The position numbers were made by a program, and so were the translations under genes. Below, in pieces: positions 1 to 64,000 of a stretch of DNA of 64,000 bases; the stretch's first letter is position 1; each line of letters opens with the position of its first letter. This DNA is from Eledone cirrhosa (lineage: Eukaryota), in assembly GCA_964016885.1 (NCBI GenBank), contig OZ024740.1, positions 356,128,001 through 356,192,000 of the forward strand. Direction: 5' to 3'. Under the pieces are notes generated by a model that was not told the DNA's origin, made no database searches, and worked only from the letters and a program-made list of their open reading frames with translations.

Positions 1-3000
1 GACAGTGACAATCCATCCAACATATACCAAATATGTAATGTATGAGCAAGATGAGGACAGTGACAATCCATCCAACATATACCAAATATGTAATGTATGA
101 GCAAGATGAGGACAGTGACAATCCATCCAACATATACCAAATATGTAATGTATGAGCAAGATGAGGACAGTGACAATCCATCCAACATATACCAAATATG
201 TAATGTATGAGCAAGATGAGGACAGTGACAATCCATCCAACACATACCAAATATGTAATGTATGAGCAAGATGAGGACAGTGACAATCCATCCAACATAT
301 ACCAAATATGTAATGTATGAGCAAGATGAGGACAGTGACAATCCATCCAACATATACCAAATATGTAATGTATGAGCAAGATGAGGACAGTGACAATCCA
401 TCCAACACATACCAAATATGTAATGTATGAGCAAGATGAGGACAGTGACAATCCATCCAACACATACCAAATATGTAATGTATGAGCAAGATGAGGACAG
501 TGACAATCCATCCAACACATACCAAATATGTAATGTATGAGCACGATGAGGACAGTGACAATCCATCCAACACATACCAAATATGTAATGTATGAGCATG
601 ATGAGGACAGTGACAATCCATCCAACACATACCAAATATGTAATGTATGAGCAAGATGAGGACAGTGACAATCCATCCAACACATACCAAATATGTAATG
701 TATGAGCAAGATGAGGACAGTGACAATCCATCCAACACATACCAAATATGTAATGTATGAGCAAGATGAGGACAGTGACAATCCATCCAACACATACCAA
801 ATATGTAACGGATGAGCACGATGAGGACAGTGACAATCCATCCAACACATACCAAATATGTAATGTATGAGCAAGATGAGGACAGTGACAATCCATCCAA
901 CACATACCAAATATGTAATGTATGAGCATGATGAGGACAGTGACAATCCATCCAACACATACCAAATATGTAATGTATGAGCATGATGAGGACAGTGACA
1001 ATCCATCCAACACATACCAAATATGTAATGTATGAGCAAGATGAGGACAGTGACAATCCATCCAACATATACCAAATATGTAATGTATGAGCAAGATGAG
1101 GACAGTGACAATCCATCCAACACATACCAAATATGTAATGTATGAGCAAGATGAGGACAGTGACAATCCATCCAACACATACCAAATATGTAATGTATGA
1201 GCAAGATGAGGACAGTGACAATCCATCCAACATATACCAAATATGTAATGTATGAGCAAGATGAGGACAGTGACAATCCATCCAACACATACCAAATATG
1301 TAATGTATGAGCATGATGAGGACAGTGACAATCCATCCAACACATACCAAATATGTAATGTATGAGCAAGATGAGGACAGTGACAATCCATCCAACACAT
1401 ACCAAATATGTAATGTATGAGCAAGATGAGGACAGTGACAATCCATCCAACACATACCAAATATGTAATGTATGAGCAAGATGAGGACAGTGACAATCCA
1501 TCCAACACATACCAAATATGTAATGTATGAGCAAGATGAGGACAGTGACAATCCATCCAACATATACCAAATATGTAATGTATGAGCAAGATGAGGACAG
1601 TGACAATCCATCCAACACATACCAAATATGTAATGTATGAGCAAGATGAGGACAGTGACAATCCATCCAACATATACCAAATATGTAATGTATGAGCAAG
1701 ATGAGGACAGTGACAATCCATCCAACACATACCAAATATGTAATGTATGAGCAAGATGAGGACAGTGACAATCCATCCAACACATACCAAATATGTAATG
1801 TATGAGCAAGATGAGGACAGTGACAATCCATCCAACACATACCAAATATGTAATGTATGAGCATGATGAGGACAGTGACAATCCATCCAACACATACCAA
1901 ATATGTAATGTATGAGCAAGATGAGGACAGTGACAATCCATCCAACACATACCAAATATGTAATGTATGAGCAAGATGAGGACAGTGACAATCCATCCAA
2001 CACATACCAAATATGTAATGTATGAGCAAGATGAGGACAGTGACAATCCATCCAACACATACCAAATATGTAATGTATGAGCAAGATGAGGACAGTGACA
2101 ATCCATCCAACATATACCAAATATGTAATGTATGAGCAAGATGAGGACAGTGACAATCCATCCAACACATACCAAATATGTAATGTATGAGCAAGATGAG
2201 GACAGTGACAATCCATCCAACACATACCAAATATGTAATGTATGAGCAAGATGAGGACAGTGACAATCCATCCAACATATACCAAATATGTAATGTATGA
2301 GCAAGATGAGGACAGTGACAATCCATCCAACACATACCAAATATGTAATGTATGAGCAAGATGAGGACAGTGACAATCCATCCAACACATACCAAATATG
2401 TAATGTATGAGCAAGATGAGGACAGTGACAATCCATCCAACACATACCAAATATGTAATGTATGAGCAAGATGAGGACAGTGACAATCCATCCAACATAT
2501 ACCAAATATGTAATGTATGAGCAAGATGAGGACAGTGACAATCCATCCAACACATACCAAATATGTAATGTATGAGCACGATGAGGACAGTGACAATCCA
2601 TCCAACACATACCAAATATGTAATGTATGAGCAAGATGAGGACAGTGACAATCCATCCAACATATACCAAATATGTAATGTATGAGCAAGATGAGGACAG
2701 TGACAATCCATCCAACACATACCAAATATGTAATGTATGAGCAAGATGAGGACAGTGACAATCCATCCAACACATACCAAATATGTAATGTATGAGCAAG
2801 ATGAGGACAGTGACAATCCATCCAACACATACCAAATATGTAATGTATGAGCAAGATGAGGACAGTGACAATCCATCCAACACATACCAAATATGTAATG
2901 TATGAGCAAGATGAGGACAGTGACAATCCATCCAACACATACCAAATATGTAATGTATGAGCAAGATGAGGACAGTGACAATCCATCCAACATATACCAA

Positions 3001-6000
3001 ATATGTAATGTATGAGCAAGATGAGGACAGTGACAATCCATCCAACACATACCAAATATGTAATGTATGAGCAAGATGAGGACAGTGACAATCCATCCAA
3101 CACATACCAAATATGTAATGTATGAGCAAGATGAGGACAGTGACAATCCATCCAACATATACCAAATATGTAATGTATGAGCAAGATGAGGACAGTGACA
3201 ATCCATCCAACACATACCAAATATGTAATGTATGAGCAAGATGAGGACAGTGACAATCCATCCAACATATACCAAATATGTAATGTATGAGCAAGATGAG
3301 GACAGTGACAATCCATCCAACACATACCAAATATGTAATGTATGAGCAAGATGAGGACAGTGACAATCCATCCAACACATACCAAATATGTAATGTATGA
3401 GCAAGATGAGGACAGTGACAATCCATCCAACATATACCAAATATGTAATGTATGAGCAAGATGAGGACAGTGACATTCCATCCAACACATACCAAATATG
3501 TAATGTATGAGCAAGATGAGGACAGTGACAATCCATCCAACACATACCAAATATGTAATGTATGAGCAAGATGAGGACAGTGACAATCCATCCAACATAT
3601 ACCAAATATGTAATGTATGAGCAAGATGAGGACAGTGACAATCCATCCAACACATACCAAATATGTAATGTATGAGCAAGATGAGGACAGTGACAATCCA
3701 TCCAACATATACCAAATATGTAATGTATGAGCAAGATGAGGACAGTGACAATCCATCCAACACATACCAAATATGTAATGTATGAGCAAGATGAGGACAG
3801 TGACAATCCATCCAACACATACCAAATATGTAATGTTTGAGCAAGATGAGGACAGTGACAATCCATCCAACACATACCAAATATGTAATGTATGAGCAAG
3901 ATGAGGACAGTGACAATCCATCCAACACATACCAAATATGTAATGTATGAGCAAGATGAGGACAGTGACAATCCATCCAACACATACCAAATATGTAATG
4001 TATGAGCAAGATGAGGACAGTGACAATCCATCCAACACATACCAAATATGTAATGTATGAGCAAGATGAGGACAGTGACAATCCATCCAACACATACCAA
4101 ATATGTAATGTATGAGCAAGATGAGGACAGTGACAATCCATCCAACATATACCAAATATGTAATGTATGAGCAAGATGAGGACAGTGACAATCCATCCAA
4201 CACATACCAAATATGTAATGTATGAGCAAGATGAGGACAGTGACAATCCATCCAACACATACCAAATATGTAATGTATGAGCATGATGAGGACAGTGACA
4301 ATCCATCCAACACATACCAAATATGTAATGTATGAGCAAGATGAGGACAGTGACAATCCATCCAACACATACCAAATATGTAATGTATGAGCAAGATGAG
4401 GACAGTGACAATCCATCCAACACATACCAAATATGTAATGTATGAGAAAGATGAGGACAGTGACAATCCATCCAACACATACCAAATATGTAATGTATGA
4501 GCAAGATGAGGACAGTGACAATCCATCCAACATATACCAAATATGTAATGTATGAGCACGATGAGGACAGTGACAATCCATCCAACACATACCAAATATG
4601 TAATGTATGAGCAAGATGAGGACAGTGACAATCCATCCAACACATACCAAATATGTAATGTATGAGCAAGATGAGGACAGTGACAATCCATCCAACACAT
4701 ACCAAATATGTAATGTATGAGAAAGATGAGGACAGTGACAATCCATCCAACACATACCAAATATGTAATGTATGAGCAAGATGAGGACAGTGACAATCCA
4801 TCCAACACATACCAAATATGTAATGTATGAGCAAGATGAGGACAGTGACAATCCATCCAACATATACCAAATATGTAATGTATGAGCACGATGAGGACAG
4901 TGACAATCCATCCAACACATACCAAATATGTAATGTATGAGCAAGATGAGGACAGTGACAATCCATCCAACACATACCAAATATGTAATGTATGAGCAAG
5001 ATGAGGACAGTGACAATCCATCCAACACATACCAAATATGTAATGTATGAGCAAGATGAGGACAGTGACAATCCATCCAACACATACCAAATATGTAATG
5101 TATGAGCAAGATGAGGACAGTGACAATCCATCCAACACATACCAAATATGTAATGTATGAGCACGATGAGGACAGTGACAATCCATCCAACACATACCAA
5201 ATATGTAATGTATGAGCACGATGAGGACAGTGACAATCCATCCAACACATACCAAATATGTAATGTATGAGCAAGATGAGGACAGTGACAATCCATCCAA
5301 CACATACCAAATATGTAATGTATGAGCACGATGAGGACAGTGACAATCCATCCAACACATACCAAATATGTAATGTATGAGCAAGATGAGGACAGTGACA
5401 ATCCATCCAACATATACCAAATATGTAATGTATGAGCAAGATGAGGACAGTGACAATCCATCCAACACATACCAAATATGTAATGTATGAGCAAGATGAG
5501 GACAGTGACAATCCATCCAACACATACCAAATATGTAATGTATGAGCACGATGAGGACAGTGACAATCCATCCAACACATGCCAAATATGTAATGTATGA
5601 GCAAGATGAGGACAGTGACAATCCATCCAACACATACCAAATATGTAATGTATGAGCAAGATGAGGACAGTGACAATCCATCCAACATATACCAAATATG
5701 TAATGTATGAGCAAGATGAGGACAGTGACAATCCATCCAACACATGCCAAATATGTAATGTATGAGCAAGATGAGGACAGTGACAATCCATCCAACACAT
5801 ACCAAATATGTAATGTATGAGCAAGATGAGGACAGTGACAATCCATCCAACATATACCAAATATGTAATGTATGAGCAAGATGAGGACAGTGACAATCCA
5901 TCCAACACATACCAAATATGTAATGTATGAGCAAGATGAGGACAGTGACAATCCATCCAACACATACCAAATATGTAATGTATGAGCAAGATGAGGACAG

Positions 6001-6189
6001 TGACAATCCATCCAACACATACCAAATATGTAATGTATGAGCACGATGAGGACAGTGACAATCCATCCAACACATACCAAATATGTAATGTATGAGCACG
6101 ATGAGGACAGTGACAATCCATCCAACACATGCCAAATATGTAACGTATGAGCACGATGAGGACAGTGACAATCCATCCAACACATACCA
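1..6189. repeat. 55-bp tandem satellite, about 112.5 copies, truncated by the window start
   Basis: Unit GACAGTGACAATCCATCCAACAYATACCAAATATGTAATGTATGAGCAAGATGAG recurs at 1, 56, 111 ... 6161 with only a few variable positions and no indels seen. Confidence 0.99.
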
Positions 6190-6519
6190 GTGTGGAAACT
6201 GGACATAAAAATAAGAATGGATATATATTTTTTTAATTTAGTACTTGTATGTATAACTTTTGAATTCCAATTACTTGCACCAAGCCAACTTTGATATATA
6301 TAATGTTGGGGTTTTGCTGTGTATTCTAGTTTTTTTCTGTGTATGAGCCGCCCCAAACCTGATGACCACTGGGTCCCCAAGGTCTAAATCTGGCCCTGAT
6401 CATCATCCTCATTATGATTTCTTCACTAGTTTCATGTGAGTTTCTACTGCATTACCCAGTGAATCTCCATATTTCTGAGGTGTTTGTATCATTTTGTCCT
6501 TATTTCTGTTGGGGTTTAA

Positions 6520-6740
6520 CCCTTTAGCATTTACATTACTCTATATTTGCTATAATATTTTCATTGTAACGGCTTTACCTCACATAATTATCTCACATAA
6601 TATCGAATCTGTGAGCTTTTGATATTATTAATTTTGAGAACAATATATTAACATTAGTATGAATGGCTGGTTACAGCCGGTTTGAACAGAAAAAGGTGAG
6701 AGAATTCTGGTCAGATACAGCTGGTTTAAATGTTAAAGGG
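6520..6740. mobile_element. piggyBac-like MITE, copy 1
   Basis: TTAA|CCCTTTAGCAT ... ATGTTAAAGGG|TTA terminal inverted repeats; internal sequence matches 7599-7807 in the opposite orientation. Confidence 0.7.
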
Positions 6741-7101
6741 TTATAAGGTATTGCATAGTGTTGTGAGCACTGGTCTATGTTTTTGTTCATAATAATAATA
6801 ATTATTATTGTTGTTGTTGTTATTATTATTTTTTAACCTGGTAACATTTCTAACAGTTTGATTTAGGAAAACAAAAACGTACAAAATGAAGGAAAAACAA
6901 AAAAGAAAGAAAAGACGCCAGACATATTTCAGTGTTGCAGTAAATAAATACAACTCTAAATTAAATATCATATCAACTAACTGATTCTATACACTACATC
7001 AACCTCAACAAAATATGTTAAGTTGTTTAATCAACTGTACTACTTACTCATTGAGTATATAGAAGTTTACTGAATTTTGATGATGAGTGTTGTAGAGGAT
7101 A

Positions 7102-7323
7102 ATGAGAATAGAGCCAGTGATGATTGCTATGAAGAATGGAATGAGATGGCTGGATCATGTGTTGAGGAAGGATGAAAGTGATAGAATAAGAGGAGTGATG
7201 GAAATGAATACAGAAGGAAGTAAAGGAAGAGGAAAACCAAGAAAGACATGGCTGGAGATAATGGAGGTGGAAATGAAAGCCAGAAGGTTTGTGATGGTAA
7301 ATGCAAATTACAGAGAAAAATAG
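7102..7323 (+). pseudogene. Degenerate RTE-clade LINE C-terminal fragment
   Basis: MRWLDHVLRKDE...GSKGRGKPRKTWLE matches the RTE C-terminal motif LRWYGHVMR...GRGRPRKTW seen in the intact copies in this window. Confidence 0.75.
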
Positions 7324-7598
7324 AGAAACTTGTCATAGGACCCACAAAACTAATCTGCGCTTTAGCAGAAGATGGTCTTAAAACTCTCGTTTTCACTTCC
7401 TGAAAATAGAATGTAAGGGTTTGAGTATTCCGTTGGTCCATACACCCTTAACTTAATTCTCAGAGAAGTTCAGTGTAACAGTGTAACAAGACTGGTTTTT
7501 TAATTATAGATACAATCCATTAAGCGAGTTTCTAAATATGTTCAATCAACTCAGTTTCACTCATAAGGTCAACTTCAGCCTATGGTAAAGACACTTAA

Positions 7599-7807
7599 CC
7601 CTTTAGCATATAAACTGGCCGTATCTGGCCAGAATTCTCTCACCTCTTTCTGTTCAAACTGGTCATAATCGGCTGCTTATATTTATGTTCTCAAAATAGA
7701 TAATATCAAACTCTCGTAGATTCGATGTTATGTGAGATAATTGTGTGAGATAAAGTGTTTACTGTGAAAATACAATAGTAAATATAGATAATATAAAGAC
7801 TAAAGAG
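7599..7807. mobile_element. piggyBac-like MITE, copy 2 (inverted relative to copy 1)
   Basis: TTAA|CCCTTTAG ... CTAAAGAG|TTAA, with a TTAA duplication on both sides. Confidence 0.7.
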
Positions 7808-8865
7808 TTAAGCAAGATGTCACGCAATAAGAAATCAAAGCCAAAACCTTATGATTGTGAAGCAAGCTTAAACATTTGGCTATGCTTGTGCCTACACAGT
7901 CAAAGTGTAGTAGTTGAGTATTACACAAACAATTGCAACTTTAATGTAACTCTCAAATATGCCAGTATAAGATAGTGTGTGTCAAGACTGGCAGTTACAA
8001 TACATCTAACAATATGTATAACAGTTACTGTCTCCTAAATTTTACTCACAAGACTTGAGTCCATCCAATGTCATAGAAGACACAACCAAAGTGCTGAGCA
8101 CTGGTATTGGATCATAAGCTCTCGTGACTATAAAAAAGAATTCCTTATTTAACAATGCTTGTTCTATATGAAAAGAACTAGTAACAGTGAAACCAAATGA
8201 TAAGCTTGATTACAACGTTTTCCTGTTCACCAGACTTTAGCTTTTTATTTACGTATAATTGGTGAAAATCATCAAAATATTGACCTTGAATATAATTTGA
8301 CCCCATTTTTGGCACATATTTCTTATCTTATGTATAAGTATATATGGTTATTACATTGCTTGACCTAGCTGTAAACAGTGAAGTTAGAAGAAATAGTCCA
8401 AGATAAAATGAGTTGATAACCAGCTGTAGGGTGTGACTACAAAATATTAATAAATGTAGGGTGAGTTTGAGGTAAATTTGGTTGCTATTTTTAGTAGTTT
8501 CTTCCTCTAGCTTTGGACAAGTAGAACAGAGCAATATAATTCTCTACTGTAAGTATTCTCAGAATTGTGGAATCGATGAATAGTTTGTAAATTTGAAGGA
8601 GTGTGGCCTAGTGGTTAGGGTGATGAAATCACGATCATAAGGTTTATTCCTAAACTAGCCAGTATGTTGTGTCCTTATTTTACAATGTTCCTGTTGACTC
8701 AGCTGGGGAAAAAAAAACGAGTCATGATGAAACTGGTTCCAGAAGGTATCAGTCATTTTTCTCCCCTTCGAAAACATTACTGTCATAGAGAATCGAGACT
8801 TACATGCATAATTGACGCTAATCTTCTATAAAACACCCTCCCCAGTTTTATGCCCTGGAGTGGCA

Positions 8866-8935
8866 AACCCATGGTCAGATGCTCATAAGTGTATAACCCA
8901 TGGTCAGATGCTCATAAGTGTATAACCCATGGTCA
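8866..8935. repeat. 29-bp tandem duplication (about 2.4 copies) inside an old tRNA-SINE remnant (about 8596-8950)
   Basis: AACCCATGGTCAGATGCTCATAAGTGTAT repeated directly. Confidence 0.85.
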
Positions 8936-9540
8936 ATTATGACCAAAGGGATCTTCCTAATTTCTTTACATGTTAATATATGGTTTCTCATCTGACAACA
9001 GTCACGTATGATAGATAGCTCAATGCCATCCATATCATTACTCTGTTGAATACTTGTAAATATAAGAGATAAGCACTGGCATTATCGATTCTTGTGATTC
9101 AAAAAGAATTAGCATTCTCTTATTTTTGATATGGTCCAGGTTTTTGTAGCTTAGATGAAAGAGGAAGATAAAACGTTCATAATATTTCCAAATGAATGTA
9201 TCAGTGGTATGGGTATCAGAAAGGAAGCATAGTTCCAGCATGCTGTTAGTTTACTTTACATTTTATAAATATATATATATGTGTGTATATACTAGTGCCC
9301 TCCTGGCCTTCACCCTGGTTTGTACTGTACTGAAATCTATTCATAAGGCACCTATTATCATCTGTCGTAATATCCATTTGCCTTAGAATAAAGAATGTTA
9401 AAATGTATTTAAATATTGTATAACAATTTCTAAAATTTATTTAGAATATCTAACTATAGAAAGTAATAAAGAAAAGAATAGAAAAATGTATTCTACGAAA
9501 ATTATAAAACATTTACAGAACATCAGTATATACAATGTTT

Positions 9541-9730
9541 TTAGCATTGATACATTTATAGGTCTGGCTACCTCCAGGGATCATTTGTGAAAGATTTTGT
9601 TGATGGCATTCACTTTGATGTTTTGGGGGGCAAGGATTGCTCTTTCACACAGCCACACTTTGTTGGAATAGGGGATTTGTAAATTGGGGAACACTTAATT
9701 AATTAAGCTTACAATGCTTTCCACAATAGT
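9541..9730 (-). pseudogene. Helitron PIF1-like helicase remnant
   Basis: Manual minus-strand translation gives SLIN*VFPNLQIPYSNKVWLCERAILAPQNIKVNAINKIF, then a frameshift, then QMIPGGSQTYKCIN. WLCERAILAPxN is characteristic of Helitron helicases. Confidence 0.8.
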
Positions 9731-10407
9731 ACAAAATGATAAAGGATCAAAACATCCTTCAGTATCAAGAGATTCTATAGATTTAAATGGCTGAGAACTG
9801 CTTATTTGTAACTCCAAGTGTGCCCCCCCCCCCCCCTTCTGCCACTGGAGGCTTGGAATATCCGAGACCCCCCCCCCTCATTCTATTTTCAAAAAAGATG
9901 ATATATAATAAAGAAAGAAAATAGTAGAAAAATGTATTCTACGAAAATTATAAAACATTTACAAAACTTCAGTATATACAATGTTTTAACTTTTTCCTTC
10001 AGAGCATATATGAAGGGTTTGTGGGGGTTTTCCTAGTTGTGAATAACCTACATGAAGACCGACAGCCTGCAGAGTTTGACCTTGTGATTTGTTAATGGTC
10101 ATTGTGTAACTGACTCTCACTGGGAAGTGCAATCATTTGAAAGGAAAGAGGATATCTGTTGGCATTAGCTGTCTTCTAGGTATAAATGTGATGTCTCCCT
10201 TACCACATCCAATGAGGATTTTGGCTTAGATAATATGAGGCTGTAGTTCAGTCAAAACCATACATATCCCATTGCACAATCTTGGCTTCACCAATCCAAA
10301 AGTGCATCACATGAGCAAGACATAATCACCTGAATTGTCTGGTTCGTAACAACTCATCTTACTCATGCAAGCATGGAAAATAGATGTTATATGGGGATTA
10401 TGATGAT

Positions 10408-10457
<50 letters not shown>

Positions 10458-10734
10458 AGAATTGGTGCTCTGAAATAGCGATATATCCTAAAAGGACGGT
10501 AGTCCGTTTAGTAATATTGTTGTGGTCGTGTTTTCGTTGGCAATCGTCTGTTTACGACAGTACAGCGCGGCTCTACTTTATTTAACTGAGATAAAACTTA
10601 TATGAGCATGAACAGTAGATCATTACGCATCTTTTGGCTTAAAAATCTAGAAATTTGGTCCAGCGGGAAAAAGTTTATAATCAAAGTTTGCTGATAAATC
10701 TTGTGTTCAAGTGAGTGAGTAGTAAGCGTGACGC

Positions 10735-10858
10735 TAGGGGAGGTAATCCAGAAATGACGATTTTTTTTCGGCGGAACTCTTGTGATACGTTCGTCAAATG
10801 TAGTCAAATCGCCGAATCCCCTCCTCCTAATTGACTACGTCATTTCTGAACGGCCCTA
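10735..10858. mobile_element. Possible small MITE or hairpin within the cassette
   Basis: TAGGGG...CAGAAATGACG versus CGTCATTTCTG...CCCTA imperfect terminal inverted repeats. Confidence 0.35.
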
Positions 10859-11420
10859 CTTGCGTCAGTGTGAAACATTACTTCACTTTTCACTGCTAAA
10901 ATGCTTTTTAAATACTTCGTTAAAAATTTATGTTTATTATCAAAGCTATTTTTTGTACCAATCTATCAATGGTTTGCGAAAATATAGGTAAACATGTGAG
11001 TTAAATTTTTTTTAATCGCATCGATCGCTTTGTCGCACCGACTGTGACACTGTCTGACTGTCTGTCTGACTGACACCTTTGTCGGACCGACACCTTTGTT
11101 CAAGCGGACAACTTTGTTCGTGCCGGCATCTCTGCGAAACACCGATGACAACAACCAGACCAAAATTTCACTTCATTCTTCATTCTTCTTCAAGACCGAT
11201 CGCCGACCGATCGTATCGGTTGCTCTTCATATACCAGGTATTCAACAGATAGTTTGCACTTCTAGTATTATTAACAGTCGTGCGATTTTTTGTACCGATA
11301 GGTGCGAATAGTGCGATAGGTGCGAATAGTGTACAATATTTTCTGAGATTTGCATCCACTAATTTCGCTTAATTAAAAATGATGTTTCGCGGCTTTTTGA
11401 TCGGCTTATTCATTTTTTCC

Positions 11421-12174
11421 ATGGCACGGAAATGGAGTATTTCCATTTCGAATCAAAACTTTTCACTAAAATCGGGCAATTGGACTGATCAAATTCACAT
11501 TCATGCCAGTTTTTACAAATCCATAATTAGAAATGTGGCGAAATCGAATGACCAGAAGGTATAAAAATATTAATTCAAATGTATTTACTTATCATACCAA
11601 CAAAAATACTTAGATATTTTGTATACCTGGGGCCCGTCAGGAGCAGGTAATGTTAATCGCCAACATTGTTATCTGTTGTCCTTTTGTGAAAGTATTGGTG
11701 GTTCATGTCGGCTCTAATGATCTGAATCCTCGTCGCACCGTTGGCACTACAAAGCTGTGCAAAGTAATACAATAATTTTTGCCCAAGTATTTTTTATTAA
11801 TCATTTATTTGTAAATTAAGGACAAAGTGCCCATTCAAGGCACAAAACCGGAAAAACAGGGGAAGAGTCTCTTTGCAAGGCTACAGAAAATAGCGGAAAA
11901 GCACCACTGTACACCCATTTTCTACAGTGGTGTCATTCCACGTCCACAAAGTGTAATTGAAAATAAAAATGACTTGGGCAAGAGAAATTCTCGTTTGGAA
12001 AAGTTTAATTACTGCATGAAAGAAATGATTCAAAAATTGAACTTGCCCAATCTTCACAACATTGAAAATTGGTCAAAATTTGACAAATCTGACTTCAAAC
12101 CAGATATGATTCATTTGAACAATGTTGGAAATCTTAAATTGACACAAATTTTTGCCAATGTTTTTGCCACCTGA
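11421..12174 (+). CDS. Spliced SGNH/GDSL hydrolase (esterase), about 213 aa; exons 11421-11558, 11614-11763, 11821-12174
   Basis: Two phase-0 GT-AG introns (11559-11613, 55 nt; 11764-11820, 57 nt) join an open frame with the SGNH blocks in order: KSIIRNV (block I, GDS degenerate), FCIPGAR (II), VHVGSND (III), YSGVIPR, DMIHLN (V). AATAAA at 12212. Confidence 0.8.
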
Positions 12175-12354
12175 TCCTTGTTCTATGGCTGACTGACTAA
12201 TTTTGTGACTTAATAAAATGTCATCATACTAGTAATGCACAATGGTCATTTTTAAATTTAAATTTTATTAAATAGTTGTTGCTTGCATTGCCTTAAAATA
12301 GTAACAAGAATGTACACATACTTTTTAAAAATACATCATTATCAGTCAAATCAG

Positions 12355-12714
12355 TCAAATGTCACTAAAAGCCAGGTGGTCGATAACAACTTCTATAAGA
12401 TTAGTTACATGCTCACACATTGGATCACCTCTCATCAATGGCATTGGGTGTCTGAGATAATCGTGGAGATAACTGATGAAGTCACAAATGAAGTGATGGT
12501 CTTCCAGTGTGAACAACTCCCTATATCCATTGATATATGTGATGGCTTCCGATTCATAGGTGCATTTTATGAGGAATTCCATGCATCCGATTTTCAGTGA
12601 TTCAATGGGCATTTTATCAGAGATGATAAGGTATTTGACCACGTTTTGCTTTGTAAGTAAATTGGAGAGAATCACTGCAGTCAAAGTCATTTCTTTGCAT
12701 GGGTTTCTGTCCAT
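12355..12714 (-). CDS. 119-aa stand-alone BACK-like (SPOP/BTB-associated) domain protein
   Basis: LLTKQNVVKYLIISDKMPIESLKIGCMEFLIK fits the BACK pattern LxxxNxxxxLxxADxxxxxxLKxxCxxFI. A possible 43-nt 5'UTR intron (12716-12758, GTAAGT...TTTAG) ends 1 nt before the ATG. Minus-strand AATAAA at 12264-12269. Confidence 0.55.
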   Translation of the reverse strand: MDRNPCKEMTLTAVILSNLLTKQNVVKYLIISDKMPIESLKIGCMEFLIKCTYESEAITYINGYRELFTLEDHHFICDFISYLHDYLRHPMPLMRGDPMCEHVTNLIEVVIDHLAFSDI

Positions 12715-12986
12715 TCTAAAAAGTTAAAATGATAAAGTATTACTACTATATAACTTACATCTATTGTTGTAACACCATTGAAATGCACAAGTTTCACCAA
12801 TTCACTATAATGCACTAATCATCTCAAATGCATTCATGATTTACTAGCTTTGTCATTAAGCCAGTTGCCTCAACTAGATTGCAATTATACTCAAAAGAAC
12901 TTTAAATATCAATCACTTGTCAGTAATTCACTATGATCATTTAATTATTAGATAGTTGTTGCTTGCATTGCCTTAAAAAACAGTAG

Positions 12987-14046
12987 ACCAGATAGAAAAA
13001 TGCGTACAGCAAAAAAAAGTAATATTGTTGGAATATAAACCTTTAAAAATACAGGACAAGAAACTAAAATAAAACTTTAAAAGAATAGGACAAGAAACTA
13101 AGATAAAACTTTAAAGAATTGGACAAGAAATAAAAAATTTTACAATAATATTAGTGGCAACATTTTTTTATTCGTTTCCTGTGCTATGCCCCAGTATCTT
13201 CTTGATTAGTGCATAATAATTGTCATGCTCTCATTGTGCGTTGCCCCTGAGCGGTTGGTTCTGGTTGGGGTTGGTTGGCTGAGCAGTTCTGCTCCGTCAG
13301 AATGACCATTGCAAGAAGAATTGGCCGATGCAGCTGCAGGTCTCCTCCAAGAATGCACTTCTGGTCCCGCAACACCAGACGAAGATGGAGAAGACGACCG
13401 GGACAAGATGTCGACTCTGACCACCGACTACGGCACCTCCCTCAACCACCGGTCCTCCCTCCCTCTGTCCCGTCATGCTTCAGTCCTTCTGCTCCCCCTT
13501 CCTGTATCAGAAAGCTGTGGCACGCATTCATCTGGACTGCCGGACTTGAACTCAAGGACAAGATGCAAGGAGAAGATGGATGGGTTGGTCAAGATCAAGG
13601 ATGAGCGGGACGACAAGACCGTCCGCTGCTGCTCAAGATCTGTGCTCATGGGCCCATGGGTCCATTCACATTATGCATGACACATGAGGCGTGTCGCCGA
13701 ATGATGAAATAGGGGTATGGTTATGGCCCAATTGGTGTTCAAACCAGGATCAATTGATCCCCCGGTCTGACGACGACCTCTGAATGTGGAACCCAGAGCC
13801 TATGAATGTGGAACTCGATTTTTTTACCAATAAAATTTTTGCCACTAATATTATTGTAAAAATTTTTATTTCTTGTCCAATTCTTTAAAGTTTTATCTTA
13901 GTTTCTTGTCCTATTCTTTTAAAGTTTTATCTTAGTTTCTTGTCCTATTCTTTTAAAGTTTTATTTTAGTTTCTTGTCCTGTATTTTTAAAGGTTTATAT
14001 TCCAACAATATTACTTTTTTTTGCTGTACGCATTTTTCTATCTGGT
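12987..14046. repeat. Fold-back: arms 12987-13160 and 13839-14046 with internal subrepeats of about 35 bp around a GC-rich core of about 680 bp
   Basis: ACCAGATAGAAAAATGCGTACAGC...TAGTGGCAA is the reverse complement of TTGCCACTA...GCTGTACGCATTTTTCTATCTGGT. The right arm has one extra GGACAAGAAACTAAGATAAAACTTTAAAAGAATA-type unit. Confidence 0.92.
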
Positions 14047-14600
14047 ATATGAATGTATATATAGCATATTTTGCAATACACTGTATGCTTAATTAAAAGC
14101 ATTTCGAAGACCTTACGCTATTGTTTTAGAGTAGTGACAGTCTCACTTACTTTAAATTTTCAGCAAACAGGGGAGATAAAGCTGACAGAGCTCTGTTTCG
14201 TACTAAAACAATAGCGTAAGGTCTTCGAAATGCTTTTAATTAAGCATACAGTGTATTGCAAAATACACTATATATATACATTCATATATATATCGCTATT
14301 TCAGAGCACCAATTCTAATTTTCAATTTCTGCTTGACCGGCAACCGCTCTGTATAATCTGTTCCTGATTATTACTAGAAATTCTATAAGAATCAAACATT
14401 CATGATTTTCAGCAAACAGGTGGTGTACTTGGCTTTGATAAGTACCAATCAGTATGAAACAGAGCTCTGTCAGCTTTATTACCCCTGTTTGCTGAAAATT
14501 TAAAGTAAGTGAGACTGTCACTACTCTAAAACAATAGCGTAAGGCCTTCGAAATGCTTTTAATTAAGCATACAGTGTATTGCAAAATACACTATATATAC

Positions 14601-14610
<10 letters not shown>
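14047..14610 (+). mobile_element. Penelope-type non-autonomous (pLTR/retrozyme-like) element: monomer 14293-14610 plus direct (14203-14292) and inverted (14047-14203) partial copies
   Basis: Direct and inverted duplications of the CTAAAACAATAGCGTAAGG...CATTCATATA tail, a hammerhead-like core, and (TA)n on both outer sides. Confidence 0.7.
14405..14499 (+). ncRNA. Degenerate type I hammerhead ribozyme
   Basis: GCT-TTGATAA (for CUGAUGA)-GTAC caatca GTAT-GAAAC AGAGCTCT GTC-AGC, with an extended helix ATTTTCAGCAAACAGG/CCTGTTTGCTGAAAAT. The inverted copy restores stem II as GTAC/GTAC. Confidence 0.6.
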
Positions 14611-14653
<43 letters not shown>

Positions 14654-14657
<4 letters not shown>

Positions 14658-14971
14658 TGATGGTAGCTAAGATTCTTCCATAGGCGGTATGCCGGTTGAG
14701 CACTCTATGCTCTTACAGAGCAGAGTATGATAGAACAGAAAACGAAAAATCAGTGATGCATCTGAACTCAATTTATTGTGTGTTACAATTGTTTCGCCGG
14801 CAGACAGCTTGAGACACGATCATTGTGTGGATCTGTCTGATTCTGGACACGCAGGTTCAACGGACACATCTAATGATTTAGGAGCATCTCAAGCTGTCCG
14901 CCAGCGAAACAATTGTAACACACAATAAATTGAGTTCAGATGCATCACTGATTTTTTTGTTTTCTATTCTA
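14654..14971. mobile_element. (TA)n-embedded fold-back element with hammerhead half-cores; same family as 29771-30008
   Basis: Inverted arms of about 84 bp (14731-14814 and 14887-14971), each with GAAAC-AATT-GTA. Head and tail are shared with 29771-30008. Confidence 0.75.
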
Positions 14972-15678
14972 TATATATATGAAGGTGCATGCCTTAGCGG
15001 TCAGAGAGTCTGATTCCCAATCATGAGGTTGTGAGTTTGATTTCCAGATCAGGTGATGCATTGTTCTTGAACAACACACATTATTTCTTGTGGCTCTAGG
15101 TCATTCAGCTGTTGAAATATGTAAATAATATGTTGAAATATGCCAAGCTGTATCAGGTTTTGTCTTTCCCTTGGACAACATAGGTGGAGTGGTAAGTGGA
15201 GACTGGTATACATCGCAACAGCTAGTCAGTCTTGAACAAAAACAACTTCCCTAGGCTTGTGCCTGAGGTAATCTTTCTAGGTGTAAAAATCCCAAGGTGA
15301 CCGAAGGTTTTTTTCATATATATATGTATGTATACGTACATACATATATGTATACAGACGTATGTTAGTATGTATATACATACATACATGCATACATACA
15401 TATATGTTCATTGTTCCTTAGTCAGTGTTGAACAAAAGGGCAACGATGGTTGCCGAACACTGTACGGCTACTAATTCGGGCTGTTTGTTTACAAACAAAC
15501 CGAGAATTATAATAAATGTTCGGTAAACCCATACGTACATATATGTATGTGTGCATGTATATATATATATATATATACATACTAGCGTATGTCTGTATAC
15601 ATATATGTATGTATGTATACATACTTATATTTAAGTATCAGCTGTACTAAGAGTGAGAAATGAAGTTTCATTTTTTCC

Positions 15679-15713
<35 letters not shown>

Positions 15714-16380
15714 TTATTAGTACAGATTAAACAAAGAATTTCTGCTTTCACCCTATTATGGATTTTCACATTCTTCGGATTTTGGTCTTCGTAATTATTA
15801 TTATTACTATATATATATAAATAATTGTTTCTACTTTTGGCACAAGGCCAGCAATTATCCCGTGCATTACTGGTACTTTATTTTATCGACCCCGTAAGGA
15901 TGAAAGGCAAAGTTAAATATTGTTGTGTTTGTTCATCAGAACAAGGCTTGCATAAACTGGGAAAGTATTACAATACTTCAAGAAGTATTCAGCATTAAAG
16001 CTGAATATATATCATTATCCAGGGAAGATAGGAAATGGTAGAAAAGTACAATTATCAAAGTGGATGGGAAAGACTAGAAATGGTGTATAGTGTGACCTAG
16101 CGGAATGTTCTAGCTATGTTGCATTATAAATGCATACACAAGATTATTTGTAAGATCATCTTTAAGGAGCCATTGCATCGCATTATAATACTGATCATAA
16201 AATAAAATTAGATAGAAAAACATTAGTTGACATCAGAGCTGGATTAAGTCCTTTTGATTCCCCAAATACTTAAAAGATTATAAAAATTCTGTAAAAGATC
16301 TTTTTTGAGGACTGACAAATCCATTTAATTTGAATACAATTTATTACATAAAAAATAAAAAATAAATTGAATATATATAT

Positions 16381-16677
16381 CATCATCATCATCATCATCA
16401 TCATCGTTTAACGTCCATGTTCCATGCTTGCATGGGTTTGGACGGGAGTTTTCCCACTTGAGGCAAGAGTGGTTGTCTTGCTCGCATAGGACTGTCTGGC
16501 GGGTTTTCTACAGTTGGATGCCCTTCCTAACACTAACCACATTTACAGTGTGGGTCTGGGAGGTTTTTACCGTGTTGCCTACACGGCCACATTACAGCAT
16601 GGACTGTGTGTTTTTTTGTCGTGACACCTACACGATCTCATTTGTTTTGGCCTTGATGTTGTGGCACCAACATAACA
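16381..16677 (-). mobile_element. RTE 3'UTR-only copy with (GAT)n tail
   Basis: Diverged reverse complement of about 19500-19795. Confidence 0.9.
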
Positions 16678-16689
16678 TATATATATATA

Positions 16690-16878
16690 TAATTGTTTCT
16701 ACTTTAGGTACAAGGCCAGAAATTACCCAGTGCATTACTGGTACTTTATTTTATTGACCCCGTAAGGATGAAAGGCAAAGTCAACCTTGGCGGGATTTGA
16801 ACTCAGATCATAAAGGGACGTAACTATGCTGAAAAGCATGGCGTCCGACCCTCTACCGATACTGCCAATCCACTGCCC
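16690..16878 (-). mobile_element. tRNA-derived SINE, family B (ATT tail)
   Basis: Reverse complement of the 47758-47952 copy; A box TGGCAGTATCGG and B box GAGTTCAAATCC. Confidence 0.9.
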
Positions 16879-16945
16879 TTTATATATATATATATATAAT
16901 ATATATATATAATATATATATATAATATAATAATATATATATATA

Positions 16946-19795
16946 ATGATCACCTATAGATCCGGGGAACACACAAGCCAGGTAGATTATATCCTTACCA
17001 GAAGACGTGACAGAGTGTCTGTTGTAAACACTAAATCCCTCCCCCATGAAGAATGCACCTCCCAACATAGACTGATAATTAGCGACCTCATAGTCAGGAC
17101 GAGACGTACTCGACAACAGAAGAGGACTATCCTCAGGAGGAAAATATGGAAGCTAAAGGACCCCACAGCCAGGAATAAATTTCAAAGCATATTACTTGAT
17201 GCTTTCGACAGTAAGGAAGAACATTTAGAGTCGGACAATATAGAGGGAGAGTGGGAATTTCTGAAAGCAAACCTGCTGTTGGCGACAGACGAAGTCTGTG
17301 GCTGGAGCAGGCCTGTAGGCAGGAGGAGAGTAACATGGTGGTGGAACAGTAAGGTGGAGGGGTCAATTAAGGCCAAAAAGCAGGCTTGGAAAGTATGGCG
17401 GGATGGGGGAAGTAGAGAGGACTATCAAGTGGCCAGGAGGGAAGCTAGGAGACAAGTGTACTTAGCAAGAAGGGAAGCTGAGGAAAGAAAGTTCAAGCAT
17501 GTTCTACAACGCGATGACCAAAAACGTGAGGTGTTCAGGATTGCTAGGCAATGCGTCAAGGAAAACCGTGATATTGTCGGGGAGAAGTGTGTACTAAACG
17601 ACGATGGCACACTTGCCATCACCGACGCTGATAAGAAGGTAGCTTGGAAGTGTCACTATGAAAGGCTACTAAATGAGGAGAATAATTGGGAGAAAGGCAG
17701 TCTCCCCCATATCGACCCAATAGAGGGACCAGCAGTGTTAGTCGAGGGGAGTATAATAAGTAAGGCAATCAAGGATATGAAGACGGGTAAGGCGGCTGGG
17801 CCTTCGGAAATAGTTGCTGAGATGCTGAAGGCATCTGGCACGGTGGGACACACCATGGTCACCCGCATAGTTAACCAAGTCGTACAGAATGGGGTTGTTC
17901 CGAAGGACTGGCATAGCAGCATCATCGTTAACTGTTATAAGGGTAAAGGAGACGCCCTAGATAGGAGTAACTATAGAGGCATTAAATTAATCGACCAGGT
18001 CATGAAGGTCACGGAAAAAGTAATAGCGCAACTAATCAGAGAGAGAATTGACCTAGATGAAATGCAGTTCGGGTTTGTGTCAGGCAAAAGTACCACAGAC
18101 GCTCTTTTCATAGTACGACAACTACAGGAGAAGTACCTAGCTAAAGGTAAACCCCTCTACTTAGCTTTTGTCGACTTGGAGAAAGCCTTCGACAGAGTCC
18201 CCCGCTCCATTATCTGGTGGGCTCTTAGAAAACTAGGCGTTGACGAATGGCTTGTGAGGGCTATACAAGCCATGTATAAAGAAACAGTCAGCAAGGTTAG
18301 AATTAACAACGAATATAGTGAAGAGTTTAGCGTAAAAGTTGGCGTCCATCAGGGCTCTGTTCTCAGCCCACTACTATTTATTATTGCCCTTCAGGCTATA
18401 ACAGAGGAGTTCAAGACAGGCTGCCCATGGGAACTTCTATACGCAGACGACCTGACACTCATAGCGGAATCAATGGCCGAGCTAGAGAAGAAATTCCAAA
18501 CATGGAAGCACGGCCTAGAGTCAAAAGGACTTAAAATTAACCTGGCTAAGACCAAAGTACTAGTTTGTAGGAAAGAAAACAAGGCGGCGGTCCCTTCTGG
18601 GAAATGGTCGTGCTCGGTGTGTAGGAAAGGCGTAGGTAGAAACTCCATTTTATGTCCTAAATGCAAAGTATGGGTGCATAAAAGATGTAGTGGGATCACA
18701 GGTAAGCTAACTAAGAACATAGATTTTACATGTGGCCGGTGCTCTGGTGCAATAAGTAGCAGCAAGTGCCCACAAACTACTAGCTCTTTCAATTGCGCAG
18801 AGGGTTCTATAGAAATAGTGGACAGCTTCCGTTACCTGGGCGATAAAATCAGCAGTGGGGGAGGGTGCTCTGAAAGTACTGTAGCTAGAGTCAGAACTGG
18901 GTGGAAAAAGTTCAGAGAGCTTATACCACTATTAGCTGCTAAAGGGTTCTCACTAAAAATGAAAGGCAGGTTGTACGATGCCTGCATACGAACAGCAATG
19001 CTGCATGGCAGTGAGACCTGGGCATTGTGTGCAGAGGATATACGCAGACTAGAGAGGAACGAAGCTTGCATGCTCCGCTGGATGTGTAACAGTAATATAC
19101 GTGAACGGCAAAGCATAAACGAACTAAGGAAAAAATTAGAGATAAGAGGGATCAGATGTTGTTTACTCAAGAGAAGGCTACGTTGGTATGGACACGTGAT
19201 GCGCATGAAAGTCGATAGCTGTATAACAAAGTGCAGGGCAATAAAGATAGACGGTAGTCACGGAATAGGCAGACCTAGAAAAACCTGGGACGAGCTGATA
19301 AACTCCGACATCACACACTTACACCTCTCCAAGACAATGTCACTGGACCGAGACCTTTGGCGGTACTCAGTAACAGAGAAGACCCGCCTTACCTAAATAT
19401 ATAGTAAAACCTACTCCAGCCAGTAGGCATCTCTAACAAAATACACCCCGTCCCACCACCCCCACCCCCACCCCATCCACACCACCCCGTTCTATGTAAA
19501 GTTATGTTGGTGCCGCGCCATCGAGGCCGAAACAAATGAGATCGTGTAGGTGTCACGACAAAAAAACACACAGTCCACGCTGTAATGTGGCCGTGTAGGC
19601 AACACGGTAAAAACCTCCCAGACCCACACTGTAAATGTGGTTGGTGTTAGGAAGGGCATCCAACTGTAGAAAACCTGCCAGACAGTCCTATGCGAGCAAG
19701 ACAATCACTCTTGCCTCAAGTGGGACTACCCCCGTCCAAACCCATGCAAGCGTGGAACACGGACGTTAAACGTTGATGATGATGATGATGATGAT
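16946..19795 (+). mobile_element. 5'-truncated RTE-clade LINE (ORF 16946-19396, 3'UTR, (GAT)n tail)
   Basis: APE C-terminus (DYIL, SQHRL), RT motifs YKGKG, NYRGI, FVDLEKAFD, GVHQGSVLSP and YADD, and a PHD finger. Nearly identical to the copy at 40384-45017. Confidence 0.97.
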
Positions 19796-21137
19796 ATATA
19801 TATATATGATATAAACACTTCAGCTTCGATGGAAGGATGACTCAAAAAGAAGATAAATATAAAGTATGTAAAGTACTATATATATTTCTTTTTCATTTGT
19901 TATCAGCCCTGTTTTTATCGACATTTGTTTAGCTACATTATATGCTCCATGCTATATCTAACAATGGAGAATTTTTGTGATGTCCCTCTTCCATTGATGC
20001 CTTAAACATGTGCTTATTTTGCTAAATGGTTAATCCAGCCCTGGTTGACATCATTACAGTTGTATATGGAATTCTACAAAATATAAGAGTAATTATGTAA
20101 GGTTTACTAATAGCACAATACTAGCCTCGACTCAATGCATAGTTTAGTAAGTGGTCAGATTGTCTAGTTAACTTGTATGATACATAGCTATCATTGAATG
20201 GTAAACTGTAAATATTCATCATCATCATCCTCACCATCAACTTTGTTTTTGTGTCACGTTTTCTATGCTGGCAACGGTTTGATGGGACTTTTTGAGGTAA
20301 TATTTTACAGTTGGATGCCCTTCTTAACACTAACACTTTTAGTCACTTCTTACAGCACACAGGGAAACTGTACACTTATTTGAAACCAGATACACATGGC
20401 TGATAAGTATAGTAAAATAGGTATGCTAAAATAGTAAAACAGCCAGAGACCTATATACTTGGTTATGGATTCATTAGTTTTCAACCATAACTAAATATGA
20501 AGAAACGCAGAGGAATATGCAACACCAGCAATTTTTTTAGAAAGATCTCTACAAAAAAAGACTAACTGAGCATTCAGTGTGCATCAATGTAGGATAAGTA
20601 ACAAAACAGAATTTCTTGAGATTCCTGTATGGAATAATTCTGAAGTATTTGTTGATTAAAAACTATGGGAAAAAAAGGAATGAATGAAAAGTCATAGAAA
20701 ATACTTTTGTGCAAATAAAATTATTTCCATTAAGTCTGTTTTAGGGAAGTTGTATCTAATGAAATGAAATACTTCTTAATAGCCGCAAAGAATGAAAGAA
20801 ATATTTGTTAAAGTATATTGTGATTATGGAGAAAATATAGGTGGAGGAAAGAAGAAAAAGTGAAACAAGGAAAAATGAAAATAAAAAAATTCTCATCTAG
20901 AACTTAATTTGAGAATCAATTTGAGTCAACTATACTCCTCGGAGAAATAAGATATAATTTGACAAACAATACACTACAATTGATTATATACATATATGAA
21001 TCATTAAAGAGGATGTACATATATGCATGTATCTTTGTGCATTTTTATATAAACATGTGTATATACTCATATTCATATATGTGTGTCAATATCTCTCTCT
21101 CTCTCTATCATCATCATCATTTTACGTCCGCTTTTCG

Positions 21138-21179
<42 letters not shown>

Positions 21180-21486
21180 GGATTGTTAGTGTGGGTGTAT
21201 GTAAACACTAATAAATATTCCACAGTTTTATACACACACACATATATATATATACCTATACATAATAACATGATTGTATATAAATGTATGTACATGTCTA
21301 TGTATGAATATGTATATATATCAATATCATCATCAGTTTACATTCATTCTATTTCTTTTTATGTATTTATCTATTTTTCAATATATCTCTATATTTTAGA
21401 AATGCAGAATGCTTGATGCAAAATGCAGAGCATATATAATATATTTTGTGCTAGTATATGTTTGTATATGTGTGTGAATGTATGTT

Positions 21487-21520
<34 letters not shown>

Positions 21521-21813
21521 GATACAATATATAGTATAATATTATATATACATGAATCACAGCAGTGTAATTTTATTTCATATAATCATGTTATTTAATC
21601 GCTGTCAGTGCACAATAACTCAACAAGTAATCAGCACTATGTCTAGGGGAATTAAAAATTGAGAAAAATGAGTTTCAAATATATCACATAAAAAATATGG
21701 AATATATATTGCAAGTTAACTTGTGGGAAATTTAGATGTTCTGTGAGTATTCACTTCATCAGCTGCTGTTAAATTCAAGACATTTATTTTTTTAGCCGTA
21801 CAATATATATTCA

Positions 21814-22158
21814 GGAGGCACATGGCTTAGTGGTTAGAGCATTGGCCTTGTGATCGAAAGGTTGTGAGTTCAATTCTCAGACTGGGTGATGTGTTGTTTC
21901 CTTGAGCAAGACACTTTATTTCGCATTGCTCCAGTTTACTCAGCTGTAGAAATGAGATGATAGGGACTGGAGTCTCTATCATTCCACTGCAAAGTGGTCG
22001 TGGAGGTGCCATGGCAAAAAAGCACCCAGCACTCACTGTAAATGAGGTTGGTGTTAGGAAGGGCATCCAGCTGTAGAAATCAAGCCAGAATCAGTTCTCT
22101 CCCACCCTTTCAAGCAGGGAAAAGCGAACGTAAAATGATGATGAGTGGTGATGATGAT
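21814..22158 (+). mobile_element. tRNA/CORE-like SINE, family A, with RTE-derived 3' tail
   Basis: Head GGAGGCACATGGCTTAGTGGTTAGAGC...GAGTTCAATTC, central CCTTGAGCAAGACACTT, and tail GGTTGGTGTTAGGAAGGGCATCCAGCTGTAGAAA shared with the RTE 3'UTR, ending in (GAT)n. Confidence 0.9.
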
Positions 22159-23138
22159 ATGTAAATGTGAAAATATTAGAAACATAAATTTCATATCTGG
22201 AGGATATGAAATGTATATATTATAGAGCAGGACATGTGGAAGTGTGTGCTTGGTTTTTTATAATTGAAGACTATGTTAGGAGACATGCTGTTTATTGCTA
22301 CAGTACATGAGACTTAGGAATATGTGTACCAAAGCTAGAGATATTGGCATGCAGGGTCTTTGTGTAGGTAAGCCCTAGCCTAGTCTTACAATCTGTGCCT
22401 CCTTCTCATTGTTGTGGACCCTATTTTCCCAAACATAATAATTTCAGCTGACAATCTAGTCTTTATCACTTCTTACTCTGACCTCACTAAGGAAATTACC
22501 AAAGCTGCATTTTGTATGACACAATCAACACTCACCTATGCCAAATCACATTATAGGTCATAACATCATACAGCATTTTCTACAACAAAGATGAGATAGT
22601 TAGTAATATATTTATTCATTGCAGGATGTTATTATATATTTAAGTTAATTATACAAATATGTATAAAGCTGTGATTCTTTAAGATTCAGTGATGCACCTG
22701 GCAGTAGGTTACTGCTTAGTTGTCTTAACAGAAGCAGCAGTTTTGTTGGCATTGATGTTGACTTTTGGCTTATTGTAATGTTGAATGCCACAACTTACAC
22801 CCTTACACAATATACAGAAAACTGCACAATTAAACATTGAAGGTGTGTAGCTTTCAATATAACAGAAAAAAAACATAATGGGATTATGTAACTACACAAA
22901 GTACATAGAGCTACACTCAGTCGTGCAATGAGAGCAGTTCATGAAAATAAAGCTACTGAGATAATAATAATGATATATCATGTCTATAATGTGAGATAAT
23001 GAGTAGCACAGACAGCTTAATTTTTATTTTGTTTCTCTTCTTCGTCAATAAAATAAAAAACAGTTCAGTTGGTCATGTTAAAGCAACAGCTGTTTGTATG
23101 GATTGATATAGGATTATTATTACCATCATTATTATTAT

Positions 23139-23459
23139 TGGATTGGCAGAATCATTAGGGCATCAGACAAAATGCTTTGCAGCATTTAGTTATATCTCTT
23201 TGTTCTGCCAAAATCTACTTTGCCTTTCATCATTTCTGGGTTGATAAAATAGCGTATCAGTCAAGTACTGGTGTTGAAGTAATTGACTTTCCCTGCCCTT
23301 GAAATTGCTGGCCGTGGGTCTAAATTAGAAACCATTATTATTTCAACAGTTAACCGAGGTTAACTTTGCCTTTCATCCTCACGGGGTCGATGAAATAAAG
23401 TACCAGTAATGCACTGGGTAATTGCTGGCCTTGTGCCAAAAGTAGAAACAATTATTATT
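23139..23459 (+). mobile_element. Two tandem SINE-B copies (older 23139-23342; truncated 23356-23459)
   Basis: Shared CTTTGCCTTTCATC...GCTGGCC...TAGAAAC.ATTATT motifs; ATTATTTCAACAGTTA is duplicated around the second copy. Confidence 0.8.
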
Positions 23460-24744
23460 TCAACAGTTATGTTTGAATTTTTATTGCACCACCACACAGA
23501 AACTTGTCTCCAAATTATTTTTAATAAAGAGAAAAAAAAAAAAATCAAATTTGCAGACAGTGCTCCAGGCTTAAACACTTACCCTTACATATTGAAAGAC
23601 TAAGAAAGAAGTGTTGGAATTATTACTTTGAATAAGAAAACAATACAACAATAACAACACCAATGTTACATCATTTTCTAAAGTTGTTGATCAAAAGATA
23701 TAACTTGATTTGAGAGAGTTTAATTCTTAGCATTCTGTATTGCATGGAACAACATTAGCAAGACATTCTTGAAAAGTACAAAACAACAGTCTAGCTGCAT
23801 CCCATTAAAAATAAAATTCTTTAGTTTACTTCAAATTTTCACAACAATCTATATAGGTAGTATGAACATTTGAATTAAGAAGCCTGCTTTTTTTAATATT
23901 TTCTACTAAACCACTACAGGGTTTAGAATTAAAGAAAAAGAGTGATGAGGTATGACAGACAGTGCCTTCATACTCAATAAATTTATCCAGGAAATCACAA
24001 TACAGAAGGTTTACATATCCTTGTTTTAAAAAATAAATTAAATTATTGAACAAATGGAGTTTTAATATGCTCTTGAAAGGGGAGTTAATAGAAGTCCTAG
24101 TGAATGTGTGACCAGATATGGGCTCTGTCAGTTAGGGCCAGGCATATAGAAGGGAGTGCCAAGATTATTAGAACAAAGAGTAGATAAAGATATAGGCTGG
24201 TCACAGTATACAGAGTCATGGGTCTCGAGATAACTAGAATCAGTCAGAAGTATAGGCATTAAATTCATTATATATCCAGTTCTGTTTGATAGTGAATATA
24301 TAGATTTGTATGTACTGTTCTACTCTTAGTTCATCTCTTTTTATCTTTGATGTCCTGATCAATATCCTGTTTCAACTCCCCACCCCCATTACAAATGCTC
24401 CACATTTCTTTTATGTTATATTTTATGTCTAAATCAGTATACTTCCCTTAGGATTTTTAGCTGAATTTTTTCTTTGTGTATCCAATAAATTTACATTGGA
24501 TCTCAATATTTTTAATCCCATGGTGTAGTGGATTGGCAGAATTGATAGAGCTTCAGATAAAACGCCATTGTGGTATATGATCTGGTTCTTTACATTCTGA
24601 GGTCAAATCCCACCAAGGTCAACTTTGCCTTTCATTCTTATGTGGTTGGTAAAATAAAATATCAGTCAAGTACTAAGGCTGATTTAATAAACTTTGCTCT
24701 TCCCCCAAATTTGCTGGCCTTGTGCTTAAATTAGAAATCAGTAT

Positions 24745-25080
24745 TTTCATTTCCACTTGTATTCTTCTCTTCCACCATGGTTTTTGGTTCCCAATCCCAC
24801 TTGTGATATTTTCCAAGCCTAAGTCATTCACCGCATATGTATTATCTGCTTTTATCAAATTGTTGATTTCAGTTATATTGCTTTATGGATGATTTTATTT
24901 ACATTTTTGGTTATCTCTCTTATTTAAACCTGATCTTTATGCTTTTCTGCTATCAAATTACTTTTTTTTTGCAGTTTAAACATTTTTCCTCAGCAATTCT
25001 TTATCTTTATCCAATCCTTTACAGTCATTCAATAATGTGCTTCTTTTGTCTTGCCCTTCTACACCAAGCTCAATTTGTTC
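24745..25080 (-). pseudogene. Dong/R4-type non-LTR N-terminal remnant, abutting an old SINE-B (24527-24740)
   Basis: Minus-strand peptide KPWWKRRIQVEMK resembles the PxWKRRIxxxI motif of R4/Dong ORFs; otherwise degenerate. Confidence 0.5.
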
Positions 25081-26688
25081 ATTTCCATGAGAATCATTCA
25101 CTATTTCACTCTTCCTATTACATCATCAATATCCACCTTAACACTTCCGAAACCAACACAACAAAAATCAACTCTGATCCTATAAAATAAAAGCACCTAT
25201 TTTATAAGCTTCCTGTTTAAATTAAGATCTTCCAAAATAATAAGAGCTATATGTTATGATACTATATTAGTAATTAAATATTTCTAGTAAATCCTTCAAA
25301 ATTCTTCATTAACTAATTGAAATCGAGTGTATTTTATTAGAAATATTGTAATGAAAAGGTTAACAAACCTTGACATTCTTTACCTAATTACTTCAGTTTC
25401 AATTCAGTAAACCACCAACTTGGTGATAAATTCTTTGCTGGTAGTATCGAATAAACCTTTTTCTTGCCACACTATGCATTCACAATCTTTATTCTCATAC
25501 TGATACACCTTCCTCATGCATTGGATTGCTAGTAACATTCCATGATTATTATGTTTGTTTGCTTACTCTGAACTGACTAGTTACTTGTGAAGGGACATAG
25601 CTTAGTGTTTTGGGTGTTATGCTTATGTTCATAGGATAGTGAGTTTGAATCCTAGCAGAGCATTGTGTACTTGAGCCCAACACTTTATTTTATTTTGCTT
25701 CAGCTGGCAAAATAAGTTGCACTTGAAATTCAAAGGGCCAGCCTTGTCACTCAGTGTGTCATGCTGAAGTTCTCTGAGAACTAGATTTAGGGTACATGTG
25801 TCTGTCGAATGCACAGCCACTTATATGTAAATATCATGCGTATGTTGTTCCATTGATTGAATCACCGTTGGAATCAATGGAAGGCCAACATAGCAGATAC
25901 AGGAGAACATCCTGACCAATTTTGCTGCAAAATAAGACACCTACCAGCTAGTATACCTTCATCATTGGATCCACTCTCATTTTCCTATAAGTGATAAATC
26001 ATTTTCCTGCTGTTCCACTTATATTACGGAGTGAATTTAAGTTTGCAAAACAACCAAGATTTTTTTGAGACATTATTTCTTGGAGAGATGCCAGCCAAAA
26101 CTATACAGAATGCCATCCCACTCCCCATTCTTAGTATTATTATTTAAACAGTAAAATAGTTCAAAGAGAAAGCAGGAAGTGATAACTGTTAAAGTAGAAT
26201 TGCCTTGAGAAGAATCTGTCTAAAATGATACAAATGTAATTTTTTGGTTAAAAATAGAAAATAACATAAGAACTAGCAGTGAATTACTATACAGAAAAAA
26301 AACAAAAACAAAACATTTTAGCATTCTATTTTTATGTTTGAATGTAAATCTCTCTTCCTCTGTACACACACAAACACACACATTTATATACACACATACA
26401 TACCCCCCCCCCCCCACACATATATATATACACACATATATATATATATACATATGTATATTCATATAATTATTATTAATCTCTCCTAAGGTCGAGATAA
26501 AATTTTGGTCGTTTTTACTGCTGCTATTTCTAGTGGCAGGACATTGACCTTTCCGCCCTTGCCTTCTATCTTTACACACGGCACTAGACAAGATTGTTTC
26601 CTTATCATACACACTCATCCGGAAACAGTTCTGTATGGCGCCAGTTCGTGATTTGAACTCGGGAATTTTATATTCTCCAGTGAGAAGA

Positions 26689-26772
26689 ACCCTCTGACGA
26701 AATTCTCCTTCTCAATGGTGTTCCGCATGGATTATCCATTTATTTTGAGACTTGAAACCGCGCGGTAAGGGT
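26689..26772 (+). ncRNA. Type I hammerhead ribozyme in a microsatellite-flanked element (about 26476-26840)
   Basis: Stem I ACCCT/AGGGT, CTGACGA, long imperfect stem II (..TCTCAA../..TTGAGA..), GAAAC-C-GCGC-G-GTA with palindromic stem III and a GUA triplet. Confidence 0.8.
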
Positions 26773-26953
26773 AAATATAGTAGGTACAGTAAACTTTAAA
26801 AAATTTATTTTAAAACTTTTTCTCTATTTGCTAAACCTTGATGATATATATGTATATATATATGTGTCTGTATGTGTGTGTGTATGTATGTATGTGTGTA
26901 TATAAATGTGTATATATAAATGTGTATATAAATGTGTATATATACATATACAC

Positions 26954-27009
<56 letters not shown>

Positions 27010-27067
27010 TAAAGTTGAGACAGAGAACAAAAAAAATGCGGAAGTGAAAAGGCAGTACAATATATAT

Positions 27068-29428
27068 ATCATCATCATCATCATCATCATTTTACGTCCG
27101 TTCTTCCCTACTTGCAAGGGTGGGACGGGTCTTATTCAGCACAGCATCTCTCCACTTGTCATGGTCCTTCATCATCTCCACCGTGAGCTTCAGCGATCTG
27201 AGATCTGTTCTCACCACCTCCGCCCATGTTTTCGTGGTCTACCTCTACCACATCTTCCTTCAACTGGCATTTCCTGGCACTTCTTCACCCATCGGTCATC
27301 CTCCATGCGCATCACCTGTCCATACCACCTCAGTCTCCTCTCTCGCACACTGCATTCTATCCCTCTCAGACACAGTTTCTCTCTCAACACATTCATGTTG
27401 GGTCGTTCACGCACATTGACACTGCACATCCAACGGAGCATGCTTGCCTCATTTCTCTCCAGCCGTCGCATATCCTCTGCAGTTGCTGCCCATCTCTCAC
27501 TACCGTGCAGCATCGCGCTCCTCACACAGGCATCATATAACCGCCCTTTCGTATGCAGGGAGAAACTCTTCTTTGTCAACAGAGAAAGCAGCTCCCTAAA
27601 CTTCTTCCAACCCGTCCTTATTCTAGATACTATGGCCTCGGAACACCCACCTTCCATGCTAATCTGATCTCCTAGGTACCGGACGCTATGCAACACTTCT
27701 ATAGCACCCGCCTGGATTTGAAAAATGTGTCTGTCAATGCGACTTCTACTGTCTAATTTCCCTGTACATCTACTGCATACGTATTTCTCCCTACCTGTTA
27801 GTTTTCCTGCTATTCCGCTACATCTCTTGTGTACCCAGGATCTGCATTGTATGCATTTTATAGAATTTATGCCAGTTCCTTTTCTGCATATCGAACATGG
27901 CCATTTCCCTGATGGAATCAGAGTTTTGTCCTCTTTTCTACTCATCAACACTTTTGTCTGAGCTAGGTTCACTCTCAGTCCTCTTGCTACCAACTGCTGT
28001 TTCCATAGCCAGAATTTATTCTTTAGCTCCTCTACTGATTCTGCTATAAGAACCAGATCGTCAGCATAGAGAAGTTCCCATGGACAGCCAGTCTTAAACT
28101 CCCCTGTTATGGCTTGGAGGACTATAATGAACCAGAGCGGGCTGAGGACTGAATCTTGATGTACTCCTACTTGTATCTGGAATTCCTCACTAACCTCCAT
28201 TCCTACCCTAACTTTACTGACAGTACCTCTGTATAAAGTTTGTACTGTCCTCACCAGCCATTCCTCAACACCTAGTTTCCTTAGGGACCACCAGATGACA
28301 GATCAGGGTACCCTATCAAAGGCCTTCTCTAGGTCAACAAAGGCTTATTTTTCTCTAAGAACATCTCTTGTAATTGTCTCACCAAGAAGAGGGCATCTGT
28401 TGTACTCTTCCCAGGCACAAAACCAAACTGCATCTCATCTAGTTTGACCCTTTCTCTAATTAGTTGTGCTAATATCCTTTCTGACACTTTCATAACCTGA
28501 TCCATCAGTTTTATACCCATATAATTGCTCCTCTCCAGAGCATCCCCTTTACCTTTGTAGCAATTTATGAGAATACTGCTGCACCAGTCTTTGGGTATGA
28601 CCCCACCATATATAGCCTGATTGATGATGCGTACAACCAGTTTAGTGCCTACGTCCCCTGATGCCTTCAGCATCTCAGCAACTATCCCTGATGGTCCAGC
28701 AGCCTTACCATTTTTCATTTCCTTAATCGCCACTTGGGCCCTATATTCGTCATTCTCAATAGCTGGTCCCTATGTCGGATCTAGTGAGGGTAATTTCTCT
28801 CTCTCCTATTCCCTCTCCACATTCATCAGTCTCTCATAATGACATTTCCAGGCCTCCTTCTTCCGATCATTTGTGACACTAAGTACACCGGCGCAATTCC
28901 GGACACATTTATCTCCAACAACATCCTGATTTGCATTGACACACTGCCTTACAATGTGGAACACTGCACGCCTCTGATCTTCCCATTGAAGAACATTGGC
29001 AAACCTCCTACTCTCAGCCTCCCTGCGTGCTAAGTACACCTGACGTCTGTCTTCTCTCTTAGCGGCTGTATATCCTTCCCTACTCCCACCCTTTTTCCAA
29101 GCCTTCCATGCTAGTTTTTTGTCTCTAATGGCCTTATCTACTGTGCTGTTCAACCACCAGGTCACTCTCTGTCTGGTTGGAGCTCTGCTCCAGCCACAGG
29201 TTTCATCAGTAGCCTGCAGCAAGTTGTCACGTAAGAAATTCCAGTTATTATCTATGTCATACGTCTCTAAATCGTCTTCTTTTTCGTCATACACATCTTG
29301 AAGGGCTTTCCTAAATTTGTATTTTAGTGGAAGGTCTTTTAGCTTCCAGACCTTTCTTCTCCACACCTTCCTATATGTCTCATGCCATCTCTTGCTTACT
29401 GAGATATCACTAACGACTAACCTATGCT
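27068..29428 (-). mobile_element. Degenerate 5'-truncated RTE LINE of a second subfamily (ORF pieces 28806-29366, 28329-28733, 27211-28254)
   Basis: Same RT+PHD architecture (GCPWELLYADD, WPCSIC...WVHKRC) broken by frameshifts; (GAT)n tail at 27068-27090. Confidence 0.95.
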
Positions 29429-29719
29429 CTTCATATTTTGTTGTTGTTCCTATCTATTTGTTGCTGTGCTGATAAGCGTTTTGGCATTGATACACTGGTT
29501 GGATGCCCTTCCTAACACCAGTGCCACTTTACAGCATGGACTGGGTGCTTTTATTTGTGCCACCAGCACTAGAGAGGATGTCTTACTAGACTCAAGGGCC
29601 CTCTCTACCCCTCCATTTTACAGCATGGTCATAACCCCCCCCCCCCAACCCCCACTTATTGACACGGCACACACACACACACACTCATACACCAACACTC
29701 ATGCATACAAACACACACG

Positions 29720-29770
<51 letters not shown>

Positions 29771-29772
<2 letters not shown>

Positions 29773-30008
29773 GTATAATGATAGCTATGGTGCTTCCATA
29801 GGCAGTATGCCAAAATTAGCACTCAATATTCTTACAGAGCAGAGTGTGAGAAAATTTGCTACGAAAAAATTGCATCTGTCCAAAGGAAGCTGCAGCCGTA
29901 GAATCACCCAGATCCATACAGGGACCATGTCTCGAGCTACCCGCCGGAAACAATTGTAACACACAATAAACTGAGTCCAGATGCATCACTGATTTTTGTT
30001 TTTTTATA
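29771..30008 (+). mobile_element. (TA)n-embedded short element, non-fold-back relative of 14654-14971
   Basis: Shares CTTCCATAGGCRGTATGCC...CTTACAGAGCAGAGT and GAAACAATTGTAACACACAATAAAYTGAGTYCAGATGCATCACTGATTTT. Confidence 0.75.
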
Positions 30009-30041
30009 ATACATACATATATATTTATATATATATACACA

Positions 30042-30121
<80 letters not shown>

Positions 30122-30124
30122 CAT

Positions 30125-30158
<34 letters not shown>

Positions 30159-30689
30159 ATATAAATAAACGGTGGTGTGTTGTGTGTTGATATGCCAGTG
30201 CAGTCGTGGGTGGTGGTGGTGATGGTGGTATGTAGTGTGTTGTGTGCTGATGTGTTAGTGTGGTGTTGGTATGGTGTGTTTATGTGTTTGTTTTAATTAT
30301 TATTTGCTCAGTCTGGAGGAGGGTGCCTATGTCCATGACCTTTACAGGTGCTTGGAGACCAAAGAGGTTGGAGCTATTGTTATTCTGTTTAAATTGTTTT
30401 ATGTAGATTCCTGCATGAAGGAAATGTGTTGAGAATGAATTCTAGAGGGATGACATACGGGGGAGAAAGGACTAAGCATAGTGGTTAGTGCAGGGCTTGA
30501 GGGGTGGACACAATATGGATGACAGGAGAAGGAAGGGCAAGTGAATCTAATTGCTTGAATATGGCACGATGTCAGCCAGCTCTGAAAAAGCAGATGCCAT
30601 TGTAGTAGTGGTAAACATGTTGTCCAGAGACTAGAGCATGTCTGTTAGTGACTTTATGTCAATCAGATGAAAGACCTTTACCTGGGTGT

Positions 30690-31110
30690 TAGGGAATGGG
30701 TGGGGTATTAGGATGCATGAGGGGAAGGTGGTGCATACTAGATTTATGCTTCAGCCCATGCACATGGGAAGGCAGGTCTTCTGTATTATTGCATAACACC
30801 AGAGATCTTGGTCCAGTGTCATCACTTTTAAGAGGTGCAATTGTGTCAGCTTTTAATACCTCATCACCAGTCTTCTTAGGTGTTCTTACTCCACAGCTTC
30901 CATCAACTTTGAGTGCTCTGCGCCTTTTTATACAGCTGTCATCCTTCATTCATATCACATGTCAATACCAACGCAATCTCCTCCCTTGCACTCTGCATCT
31001 GATCCCTCTTATGCCCAGTTTCTCTCTCAGTTCATTTATGCTTTGACATTCATGTATATTGCTATTATACATCCATTGAAGCATGCAAGCTTCATTTCTT
31101 TCCAATATTC
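30690..31110 (-). pseudogene. RTE LINE 3'-end fragment
   Basis: MKDDSCIKRRRALKVDGSCGVRTPKKT resembles MKVDSCITKCRAIKIDGSHGIGRPRKT of the intact RTE. Confidence 0.85.
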
Positions 31111-34100
31111 ACCAGGCCTTGCTACCATTAAACTTTACCAGTTTCACAAGCTTTATAATTTTCAAAAGTTTTCAAAGATGTGCGACTATGCTGTCATATA
31201 ACGTGCATCATGGAGAAGCTGCTTTGTCCTTAAGTGACTATGTAATACTTTTGTTGATGGCTCAAAGCTCTTAATAATTACAGGTGAGACAGAAATTGTA
31301 GAAAAATGTTGGAGGCATTATAAAATGGTTGTTTTTTTTTGTTGTTGGTAGTATTAATGGCTAGCAAATATATGGCAAGTAGATCTTTGGTATAAGGGTT
31401 ATTGGATGAATGATGAATTCAATCATTCCTTTTCTAGACATGACCCTCTTGTCTCTGTCATAGGCTGACTGCTCTAAGATTTGGAACTTTTAAAATTTGT
31501 GGATCCCAGTTTAAAAATAGTAAGTGGTTGTTGATGAAGAATATGTTGATGTATGGTGTTTTCATATAGAGAAAACTGTCCTGCAATGAGCCAATGAGGG
31601 GTCCTTTATGTGCTTGTTGGACCTGTTAAAATCTGCTGCCAAATCTCCCACAAATCCACCATTTTTATAAAGAAATATTCTTGTGCATTAGATAATGTGA
31701 TTCTACATACCCTCAAAAAATGTAAAGATGGTTATGAATGAGATACCTTTGATCATAGGCCTGCTCAGTCAGAGTTGATGTGGAGCTAAGCAACAACAAT
31801 AACTATACTGTGTGAATAAAATGCAGTGTATTTTATTGAAAATTCTGTCAGAATGAGATTAAGAGATACAATATTTTGAATTAATATTCTAATGGAGATA
31901 TTCTGCAGTGTAAGTAATTATAATAAAAGCAAAATCCATTCACGTGGAGAGAAAATCCGAACAAAACATTAAAGAGAATGGCATCTATTATATTTGGTTC
32001 TGTATCACTAGACAGGTTACTAATCTCAATGTTGTGTTGCCAACATTTTGGCTAAGACCATCATTCTGATTATTCTTTGTCTGCTGAGTATATGGAGGCA
32101 GAAAAATGAATATATCGATATCTGCTTTCAAGAATATTTCGTATTAATATATTTTGATAATAACAAAACCAACTTTATATGGAGGAAGAAGGTATAATTG
32201 ATTTAATGGACCATACTACATAACTACTACTTATTTTTTATCATTACTGACCCCAGATTAATGAATGGGAGAATTAGAATTCAGAGTGGCAAAGTATTCA
32301 AACTAGATGCATCAATTTTGATTCAACAATTTGAATGTTTTAAGGTTTCACTATGGATTCCTACTAGTTTTATGCAATAAACCTATGGATAATTACCATA
32401 CCATGCAAAACTGAATATTTTCATCTCTCACTTTAGATCTATGATTCCTTAGATGTGTTGATCTCTAAATCTATGAAAATTTACATATGTGAATCTTTAA
32501 ATCTAGGAATTACAGGATCTAAAAATGATACTATATATTTTTATCCTTTCATTGCCATATTTCTAATGAAAGACACTGCTCTTCTGTTTCAAATAATTTT
32601 GAAAATAGCCAACATTTTGGATGACTTAGTAAAATACCCAACTTTCTAATTATTAAACTTGTGTTTAGAACATAACTTAATAAATGTTCTTCCATAAAAT
32701 TATGAAGGGAAGTTTTAATTCAAATATAAACAATGTAAAATAAGATATTTTTTTATAATAGAATCGTGGTGGTTTCAGATGGGTTAGGATTGAAAGAGTT
32801 AAATGAATAGAATTTTCTGATATGTCAGTTATGTGAGCTATGGGTACAGGTAGAGTCTGTAATCTACTATATACTTGAGAGTGTATGTGTGTATATATGA
32901 GTATGTCACCAAAAGGCTCTGAAATGGTGTGTCCTAGAGAAAACAGATTTGATTTTGGAAATATGCATCCAAAGGAGAGAGTTTGGAAGCTCATGGAGTT
33001 TCTTCATTTCGAAAAGAATAAAAGAACTAACACACAAACATAAGCTTATGTTATTTCTATCAACAAAAATATCCATTAATGTGCAGAGTGAAAAGATGAC
33101 AGGTAACCATTCAGAATAGACACATGGCTTTTCATTTTCCATTAAAATGCTCTTTTCTTCTCTTCCTCTTTCAATTTCTTATTGTTAATGTGTGTATGAC
33201 TTTTCATCGCAGTGTGGCTTAGTAGTTAGGGTATTCAGCTTAGGATCACAAGGTTGTGAGTTTGATTCCTGGTGGTGCGTTGTGTCTTTGTCCACAACAT
33301 GTAATTTTGCATTGCTCTAGTCCGATTTCCATAGAAACCACCTTGGGGACAATTGACGATTCACGGGGATGGTCAATGGGGAATAAGTAATGGGAGATGA
33401 GGCATAAGGGGGACATGGTCTGACAAGGAATACAAAAAAATGGAAGAAGGCATTCTATGGTGAAAATTGTTTGGCAATGATAGATTAATCTGCTAGTACT
33501 AAATATAGGGGCATGATATTCTGAAAAGCCAACTAAGGTGACAAAATAATCTTTAAAGCCAGGTTTCCAAACAATACGTTCTGTTATGTTAAGATATTTC
33601 TATAATGTCATCTATGATGTTTGACAACTTCAGCTATGACAGATTTGATAACCAAAATTTGTAATTCCATGAATTAGAAGAAATGTCAACATGAAAAGCA
33701 AAGTTTGTTACTATAAAAGAACCTTTTTGTGGAGAAAGAAAACAGGAATATGTAATATTCCAATAGGGTTTTAATTTTGAATCAAAGCTTTGGTTGTTGG
33801 GAAGAATAGCTTCAGCAATACATCAATGGAAGAGAAAAGAGTTAGTGAAGTAATCAGATGTTTGATAATTAGTTCTGTAGTAATAAAAAAAAACAGTAAC
33901 AACAAAAATCATATTTCTGTCACCAATCATCTCCACATTGTTGTATTTTCATGTCATAATCATTATCTTCATCATCCAGTTTTTGATTATTCAGGACACA
34001 ATTAAACCCTAAGTAGGGGTGTGTCCTGCCTGACAGCGCTCCTTAGCTTCCATGAGTTTCTGTCTGCTAGTCTCACTTGGGCCAGGCCAAGCCTAGCTTA

Positions 34101-35825
34101 ATTCTGATGGACATCGTCCATCCAAATCCTTTTTGGTCTTTCTGGGCCTCTACTGCCTCCTGGATTGACATTCATCACTTTCCTATAAATGATTTTCTTA
34201 TACTTCAAGCAAGGCATCAACATGCACCTTGGCCTGTATTGAATTCCCTAGTGTTTTTATAACTGGGATCATGACAAGTATACAAGGATATGTTACAGTT
34301 AAACCACTAGTGACATAATGAAGTTCAGTTCAAACAAACATAGCTTATATCTTATATGTGTATATGAGTTCCAAAGATGTGAAGTGGTTCTAGATAATTA
34401 ATTAGTAGAAGTGTTAGTTAAATAACATGATGGGTGAGAAAAATGTTGTGAGTTAATGTAGAAATGCAGCCATATTAGAGGAAAGTTTATAAAGAAGTAG
34501 TTTTAGATTGATTTCAGGTAATTTAATCTTATTATGAAATAATACTGATTGATGATGCTGTGCAGACTATGATATCTGGTAACAAAAACTGATGTGAAGA
34601 AATATCTTATAGAAATTTTTACTAAGTCAAGTGACCTAATGAAAACAGCAGTCAAATCTCCCTGTAATCTTATGCTATTGTGAAAAAAAAACAAAACAAA
34701 AGAGAGAGAAAAAAAAACAGAAGACATATTGGATAATGTCTGAAAAAGAAACATTGCATTAGTCATGGCTGCAATGACTTTGATCACAGGCTTCCTCAGT
34801 TAGAGCTGACCTGGGGTTAAATTACTAACCATAACAGCATAGAAAAATAGGTTAAAAAAGAGATGACGTTATGAATTTTGAGGATGATGATGATGGCGAT
34901 GATGATGATGATCATCATCATCTTTCCATGCTTGTTTGGGTTAGATAGGTTGTCACATCTTTCCTGTGTTTCATTTTGGCTTGGATGTATGCCTGGGTAC
35001 CATTCCTAATGCCAACCACTTAACACAGTGTACTGGGAACATTTTATCATTGCTTAGATGATGATAATGATGATGACAGGAATGATAATGACACCGAGAT
35101 TGATAAAAACTAATGGTGATGATAATGTTAATGATGATGATGACAATATGTGTTGTTATTCTGTGATTGAGATAGTCAGCTGAATGACTAGTCAAGATTC
35201 ACAGATCTGCTGTTCCAGTTATACCAAGCCTTTCTAGCTGATAATCATATTGCACAATTGAGCATGCTGGGATACGTCAAGGTGAGTGGAGTCTGATAGC
35301 CTGCTGGACATGTTGCACTCACTCCACTGTCCAGTCAATGTTCATATATCAGGAAATTCTGGCAATGACCATAACAGAAGTAAGTGAGGTGAAATCAACC
35401 TGAATATAAAATTTCTTTTTCATCTGTACTTACCATTAGTGGTGTCTATCCCTGACCAAACTAAGGCTGTTTAAGGTCCCTAGCATTTAAAAGATTATGG
35501 TGCCTGATTACCCCTGCCCCCATATATAAAGTCTGCAAAAAGCTTTATTTGGGGAATATCAGATACATTATTATTACTTAATTTTAATAATATTGAGAAT
35601 TATAGATATAAATAAATATTAAAATAGAATAGAATATTCCATTTATATTTTTTCCATTGAAATAGCTTTTTCTTATAATCTTCATTTGTATTTATTTGAA
35701 TCATATATATATACAAATATTAAAATAGAATAAAATATTCCATTTATATTTTATCGATTAAGATAGCTTTTAATTGTAGTCTTTATTTGTATTTATTTTT
35801 AATATATATATATTTTATTTAACTT

Positions 35826-35854
<29 letters not shown>

Positions 35855-35861
<7 letters not shown>

Positions 35862-36198
35862 AAGTTAAATAAAAGTCAAATGATTAAAATTTAGCTTCGT
35901 TTATTACTGCTATATATATTTCAGTGACAGCCATCTTTGGCTGTGACCTCTTCAGGCAGTTTGAATTAGTATGGTATAGACAAGTACATATGTTGTTTAG
36001 GTGTATGATATTGTCAATACTCTGATATCAGAGTATTGACAATATCATACACCTAAACAACATATGTACTTGTCTATACCATACTAATTCAAACTGCCTG
36101 AAGAGGTCACAGCCAAAGATGGCTGTCACTGAAATATATATAGCAGTAATAAACGAAGCTAAATTTTAATCATTTGACTTTTATTTAACTTTATTTTA
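35855..36198. repeat. Perfect 344-bp spacerless palindrome (centre 36026/36027) within a (TA)n-flanked element extending to about 36295
   Basis: ...TCAATACTCTGAT|ATCAGAGTATTGA...; the arms match by eye base for base out to TAAAATAAAG/CTTTATTTTA. Confidence 0.95.
36093..36147 (+). ncRNA. Type I minimal hammerhead ribozyme (mirror copy on - at 35906-35960)
   Basis: ACTGC-CTGAAGA-GGTCACAGCCAaagaTGGCTGTCACT-GAAAT-ATAT-ATA-GCAGT, with stem I ACTGC/GCAGT. Confidence 0.85.
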
Positions 36199-36293
36199 CA
36201 CTACTCCGGAGTAACCAAACCAACCTGCGCACTTCGTCGAGTGCTCCAGCCTACATACTGAGGTGTTGGTATACAACCAACATAAACTCAAAA

Positions 36294-36363
<70 letters not shown>

Positions 36364-37729
36364 TATATATATAGTGTATAATTTTTTTATTTTTTTATTT
36401 GTTGTCACTTCTCTTTTTGTGGATCTTGGTTCAACTACACTAAATACTCCATGGGCAATTTCCATGTTGTCCCTCTTGTCTTGAAACCCTGAGCATGGGG
36501 TATTTTGATTAACAGTTAATACATCCTTGTAACTATCATTGTAGTGTTTGGGGCTACTGAAGCTTTTGAAATTACAGCTATTTCTATGTGTATGAGTTGC
36601 TGAGTTGGAGAGAGAGTGGTTTTAGGACATTTATCTAGTAGTGTTCTAGGGAGTTGTATTAAATTATAATTTGCATATTATTAGTACTAACACTGGTAGT
36701 TAATTCAAAAATATATTAAATTTTCAACCAAGCATGTGAAATATACTATACATATATCTTAGGTATGTGGAAGGGATTATATGTGGAGTAGCAGGGATTG
36801 TGAGTGTTGGAATTTCCCGCACCAACAAACTGTACCATTTACATATCCAGGTGATATTTCACTTTTAGTATTATTGTCTTGCTATATGTAGGCATTTGTG
36901 GAAAATCTGTGATGATTTGTAGTATGTTCTGTTTACTCTTGGAAGATTATTTTGGTTTGTTTGTTGATGTAGATGAGGATGATAGGGATGGTAATAATGA
37001 AGGTGATGGGGATGATAATGATGATGAAATCTCTTTACATCTTCCCTCTACTTATTCTTTCACACAATCTTTTTATCAACTACACATGCTTCCTCTTTTT
37101 TTTTCAGCCTACATCATCTTTCACTGGAAAAAGTTTGGTTGTTGACATTTCTAAAAGCTATCGGTTAAAAGGAAACTCTGTCAACAATTTTAATAGGAAG
37201 AACTGACGACGATTCTATATTTGGTTCACTTCAGACAGTTAATGACAGATAGAATCATAGAAAAATTGGCAAATGAAGGTTGAGACAAAAAAAAAGAAGA
37301 AAAAAGAAAATGATGTTCTCACTTCATATGGACTATGGACAGAGGCTGTGTGTGCTGAGGATCAAGAGAGAACATTTTCAAAGAAACAATTTATCACCTT
37401 TGTAGTTTGTGTAGTGCATGATTCCCTTAACAGTGTTGCTTAGAAAGGTGGTTAAGAATTTAAGGAAAAACAGCAGATCAACTATTTATGGTAAAGATGA
37501 AGCTAAAACTAGTTCATTTCTTTGGTGCTAACATAAAAATTGAATTTCAACTAAAAAAGAGTGAAATATTAGTCTTGAAAATAGGAAAAGTGCATAATAT
37601 TTAAGGTATAGCATTGCCTACATGAGAAATGAGGAAGCAAATAGAAGAGAATGGGTACAGATACTAGTGCATGGTTGAAATAGACTAGTTTATGGAGGAA
37701 GAAGTGAAAAGGTTTTTACCCAAGAGTAT

Positions 37730-38100
37730 GTTTTAAAACTAATGTTGGTGCTATAATGAAATTTTAATTAATTTGAAGTGCTTAATACTTGGGTAATTGA
37801 AATATTGAGGTATGGTAGAACAGGAAAGCTCACCAAAATGTATGGTACATTTCACCCCCAAAGGATGTTGATAGATTGTACTTATTGAGACAAAAATGTG
37901 GGAAAGGACTGATTAGCTGTGAAGGTTGTGTCAGCTCAGATGAAAACAGTTTTGGATGGTACATAAAGCATGCAATAGAACCACTCTTGATTGAAGTTAA
38001 AAAGTCTGTTGTAGACTTTTTACTCTCAATCGGATTATACTTCAAATCATCACAGATTTTCCACAAATGCCTACATATAAAACTCTTAAATAACAGATGG
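37730..38100 (+). pseudogene. Dong/R4-type RT/thumb remnant
   Basis: LYLLRQKCGKGLISCEGCVSSDENSFGWYIKHAIEPLL fits the LYLPRxxGGRGL...EENSLxxY pattern. Confidence 0.7.
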
Positions 38101-38182
38101 TATTTCGATCTTCAAGTCAATATATATCCTGTGAATCATGGTGTGCGATGCTCTACTGTTGTTGCCAATAATAATAATAATA

Positions 38183-38518
38183 ATGGTTTCTTATATAGGC
38201 ACAAGGCCAGCAATTTTGGGGAAGGGTAAAGTCGATTTAATCGACCACAGTGCATAACTGGTACTTTGTTTCATCGACCCCATGAGGATGAAAGGCAAAT
38301 TTAAACTCGGTGGGATTTGAACTCAGATCATAAGGGCCATATACTCTATGATGCAAAGCATGGTGTCTGACGCTCTACCGTTACTGCCAATCCAATAATA
38401 ATAATTGTTTCTACTTTTGACACAAGGCCAGCAATTACCCAGTGCATTACTGGTACTTTATTTTATCGACCCCGTAAGGATGAAAGGCAAAGTTAACCTC
38501 GGCGGGATTTGAACTCAA
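38183..38518 (-). mobile_element. Two tandem SINE-B copies in (TAA)n
   Basis: GGCACAAGGCCAGCAATT...GGATGAAAGGCAAA...GGGATTTGAACTCA motifs occur twice. Confidence 0.85.
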
Positions 38519-38549
38519 GATCCAATAATAATAATGACAATAATAATAG

Positions 38550-38790
38550 TCAAAGACTACAAAGAAAACATTGTCTTCTGATTGATGTATCAATCCCAAC
38601 TGACGACAACATTTCTACCAAGGAAAATGGAGAAACTATCAAAATATAAAGATCTACCTATAATTATAGGTGCTCTTGGAATGATAAAAAAAAGCACACA
38701 GACAGATACAAAAGCAAAACCTGTGAGGACTCACAAATATATACAACATGCAAAAATTAGCACTACTAGGCACCACACACATATTGTAAA
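38550..38790 (+). pseudogene. Dong/R4-type restriction-like endonuclease remnant
   Basis: IDVSIPTDDNISTKE / MEKLSKYKDL / PIIIGALGMIKK read across a frameshift. Confidence 0.7.
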
Positions 38791-39534
38791 AAGTATTCTC
38801 AATGCAAGAGAACAAACACCACCAAAAACCACACTATACATACTCAAGGCACACAGAGCTGTGTTCGGCAATGCAGTGATAATGCGCAAAATGATGGTGA
38901 TGGTGATGGTGGAGTTGTTGATGATGATGTAACAGAAAAAGATTAAATTGACATGACATGAGTGTTTGGTTGATACTTTATTTCACAGACTTGAGAAGGA
39001 TGTCAGGCAAAGTTAACCTTGGCTAGATTTGAAATCAAATTATATCAGGTTACCATCCTCTTACTTAATTTACTCTGTTATTATATCATTATAATAGGTT
39101 GTTGCCCTAATGAATATATCTTTAACTGAAGATAGATAAGAGATTCTCATATAAATGATGACTCAGAGTTCCTAATTATGACCAATGGGTTGAGGAGTAC
39201 AATTTTTATGGATATTAATGGTGTCTTCATTTGGCTTTCAGTATGGATAATGTTAGCTGTCTATATATCTAGTGTTATGTCTATGATGCTAACTATCCTT
39301 AACTCTATTAAACTGAAACATCACCTAAGCTGATCCTGACTATTTGTCCATAGAGATACAACAATAATATCTTCTGAAACAGTATGAAGTAATATATTGT
39401 ATAACACCAATTTAGACTTCATGGCAGAAAATATATTGAAACACGTGTTAGAATTATTAATAAATGAAATATTGAATATCAACAACTCTGCATCTGTGAT
39501 CTATCCACAGCCGATGATCAATATAAATAAATAA

Positions 39535-39567
<33 letters not shown>

Positions 39568-39601
39568 TATATATATAACATTTTTGTTTAATGCATTTAA
39601 T

Positions 39602-39648
39602 TGCTAACGATCGTTTCTTCCAGACAAAAGTCTGGAATCATTGGAGCA
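39602..39648 (-). ncRNA. Degenerate minimal hammerhead
   Basis: Minus strand reads TGCT-CCAATGA (for CUGAUGA)-TTCCAGAC tttt GTCTGGAA-GAAAC-GATC-GTT-AGCA; adjacent to a TA/CA microsatellite. Confidence 0.6.
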
Positions 39649-39842
39649 TATACAATGTTAAAACAAATAAATAAATTCCTAATCCTTATAACATTCATTA
39701 AGATACATTATAATTATTATTATTAGTGTGAGTTACAATATATTGAAGAGTAAGAACAAAAGAAAGTAAAATATTGAAAAGTATTATAAAGAGAGTATTA
39801 CTTAAAAGTCAATATATCAAGAATATCATACCAAGAATGTAA

Positions 39843-40031
39843 ATAATTTTTTCTACTTTAGCACAAGGCCAGCGATTACCCAGTACATTACTGGTACTTT
39901 ATTTTATCGATCCTGTAAGGATGAAAGGCAAAGTTAACCTCGGCAGGATTCGAACTCAGACCGTAAAGAGATGTAACTATGCTGGAAAGCATGGCGTCTG
40001 ACTCTTTACCGATACTGCCAATCCACCGCCC
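39843..40031 (-). mobile_element. SINE-B with target-site-like duplication CCAAGAATGTAAATAAT
   Basis: Full-length head to tail; the duplication lies at about 39831 and 40044. Confidence 0.88.
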
Positions 40032-40739
40032 ATTGTAAATAATCCAAGAATGTAAATAATATCATAGAGCATACATTAAGGTAAGACAAATGTGTAGCGA
40101 AAGCATGCATATAGGTGTTATATATTATAAACAATATATGATTAATTAGTTATAGACAAAGGTGTTTATGCAAGAACTTTTATAAAAAGTTAAATAAAGT
40201 TTATGTAGAAAATGTTAATATCTATAGTTGTGATGTGTGTAAGCAATAAGTAAAGAGTTGTAAAGTTCAAATGAATATATAAAACAAACATTTAATCCGA
40301 AGGTATGGATTATAAGGTACTTCTTCTTTAATGTATAAATATATATATACTGTATATGTATATATATACATATATATATATATATCATCATCATCATCAT
40401 CATCAACGTTTAACGTCCGTGTTCCACGCTTGCATGGGTTTGGACGGGGGTAGTCCCACTTGAGGCAAGAGTGATTGTCTTGCTCGCATAGGACTGTCTG
40501 GCAGGTTTTCTACAGTTGGATGCCCTTCCTAACACCAACCACATTTACAGTGTGGGTCTGGGAGGTTTTTACCGTGTTGCCTACACGGCCACATTACAGC
40601 GTGGACTGTGTGTTTTTTTGTCGTGACACATACACGATCTCATTTGTTTCGGCCTCGATGGCGCGGCACCAACATAACTTTAGATAGAACGGGGTGGTGT
40701 GGATGGGGTGGGGGTGGTGGCGGGACGGGGTGTATTTTG

Positions 40740-43700
40740 TTAGAGATGCCTACTGGCAAGGCGGGTCTTCTCTGTTACTGAGTACCGCCAAAGGTCTCGG
40801 TCCAGTGACATTGTCTTGGAGAGGTGTAAGTGTGTGAGGTCGGAGTTTATCAGCTCATCCCATGTTTTTCTAGGTCTGCCTATTCCTTGGCTACCGTCTA
40901 TCTTTATTGCCCTGCACTTTGTTATACAGCTATCGACTTTCATGCGCATCACGTGTCCATACCAACGCAGCCTTCTCTCGAGTAAACAACATCTGATCCC
41001 TCTTATCTCTAATTTTTTCCTTAGTTCGTTTATGCTTTGCCGTTCACGTATATTACTGTTACACATCCAGCGGAGCATGCAAGCTTCGTTCCTCTCTAGT
41101 CTGCGTATATCCTCTGCACACAATGCCCAGGTCTCACTACCATGCAACATTGCTGTTCGTATGCAGGCATCGTACAACCTGCCTTTCATTTTTAGGGAGA
41201 ACCCTTTAGCAGCTAATAGTGGTATAAGCTCTCTGAACTTTTTCCAACCAGTTCTGACTCTAGCTACAGTACTTTCAGAGCACCCTCCCCCACTGCTGAT
41301 TTTGTCACCCAGGTAATGGAAGCTGTCCACTATTTCTATAGAACCCTCTGCGCAATTGAAAGAGCTAGTATTTTGTGGACACTTGCTGCTACTTATTGCA
41401 CCAGAACACCGGCCACATGTAAAATCTATGTTCTTAGTTAGCTTACCTGTGATCCCACTACATCTTTTATGCACCCATACTTTGCATTTAGGACATAAAA
41501 TGGAGTTTCTACCTACGCCTTTCCTACACACCGAGCACGACCATTTCCCAGAAGGGACCGCCGCCTTGTTTTCTTTCCTACAAACTAGAACTTTGGTCTT
41601 AGCCAGGTTAATTTTAAGTCCTTTTGACTCTAGGCCGTGCTTCCATGTTTGGAATTTCTTCTCTAGCTCGGCCATTGATTCCGCTATGAGTGTCAGGTCG
41701 TCTGCGTATAGGAGTTCCCATGGGCAGCCTGTCTTGAACTCCTCTGTTATAGCCTGAAGGGCAATAATAAATAGTAGGGGGCTGAGAACAGAGCCCTGAT
41801 GGACGCTAACTTTTACGCTAAACTCTTCACTATATTCGTTGTTAATTCTAACCTTGCTGACTGTTTCTTTATACATGGCTTGTATAGCCCTCACAAGCCA
41901 TTCGTCAACGCCTAGTTTTCTAAGAGCCCACCAGATAATGGAGCGGGGGACTCTGTCGAAGGCTTTCTCCAGGTCGACAAAAGCTAAGTAGAGGGGTTTA
42001 CCTTTAGCTAGGTACTTCTCCTGTAGTTGTCGTACTATGAAAAGAGCGTCTGTGGTGCTTTTGCCTGACACAAACCCGAACTGCATTTCATCTAGGTCAA
42101 TTCTCTCTCTGATTAGTTGCGCTATTACTTTTTCCGTGACCTTCATGACCTGGTCGATTAATTTAATGCCTCTATAGTTACTCCTATCTAGGGCGTCTCC
42201 TTTACCCTTATAACAGTTAACGATGATGCTGCTATGCCAGTCCTTCGGAACAACCCCATTCTGTACGACTTGGTTAACTATGCGGGTGACCATGGTGTGT
42301 CCCACCGTGCCAGATGCCTTCAGCATCTCAGCAACTATTTCCGAAGGCCCAGCCGCCTTACCCGTCTTCATATCCTTGATTGCCTTACTTATTATACTCC
42401 CCTCGACTAACACTGCTGGTCCCTCTATCGGGTCGATATGGGGGAGACTGTCTTTCTCCCATTTATTCTCCTCATTTAGTAGCCTTTCATAGTGACACTT
42501 CCAAGCTACCTTCTTATCAGTGTCGGTGATAGCAAGTATGCCATCATCGTTAAGTACACACTTCTCCCCGACAATATCACGGTTTTCCTTGACGCATTGC
42601 CTGGCAATCCTGAACACCTCACGTTTTTGGTCATCGCGTTGTAGAACATGCTTGAACTTTCTTTCCTCAGCTTCCCTTCTTGCTAAGTACACTTCTCTCC
42701 TAGCTTCCCTCCTGGCCACTTGATAGTCTACTCTACTTCCCCCATCCCGCCATACTTTCCAAGCCTGCTTTTTGGCCTTAATTGACCCCTCCACCCTACT
42801 GTTCCACCACCAAGTTACTCTCCTCCTGCCTACAGGCCTGCTCCAGCCACAGACTTCGTCTGTCGCCAACAGCAGGTTTGCTTTCAGAAATTCCCACTGT
42901 CCCTCTATATTGTCCGATTCTAGATGCTCTTCCTTACTGTCGAAAGCATCAAGTAATATGCTTTGAAATTTATTTCTGGCTGTGGGGTCCTTTAGTTTCC
43001 ATATTTTCCTCCTGAGGATAGTCCTCTTCTGCTGTCGAGTACGTCTCGTCCTGACTATGAGGTCGCTAATTATCAGCCTATGTTGGGAGGTGCATTCTTC
43101 ATGGGGGAGGGATTTAGTGTTTACAACAGACACTCTGTCACGTCTTCTGGTAAGGATATAATCTACCTGGCTTGTGTGTTCCCCTGATCTATAGGTGATC
43201 AGGTGATTGTCACGTTTTTTGAAGTTAGTGTTACAGATAGTTAGGTTATTTGCATCACAGAATTCCAGGATTCTGGAGCCTTCCTCATTTCTAGTACCAA
43301 ACCCATAGCCTCCATGGATTTCGTCGTAGCCGTCACAATGTTGTCCAACGTGACCATTTAGGTCGCCTGCAATAATTATATAGTCACTGTCAGATATTTG
43401 GGAGGTAGTTAGCAACAGTGTCTCATAGAATCTGTCTTTTATAGTGCCGGGCAGTCCGGATTGGGGTGCGTACGCAGATATTACTGTCACCGTAGTTCTA
43501 TTGAGGACAAGTCTTATTTTAATTATTCTGTCGTTCACTCTATTTACGTCTATTATCTTATCTGCCCACTTTTCTGCTACCATGATTCCTACTCCACCCA
43601 GCCCATCGTCGTTTCCCACCCAGAAAAGCTTATAACATCGTTTTTTACCCTCAATGAATCTAGCAGACCCACCCCGCCACCTGGTCTCTTGAATACAACA

Positions 43701-43913
43701 AACATCGACCTCCTTACGTTCAAGCATTTCTACAACCTCGTTAGCGCGACCCTTTAGGGTGCCTACATTTATGGTACCAACTCTGAAGTTTTGGGTTGCG
43801 TTTGGAGGGTGGGGGTGGTGGGGAGATAGGGTTACGTTAGCCATCCGCGGACGAAACAAAGAGGAGTGCTCGCATTCTCGTCCACGAGGTGAATTTGACT
43901 TTAACTTTGGCAT
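40740..43913 (-). CDS. RTE ORF: APE endonuclease + reverse transcriptase + PHD finger (open from 44261; likely ATG 43913 or 43844)
   Basis: APE motifs TINV, IQETRW, SAYAP, GDLNGH, DYIL and SQHR; RT motifs FVDLEKAFD, SVHQGSVLSP and YADD; no stops in 1173 codons. Confidence 0.95.
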   Translation of the reverse strand: MPKLKSNSPRGRECEHSSLFRPRMANVTLSPHHPHPPNATQNFRVGTINVGTLKGRANEVVEMLERKEVDVCCIQETRWRGGSARFIEGKKRCYKLFWVGNDDGLGGVGIMVAEKWADKIIDVNRVNDRIIKIRLVLNRTTVTVISAYAPQSGLPGTIKDRFYETLLLTTSQISDSDYIIIAGDLNGHVGQHCDGYDEIHGGYGFGTRNEEGSRILEFCDANNLTICNTNFKKRDNHLITYRSGEHTSQVDYILTRRRDRVSVVNTKSLPHEECTSQHRLIISDLIVRTRRTRQQKRTILRRKIWKLKDPTARNKFQSILLDAFDSKEEHLESDNIEGQWEFLKANLLLATDEVCGWSRPVGRRRVTWWWNSRVEGSIKAKKQAWKVWRDGGSRVDYQVARREARREVYLARREAEERKFKHVLQRDDQKREVFRIARQCVKENRDIVGEKCVLNDDGILAITDTDKKVAWKCHYERLLNEENKWEKDSLPHIDPIEGPAVLVEGSIISKAIKDMKTGKAAGPSEIVAEMLKASGTVGHTMVTRIVNQVVQNGVVPKDWHSSIIVNCYKGKGDALDRSNYRGIKLIDQVMKVTEKVIAQLIRERIDLDEMQFGFVSGKSTTDALFIVRQLQEKYLAKGKPLYLAFVDLEKAFDRVPRSIIWWALRKLGVDEWLVRAIQAMYKETVSKVRINNEYSEEFSVKVSVHQGSVLSPLLFIIALQAITEEFKTGCPWELLYADDLTLIAESMAELEKKFQTWKHGLESKGLKINLAKTKVLVCRKENKAAVPSGKWSCSVCRKGVGRNSILCPKCKVWVHKRCSGITGKLTKNIDFTCGRCSGAISSSKCPQNTSSFNCAEGSIEIVDSFHYLGDKISSGGGCSESTVARVRTGWKKFRELIPLLAAKGFSLKMKGRLYDACIRTAMLHGSETWALCAEDIRRLERNEACMLRWMCNSNIRERQSINELRKKLEIRGIRCCLLERRLRWYGHVMRMKVDSCITKCRAIKIDGSQGIGRPRKTWDELINSDLTHLHLSKTMSLDRDLWRYSVTEKTRLASRHL
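43833..43885 (-). ncRNA. Candidate minimal HDV-like ribozyme overlapping a possible RTE start codon
   Basis: Minus strand GTGGACGA(P1) gaa TGCG(P2) AGCA(P3) CTCCTCTT(L3) TGTT(P3') TCGTCCGC(P1') GG atgg CTAA CGTA(P2'). P2 is only 4 bp, and P1 and P3 are each 1 bp longer than canonical. Confidence 0.35.
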
Positions 43914-44207
43914 TTTCGCTCTGAGCGTCCAGATTTTTCTCTCCCTTCCACTCTCCAGGATTCCGCAGTCCGTCCATCCATCCATCCATCCATCATATAT
44001 CGAAGGCAACCGGGCAAGCGATAGTATAGGCCTCTGGCTTATGATTGGTCCGCGTAATAATAATAATGGTGATGCGTGGGGGTGGGGGGGCTCTGGCTTA
44101 TAATAATAATGGTGATGCGTGGGGGGGGGGGCGCTCTGGCTTATGATTGGTCCACGTATTAAGTATGGTGGTGTGTGGGGGCGGGTGGGAGGGGTGTGGG
44201 GGTAGCT

Positions 44208-45119
<912 letters not shown>

Positions 45120-45211
45120 TATTGAAATTTCCGTTGGAAACAGAAAAGGTCATAGAAATGAAGAGTGCTCTATGTAAGTATCAGAGCAAAATTTAATGTA
45201 TAAAAATCAAT

Positions 45212-45289
45212 ATTACCTCGTCTGACGAACGAATGAAGTCGTTTATTTCGTATTCGCCTCATTCGGGAAACCTCTGGTAATGAGGTAAT
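45212..45289 (+). ncRNA. Type I hammerhead ribozyme in a (TA)n-flanked element of about 200 bp (45118-45315)
   Basis: Stem I ATTACCTCGT/ATGAGGTAAT, CTGACGA, stem II CGAATGA/TCATTCG, GAAAC-C-tct-G-GTA; outer helix TAATGTATAAAAATCAATA/TATTGATTTTTATACATTA. Confidence 0.88.
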
Positions 45290-47665
45290 TATATTGTATT
45301 GATTTTTATACATTATATATATATATATATAGAATAAGGAAAAGCGAAGTAGTTTCAGATGTTCAAGTCCTTTAATAATAATGCTGTGATATATATTTCA
45401 ATGACGACACTGGCCACACTGTTCTGTGTGCGAGTGTCGTGTCATCATCAGACAGCTTGTTACATAATAAGGTTATGTTTCCGAGGCAATCCAAATTGAA
45501 TCGACATGGGAACGGATGAAGTTCGTGCTTTTGGGTTTTTCATCCGTTCCCTTGTGAGTACCAATTCACCGCCACCGGTCAGCGCAAACGCATATCCGAA
45601 GGAAGTTGACCATTAGCCACCGCAGATTTCAACGAAATTCGCTGTCAGTTCACCCTCTCAGCCAAAACAATGGCCTACCTATGCCCTACCAAAGTTTACT
45701 GCTACCCATCACGACTGTGGCAGTCAGCCGAAAGCCAGAGAGGATGGGAGGGTGTTAGTTTTTATAGGTCATAATACTACCTTTCACTAAGCGTTGACAG
45801 CAAGACTGACCATCAACTCATAAGGGAAAATAAACTTAATTCTAGGTACCATGTTTTTACATTGGAAGTTAAGAGTGAGAGTTGTAAATAAAAATAAAAA
45901 ATTAAAATCCTAAATCAAATATCAGAGATTATAAATTAAACAATTAAAAAATTAAAAATTTCGAAATTCAAAAATGTTTCAAGTGATAATTCGGATTGAG
46001 TAAACATATAGATTGAAGTGAGTAAATAATATGGAGAGAGATGTTTAAGTAATAAGTCTGAGAGGGATTCTAGTGTCACAGTTACTCTATCCACATATTG
46101 AACGACAGTGCCGTACATTATAACGGACGGCAAACTACAGGGTTCAAGGCATTAGTCAATCTGGTACAGTCATAATTTCCATCACATGGAACAAAATCAA
46201 AGAAAAACAGACATAAAGTACACAAAAGAAAAGAAAAGAACAGAACCAATAGTGAATAAATGCAAAAACACAGAGTACATATATGCAAAATGATCCATAT
46301 GATTGTCCATCTGTCCATGTATAGATTGAATTGAGGGGGCTTCTGTTCAAATGCGATTTGGTGCAGGAAAATAGGGGTTTATCTTATTTTTTGTTTCCTC
46401 GTATTTATCCTGCCGAAAGTTACTATTATGTCCGTCCAGTGTCAGGGGTTTTCATCCCCATGGTAGAGGGAATTTCCGGGGTAGCTCTTGGTTGGTTCCT
46501 CTCTTCTCCACCATATCGGTTACATCATAGAGCGCTCAACTAATTAGAGCTAAATTATTAGGGTAAACATTGATGCAATTCAATTCAAGCACTCAACGTA
46601 CTTTTTCCACATAGGAGTGACGGAGTAAATATCGAATAAGGAAAAGCGAAGTAGTTTCAGATGGGGATGAAAACCCCTGACACTGGATGGGCATAATAGT
46701 AACTTTCGGCAGGATAAATACGCGGAAACAAAAAATAAGAAAAAACCCTATTTTCCTGCACCAAATCGCTTTTGAACAGAAGCCCCCTCAATTCAATCTA
46801 TACATGGACAGATGGACAATCATATGGATCATTTTGCATATATGTACTCTGTGTTTTTGCATTTATTCACTATTGGTTCTGTTCTTTTCTTTTCTTTTGT
46901 GTACTTTATGTCTGTTTTTCTTTGATTTTGTTCCATGTGATGGAAATTATGACTGTACCAGATTGACAAATGCCTTGAACTCTGTAGTTTGCCCTCCGTT
47001 ATAATGTACGGCACTGTCGTTCAATATGTGGATAGAGTAACTGTGACACTAGAATCCCTCTCAGAACTTATTACTTAAACATCTCTCTCCATATTATTTA
47101 CTCACTTCAATCTATATTTTTACTCAATCCGAATTATCACTTGAAACATTTTTGAATTTCGAAATTTTTAATTTTTTAATTGTTTAATTTATAATCTCTG
47201 ATATTTGATTTAGGATTTAATTTTTTATTTTTATTTACAACTCTCACTCTTAACTTCCAATGTAAAAACATGGTACCTAGAATTAAGTTTATTTTCCCTT
47301 ATGAGTTGATGGTCAGTCTTGCTGTCAACGCTTAGTGAAAGGTAGTATTATGACCTATAAAAACTAACACCCTCCCATCCCCTCTGGCTTTCGGCTGACT
47401 GCCACAGTCGTGATGGGTAGCAGTAAACTTTGGTAGGGCATAGGTAGGCCATTGTTTTGGCTGAGAGGGTGAACTGACAGCGAATTTCGTTGAAATCTGC
47501 GGTGGCTAATGGTCAACTTCCTTCGGATATGCGCTTGCGCAGACCGGTGGCGGTGAATTGGTACTCACAAGGGAACGGATGAAAAACCCAAAAGCACGAA
47601 CTTCATCCGTTCCCATGTCGATTCAATTTGGATTGCCTCGGAAACATAACTTTATTATGTAACAA

Positions 47666-47739
47666 GCTGTCTGATGATGACACGACACTCACACACAGAA
47701 CAGTGTGGCCAGTGTCGCCATTGAAATATATATCACAGC
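47666..47739 (+). ncRNA. Type I hammerhead ribozyme (mirror copy on - at 45383-45456)
   Basis: GCTGT-CTGATGA-...CGACACT...AGTGTCG...-GAAAT-ATAT-ATC-ACAGC, with stem I GCTGT/ACAGC and an AUC triplet. Confidence 0.85.
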
Positions 47740-47757
47740 ATTATTATTAAAGGACTT

Positions 47758-47952
47758 AGGGCGGTGGATTGGCAGTATCGGTAGAAGGTCGGACGCCATG
47801 TTTTCCAGCATAGTTACGTCCCTTTACGATCTGAGTTCAAATCCCGCTGAGGTTGACTTTGCCTTTCATCCTTACAGGGTCGATAAAATAAAGTACCAGT
47901 AATGCACTGGATATTTGCTGGCCTTGTGCCTAAAGTAGAAACAATTATTATT
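47758..47952 (+). mobile_element. Full-length SINE-B with 18-bp TSD ATTATTATTAAAGGACTT
   Basis: TSD at 47740-47757 and 47944-47961; the empty site is present in the left arm (about 45365-45382). Confidence 0.95.
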
Positions 47953-48070
47953 AAAGGACTTGAACATCTGAAACTACTTCGCTTTTCCTTATTCGATATT
48001 TACTCCGTCACTCCTATGTGGAAAAAGTACGTTGAGTGCTTGAATTGAATTGCATCAATATTTACCCTAA

Positions 48071-48127
<57 letters not shown>

Positions 48128-48770
48128 GAAAGGTATAGAAAACATTGTAGCAAGAAGCCAACAGTATTCCATAGTATATAATCCTTATGAATTTATATAT
48201 ATATATCATTTCTGAATGTGTTTAGCAAGATTCTTTATCTGAAAAAGTGTGTTGAAACTGATATTGTTATGCTTTGGGAGGCTCATGTTGCCAATAAGAA
48301 ACACACGCACAAGTAGCTTTCACTTTATAATAAATTAAATTTATAAATTTAAGAATTTATAAATTTCCGGTTGGTTGGTTCCATAACCGGACGGTTATTC
48401 ATATATTGTCAAAGTTCTTTCGTCACACATTCTGTGACCTCTTTAGTGACTGGGGATTCTTTTCTTTGTTTTGTGCATCTCCTTTGTTCTGTCCTACGCC
48501 ATCTTGTTTGTGTGTGTGTTGTGTTGCTTAGTTTGCGCATTAGTTTGGCCATTTGAATAGGTAAATATTTATATTATATTTTTTAATTTTGATTAATTTT
48601 AATTTTAAATTAATTTTGATTTATTTTGAAAAATTGGTTGAATTTTACTTGTTCTGCTTATCTTGATATTAAGTTCTGGTATATCAAATTATTACCATAG
48701 AACCACCTTGAATCATAGACAACCTATGTATTTCTGGGGGTACCTTGTACCCTTAGACATATTAACTTTA

Positions 48771-48813
<43 letters not shown>

Positions 48814-49276
48814 TTAGGGAGGGTCATATTTGTGTAATAATATTGCCAGAATTAATAACAGAACACACTCACTGTTTGGTTGGTTTTCGCTTCTGTGTCT
48901 TTTATATCGGTTAATTTAATTTATTCGGTCCTCAATGTTACCATTCACTGACCAACGGTAAAAAATACAGATACAAACACATATATATAGTCTAACAAAA
49001 TTCTTTCGTTGCACATCTGCAACATCGTCAGTGGTGCTATTATGTTTCCTCCCGTTGTATTGTATGCCTACCCCATCTTTATTTAGTCTGTTTATATATT
49101 TATTTATTTATTTATTTATTTGTTTTTTTTTGTCTTTTCTGCGCATGCGTTTGCGTGTGTGTATAGTGTTTTGTTTGATGTGTGTTCGTGTTTGGGTGAC
49201 TGAGTATTGGTTATTGTATTCTATCTTAGTTTACTAGTGTGTGTTTATATGTGTTTGTTGTTATTGTGCTTGTGTA

Positions 49277-51643
49277 TTATGATGATGATGATTCTCTTAG
49301 GTCAGTGTTGTTTGTTTGGGTGTTGTTGTTATTCCATTCATTTTTTCTGTTTAGCCTTGGCCTTCTAAGTTCTATTTCGCTGGCCTCTCTGATTTGCCTA
49401 TCTGCTGGGTCATTTCTATGTTTAGATATTATTCTAATTTCTATGTTGTCTATGTTACCGTCGTGTTGTTGTCTGGCATGTTCGTATAGTACTGAACCGT
49501 TTTTTCGTCCTTTTAGTTCCCTCCAGTGTTGGTCTATCCTTTCACCTATGCTACGAGCTGTCTCGCCTATGTATGTTGTTGTCATGTTTCTGCTATAGAC
49601 TACGTTTCTAGTTTTACAGTTTATCCGGGGGTTTACTTTACATATAATACATTTCCTATTAGTACAGTGGCTTTTCTTAAAAGGGTAGGTTTTGCTGATC
49701 AGGGATTTTATGGTGGTTCCTGGCTTTTCTACCACTTTAATCTTTAAGTGGGTCTTTCTCAGGGCCTTTCTACACTGGTTAGCTAATTTCCCTCCAGGGG
49801 TAGCGTCCACAAACATGACACTCTGGTATCTCTGGTTGTCGTACCATGAGGTGGCTTTCCCTATCTTATGTTTAGTCCTATCTAAGCTATTCCATGATTT
49901 GCTCCTGTATAATGGGAAAATTCCTTTCATGTCCAGTTCTATGAGGGTCTTATACTTCTCCGTGGCTCCTTCGTATACTCTGATTCTGTCTCTTTGGTTG
50001 TAGCCAGAGAACTGCATGCGGTTGATGAAGTGTTGGATGTGTCTTTCCATTTCTGTTGGGTCGCACATGCGGGACACATTCTTCATCACTCGTACCAAGT
50101 CTGCGATCAGAATATTGAACTTAGCACTACTAGACATTGCTGAGCTTTTGAGTATCAGGTATTTGGAGGCTATGGGTTTAGCATAGTGTGAGTGGAGAAT
50201 TTGGGCTCTCTCGTCTATAGTGTTAATCCATAGTTCCGTGTCTAATACAGGTAGTCTATTGTCAGGATGTTTTGAAGAGTAGTCGATAGTTACAGTTATA
50301 CTCTGGTGTATGGAATTAGCTATCTGCTGGATGCTTTCCATTGTGCTACGTTCTAAATCAAACTTGTTAGTACTTCTCTTGTGGGATGTCCTTAATACTA
50401 TATTGATGTTGTCTACGTAACGAGAGTACATGATGAGGTCGATGGAGCTCTCATCAAGGAGATCTTTGAGTCTACTTTCCCACCATACCATAAAAAGGTT
50501 GGCAACGTCACCAGCTATGCTGACACCAATGGCTGCTCCCTCATTTTGGGTGTAGATCTTCACGTTGAATTTGAATATGTGGCCTTTTAGGGTAGTTTTG
50601 ATACTAGCTCCTATTGCATGTGCGACCATTTTTCTTACCTGATCATTGTTTTGGGGGGTCCGTATAGCTTTGGTCCACCCAATCCACCTTCCCATGGGAG
50701 TCTTTTTTGCCATTGAGGTTATGGTGGGGGGTCTACCTCTTATGGGTCTACTGGGGCAGAAACGTCTAAGGTCATGGCTGTCTAGGTAGTCAGTGTCATA
50801 GGTAAGTCTAAGTAGGAGGCCCAGTTTGTCTGTGTTGACGTCGCAGAACTCCACCTCACTCTCAATGATCATCTCCACACATTTTTCCACAGCAAAATCA
50901 ATGTTAATGGTGGATACAGTGATACCACATCCATACTGCCTATTATGCAGTCAGATAGGTTCCTGTTTTTGTTGCACTCACTGATTCTGCTGAGGAGGTC
51001 CTCTGTACTGTCACATACATCTGGGGACATCTTGATTATGGGGCATATAACCATTGAGAGGAAGTAGGAGATCCTGTAGTTGTTAGCTATATTTGCTCTG
51101 CATACAAGTCTTGTTGGTGGTCCTGTTGTCGGGTCGTCAACTGTCTTGTGGTCTTTGCGGAGCCCATACAAGGGTGGTATGCCATTGTTAGATGCCTGGA
51201 AGTTGTTGGCAGTGCGTCTGCTTGGCTTTAGGATATCGGTCCACATCATGATGTGAGCGTTGAGGATTTTCTCTCTCCCATCATGTATTTGCTGTGCAAT
51301 TTCACTCGTGTTGGTGATGTGGGGTTGCATAGCTTTGATGTAGTTCGGCATGCTGTCTATTGACATCCTACCAGACTTATCCGTGGGTAGACATAGAACC
51401 TCACCATCCCTTGTGCGCTGCTTGAGGCCAGCCAAGCCTTCTACAGGTTTCCTCCCAAGTTGTTGGACCTCTGGTCTGCTCTGTCTCTTAGTATACCGGT
51501 CTACTATTTGTCTAATCTTATTTCTAGCTATGGTGAACTGTGCCTCTGTCTCGTCATCTATTTGTTGTGGTATGCAAACCCTTTTATTAAAGGGTAACCT
51601 TGTAGGATAGATATTACCCATCTTATATGTTTTGTCAGCTGGA
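49277..51643 (-). pseudogene. Penelope RT/GIY-YIG ORF, 5'-truncated and disabled
   Basis: Frameshift near 50900, YVDD changed to YVDN, and an 8-codon deletion (IRCTEGTC) relative to the inverted copy at 51644-52042. Confidence 0.9.
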
Positions 51644-52380
51644 TTAAAGATTAAGGTGGTAGAAAAGCCAGGAACCACCATAAAATCCCTGATCATCAAA
51701 ACCTACTCTTTTAAGAAAACCCACTGTACTAATAGGAAATGTATTATATGTAAAGTAAACCCCCGGATAAACTGTAAAACTAGAAACGTAGTCTATAGCA
51801 TAAGATGTACAGAGGGTACTTGCAGAAACATAACAACAACATACATAGGCGAGACAGCTCGTAGCATAGGTGAAAGGATAGACAAACACTGGAGGGAACT
51901 AAAAGGACGAAAAAACGGTTCAGTACTATACGAACATGCCAGACAACAACACGACAGTAACATAAACAACATAGAAATTAGAATAATATCTAAACATAGA
52001 AATGACCCAGCAGATAGGCAATCAGAGAGGCCAGCGAAATAGAACTTAGAAGGCCAAGGCTAAACAGAAAAAATGAATGGAATAACAACAACATCCAAAC
52101 AAACAACACTGACCTAAGAGAAGTATTAATAAATAAATACATACACAAGCACAATAACAACAAACACATATAATCACACACTAGTAAACTAAGATAGAAT
52201 ACAATAACCGATACACAGTCACCCAAACACGAACACACATCAAACAAAACACTATACACACACGCAAACGCATGCGCAGAAAAGACAAAAAAAAACAAAT
52301 AAATAAATAAATAAATAAATATATAAACAGACTAAATAAAGATGGGGTAGGCATACAATACAACGGGAGGAAACATAATA

Positions 52381-52425
52381 GCACCACTGACGATGTTGCA
52401 GATGTGCAACGAAAGAACTTTGTTA
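52381..52425 (+). ncRNA. Degenerate hammerhead in the Penelope 3' repeat (sense copy on - at about 48995-49045)
   Basis: CTGACGA-T-GTTGCA gatg TGCAAC-GAAA is intact; stems I and III are poorly paired. Confidence 0.5.
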
Positions 52426-52702
52426 GACTATATATATGTGTTTGTGTCTATATTGTATCTGTATTTTTGACCGTTGGTCAGTGAATGGTAACATTGAGGA
52501 CCGAATAAATTAAATTAACCGATATAAAAGACACAGAAGCGAAAACCAACCAAACAGTGAGTGTGTTCTGTTATTAATTCTGGCAATATTATTACACAAA
52601 TATGACCCTCCCCAAGTATAACAATATTTGTTTCGACACACGATTTCATATCAAAAACCTCACCAAAATAATTCATCGCTGTTATATATATATATATATA
52701 TA

Positions 52703-52905
52703 TCATCATAATCATCATCATTTTACGTCTGCTTTTCCCTGCTTGCAAGTGTGGGACAGGTCCTATTTAGCACAGCATCTTTCCACTTGTCACGGTCCTT
52801 CGTCATCTCCTCCGTGAGCTTCAGCGATCTGAGGTCCACTCGCACCACCTCCGCCCATGTTTTTCATGGTCTTCTTCTACTGCGTCTTCCTTCTACTTAC
52901 ATTTC
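52703..52905 (-). mobile_element. RTE second-subfamily 3' fragment
   Basis: Similar to 27068-27270, including the GAT-type tail. Confidence 0.85.
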
Positions 52906-53040
52906 TTGTGTTCATTCTGAGTAGCAATTTCTAAATTACTTTATCACTGAGTGCTTTGTGACAGTCTTGAAATTCAATCGGATGTGAATATCTGCTATTT
53001 GCAGCTGCAACTTCGTTTATACTAATTATTATAAATATAT

Positions 53041-53389
53041 GGAGGCACATGGCTTAGTGGTTAGAGCATTGGCCTTGCAATCGAAAGGTTGTGAGTTCAA
53101 TTCTCAGACCGGGTGATGTGTTGTTTCCTTGAGCAAGACACTTTATTTCACATTGCTCCAGTTTACTCAGCTGTAGAAATGAGATGATAAGGACTGGGTT
53201 CCCTATCATTCCACTGCAAAGTGGACGTGTAGGCGCCACGGCAAAAAAGCACCCAGCACTCACTGTAAATGAGGTTGGTGTTAGGAAGGGCATCCAGCTG
53301 TAGAAATCAAGCCAGAATCAATTCCCGTCCCACCCTTGCAAGCAGGGAAAAAGTGGACGTAAAGTGAAATGATGATGAATGATGATGAT
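53041..53389 (+). mobile_element. SINE family A, second full copy
   Basis: Closely matches 21814-22158. Confidence 0.92.
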
Positions 53390-56260
53390 ATATAAATATA
53401 TGTATATATATAATAAATATCATCATCACCGCTTTACCTCTGTTCTTAGATGGATAGATAGATCCAAATATTTTATTATTTTATTATTTTCAAAATTGAA
53501 ACTGATAGGTAGTGTATTTCATTAAAAATATGGTAACAATAGAGTTAATATAAGATGGTAAGAAGTGATTTAAAAGAATTTGACTGCTATTTCTGGCAGA
53601 TGAAGTAACTGCATAAAGAGTCCTCATCGGCTGAACTTGTTGTTGATGGAGGTGTCTGCTCTAGTATTGGTGGTGGTGGTACCATGGATGGTAGTGTTAC
53701 AACATGGCCAGGTGCACCTCAATGATAACAACCATATTTTGACAAAATCTACACTGAATGAGTTTGAATTTTATTTTTTAGAAATAAAAATAACTTATAT
53801 CTGACCCTTATTAGACGGATTCAGATAAGAGATTCCTGCTTCATTTATAGGAAAGAACATTCATTTTTTTCTGTCACATTAGATCACATCCAAGAGTAAG
53901 CCATCTGTCTCTTTGATAGATAAACCTTGATAAATAAAGTTGGTATGATGCACTTGTTAGTCTTAGACTGTATGACTGATAGTTGTAGTGGGTTGAAGCA
54001 GATTAAGGAAGATAATATTTCATGACTTGTTACCAACATCTCTCTGTGTATCTAAGGTCAACAAACTTAAGTATTCCTAGACCAGTCTTCCTTTCTACTA
54101 TCTATGAGTTAAACTGTTTACTTATTTACTAGTCTGTAAGTTCACAGTTCACTGGTCTTCCAGTCTAACAGTTTTACTAGTGTATTGGTGTACCAGTGTA
54201 CCAGTCTACCAATCTTTAAGTCCACCAGTTCACAAGTCTACCAATCTACTAATCTACCAATATACAAGTCTACCAATCTTCCAGTTTACCAGTTTAATGA
54301 TTTACCTGTCTACCGATATATCAGTCTACTAAATAGTTGATGGGCACGTTTTGTTGGCACAGATCATACCAAGAAGTAGAGTTAAAAAGCTAATAATGCT
54401 TTGCATGAGTCTGTTGTTGTTGTTTGTTTGTTGTTAATGTTGTTATTTTTATTTATATCAAAAGCTGCACTATCTAATATGCTTCCAATTTAGATAACCA
54501 CTAGAATATTTATTGCTCTTTTCCACAGATCTGCAGTTGCAGCCACAGTCCTGAATTATATATCTTAGCTATGCACACAATATAAAATACAAAGCATTAC
54601 TTCTTCAGTTAGTTGACAATTACCCTATTTTCTTAGACATTGTAGGAGGAGGACTTAAGGAATCATTAGAGCTTGAGACAAGATGCTTCACATTATTTAT
54701 TTTGGCTCTTTATATTCTGAGTTGAAATCCCATCATTGTCCACTTCATCTTTTATCCATCTGGGGTTGATAACATAAAATACTGATCAAGTACTGAAGTC
54801 AATTTAAATGGTTTATATTGGTTTCTTCTAGGCCTCTCCAAACAAAAGGCTGTGGCTGAGAGCCCTAAATAAATCTTCCTAGTATAGTTTGCACTTTAAG
54901 AGCAGATGAGGGTGTAGATCCCAATGATCTCAGTATGTCTGTGAGGAACAATTGTCCAAGAAATTATTAACTTTGATAAAGGAAGTTTGTACTTAATGTG
55001 ATCATTGTATAATTAACTAAGGCTTAGTTAGTCTGTACTTCTAACTTCAAGTTATTCTGATAAAAGTCAGGCTTCATCATCATCTTCATCCACATTATTT
55101 AATGCTTGTTTTCTCAGCTAGCAAGGGATGGACAGGTCATTCTTGACAGAGGAAAGACTCATGTAGAGCTACTGACCTCTTAGATGGGCTGGGAGAATTA
55201 TTTGTAGCTAGTCTCTGCTTCAACCAATACTATAACAGGGCGCTGGATGTGAATATAAAAATAAGGGCTTGATTAACCATTAAGCAAAATAAGCACACAT
55301 TTAGGGCATCTGGGAAAGAGGGGCATCATTTTATTTAAATTAAATGGAACAAACTACCTGCATCAGTTGTCAGCTGTCGGGACATTGCATCCTCCAAAAC
55401 TTCCGAAATTCGCCAACACTACACCTGATATTCCCCCACCATACACACACATGCATGTGTGTGTACATATCATGACTAATACACTGTTTACTTTCCTGAT
55501 ATTTATACATTATTCTATGTACTATACATGCATCTTTGATGAGTTATAGTGCACCTGGACACTGTACACAATAATTTTCATAATAATTATTTACTGACAA
55601 TAATTTATAACTTTGCCTATTAATCCGTGTATTTGTCATTAAAAAAAAAAAAAAAATTGTAGACTTTATTATATAGTGAGTGGGCAGGGGCTAAAATCTT
55701 TTAACTTCTTAGGGCTGCAAAAGGACTTAATCCAACCTTGATTTAAACTTAAACTCTACAATTTCTATCTATTACATCATTGAAACTGATAGTGGGTACT
55801 CGATGTGGCCATTGGATATGCTGGAAATGGTGAGTCAATTACCCACTTGACAACATTACAAGAGAAAGATGACATCTATGGACCATTGATATGGAGTCAC
55901 TAAATTTAGTATCCAAAATATACTTTCAGCTTTATACCCTATATGAAGGGAGCTATAAGATATGCTTTTTTCAAAGCAACCTTGATAAAAATATGCATTA
56001 ATAGAGTGAAAGCGCGCAGCTCCTTAATTCATTTACCACAAATGATTATGATACCTGTGACAACCAAATTATGCAAGTCCTTTATATTGAAAGGGTGGAT
56101 GGTGCAGAAAGGATGATGAAGAAAACAAGACTTTTTGAAGAAAACAAAACTTTGCCACTGAGCAGGTGGCCAGATAAAATAAACTTAAAACCCTCCAACC
56201 AGAGAGAGATATGTACGTACGTACGTACATACATACATACATACATACATACATACATAC

Positions 56261-56831
56261 ATGAGACACGATGGGATAGCTAGAACCATCTGGAACGCAC
56301 TTCGGAAAACAAAATTAAAAACAAACGAGGAAGAATATATTGAGACAGATGGCACTAAGGAATACTGGTGGAACCTGAAAATAAAAACTGCCACCAAATT
56401 AAAGCACAACCGAACTGATATTGTTGTTTGGGACCACACATTGAAAACGTGTTCTGTTGTGGAGATCAGTTGCCCACTTGATGTAAACGTTGTCAGAAAA
56501 ATACAGGAGCAGGAGGACATCTACGGACCATTGATGAGGAGTTTACAAATCCAGTATCCAAGATACACCTTTAACTTCATACCCATCATTATTGGAGCTA
56601 CGGGTTATATACCAACCCGCTTGGACCAATGTATAACCGAACTTGAATTTGCGGACAAAAAGCACAACTCCCTAATTCATAGTCTACAAATGGCTTCGAT
56701 AGCTGGCACCATCAAAATTTGCAAAACATTCTTGCGATTCAAGGGATGACAATTTCTTTTTTTTTTTTACAACCTTGCCACCAGGAAGGTGGCCGGTCAA
56801 AAATATACTCGAAATTAAGAGAAAGAGAGAA
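56261..56831 (+). mobile_element. 5'-truncated R2/R4(Dong)-group non-LTR element: restriction-like endonuclease ORF 56261-56749 + 3'UTR, inserted in (CATA)n
   Basis: RHD...WWN...HNRTDIVVWD...VVEISCP...FIPIIIGATG; (CATA)n at both junctions. Confidence 0.9.
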
Positions 56832-58302
56832 CATACATACATACATACCTATATACCATGCATACATATAAATACACATGTATATATTTGTTTATGTGTG
56901 CAATACTTATGCACACAGACAGACAGACACAGGCACGCACACACACACACACACACACATACGCCGATGAAAGTTATATACATGCTGGGAAATTTGAATT
57001 TGTAACTGCTCGCTCAGATCAGTCTACAATTGTCTTTACTCCTGACAAGGCTCGTAACTCTGGCTGCTCTATTTTGCTTGATCAACTAAACAGTCTGATT
57101 TCCCTTTTGTAGAAGTGATTCTATACTTCATTGCTGAGCTTATAATGAGAAGCATATTTGGATTTATCTTCATTGACTAACGTTGTTTATTCGCTACGTA
57201 TCTTCGCTACGTATCTTTAAGTAGCTATTTAATGTTCCCGGCATCATTATATATTAATATTAAACTGAACAAAACATATATTGCCTTCTATATCGCTGAG
57301 TAGTCAGCATTTACCGTTAGTCAATGCATACATACATACATACATACATACATACATACATACATACATACATACATACATACATACATACATACATACA
57401 CACACGCACATACACATACACACATACATGCATACATAATGCACATACATACATACTATATAGCCAAATTTCTTTCAATTGGTGAACATTTATACAATAA
57501 AACCTAAAGATACATACATACGTACATACATGCGTACACATACACATACATACCTACGTACATACATACATATATACATATGTACATACATACATACATA
57601 CGTACACAAACATATACATACAGACGTACGTACTTACGTACATCCATCCATCTACACATACATACACTAATTGATTACTCTCATCAACTGCTGGTGCTGA
57701 TGTCTAAACACTGGATATCTTAAATATATATAAAATGTTTTATCAACCCAGACTTTCGGGTGTCTAAAATATTTCTCGACAGAAAACATTTGTTATTTCA
57801 CGATACATGTATATTAATTCATGTGCAAATTAATTCATGTGCAAATTCATGTGCAAATTCTTCACTGTCAATTCCATTTAATGATGCAAGGGAGATAAAT
57901 CATCATTAGTTTTCCTTTCTCGCACAATACGTAAAACTACGTACATTTAACAGTTCCTTTAACATTGAATATTTTGAAATAATTGTTTCTACTTTAGGCA
58001 CAAGGCCAGCAATTACGCAGTACATTATTGGTACTTTATTTTATCCACCCCGTAAGGATGAAAGGCAAAGTTGACCTCGGCGGGATTTGAACTCACTAGT
58101 ACGTGAGAGAAATTAGGGTAGAAGGTAACTGTGTGGAATTACACATATATACACACATATATATATATACCGCTTGGCACCGCCGTCGGGATTATACCTC
58201 TCTCTCTGTATATATATATTATTATGTAATAAACAACATAAGGCAATTATTCCATTTACCAGTGGTTTCCTTTTTTCCTGGACTTTTCCGACGGAATTAC
58301 TT

Positions 58303-58374
<72 letters not shown>

Positions 58375-58781
58375 AGAGATGACCCCTTAGCCTTTGTCAA
58401 GGCAGAATTCTAGGAGAAGGAAAACTCTGATATAACACCTGCAACCCTGATGGTATCCAATGATGTTGACTTGTTCTTCTTTTTGGTAAATATTATCTTG
58501 GTTAAGAGAGTGGGACTGGCTTTGTGCAGTGCCTTTGCTCACTATAAAAGCTTCACGGCACAGGCATTGCTTTATATCTGGAGATCTCTCTGCACTTGTC
58601 GTCACATGGTACCATTGGCCCAGCACTATGTGTCAATAATTGTCACAGGTGTAGTGTTTGTACCAGAGTTTTCAAGTCGCTGGCTGGACTAAAAAGTCAC
58701 ACTCGTTCAGCGCATTGGTAGGGGTTCTCCTACATGGATATAAAGTAGTGGCCGTACTCGAAAACGAGTTGGCAGCCACCA

Positions 58782-59063
<282 letters not shown>

Positions 59064-59187
59064 ATAAGGAGTTGACGGACCCACCATATTTATCAATGCC
59101 AGGACCGGTTGTATCTCAGCGTACTCCATGGGCAATGTAAGATACATATACATAGTTATTCGCTTCAATACGGTGCCTATACGGGTG

Positions 59188-59274
<87 letters not shown>

Positions 59275-59334
59275 AACAGATATAACAATATAGAAGAAAT
59301 ATATTAGGTTACCGCTTGAAATAGCAGGTAGAAG

Positions 59335-59372
59335 GTCTTAACGTTTCGGACGTTAGACTTTCATCAGGAGAA
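59335..59372 (-). ncRNA. Minimal hammerhead-like motif, weak stems
   Basis: Minus strand CTGATGA-AAGTCTAACGTCC-GAAACGTTA-AGA with a palindromic AACGTT stem III; near (TA)n. Confidence 0.5.
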
Positions 59373-60187
59373 AGAATAGGAAATTAGAAAGATTGAAAGG
59401 ACGGGCAGGGTGGAATTGGAAGTGTTTGTGTGTGTATACGTTTGTGTGTAAATGTTTGCATGTATGTGTTTGTGCTAGTGTTTGTTTATGTCCCGTAAAG
59501 TAACGGTTGGACATAAAAAAAAGATGAATGTAATATGTAACTAGATTTGAAAAAATTGTAATGACGTGGATATGATAAACTAAATGCCTTCAAAGAGGCG
59601 CAACATCAGCGTCATAGTTTCATGACTGAAATTAGTGAAAAGACAAAATATTTGATAGTACAACATTTAAATTTCCTGCATTTGCCCCAATCTGAGGGAG
59701 ATAACTCCATATAACATTTGCAGTTGAAAGTAATTACGTTCGTTTTTTTTTTCTCCTTGTCTTTGTCCTGTGCGCTCCTTGTATATATTTATCTATCTAG
59801 GGCGGGTAAAATCCCCGAGATAAAAGTATATATATGTATATATAATATATAATACATGACTATGTATGTGTGTGTGTAGCATGTGTGTGTGTGTGCGAGT
59901 GTGTGTATGTATGTGTGTATGTGTGTGTACGAGTGTGTGTATGTATGTGTGTATGTGTGTCTGTCTGTATGTGTATGTATGTGTGTGTGTGTATGAATGT
60001 ATCTATTATCTTTATATTTATCTATCTGATACTTACAGTGATTTTATGCACATGCGCACTGATACCTAACTTTGGCCTGTGTCCTTAACTTTATAGAGGA
60101 ATAGTTATAGAGATGATCGGTAAAACTGAGCTCTGACAGGTTTGACTTGAGTGTAAATCAGTGTAGAAATACTAAATAATTTTTGTT

Positions 60188-60724
60188 AATAATAGTTTCT
60201 GATTTAGGCACAAGGCCTACAATTTGGGAAGAGGGGAAAGTTGATTAAATCGACCTTAGTGCATTACTGGTGCTTTATTTTATCTACCTCATGATGAAAG
60301 GCAAAGTGGACCTTGATGGGATTTGAACTCACGACCAAAAGAGCAGGAATAAATGCCGCAAAGCATTTTCTCCTACATTCTAAAGATTTTGAAAATCCAC
60401 ATTTTTGTTAATAATTGTTTCTACTTTTGGCACAAGGCCAGCTATTACCCAGCGCATTACTGGTACTTTATTTTATCGACCCCGTAAGGATAAAAGGCAA
60501 AGTTAACTTCGACGGGATTTGAACTCAGACAAGTAAAGGGACGTAACTATGCTGGAAAGCATGGCGTCCGACCCTCTACCGATACTGCCAATCCACCGCC
60601 TTTGTTAATAATGGTTTCTACTTTTGGCACAAGTCAGCTGTTACCCAGCGCATTACTGGTACTTTATTTTATCGACCCCCGTAAGGATGAAAGGCAAAGT
60701 TAACCTCGGCGGGATTTGAACTCA
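60188..60724 (-). mobile_element. Tandem array of three SINE-B copies
   Basis: Copies at about 60188-60400, 60410-60600 and 60607-60724, separated and flanked by TTGTTAATAAT. Confidence 0.88.
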
Positions 60725-60758
60725 TATCTTGTTAATAATGCTTGCAAAAGTGTATCTT

Positions 60759-60789
<31 letters not shown>

Positions 60790-62619
60790 AAACCCCATGT
60801 ACACATTCACGTACACACGCAGAAACACAGAGACAATCTGACCACACACAAACAAGGGCACATGCATGCACGTAAAGGCACACAGATTCCCTCACTCATG
60901 CACAAACACATATATAACGCACACAGACACTCATACAGGCATACAAACGCACACACGCACATAGACAGAAAATTACGTACACACGCACGCACACAACAGA
61001 CACACAGACGCTCAGACACACACACAAACACATATACTCTCTCTCTCTCTCTCACACACACACACAAACACACACACATACACACACATACACACACACA
61101 GGCTGTGGTGCTCAGATGCTGAATATGTAGAATTTTCTTTTCAAACTTAAATGACCTAATCTATAATTATTTTTAAATGAAATTCTTATCTTAATAAACG
61201 TACGCTTATAGCTTCGATGATACGCACGGGTATACACACATACATGTGAGTGAGAATAATGTGTGTGTGTATAGATATATAGATATATGTGTCTATATAT
61301 ATATATGTATATATATATATAGAGAGAGAGAGAGTGAGAAAGAAGGAAAGAGAGAAAGAGTGAAAAAGAGAGAGTGGTGTTGAGAAAGATTAATGGAAAC
61401 TTGAAGGAAACATAATATTTTAATTTAAAGGAAAACCTGTTCTGTTTTGTCATTCCAGAAAAAAGAATATGTGCCAATGCTGTGCACCATGCTTTTCTTC
61501 ACCCCATCGCACCGTGCTTTTCTACACCCTCCCTCATTTCACCCCACTCTCTCTCTCTCTGTAACATCTATGTATACATTTCTATGCATGTAACATGTAT
61601 TATATCATCCCTAGATCATATTAATTTAGAGCGATGTTAAAATATTTAAGTGTATTAATTCTAGATCTCCACAATAAATTCGTATAAACCTTCATAGCGC
61701 AAGGTGAATAGAAACACAATGAATTTCGATCCTTATACGGTACTTACGGAAACCCATGAAGTGTCAATATTCTGATAATATTGGCATCTTATATACGGAT
61801 AACGTCAGAGAGCAAGTCTCTACAACTAGATGAATTGATCTGTCGAGAATGAAGTGTCTTTTTTGGTTATGGCCCTGATGACAGGATAAACATTATATCT
61901 CGGCACTTAGCTTCACTTTTTAACATGGATCTAGAGTAAAATATACTAATTTCTGTGAATGAAACATAGCTAGATGGTCAAGAAGTTCACTTCGCAATCA
62001 GAAGTTTTCAGATCCAATCTCCGTTTTGGACAAGTGACGTTCACCATAGCATCGGGTCGACTCAAGAGTAGTGAGTGAAACTGAGTTGAAGGAAGCTGTT
62101 TGGAAGTCCATTTGATGGTTTGTATCTGTAATTGAAAGGGTCAACATGTTCATAATGAATCAGTCACGCTGAATTTCTCAGATAATTACATTAAGCGTAC
62201 ACATATATGTGGAACACTCAGTGATTTACACGTTAATAAATCGAGGAAGTTGTTCCGGTAATCAACTGGCAGGAACGCTCATCGGAGGTTAATTAAATTT
62301 CATATTAAATTCTAATACTGGCACAAGATCATCAAAGAGCAGTTGATAAAATTTACTCTGCAAGAAAGAAAGGTTATCAAGTAAGGTGAGATATAACTTA
62401 GGACGTACAGAGATGTAACAAAAAAATATGGCATTTCGTGTGTCACTTTACCAATTCTATCACCTACCACCTCTTTAGAGGAAATGTTTTACATCGGTGT
62501 GGATGTCATTGATAAACCATCTCAGCGAGACAAATGTCTTGAAGAAGGATGAAACAAAATACCTCCGTGTTATATCGATTCTATCACTTAATAACTTCTA
62601 GACCACGACAATAATATGA

Positions 62620-62977
62620 ATAATGATTTCTGATGTAGGCATAAGGCCAGCAATCTGAAGGGGGAGGTAAAAGTCGATTAAATCGACCCCAGTACTTACT
62701 GGTACTTTATTGTATCGACCCCGTAATGATTAAAAGCAGAGCTAACCACGGCGGGATTTGAACTCAGAACGAATAATAATAATAATAATAATAATTGTTT
62801 CTACGTTAGGCACAAGGCCAGCAATTACCCAGTGTATTACTGGTACTTTATTTTATCGACCCCGTAAGGATGAAAGGCAAAGTTAACCTCGGCGGGATTT
62901 GAACTCAGAATAGCAAAGGCCGTAACTCTATGCGTCAAAGCATGGCGTCCTACTCTCTACCAATACTGCCAATCCAC
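62620..62977 (-). mobile_element. Two tandem SINE-B copies
   Basis: Family motifs repeated, with (TAA)n between the copies. Confidence 0.85.
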
Positions 62978-63059
62978 ATAATAATCTGAAGGATTCTTAA
63001 TTGTAGTACGAAATCAAAGCCCCCTCCCTCCCACTAGAAATTACCAAAAGTAGATAACA

Positions 63060-63540
63060 GCAGAATATATAGAAACAATTAATCACATTGTTTCTAGCTG
63101 CCCAGTCTAAGCCAAGAAAGAATATATTCTTAGGCATGGCAGAGCTGGGTTTTAATACACTGGAAGTTGTGTCAACATTATGAAATACAAACAGAAAAAA
63201 AGGTGGTTCATATACACATGAGAAAGGGTTTTAGAGAATGCAAAGTGTACCATAATCTGGAAAATACTAACACAGACAGACAGGGAAAGCAAAAATAATT
63301 GATCAAATATTGTAGCTAAAGACTCCAGTGAAATAAATAACGTTTAGCCAACGTATAATTCCCTATAGATGATAACATATCTCGCAAAGAAATTATTCAA
63401 GTATAAAGATTTGGAAATATAAATAACCAGAATGTTGGCTAAGAAAAATAGAATCAGACTTTATAGTAATAGATGACTTGGAAGTGAACATAAAATACAC
63501 TGAAAATTCTCCAATGAAAATCTCAACAAGCAGGTACTGT
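63060..63540 (+). pseudogene. Dong/R4-type zinc-knuckle + RLE remnant
   Basis: ETINHIVSSCPV*AKKEYILRH...HWKLCQHY...KYKDLEI read across stops and frameshifts. Confidence 0.75.
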
Positions 63541-63669
63541 ACATATTACGTTGCACGGCTTCAATACAATCCAAACAACATCACTAAAACACAACACTGC
63601 AGATAGCCAGGGCACACGGAGCTGCGTTTGATAATTTAGTGACAGCACACAATGAAAATAATACTACTG

Positions 63670-64000
63670 AATAATAATTGTTTCTAATTTAGGCACAAGG
63701 CCAGCAATTTGAAGGGGAGGGGAAAGTCGATTAAATCGAACCCAGCGCTTACTGGTACTTTATTTTATTGACCCCGTAAGGATGAAAGGCAGAGTTAACC
63801 TCGGCAGGATTTGATCACAGAACTTAAAGGACCATAACTCTATGCTGCAAAGTATGGTGTCCAACGCTCTACCGATATTGCCAATTCTCTGCTCTGTGAC
63901 TACTGAATAATAATTGTTTCTACTTTTGGCATAAGGCCAGCAATTAACCCAGTGCATTACTGGTACTTTATTTTATCGACCCCCGTAAGGATGAAAGGCA
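63670..64000 (-). mobile_element. Two SINE-B copies (the second is cut by the window end)
   Basis: Family motifs; TACTACTGAATAATAATTGTTTCTA is duplicated at about 63663 and 63898. Confidence 0.85.

Follow-up and report, generated by a model that had tools for sequence, protein, structure and literature searches.

The window, a 64,000-nucleotide stretch of the Eledone cirrhosa genome (contig OZ024740.1), contains a 3.56-kb element that begins with a terminal hairpin and ends in a long fold-back. Between them lie the first codons of a RepHel transposase gene, fused to the tail of a predicted spliced gene with SGNH blocks, and an orphan open reading frame (ORF) on the opposite strand (Table 1).

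Table 1. Features of the element and of the adjoining host repeat (window positions)
Feature	Position	Strand	Remarks
Whole non-autonomous Helitron2-type element, 5'-TC...CTGG-3'	10486-14045	+	Sharp ends common to 30 copies
5' TC and 10-bp terminal hairpin	10486-10511	+	One mismatch (10493) in the window copy
5' subterminal inverted repeat, 13 bp	10510-10522	+	Identical in both subfamilies
CpG-rich 5' region of the parent	10523-11378	+	Alignable with the first 1.2 kb of the parent
RepHel transposase remnant, first 48 codons	11379-11522	+	Frame continues into DUF6570/Rep/PIF1 in long copies
Junction of ~9-kb internal deletion, in frame	11522-11523	+	Identical in 30/30 copies
Predicted NADAR-SGNH gene of the parent, 3' part	11523-12174	+	
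Exon-3 tail	11523-11558	+	
Exon with SGNH blocks II and III	11614-11763	+	
Last exon, block V DxxH	11821-12174	+	
Back-to-back AATAAA signals	12212-12269	.	12212-12217 on +, 12264-12269 on -
Orphan 119-aa ORF	12355-12714	-	Open in 26/30 copies
Inner fold-back arm, repeating the element's 3' end in inverted orientation	12988-13167	-	Ends in CTGG before T on the minus strand
Fold-back loop, ~0.65 kb	13168-13831	.	Unrelated to the sister-subfamily loop
Outer fold-back arm and 3' terminus	13832-14045	+	Subterminal repeat 14003-14015, CTGG 14042-14045
Host repeat, interrupted (outside the element)	14046-14620	.	Resumes from 10454-10485; palindromic, very high copy

Ends, target site and copy number

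The preliminary description had proposed a discrete insertion from 10487 to 14046. The insertion was confirmed, but both true ends lie one base leftward, and the element sits between an A (10485) and a T (14046) without target duplication (a-TC...CTGG-t). The suggested copy count returned 297 exact left ends genome-wide and 0 with the reversed control, indicating that the block is multicopy and mobile. In the target tally, A preceded the left end in 97 of 98 cases and T followed the right end in 67 of 68. TA preceded the left end in 72 of 98, in agreement with the proposed preference for TA tracts, and A-T is the invariant part of the target. Nine of 20 two-ended copies lacked a flanking repeat, and the other 11 matched only in TA-rich flanks. 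The copies sit in diverse, unrelated flanks. The 30 copies differed by a mean pairwise distance of 1.4%, and 252 of 282 variants were singletons, indicating a star-like, recent burst. A host gene was excluded by the multicopy state and the unrelated flanks, and a target-duplicating DNA transposon by the lack of a duplication at the insertion site.

Joining the two flanks restored an intact junction found near 14288-14321 (97% to 10453-10486), as had been observed before. In 4 of 4 public runs, contigs pass directly from 10485 to 14046 and omit TC..GG; these joints most likely represent paralogues of the host repeat, a very high-copy sequence, that lack the insertion. No end-to-end (circle) joint was among the joints listed in the read contigs, which drop rare forms. 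The host repeat had been called a hammerhead element; its interruption is confirmed, but the hammerhead was recognized by eye only. A hammerhead-like motif is visible at 14431-14475, and Rfam gave no match at gathering score within the window; relaxing the threshold to E<=5 over 14040-15100 did not bring up a hammerhead either. The stretch folded no better than shuffles (z -0.70).

The 5' hairpin had a z score of -2.97 (4 of 200 shuffles were equally stable). In a sister subfamily, its stem contains a compensatory G-C/C-G swap, some copies have several 5' termini, and the 3' terminus is CTAG. The 3' end contains no strong hairpin, the last 61 nt folding at just -2.7 kcal/mol. The block had been described as CpG-rich, which holds for the left 1 kb (observed/expected 1.4 over 10486-11523) but not further rightward (0.41 and 0.65). 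The stretch 10523-11378 is likely the RepHel promoter/5' UTR. Short GTCT-like repeats occur near 11050-11100.

Internal deletion, orphan ORF and 3' fold-back

Measured against two parents, the deletion removed 8,985 and 9,094 bp; RepHel-UCH and the NADAR exons are gone, and SGNH block I has lost its G-D. Judged from its sequence, the window's predicted spliced gene is a by-product of this deletion, with the first RepHel codons fused in frame to the NADAR-SGNH tail. Its introns (11559-11613 and 11764-11820) are GT-AG, and the predicted spliced frame encodes 227 aa from the ATG at 11379 or 213 aa from that at 11421. The gene had been described as apparently intact; its frame is open and its splice sites are present, but it is not intact, being a chimera in which block I GDS is replaced by RepHel-derived residues at 11522/11523. 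The proposed Pfam check gave a weak match only, to Lipase_GDSL_3 on the last exon (E 0.0035, below the cut-off). Without the G-D in its GDS block, the chimera is likely inactive. No joint at either intron was among those listed for 4 runs, whose contigs are of unspecified kind and uninformative on splicing.

The back-to-back AATAAA signals were found as reported, as was the 119-aa minus-strand ORF. The BACK identity assigned to this ORF was not supported, since neither profiles nor sequences matched: BACK was absent in Pfam, in PDB sequences at E 10, in longer proteins and in the ESM Atlas (best 0.85). No family was found for the ORF, and its AlphaFold model (pLDDT 39) was too poor to use.

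The terminal fold-back had been correctly recognized, and its arms (12988-~13167 and ~13832-14045) are 93-99% complementary. The inner arm holds 34-bp repeats and, at 13018-13030, the subterminal repeat for a third time. The loop was inverted in 1 of 76 matches (locus L157+L158). ORFs within the loop vary from copy to copy. Co-evolution of the two arms was seen in 4 of 51 copies (p=1e-4), in a test that counted only copies with a recognizable arm. One duplicate, two composite loci and two copies from the sister subfamily had been set aside beforehand, and the script dropped two more copies in which pure-TA flanks looked identical. The co-evolving arms give access, at the level of sequence, to the transposition intermediate of Helitron2, about which little is known.

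The 12.6-kb parent and its predicted NADAR-SGNH gene

Longer copies reveal a 12.6-kb parent with a DUF6570-Rep-PIF1 helicase plus a ubiquitin hydrolase (UCH), a predicted NADAR-SGNH gene, the orphan ORF and the 3' fold-back. Pfam searches with the ORFs of a sister-subfamily copy (L171) detected Helitron_like_N (1.5e-26), PIF1 (3.2e-20), UCH (2.2e-10) and DUF6570 (E 9.2e-18, 65.4 bits, cut-off 24.3), as well as Pif1_2B_dom and UvrD_C_2. These ORFs are 80-90% identical to those of the window family, and within the subfamily of the window copy, long copies carry the same RepHel ORFs in broken form. The Rep motif of the family is YFWRLEYQQRGAPHIH; the family Rep reads YFWRLEYQQRGAPH, and six other Rep loci in the genome read YVIEFQKRGLPH. 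F-W-R is present before Rep motif 2, which reads G-A-P, with A where Helentrons have S and Helitrons L. Since no uninterrupted RepHel-UCH frame was present among the 20 long copies examined, the mobilizing copy was not found; the best frame, from the sister subfamily, comprises 1904 aa, a TAA and 507 aa. Exo_endo_phos was absent from the parent at E 0.1 (Pfam), the C-terminus being UCH. Deubiquitinase activity has been demonstrated for other Helitron protease domains and, by analogy, is likely also for UCH in the parent. The frame runs from 11379 straight into Rep and the sister subfamily has the same layout, which argues against the RepHel region being an independent insertion inside the cassette. 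A DIRS, Ngaro or Crypton identity was rejected, as the parent contains neither a tyrosine recombinase nor a reverse transcriptase (RT).

The parent's predicted NADAR-SGNH gene has five exons and four GT-AG introns, with an uninterrupted 335-aa frame in one of three full copies. NADAR was the best Pfam match for three consecutive exons, colinear along the profile (4-67, 82-116 and 118-162), with scores of 18.2, 16.1 and 13 bits (sum 47), each alone under the Pfam cut-off of 35.1; the genome profile search gave 30.7 bits. The top ESM Atlas match was a NADAR cluster at 0.95 (23 of 30 matches), with a recognition value of 1996, under the 2300 mark. Family copies carry the SGNH blocks IVGDSI (I), IPGA (II), HVGSND (III) and DxxH (V), and in the one uninterrupted copy block V reads NxxH, with N replacing the aspartate. 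The SGNH Pfam match was weak (E 0.0035-0.013). The searches run found the gene nowhere else in this genome. The SGNH last exon, exon 3 and the orphan ORF had no match among longer proteins, nulls of little weight. A search of 1.84 billion representatives with NADAR exon 1 gave one match, a tandem-repeat artefact; PDB sequence searches gave matches at E>0.2 only, and the metagenome search a single 32-residue match at a contig edge.

Removal of ADP-ribose from nucleic acid is the most plausible role for the predicted NADAR domain, a suggestion we make tentatively, and the predicted SGNH domain would be an esterase. Hydrolysis of guanine ADP-ribose is the activity expected of a NADAR/YbiA member. 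We found no earlier report of NADAR-SGNH as Helitron cargo; Repbase or Dfam may already catalogue the family. If active, NADAR-SGNH would suggest that animal hosts defend themselves against rolling-circle transposons by ADP-ribosylating nucleic acid. A broader reading, speculative and on balance rather unlikely, is that the family is an animal HLE2 lineage with Helitron1-like TC/CTRR ends and A-T targets, a deubiquitinase plus NADAR-SGNH counter-defence kit and a 3' panhandle that flips and is repaired arm from arm. NADAR-SGNH would then strip host ADP-ribose marks from the element's single-stranded DNA or RNA, and the 1-kb panhandle, with one arm repaired from the other, may flip during replication.

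Competing explanations and comparison with known systems

The block is almost certainly an internally deleted copy of the Helitron2-type 12.6-kb parent in the same genome; its two ends are retained, the transposase is gone, and RepHel from the parent likely copied it in trans. The first suggestion, of a non-autonomous element moved in trans, is thus likely right, and the RepHel-bearing parent shares both ends. From known Helitron biology, RepHel would nick at the TC end and peel off one strand, stopping at CTGG; the freed strand, probably passing through a circular form, would be inserted at a fresh site with A on one side and T on the other, commonly within TA repeats. Mobilization of a cargo element by Penelope-like retroelement machinery, the source first suspected, would fit the position inside a repeat with a hammerhead-like motif, the retained introns and a Penelope-like ORF recognized by eye at 49277-51702 (no Pfam match). 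The exact TC/CTGG ends, the invariant A-T target, the diverse unrelated flanks and the lack of a polyA tail or pLTR speak against it, and it is already refuted by a parent that has the same TC/CTRR ends and encodes RepHel, not RT. A fragment of an endogenous virus or unknown giant element, also raised earlier, has a similarly negligible probability: the orphan ORF is small and the enzyme genes have no close relatives in the databases searched, but Helitron ends delimit the whole 12.6-kb parent, no capsid or polymerase ORF was seen within it, and the viral contigs contained no relative of either ORF. The block instead belongs to a described kind of transposon at the superfamily level, an outcome that the preliminary description had itself named as refuting its reading.

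Two further alternatives concern parts of the element. The in-frame chimera could be a functional new gene that aided the spread of the derivative, given that most copies retain the splice sites, 17 of 30 keep an open frame and a RepHel-derived serine falls at the former catalytic-serine position. This is very unlikely, as strand 1 and the block I G-D are gone and derivatives deleting most of the gene (10760>11992, 10759>12845) seem equally abundant in read contigs. Variation among copies in the SGNH part is neutral (N/S 0.93), and the ratio for the orphan ORF is 0.68; both values represent post-insertion change and can neither demonstrate nor rule out selection acting on the founder. Similarly improbable is a MITE, a terminal-inverted-repeat element of separate origin lying at the Helitron end (12988-14045). 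Inverted arms of ~180-215 bp do flank a loop, which is flipped in one copy and differs between subfamilies, but the 5' subterminal repeat has its partner in the outer arm, which also bears the CTRR terminus (followed by T). The arms also lie at the homologous place in both subfamilies, each matching its own end (CTGG or CTAG), and no duplication flanks the fold-back. The window block is best regarded as an ordinary non-autonomous derivative, and the interest lies in its parent.

The family shows the traits of the Helitron superfamily, with an HUH Rep and PIF1 helicase in the autonomous-type form and no target-site duplication. Canonical HLE1 elements have a 5' TC, a 3' CTRR, insertion between A and T and a hairpin 10-12 nt before the 3' end; their Rep has G-L-P without F/Y-w-R before motif 2, and DUF6570 is absent. 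HLE2 elements have asymmetric 12-16-nt subterminal inverted repeats and a stem-loop at one end. The E. cirrhosa element resembles HLE1 in TC, CTRR and A-T target but has its hairpin at the 5' instead of the 3' end, a Rep that is not HLE1-type (F-W-R present) and DUF6570. It also has the HLE2 arrangement of repeats and stem-loop (13-bp repeats at 10510 and 14003, 5' stem-loop). The grounds for placing it putatively in Helitron2 (HLE2) are DUF6570, F-W-R in Rep and the inverted repeats. It differs from canonical HLE2 in its A-T target (not T-T) and the lack of a 3' stem-loop, and from strict Helentrons in that the parent has UCH in place of a C-terminal apurinic endonuclease domain. Tools relying on termini would misclassify or miss HLE2 elements of this arrangement.

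The following comparisons draw on the accessible parts of the cited papers. There, DUF6570 in the transposase is an HLE2 marker (PMC11417382), as are F/Y-w/l/y/k-R before Rep motif 2 and an S between G and P in motif 2 (Helentron G-S-P) (PMC4067079); the HLE2 target is "generally" T-T, with proto-Helentron as an A-T exception within HLE2. An HLE2 element was detected in an octopus genome (PMC11417382, Table S10). The UCH-bearing HLE2 subgroups c-d (HELIANO, PMC11417382) resemble the E. cirrhosa family in DUF6570, RepHel, downstream UCH, 13-bp subterminal repeats and non-autonomous derivatives sharing both ends; the TC/CTRR termini, A-T target, 5' stem-loop and lack of an endonuclease set E. 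cirrhosa apart. NADAR and GDSL gave 0 matches in the accessible supplement of that paper, and NADAR-SGNH was not among the domains found there.

An HLE2 transposase combined with a 5' hairpin and with ends and a target of Helitron1 type is described only in part, in an oomycete and in fungi, within the literature covered. The HLE2-reverse elements FoHeli3/4/5 of Fusarium oxysporum (PMC5148889, PMC11417382) likewise have a 5' hairpin directly upstream of the left repeat, no 3' hairpin, a right repeat ~30 bp from the 3' end, a length of 9-12 kb and multiple 5' termini (here in the sister subfamily). They start with TGCCT, end with CTCCTGT and have no established target in the sections covered, whereas the E. 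cirrhosa element has TC, CTGG/CTAG, an A-T target, a 1-kb 3' fold-back and an animal host. Proto-Helentron of Phytophthora infestans (PMC4067079, PMC11417382) shares an endonuclease-free HLE2-type RepHel, a CTAG-type end, an A-T target, no duplication, a 5' stem-loop, extra cargo ORFs and a length of ~14 kb. It differs in its 5' TT, a left repeat 3.6 kb from the stem-loop (adjacent in E. cirrhosa) and SET/TIR instead of NADAR-SGNH cargo; as far as these two sources go, it is known only from Phytophthora and was not seen in 404 genomes.

For the cargo, one close likeness, by description only, is texim of fish Helitrons (PMC4021074), an intron-containing SGNH gene multiplied by a Helitron. According to the parts consulted, its SGNH is related to CR1 ORF1 esterases and is Helitron-associated in fish though not among other animals, and no NADAR fusion is described there, unlike in the E. 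cirrhosa parent gene. NADAR carried by transposable elements is also seen in the YbiA-family domains of Ectocarpus Gypsy Pol and oyster Tx1 ORF1 (PMC12477816, as covered here); these lie inside a retrotransposon Pol or ORF1, whereas the E. cirrhosa domain belongs to a separate, predicted spliced SGNH-fused gene in a rolling-circle transposon.

Boundaries, target and copies of the element

A genome search with 10487-14046 (3.0-Gb assembly, probably of an octopus-like animal to judge by its repeats; best 38 of 819 candidates scored) yielded ~30 near-full-length copies of 93-98% identity. Similarity broke at the same two points in 30 fetched loci, and the flanks were unrelated between loci. The preliminary description of a mobile block with rejoining flanks was correct; the joined flanks of the window copy match an intact junction near 14288-14321. 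Its limits, 10487 and 14046, described a discrete insertion, but the shared breakpoints place the true ends at 10486 and 14045. It had also proposed counting copies, defining termini, searching for longer autonomous versions and looking for the empty site. The 34-base left-end pattern occurs exactly 297 times in the genome (reversed control, 0), and 10485 was joined to 14046 in contigs from all four public runs, most likely in paralogous empty copies of the interrupted high-copy repeat. Among the distinct ends examined, an A precedes the left end in 97/98 (TA in 72/98), and a T follows the right end in 67/68. No flanking repeat was present in 9 of the 20 two-ended copies, the remaining 11 matching solely in TA-rich flanks. 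Folding of the last 61 bases was weak.

A sister subfamily, with 99 exact left ends in the genome, carries an identical 13-bp repeat, a hairpin stem with a compensatory swap and a CTAG 3' end, and is inserted in A|T (left ends 20/20, right ends 3/3). Some of its copies contain a tandem pair of 5' ends. One locus (L120, G000:C2:289412000-289421990) contains a pair of distinct deletion derivatives of the family in tail-to-tail orientation, with 3 kb between them.

Features of the element and of neighbouring sequence
Feature	Position	Strand	Remarks
Element	10486-14045	+	TC at left end, CTGG at right end
5' hairpin, 10 bp	directly after TC		by folding
13-bp repeat	10510-10522		
Inverted recurrence of 13-bp repeat	14003-14015		30 bases from right end
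Diverged direct repeat	12214-12303 and ~12900-12978		~90 bp, 76%; 34-bp core 97%; brackets orphan ORF
Relic of another Helitron's helicase C-terminus	9986-10132	-	outside element; TINKSQGQTL-type motif; Pfam UvrD_C_2, E 0.074
Hammerhead-like motif in host repeat	14431-14475	+	U and A in place of C3 and G8 of the canonical core, possibly a compensatory pair; no Rfam match
Two overlapping ORFs	49277-51702	-	Penelope-like RT and GIY-YIG by eye; no Pfam match
LINE endonuclease/RT ORF	16934-19396	+	RTE-like by eye; one of the three LINE ORFs has 1177 aa without a stop
LINE endonuclease/RT ORF	27211-29453	-	RTE-like by eye
LINE endonuclease/RT ORF	40740-44273	-	RTE-like by eye
Tandem satellite	1-6189		55-bp unit, 112.5 copies, 98% matches

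The parent and the deletion

When 40 left-end loci were extended to 10 kb, most proved to be shorter deletion forms, and in two (L108 and L118) the shared left end ran on into a Rep-like reading frame. This frame gave 26 genome matches at at least 87%, of which 20 were examined as 20-kb stretches; in one copy (L157+L158), both ends are present within 12.6 kb. The least damaged long copy, L171, belongs to the sister subfamily and matched Pfam DUF6570, Helitron_like_N, PIF1, Pif1_2B, UvrD_C_2 and a C-terminal UCH, whose cysteine and histidine boxes are recognisable by eye; its ORFs had no Pfam match to an endonuclease domain. Rep motif 2 reads YFWRLEYQQRGAPHIH in the parent family and YVIEFQKRGLPHAH in six other Rep loci of the genome. 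None of the 20 long copies examined had an uninterrupted frame for the transposase (RepHel) and UCH. Both sister-subfamily long copies share an in-frame TAA within the helicase (L171:8062-8064, same place in L169), which divides the RepHel-UCH frame into stretches of 1904 aa and 507 aa; copies of the window's subfamily are missing these 6 bases, and their frame is open there and broken elsewhere. Near residue 130 of the RepHel frame, after a hydrophobic leader (L171:2350-2745 and L118), lies a 2A/StopGo-like LLIIGCVELNPGP, with C for the D of the consensus DxExNPGP. Since VTD domains borne by Helitrons are described as active deubiquitinases (PMC9741609), a similar role for the UCH is plausible. 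Elsewhere (G000:C20, C27, C19 and C16; L061-L080), many near-identical HLE1-type Rep loci lie ~100-130 kb apart on a few contigs, which suggests a Helitron within a large tandem or segmental repeat.

The window copy is the parent minus ~9 kb (8,985 and 9,094 bp versus two parents), with the joint at 11522/11523 common to all 30 aligned copies. On average the copies differ by 1.4% (1.55 kb compared), and singletons make up 252 of the 282 variants; together with the single junction, this indicates one founder and a single recent burst. What had been called an apparently intact SGNH gene takes its first 48 codons from the beginning of RepHel and is a deletion chimera lacking the G-D of the GDS block; its frame is open in 17/30 copies. 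The introns and polyA signals noted previously are present as sequence, and the CpG richness (o/e 1.4) is real but confined to the left kilobase, the parent's 5' region. The minus-strand 119-aa ORF, open in 26/30 copies, matched no family, BACK included, in the Pfam, PDB, ESM Atlas, longer-protein and viral-contig searches, and the BACK-like reading fails. In the sister subfamily, the second direct-repeat copy follows almost directly on the stretch that precedes the predicted NADAR gene.

Cargo gene and 3' fold-back

The parent has three additional exons upstream of the 11522/11523 junction. For every one of them the best Pfam match is NADAR, colinear along the profile and below cut-off. ESM Atlas returned NADAR clusters in 23 of 30 matches, the best at 0.95; the recognition value fell short of the tool's mark. 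A NADAR family search of the genome matched solely one such element copy (30.7 bits). Complete exon 1 occurs at three loci, all within the element: in one copy, five exons separated by GT-AG introns of 54-217 nt form an uninterrupted frame of 335 aa, and two are frameshifted. Blocks I, II, III and V of SGNH hydrolases can be made out, with N for the block-V aspartate in the uninterrupted copy. The sister subfamily lacks both this gene and the orphan ORF, and exon-wise searches found no host source gene. Because NADAR proteins are reported to hydrolyse guanine ADP-ribose (PMC11125620), our leading guess, a tentative one held at less than even confidence, is that the predicted NADAR cargo might clear the element's DNA or RNA of these marks; alternatively, the gene is a passenger without a role.

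The inner arm of the fold-back repeats, in inverted orientation, the terminal 180-215 bp of the element itself and ends in CTGG|T on the minus strand, as would be expected of reverse self-insertion into A|T, a proposed route to composite elements (PMC5148889). Its position is homologous between the two subfamilies, yet in each of them the inner arm matches that subfamily's own end; the loops are unrelated. A rare variant was common to both arms in 4/51 copies versus 0.41 expected (permutation, p=1e-4), one of the four also occurring in single arms of other copies; the majority of the 30 inner-arm and 50 outer-arm variants are unshared. The loop was inverted in 1/76 hits, a second minus-strand hit being a whole inverted neighbour, and several copies end at variable points near the inner-arm end. 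We infer occasional arm-to-arm conversion, which might proceed in the folded single strand during transposition or through chromosomal recombination, the data being compatible with either. In the sister-subfamily loop (L172:1471-2085, +), a 205-aa ORF contains clustered cysteines that resemble a PHD finger by eye, without a Pfam match.

Mechanism and comparison with known systems

With its ends, target, parent, deletion and burst observed, the mobile block is real and explained. Cargo mobilised by Penelope machinery, proposed previously, fails as a reading, since a parent with the same ends encodes RepHel; the endogenous-virus reading fails as well. From established Helitron biology, RepHel provided in trans would nick at the TC end, and the strand would be displaced as far as CTGG and joined into the A|T target, probably by way of a circle such as that reported for FoHeli1 (PMC5148889). 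We infer the probable leading end from TC/CTRR and the RepHel direction. The chief points of note are the parent's termini, cargo and fold-back.

Among the papers listed, mostly open-access, and in the HELIANO supplement, we found neither NADAR in a Helitron, nor a NADAR-SGNH fusion, nor TC/CTRR A|T termini on HLE2 in an animal; Repbase/Dfam lay outside this scope. Recently active Helitron families are reported in an octopus (PMC13282606). By sequence, the element would be filed under HLE2 as a variant, not under HLE1 or as a strict Helentron. DUF6570 and UCH, described as HLE2-specific (PMC11417382), are both present in the parent family, and the element has the layout described there as defining HLE2-reverse, with the stem-loop at the 5' end and the left repeat downstream of it. 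Like the sister subfamily, the Phytophthora proto-Helentron is reported to insert in A|T with CTAG (PMC4067079). NADAR domains are described in two retrotransposon groups (PMC12477816), and here are predicted in Helitron cargo; an intron-containing SGNH gene is known from fish Helitrons (PMC4021074), and the parent's gene is likewise predicted to be spliced.
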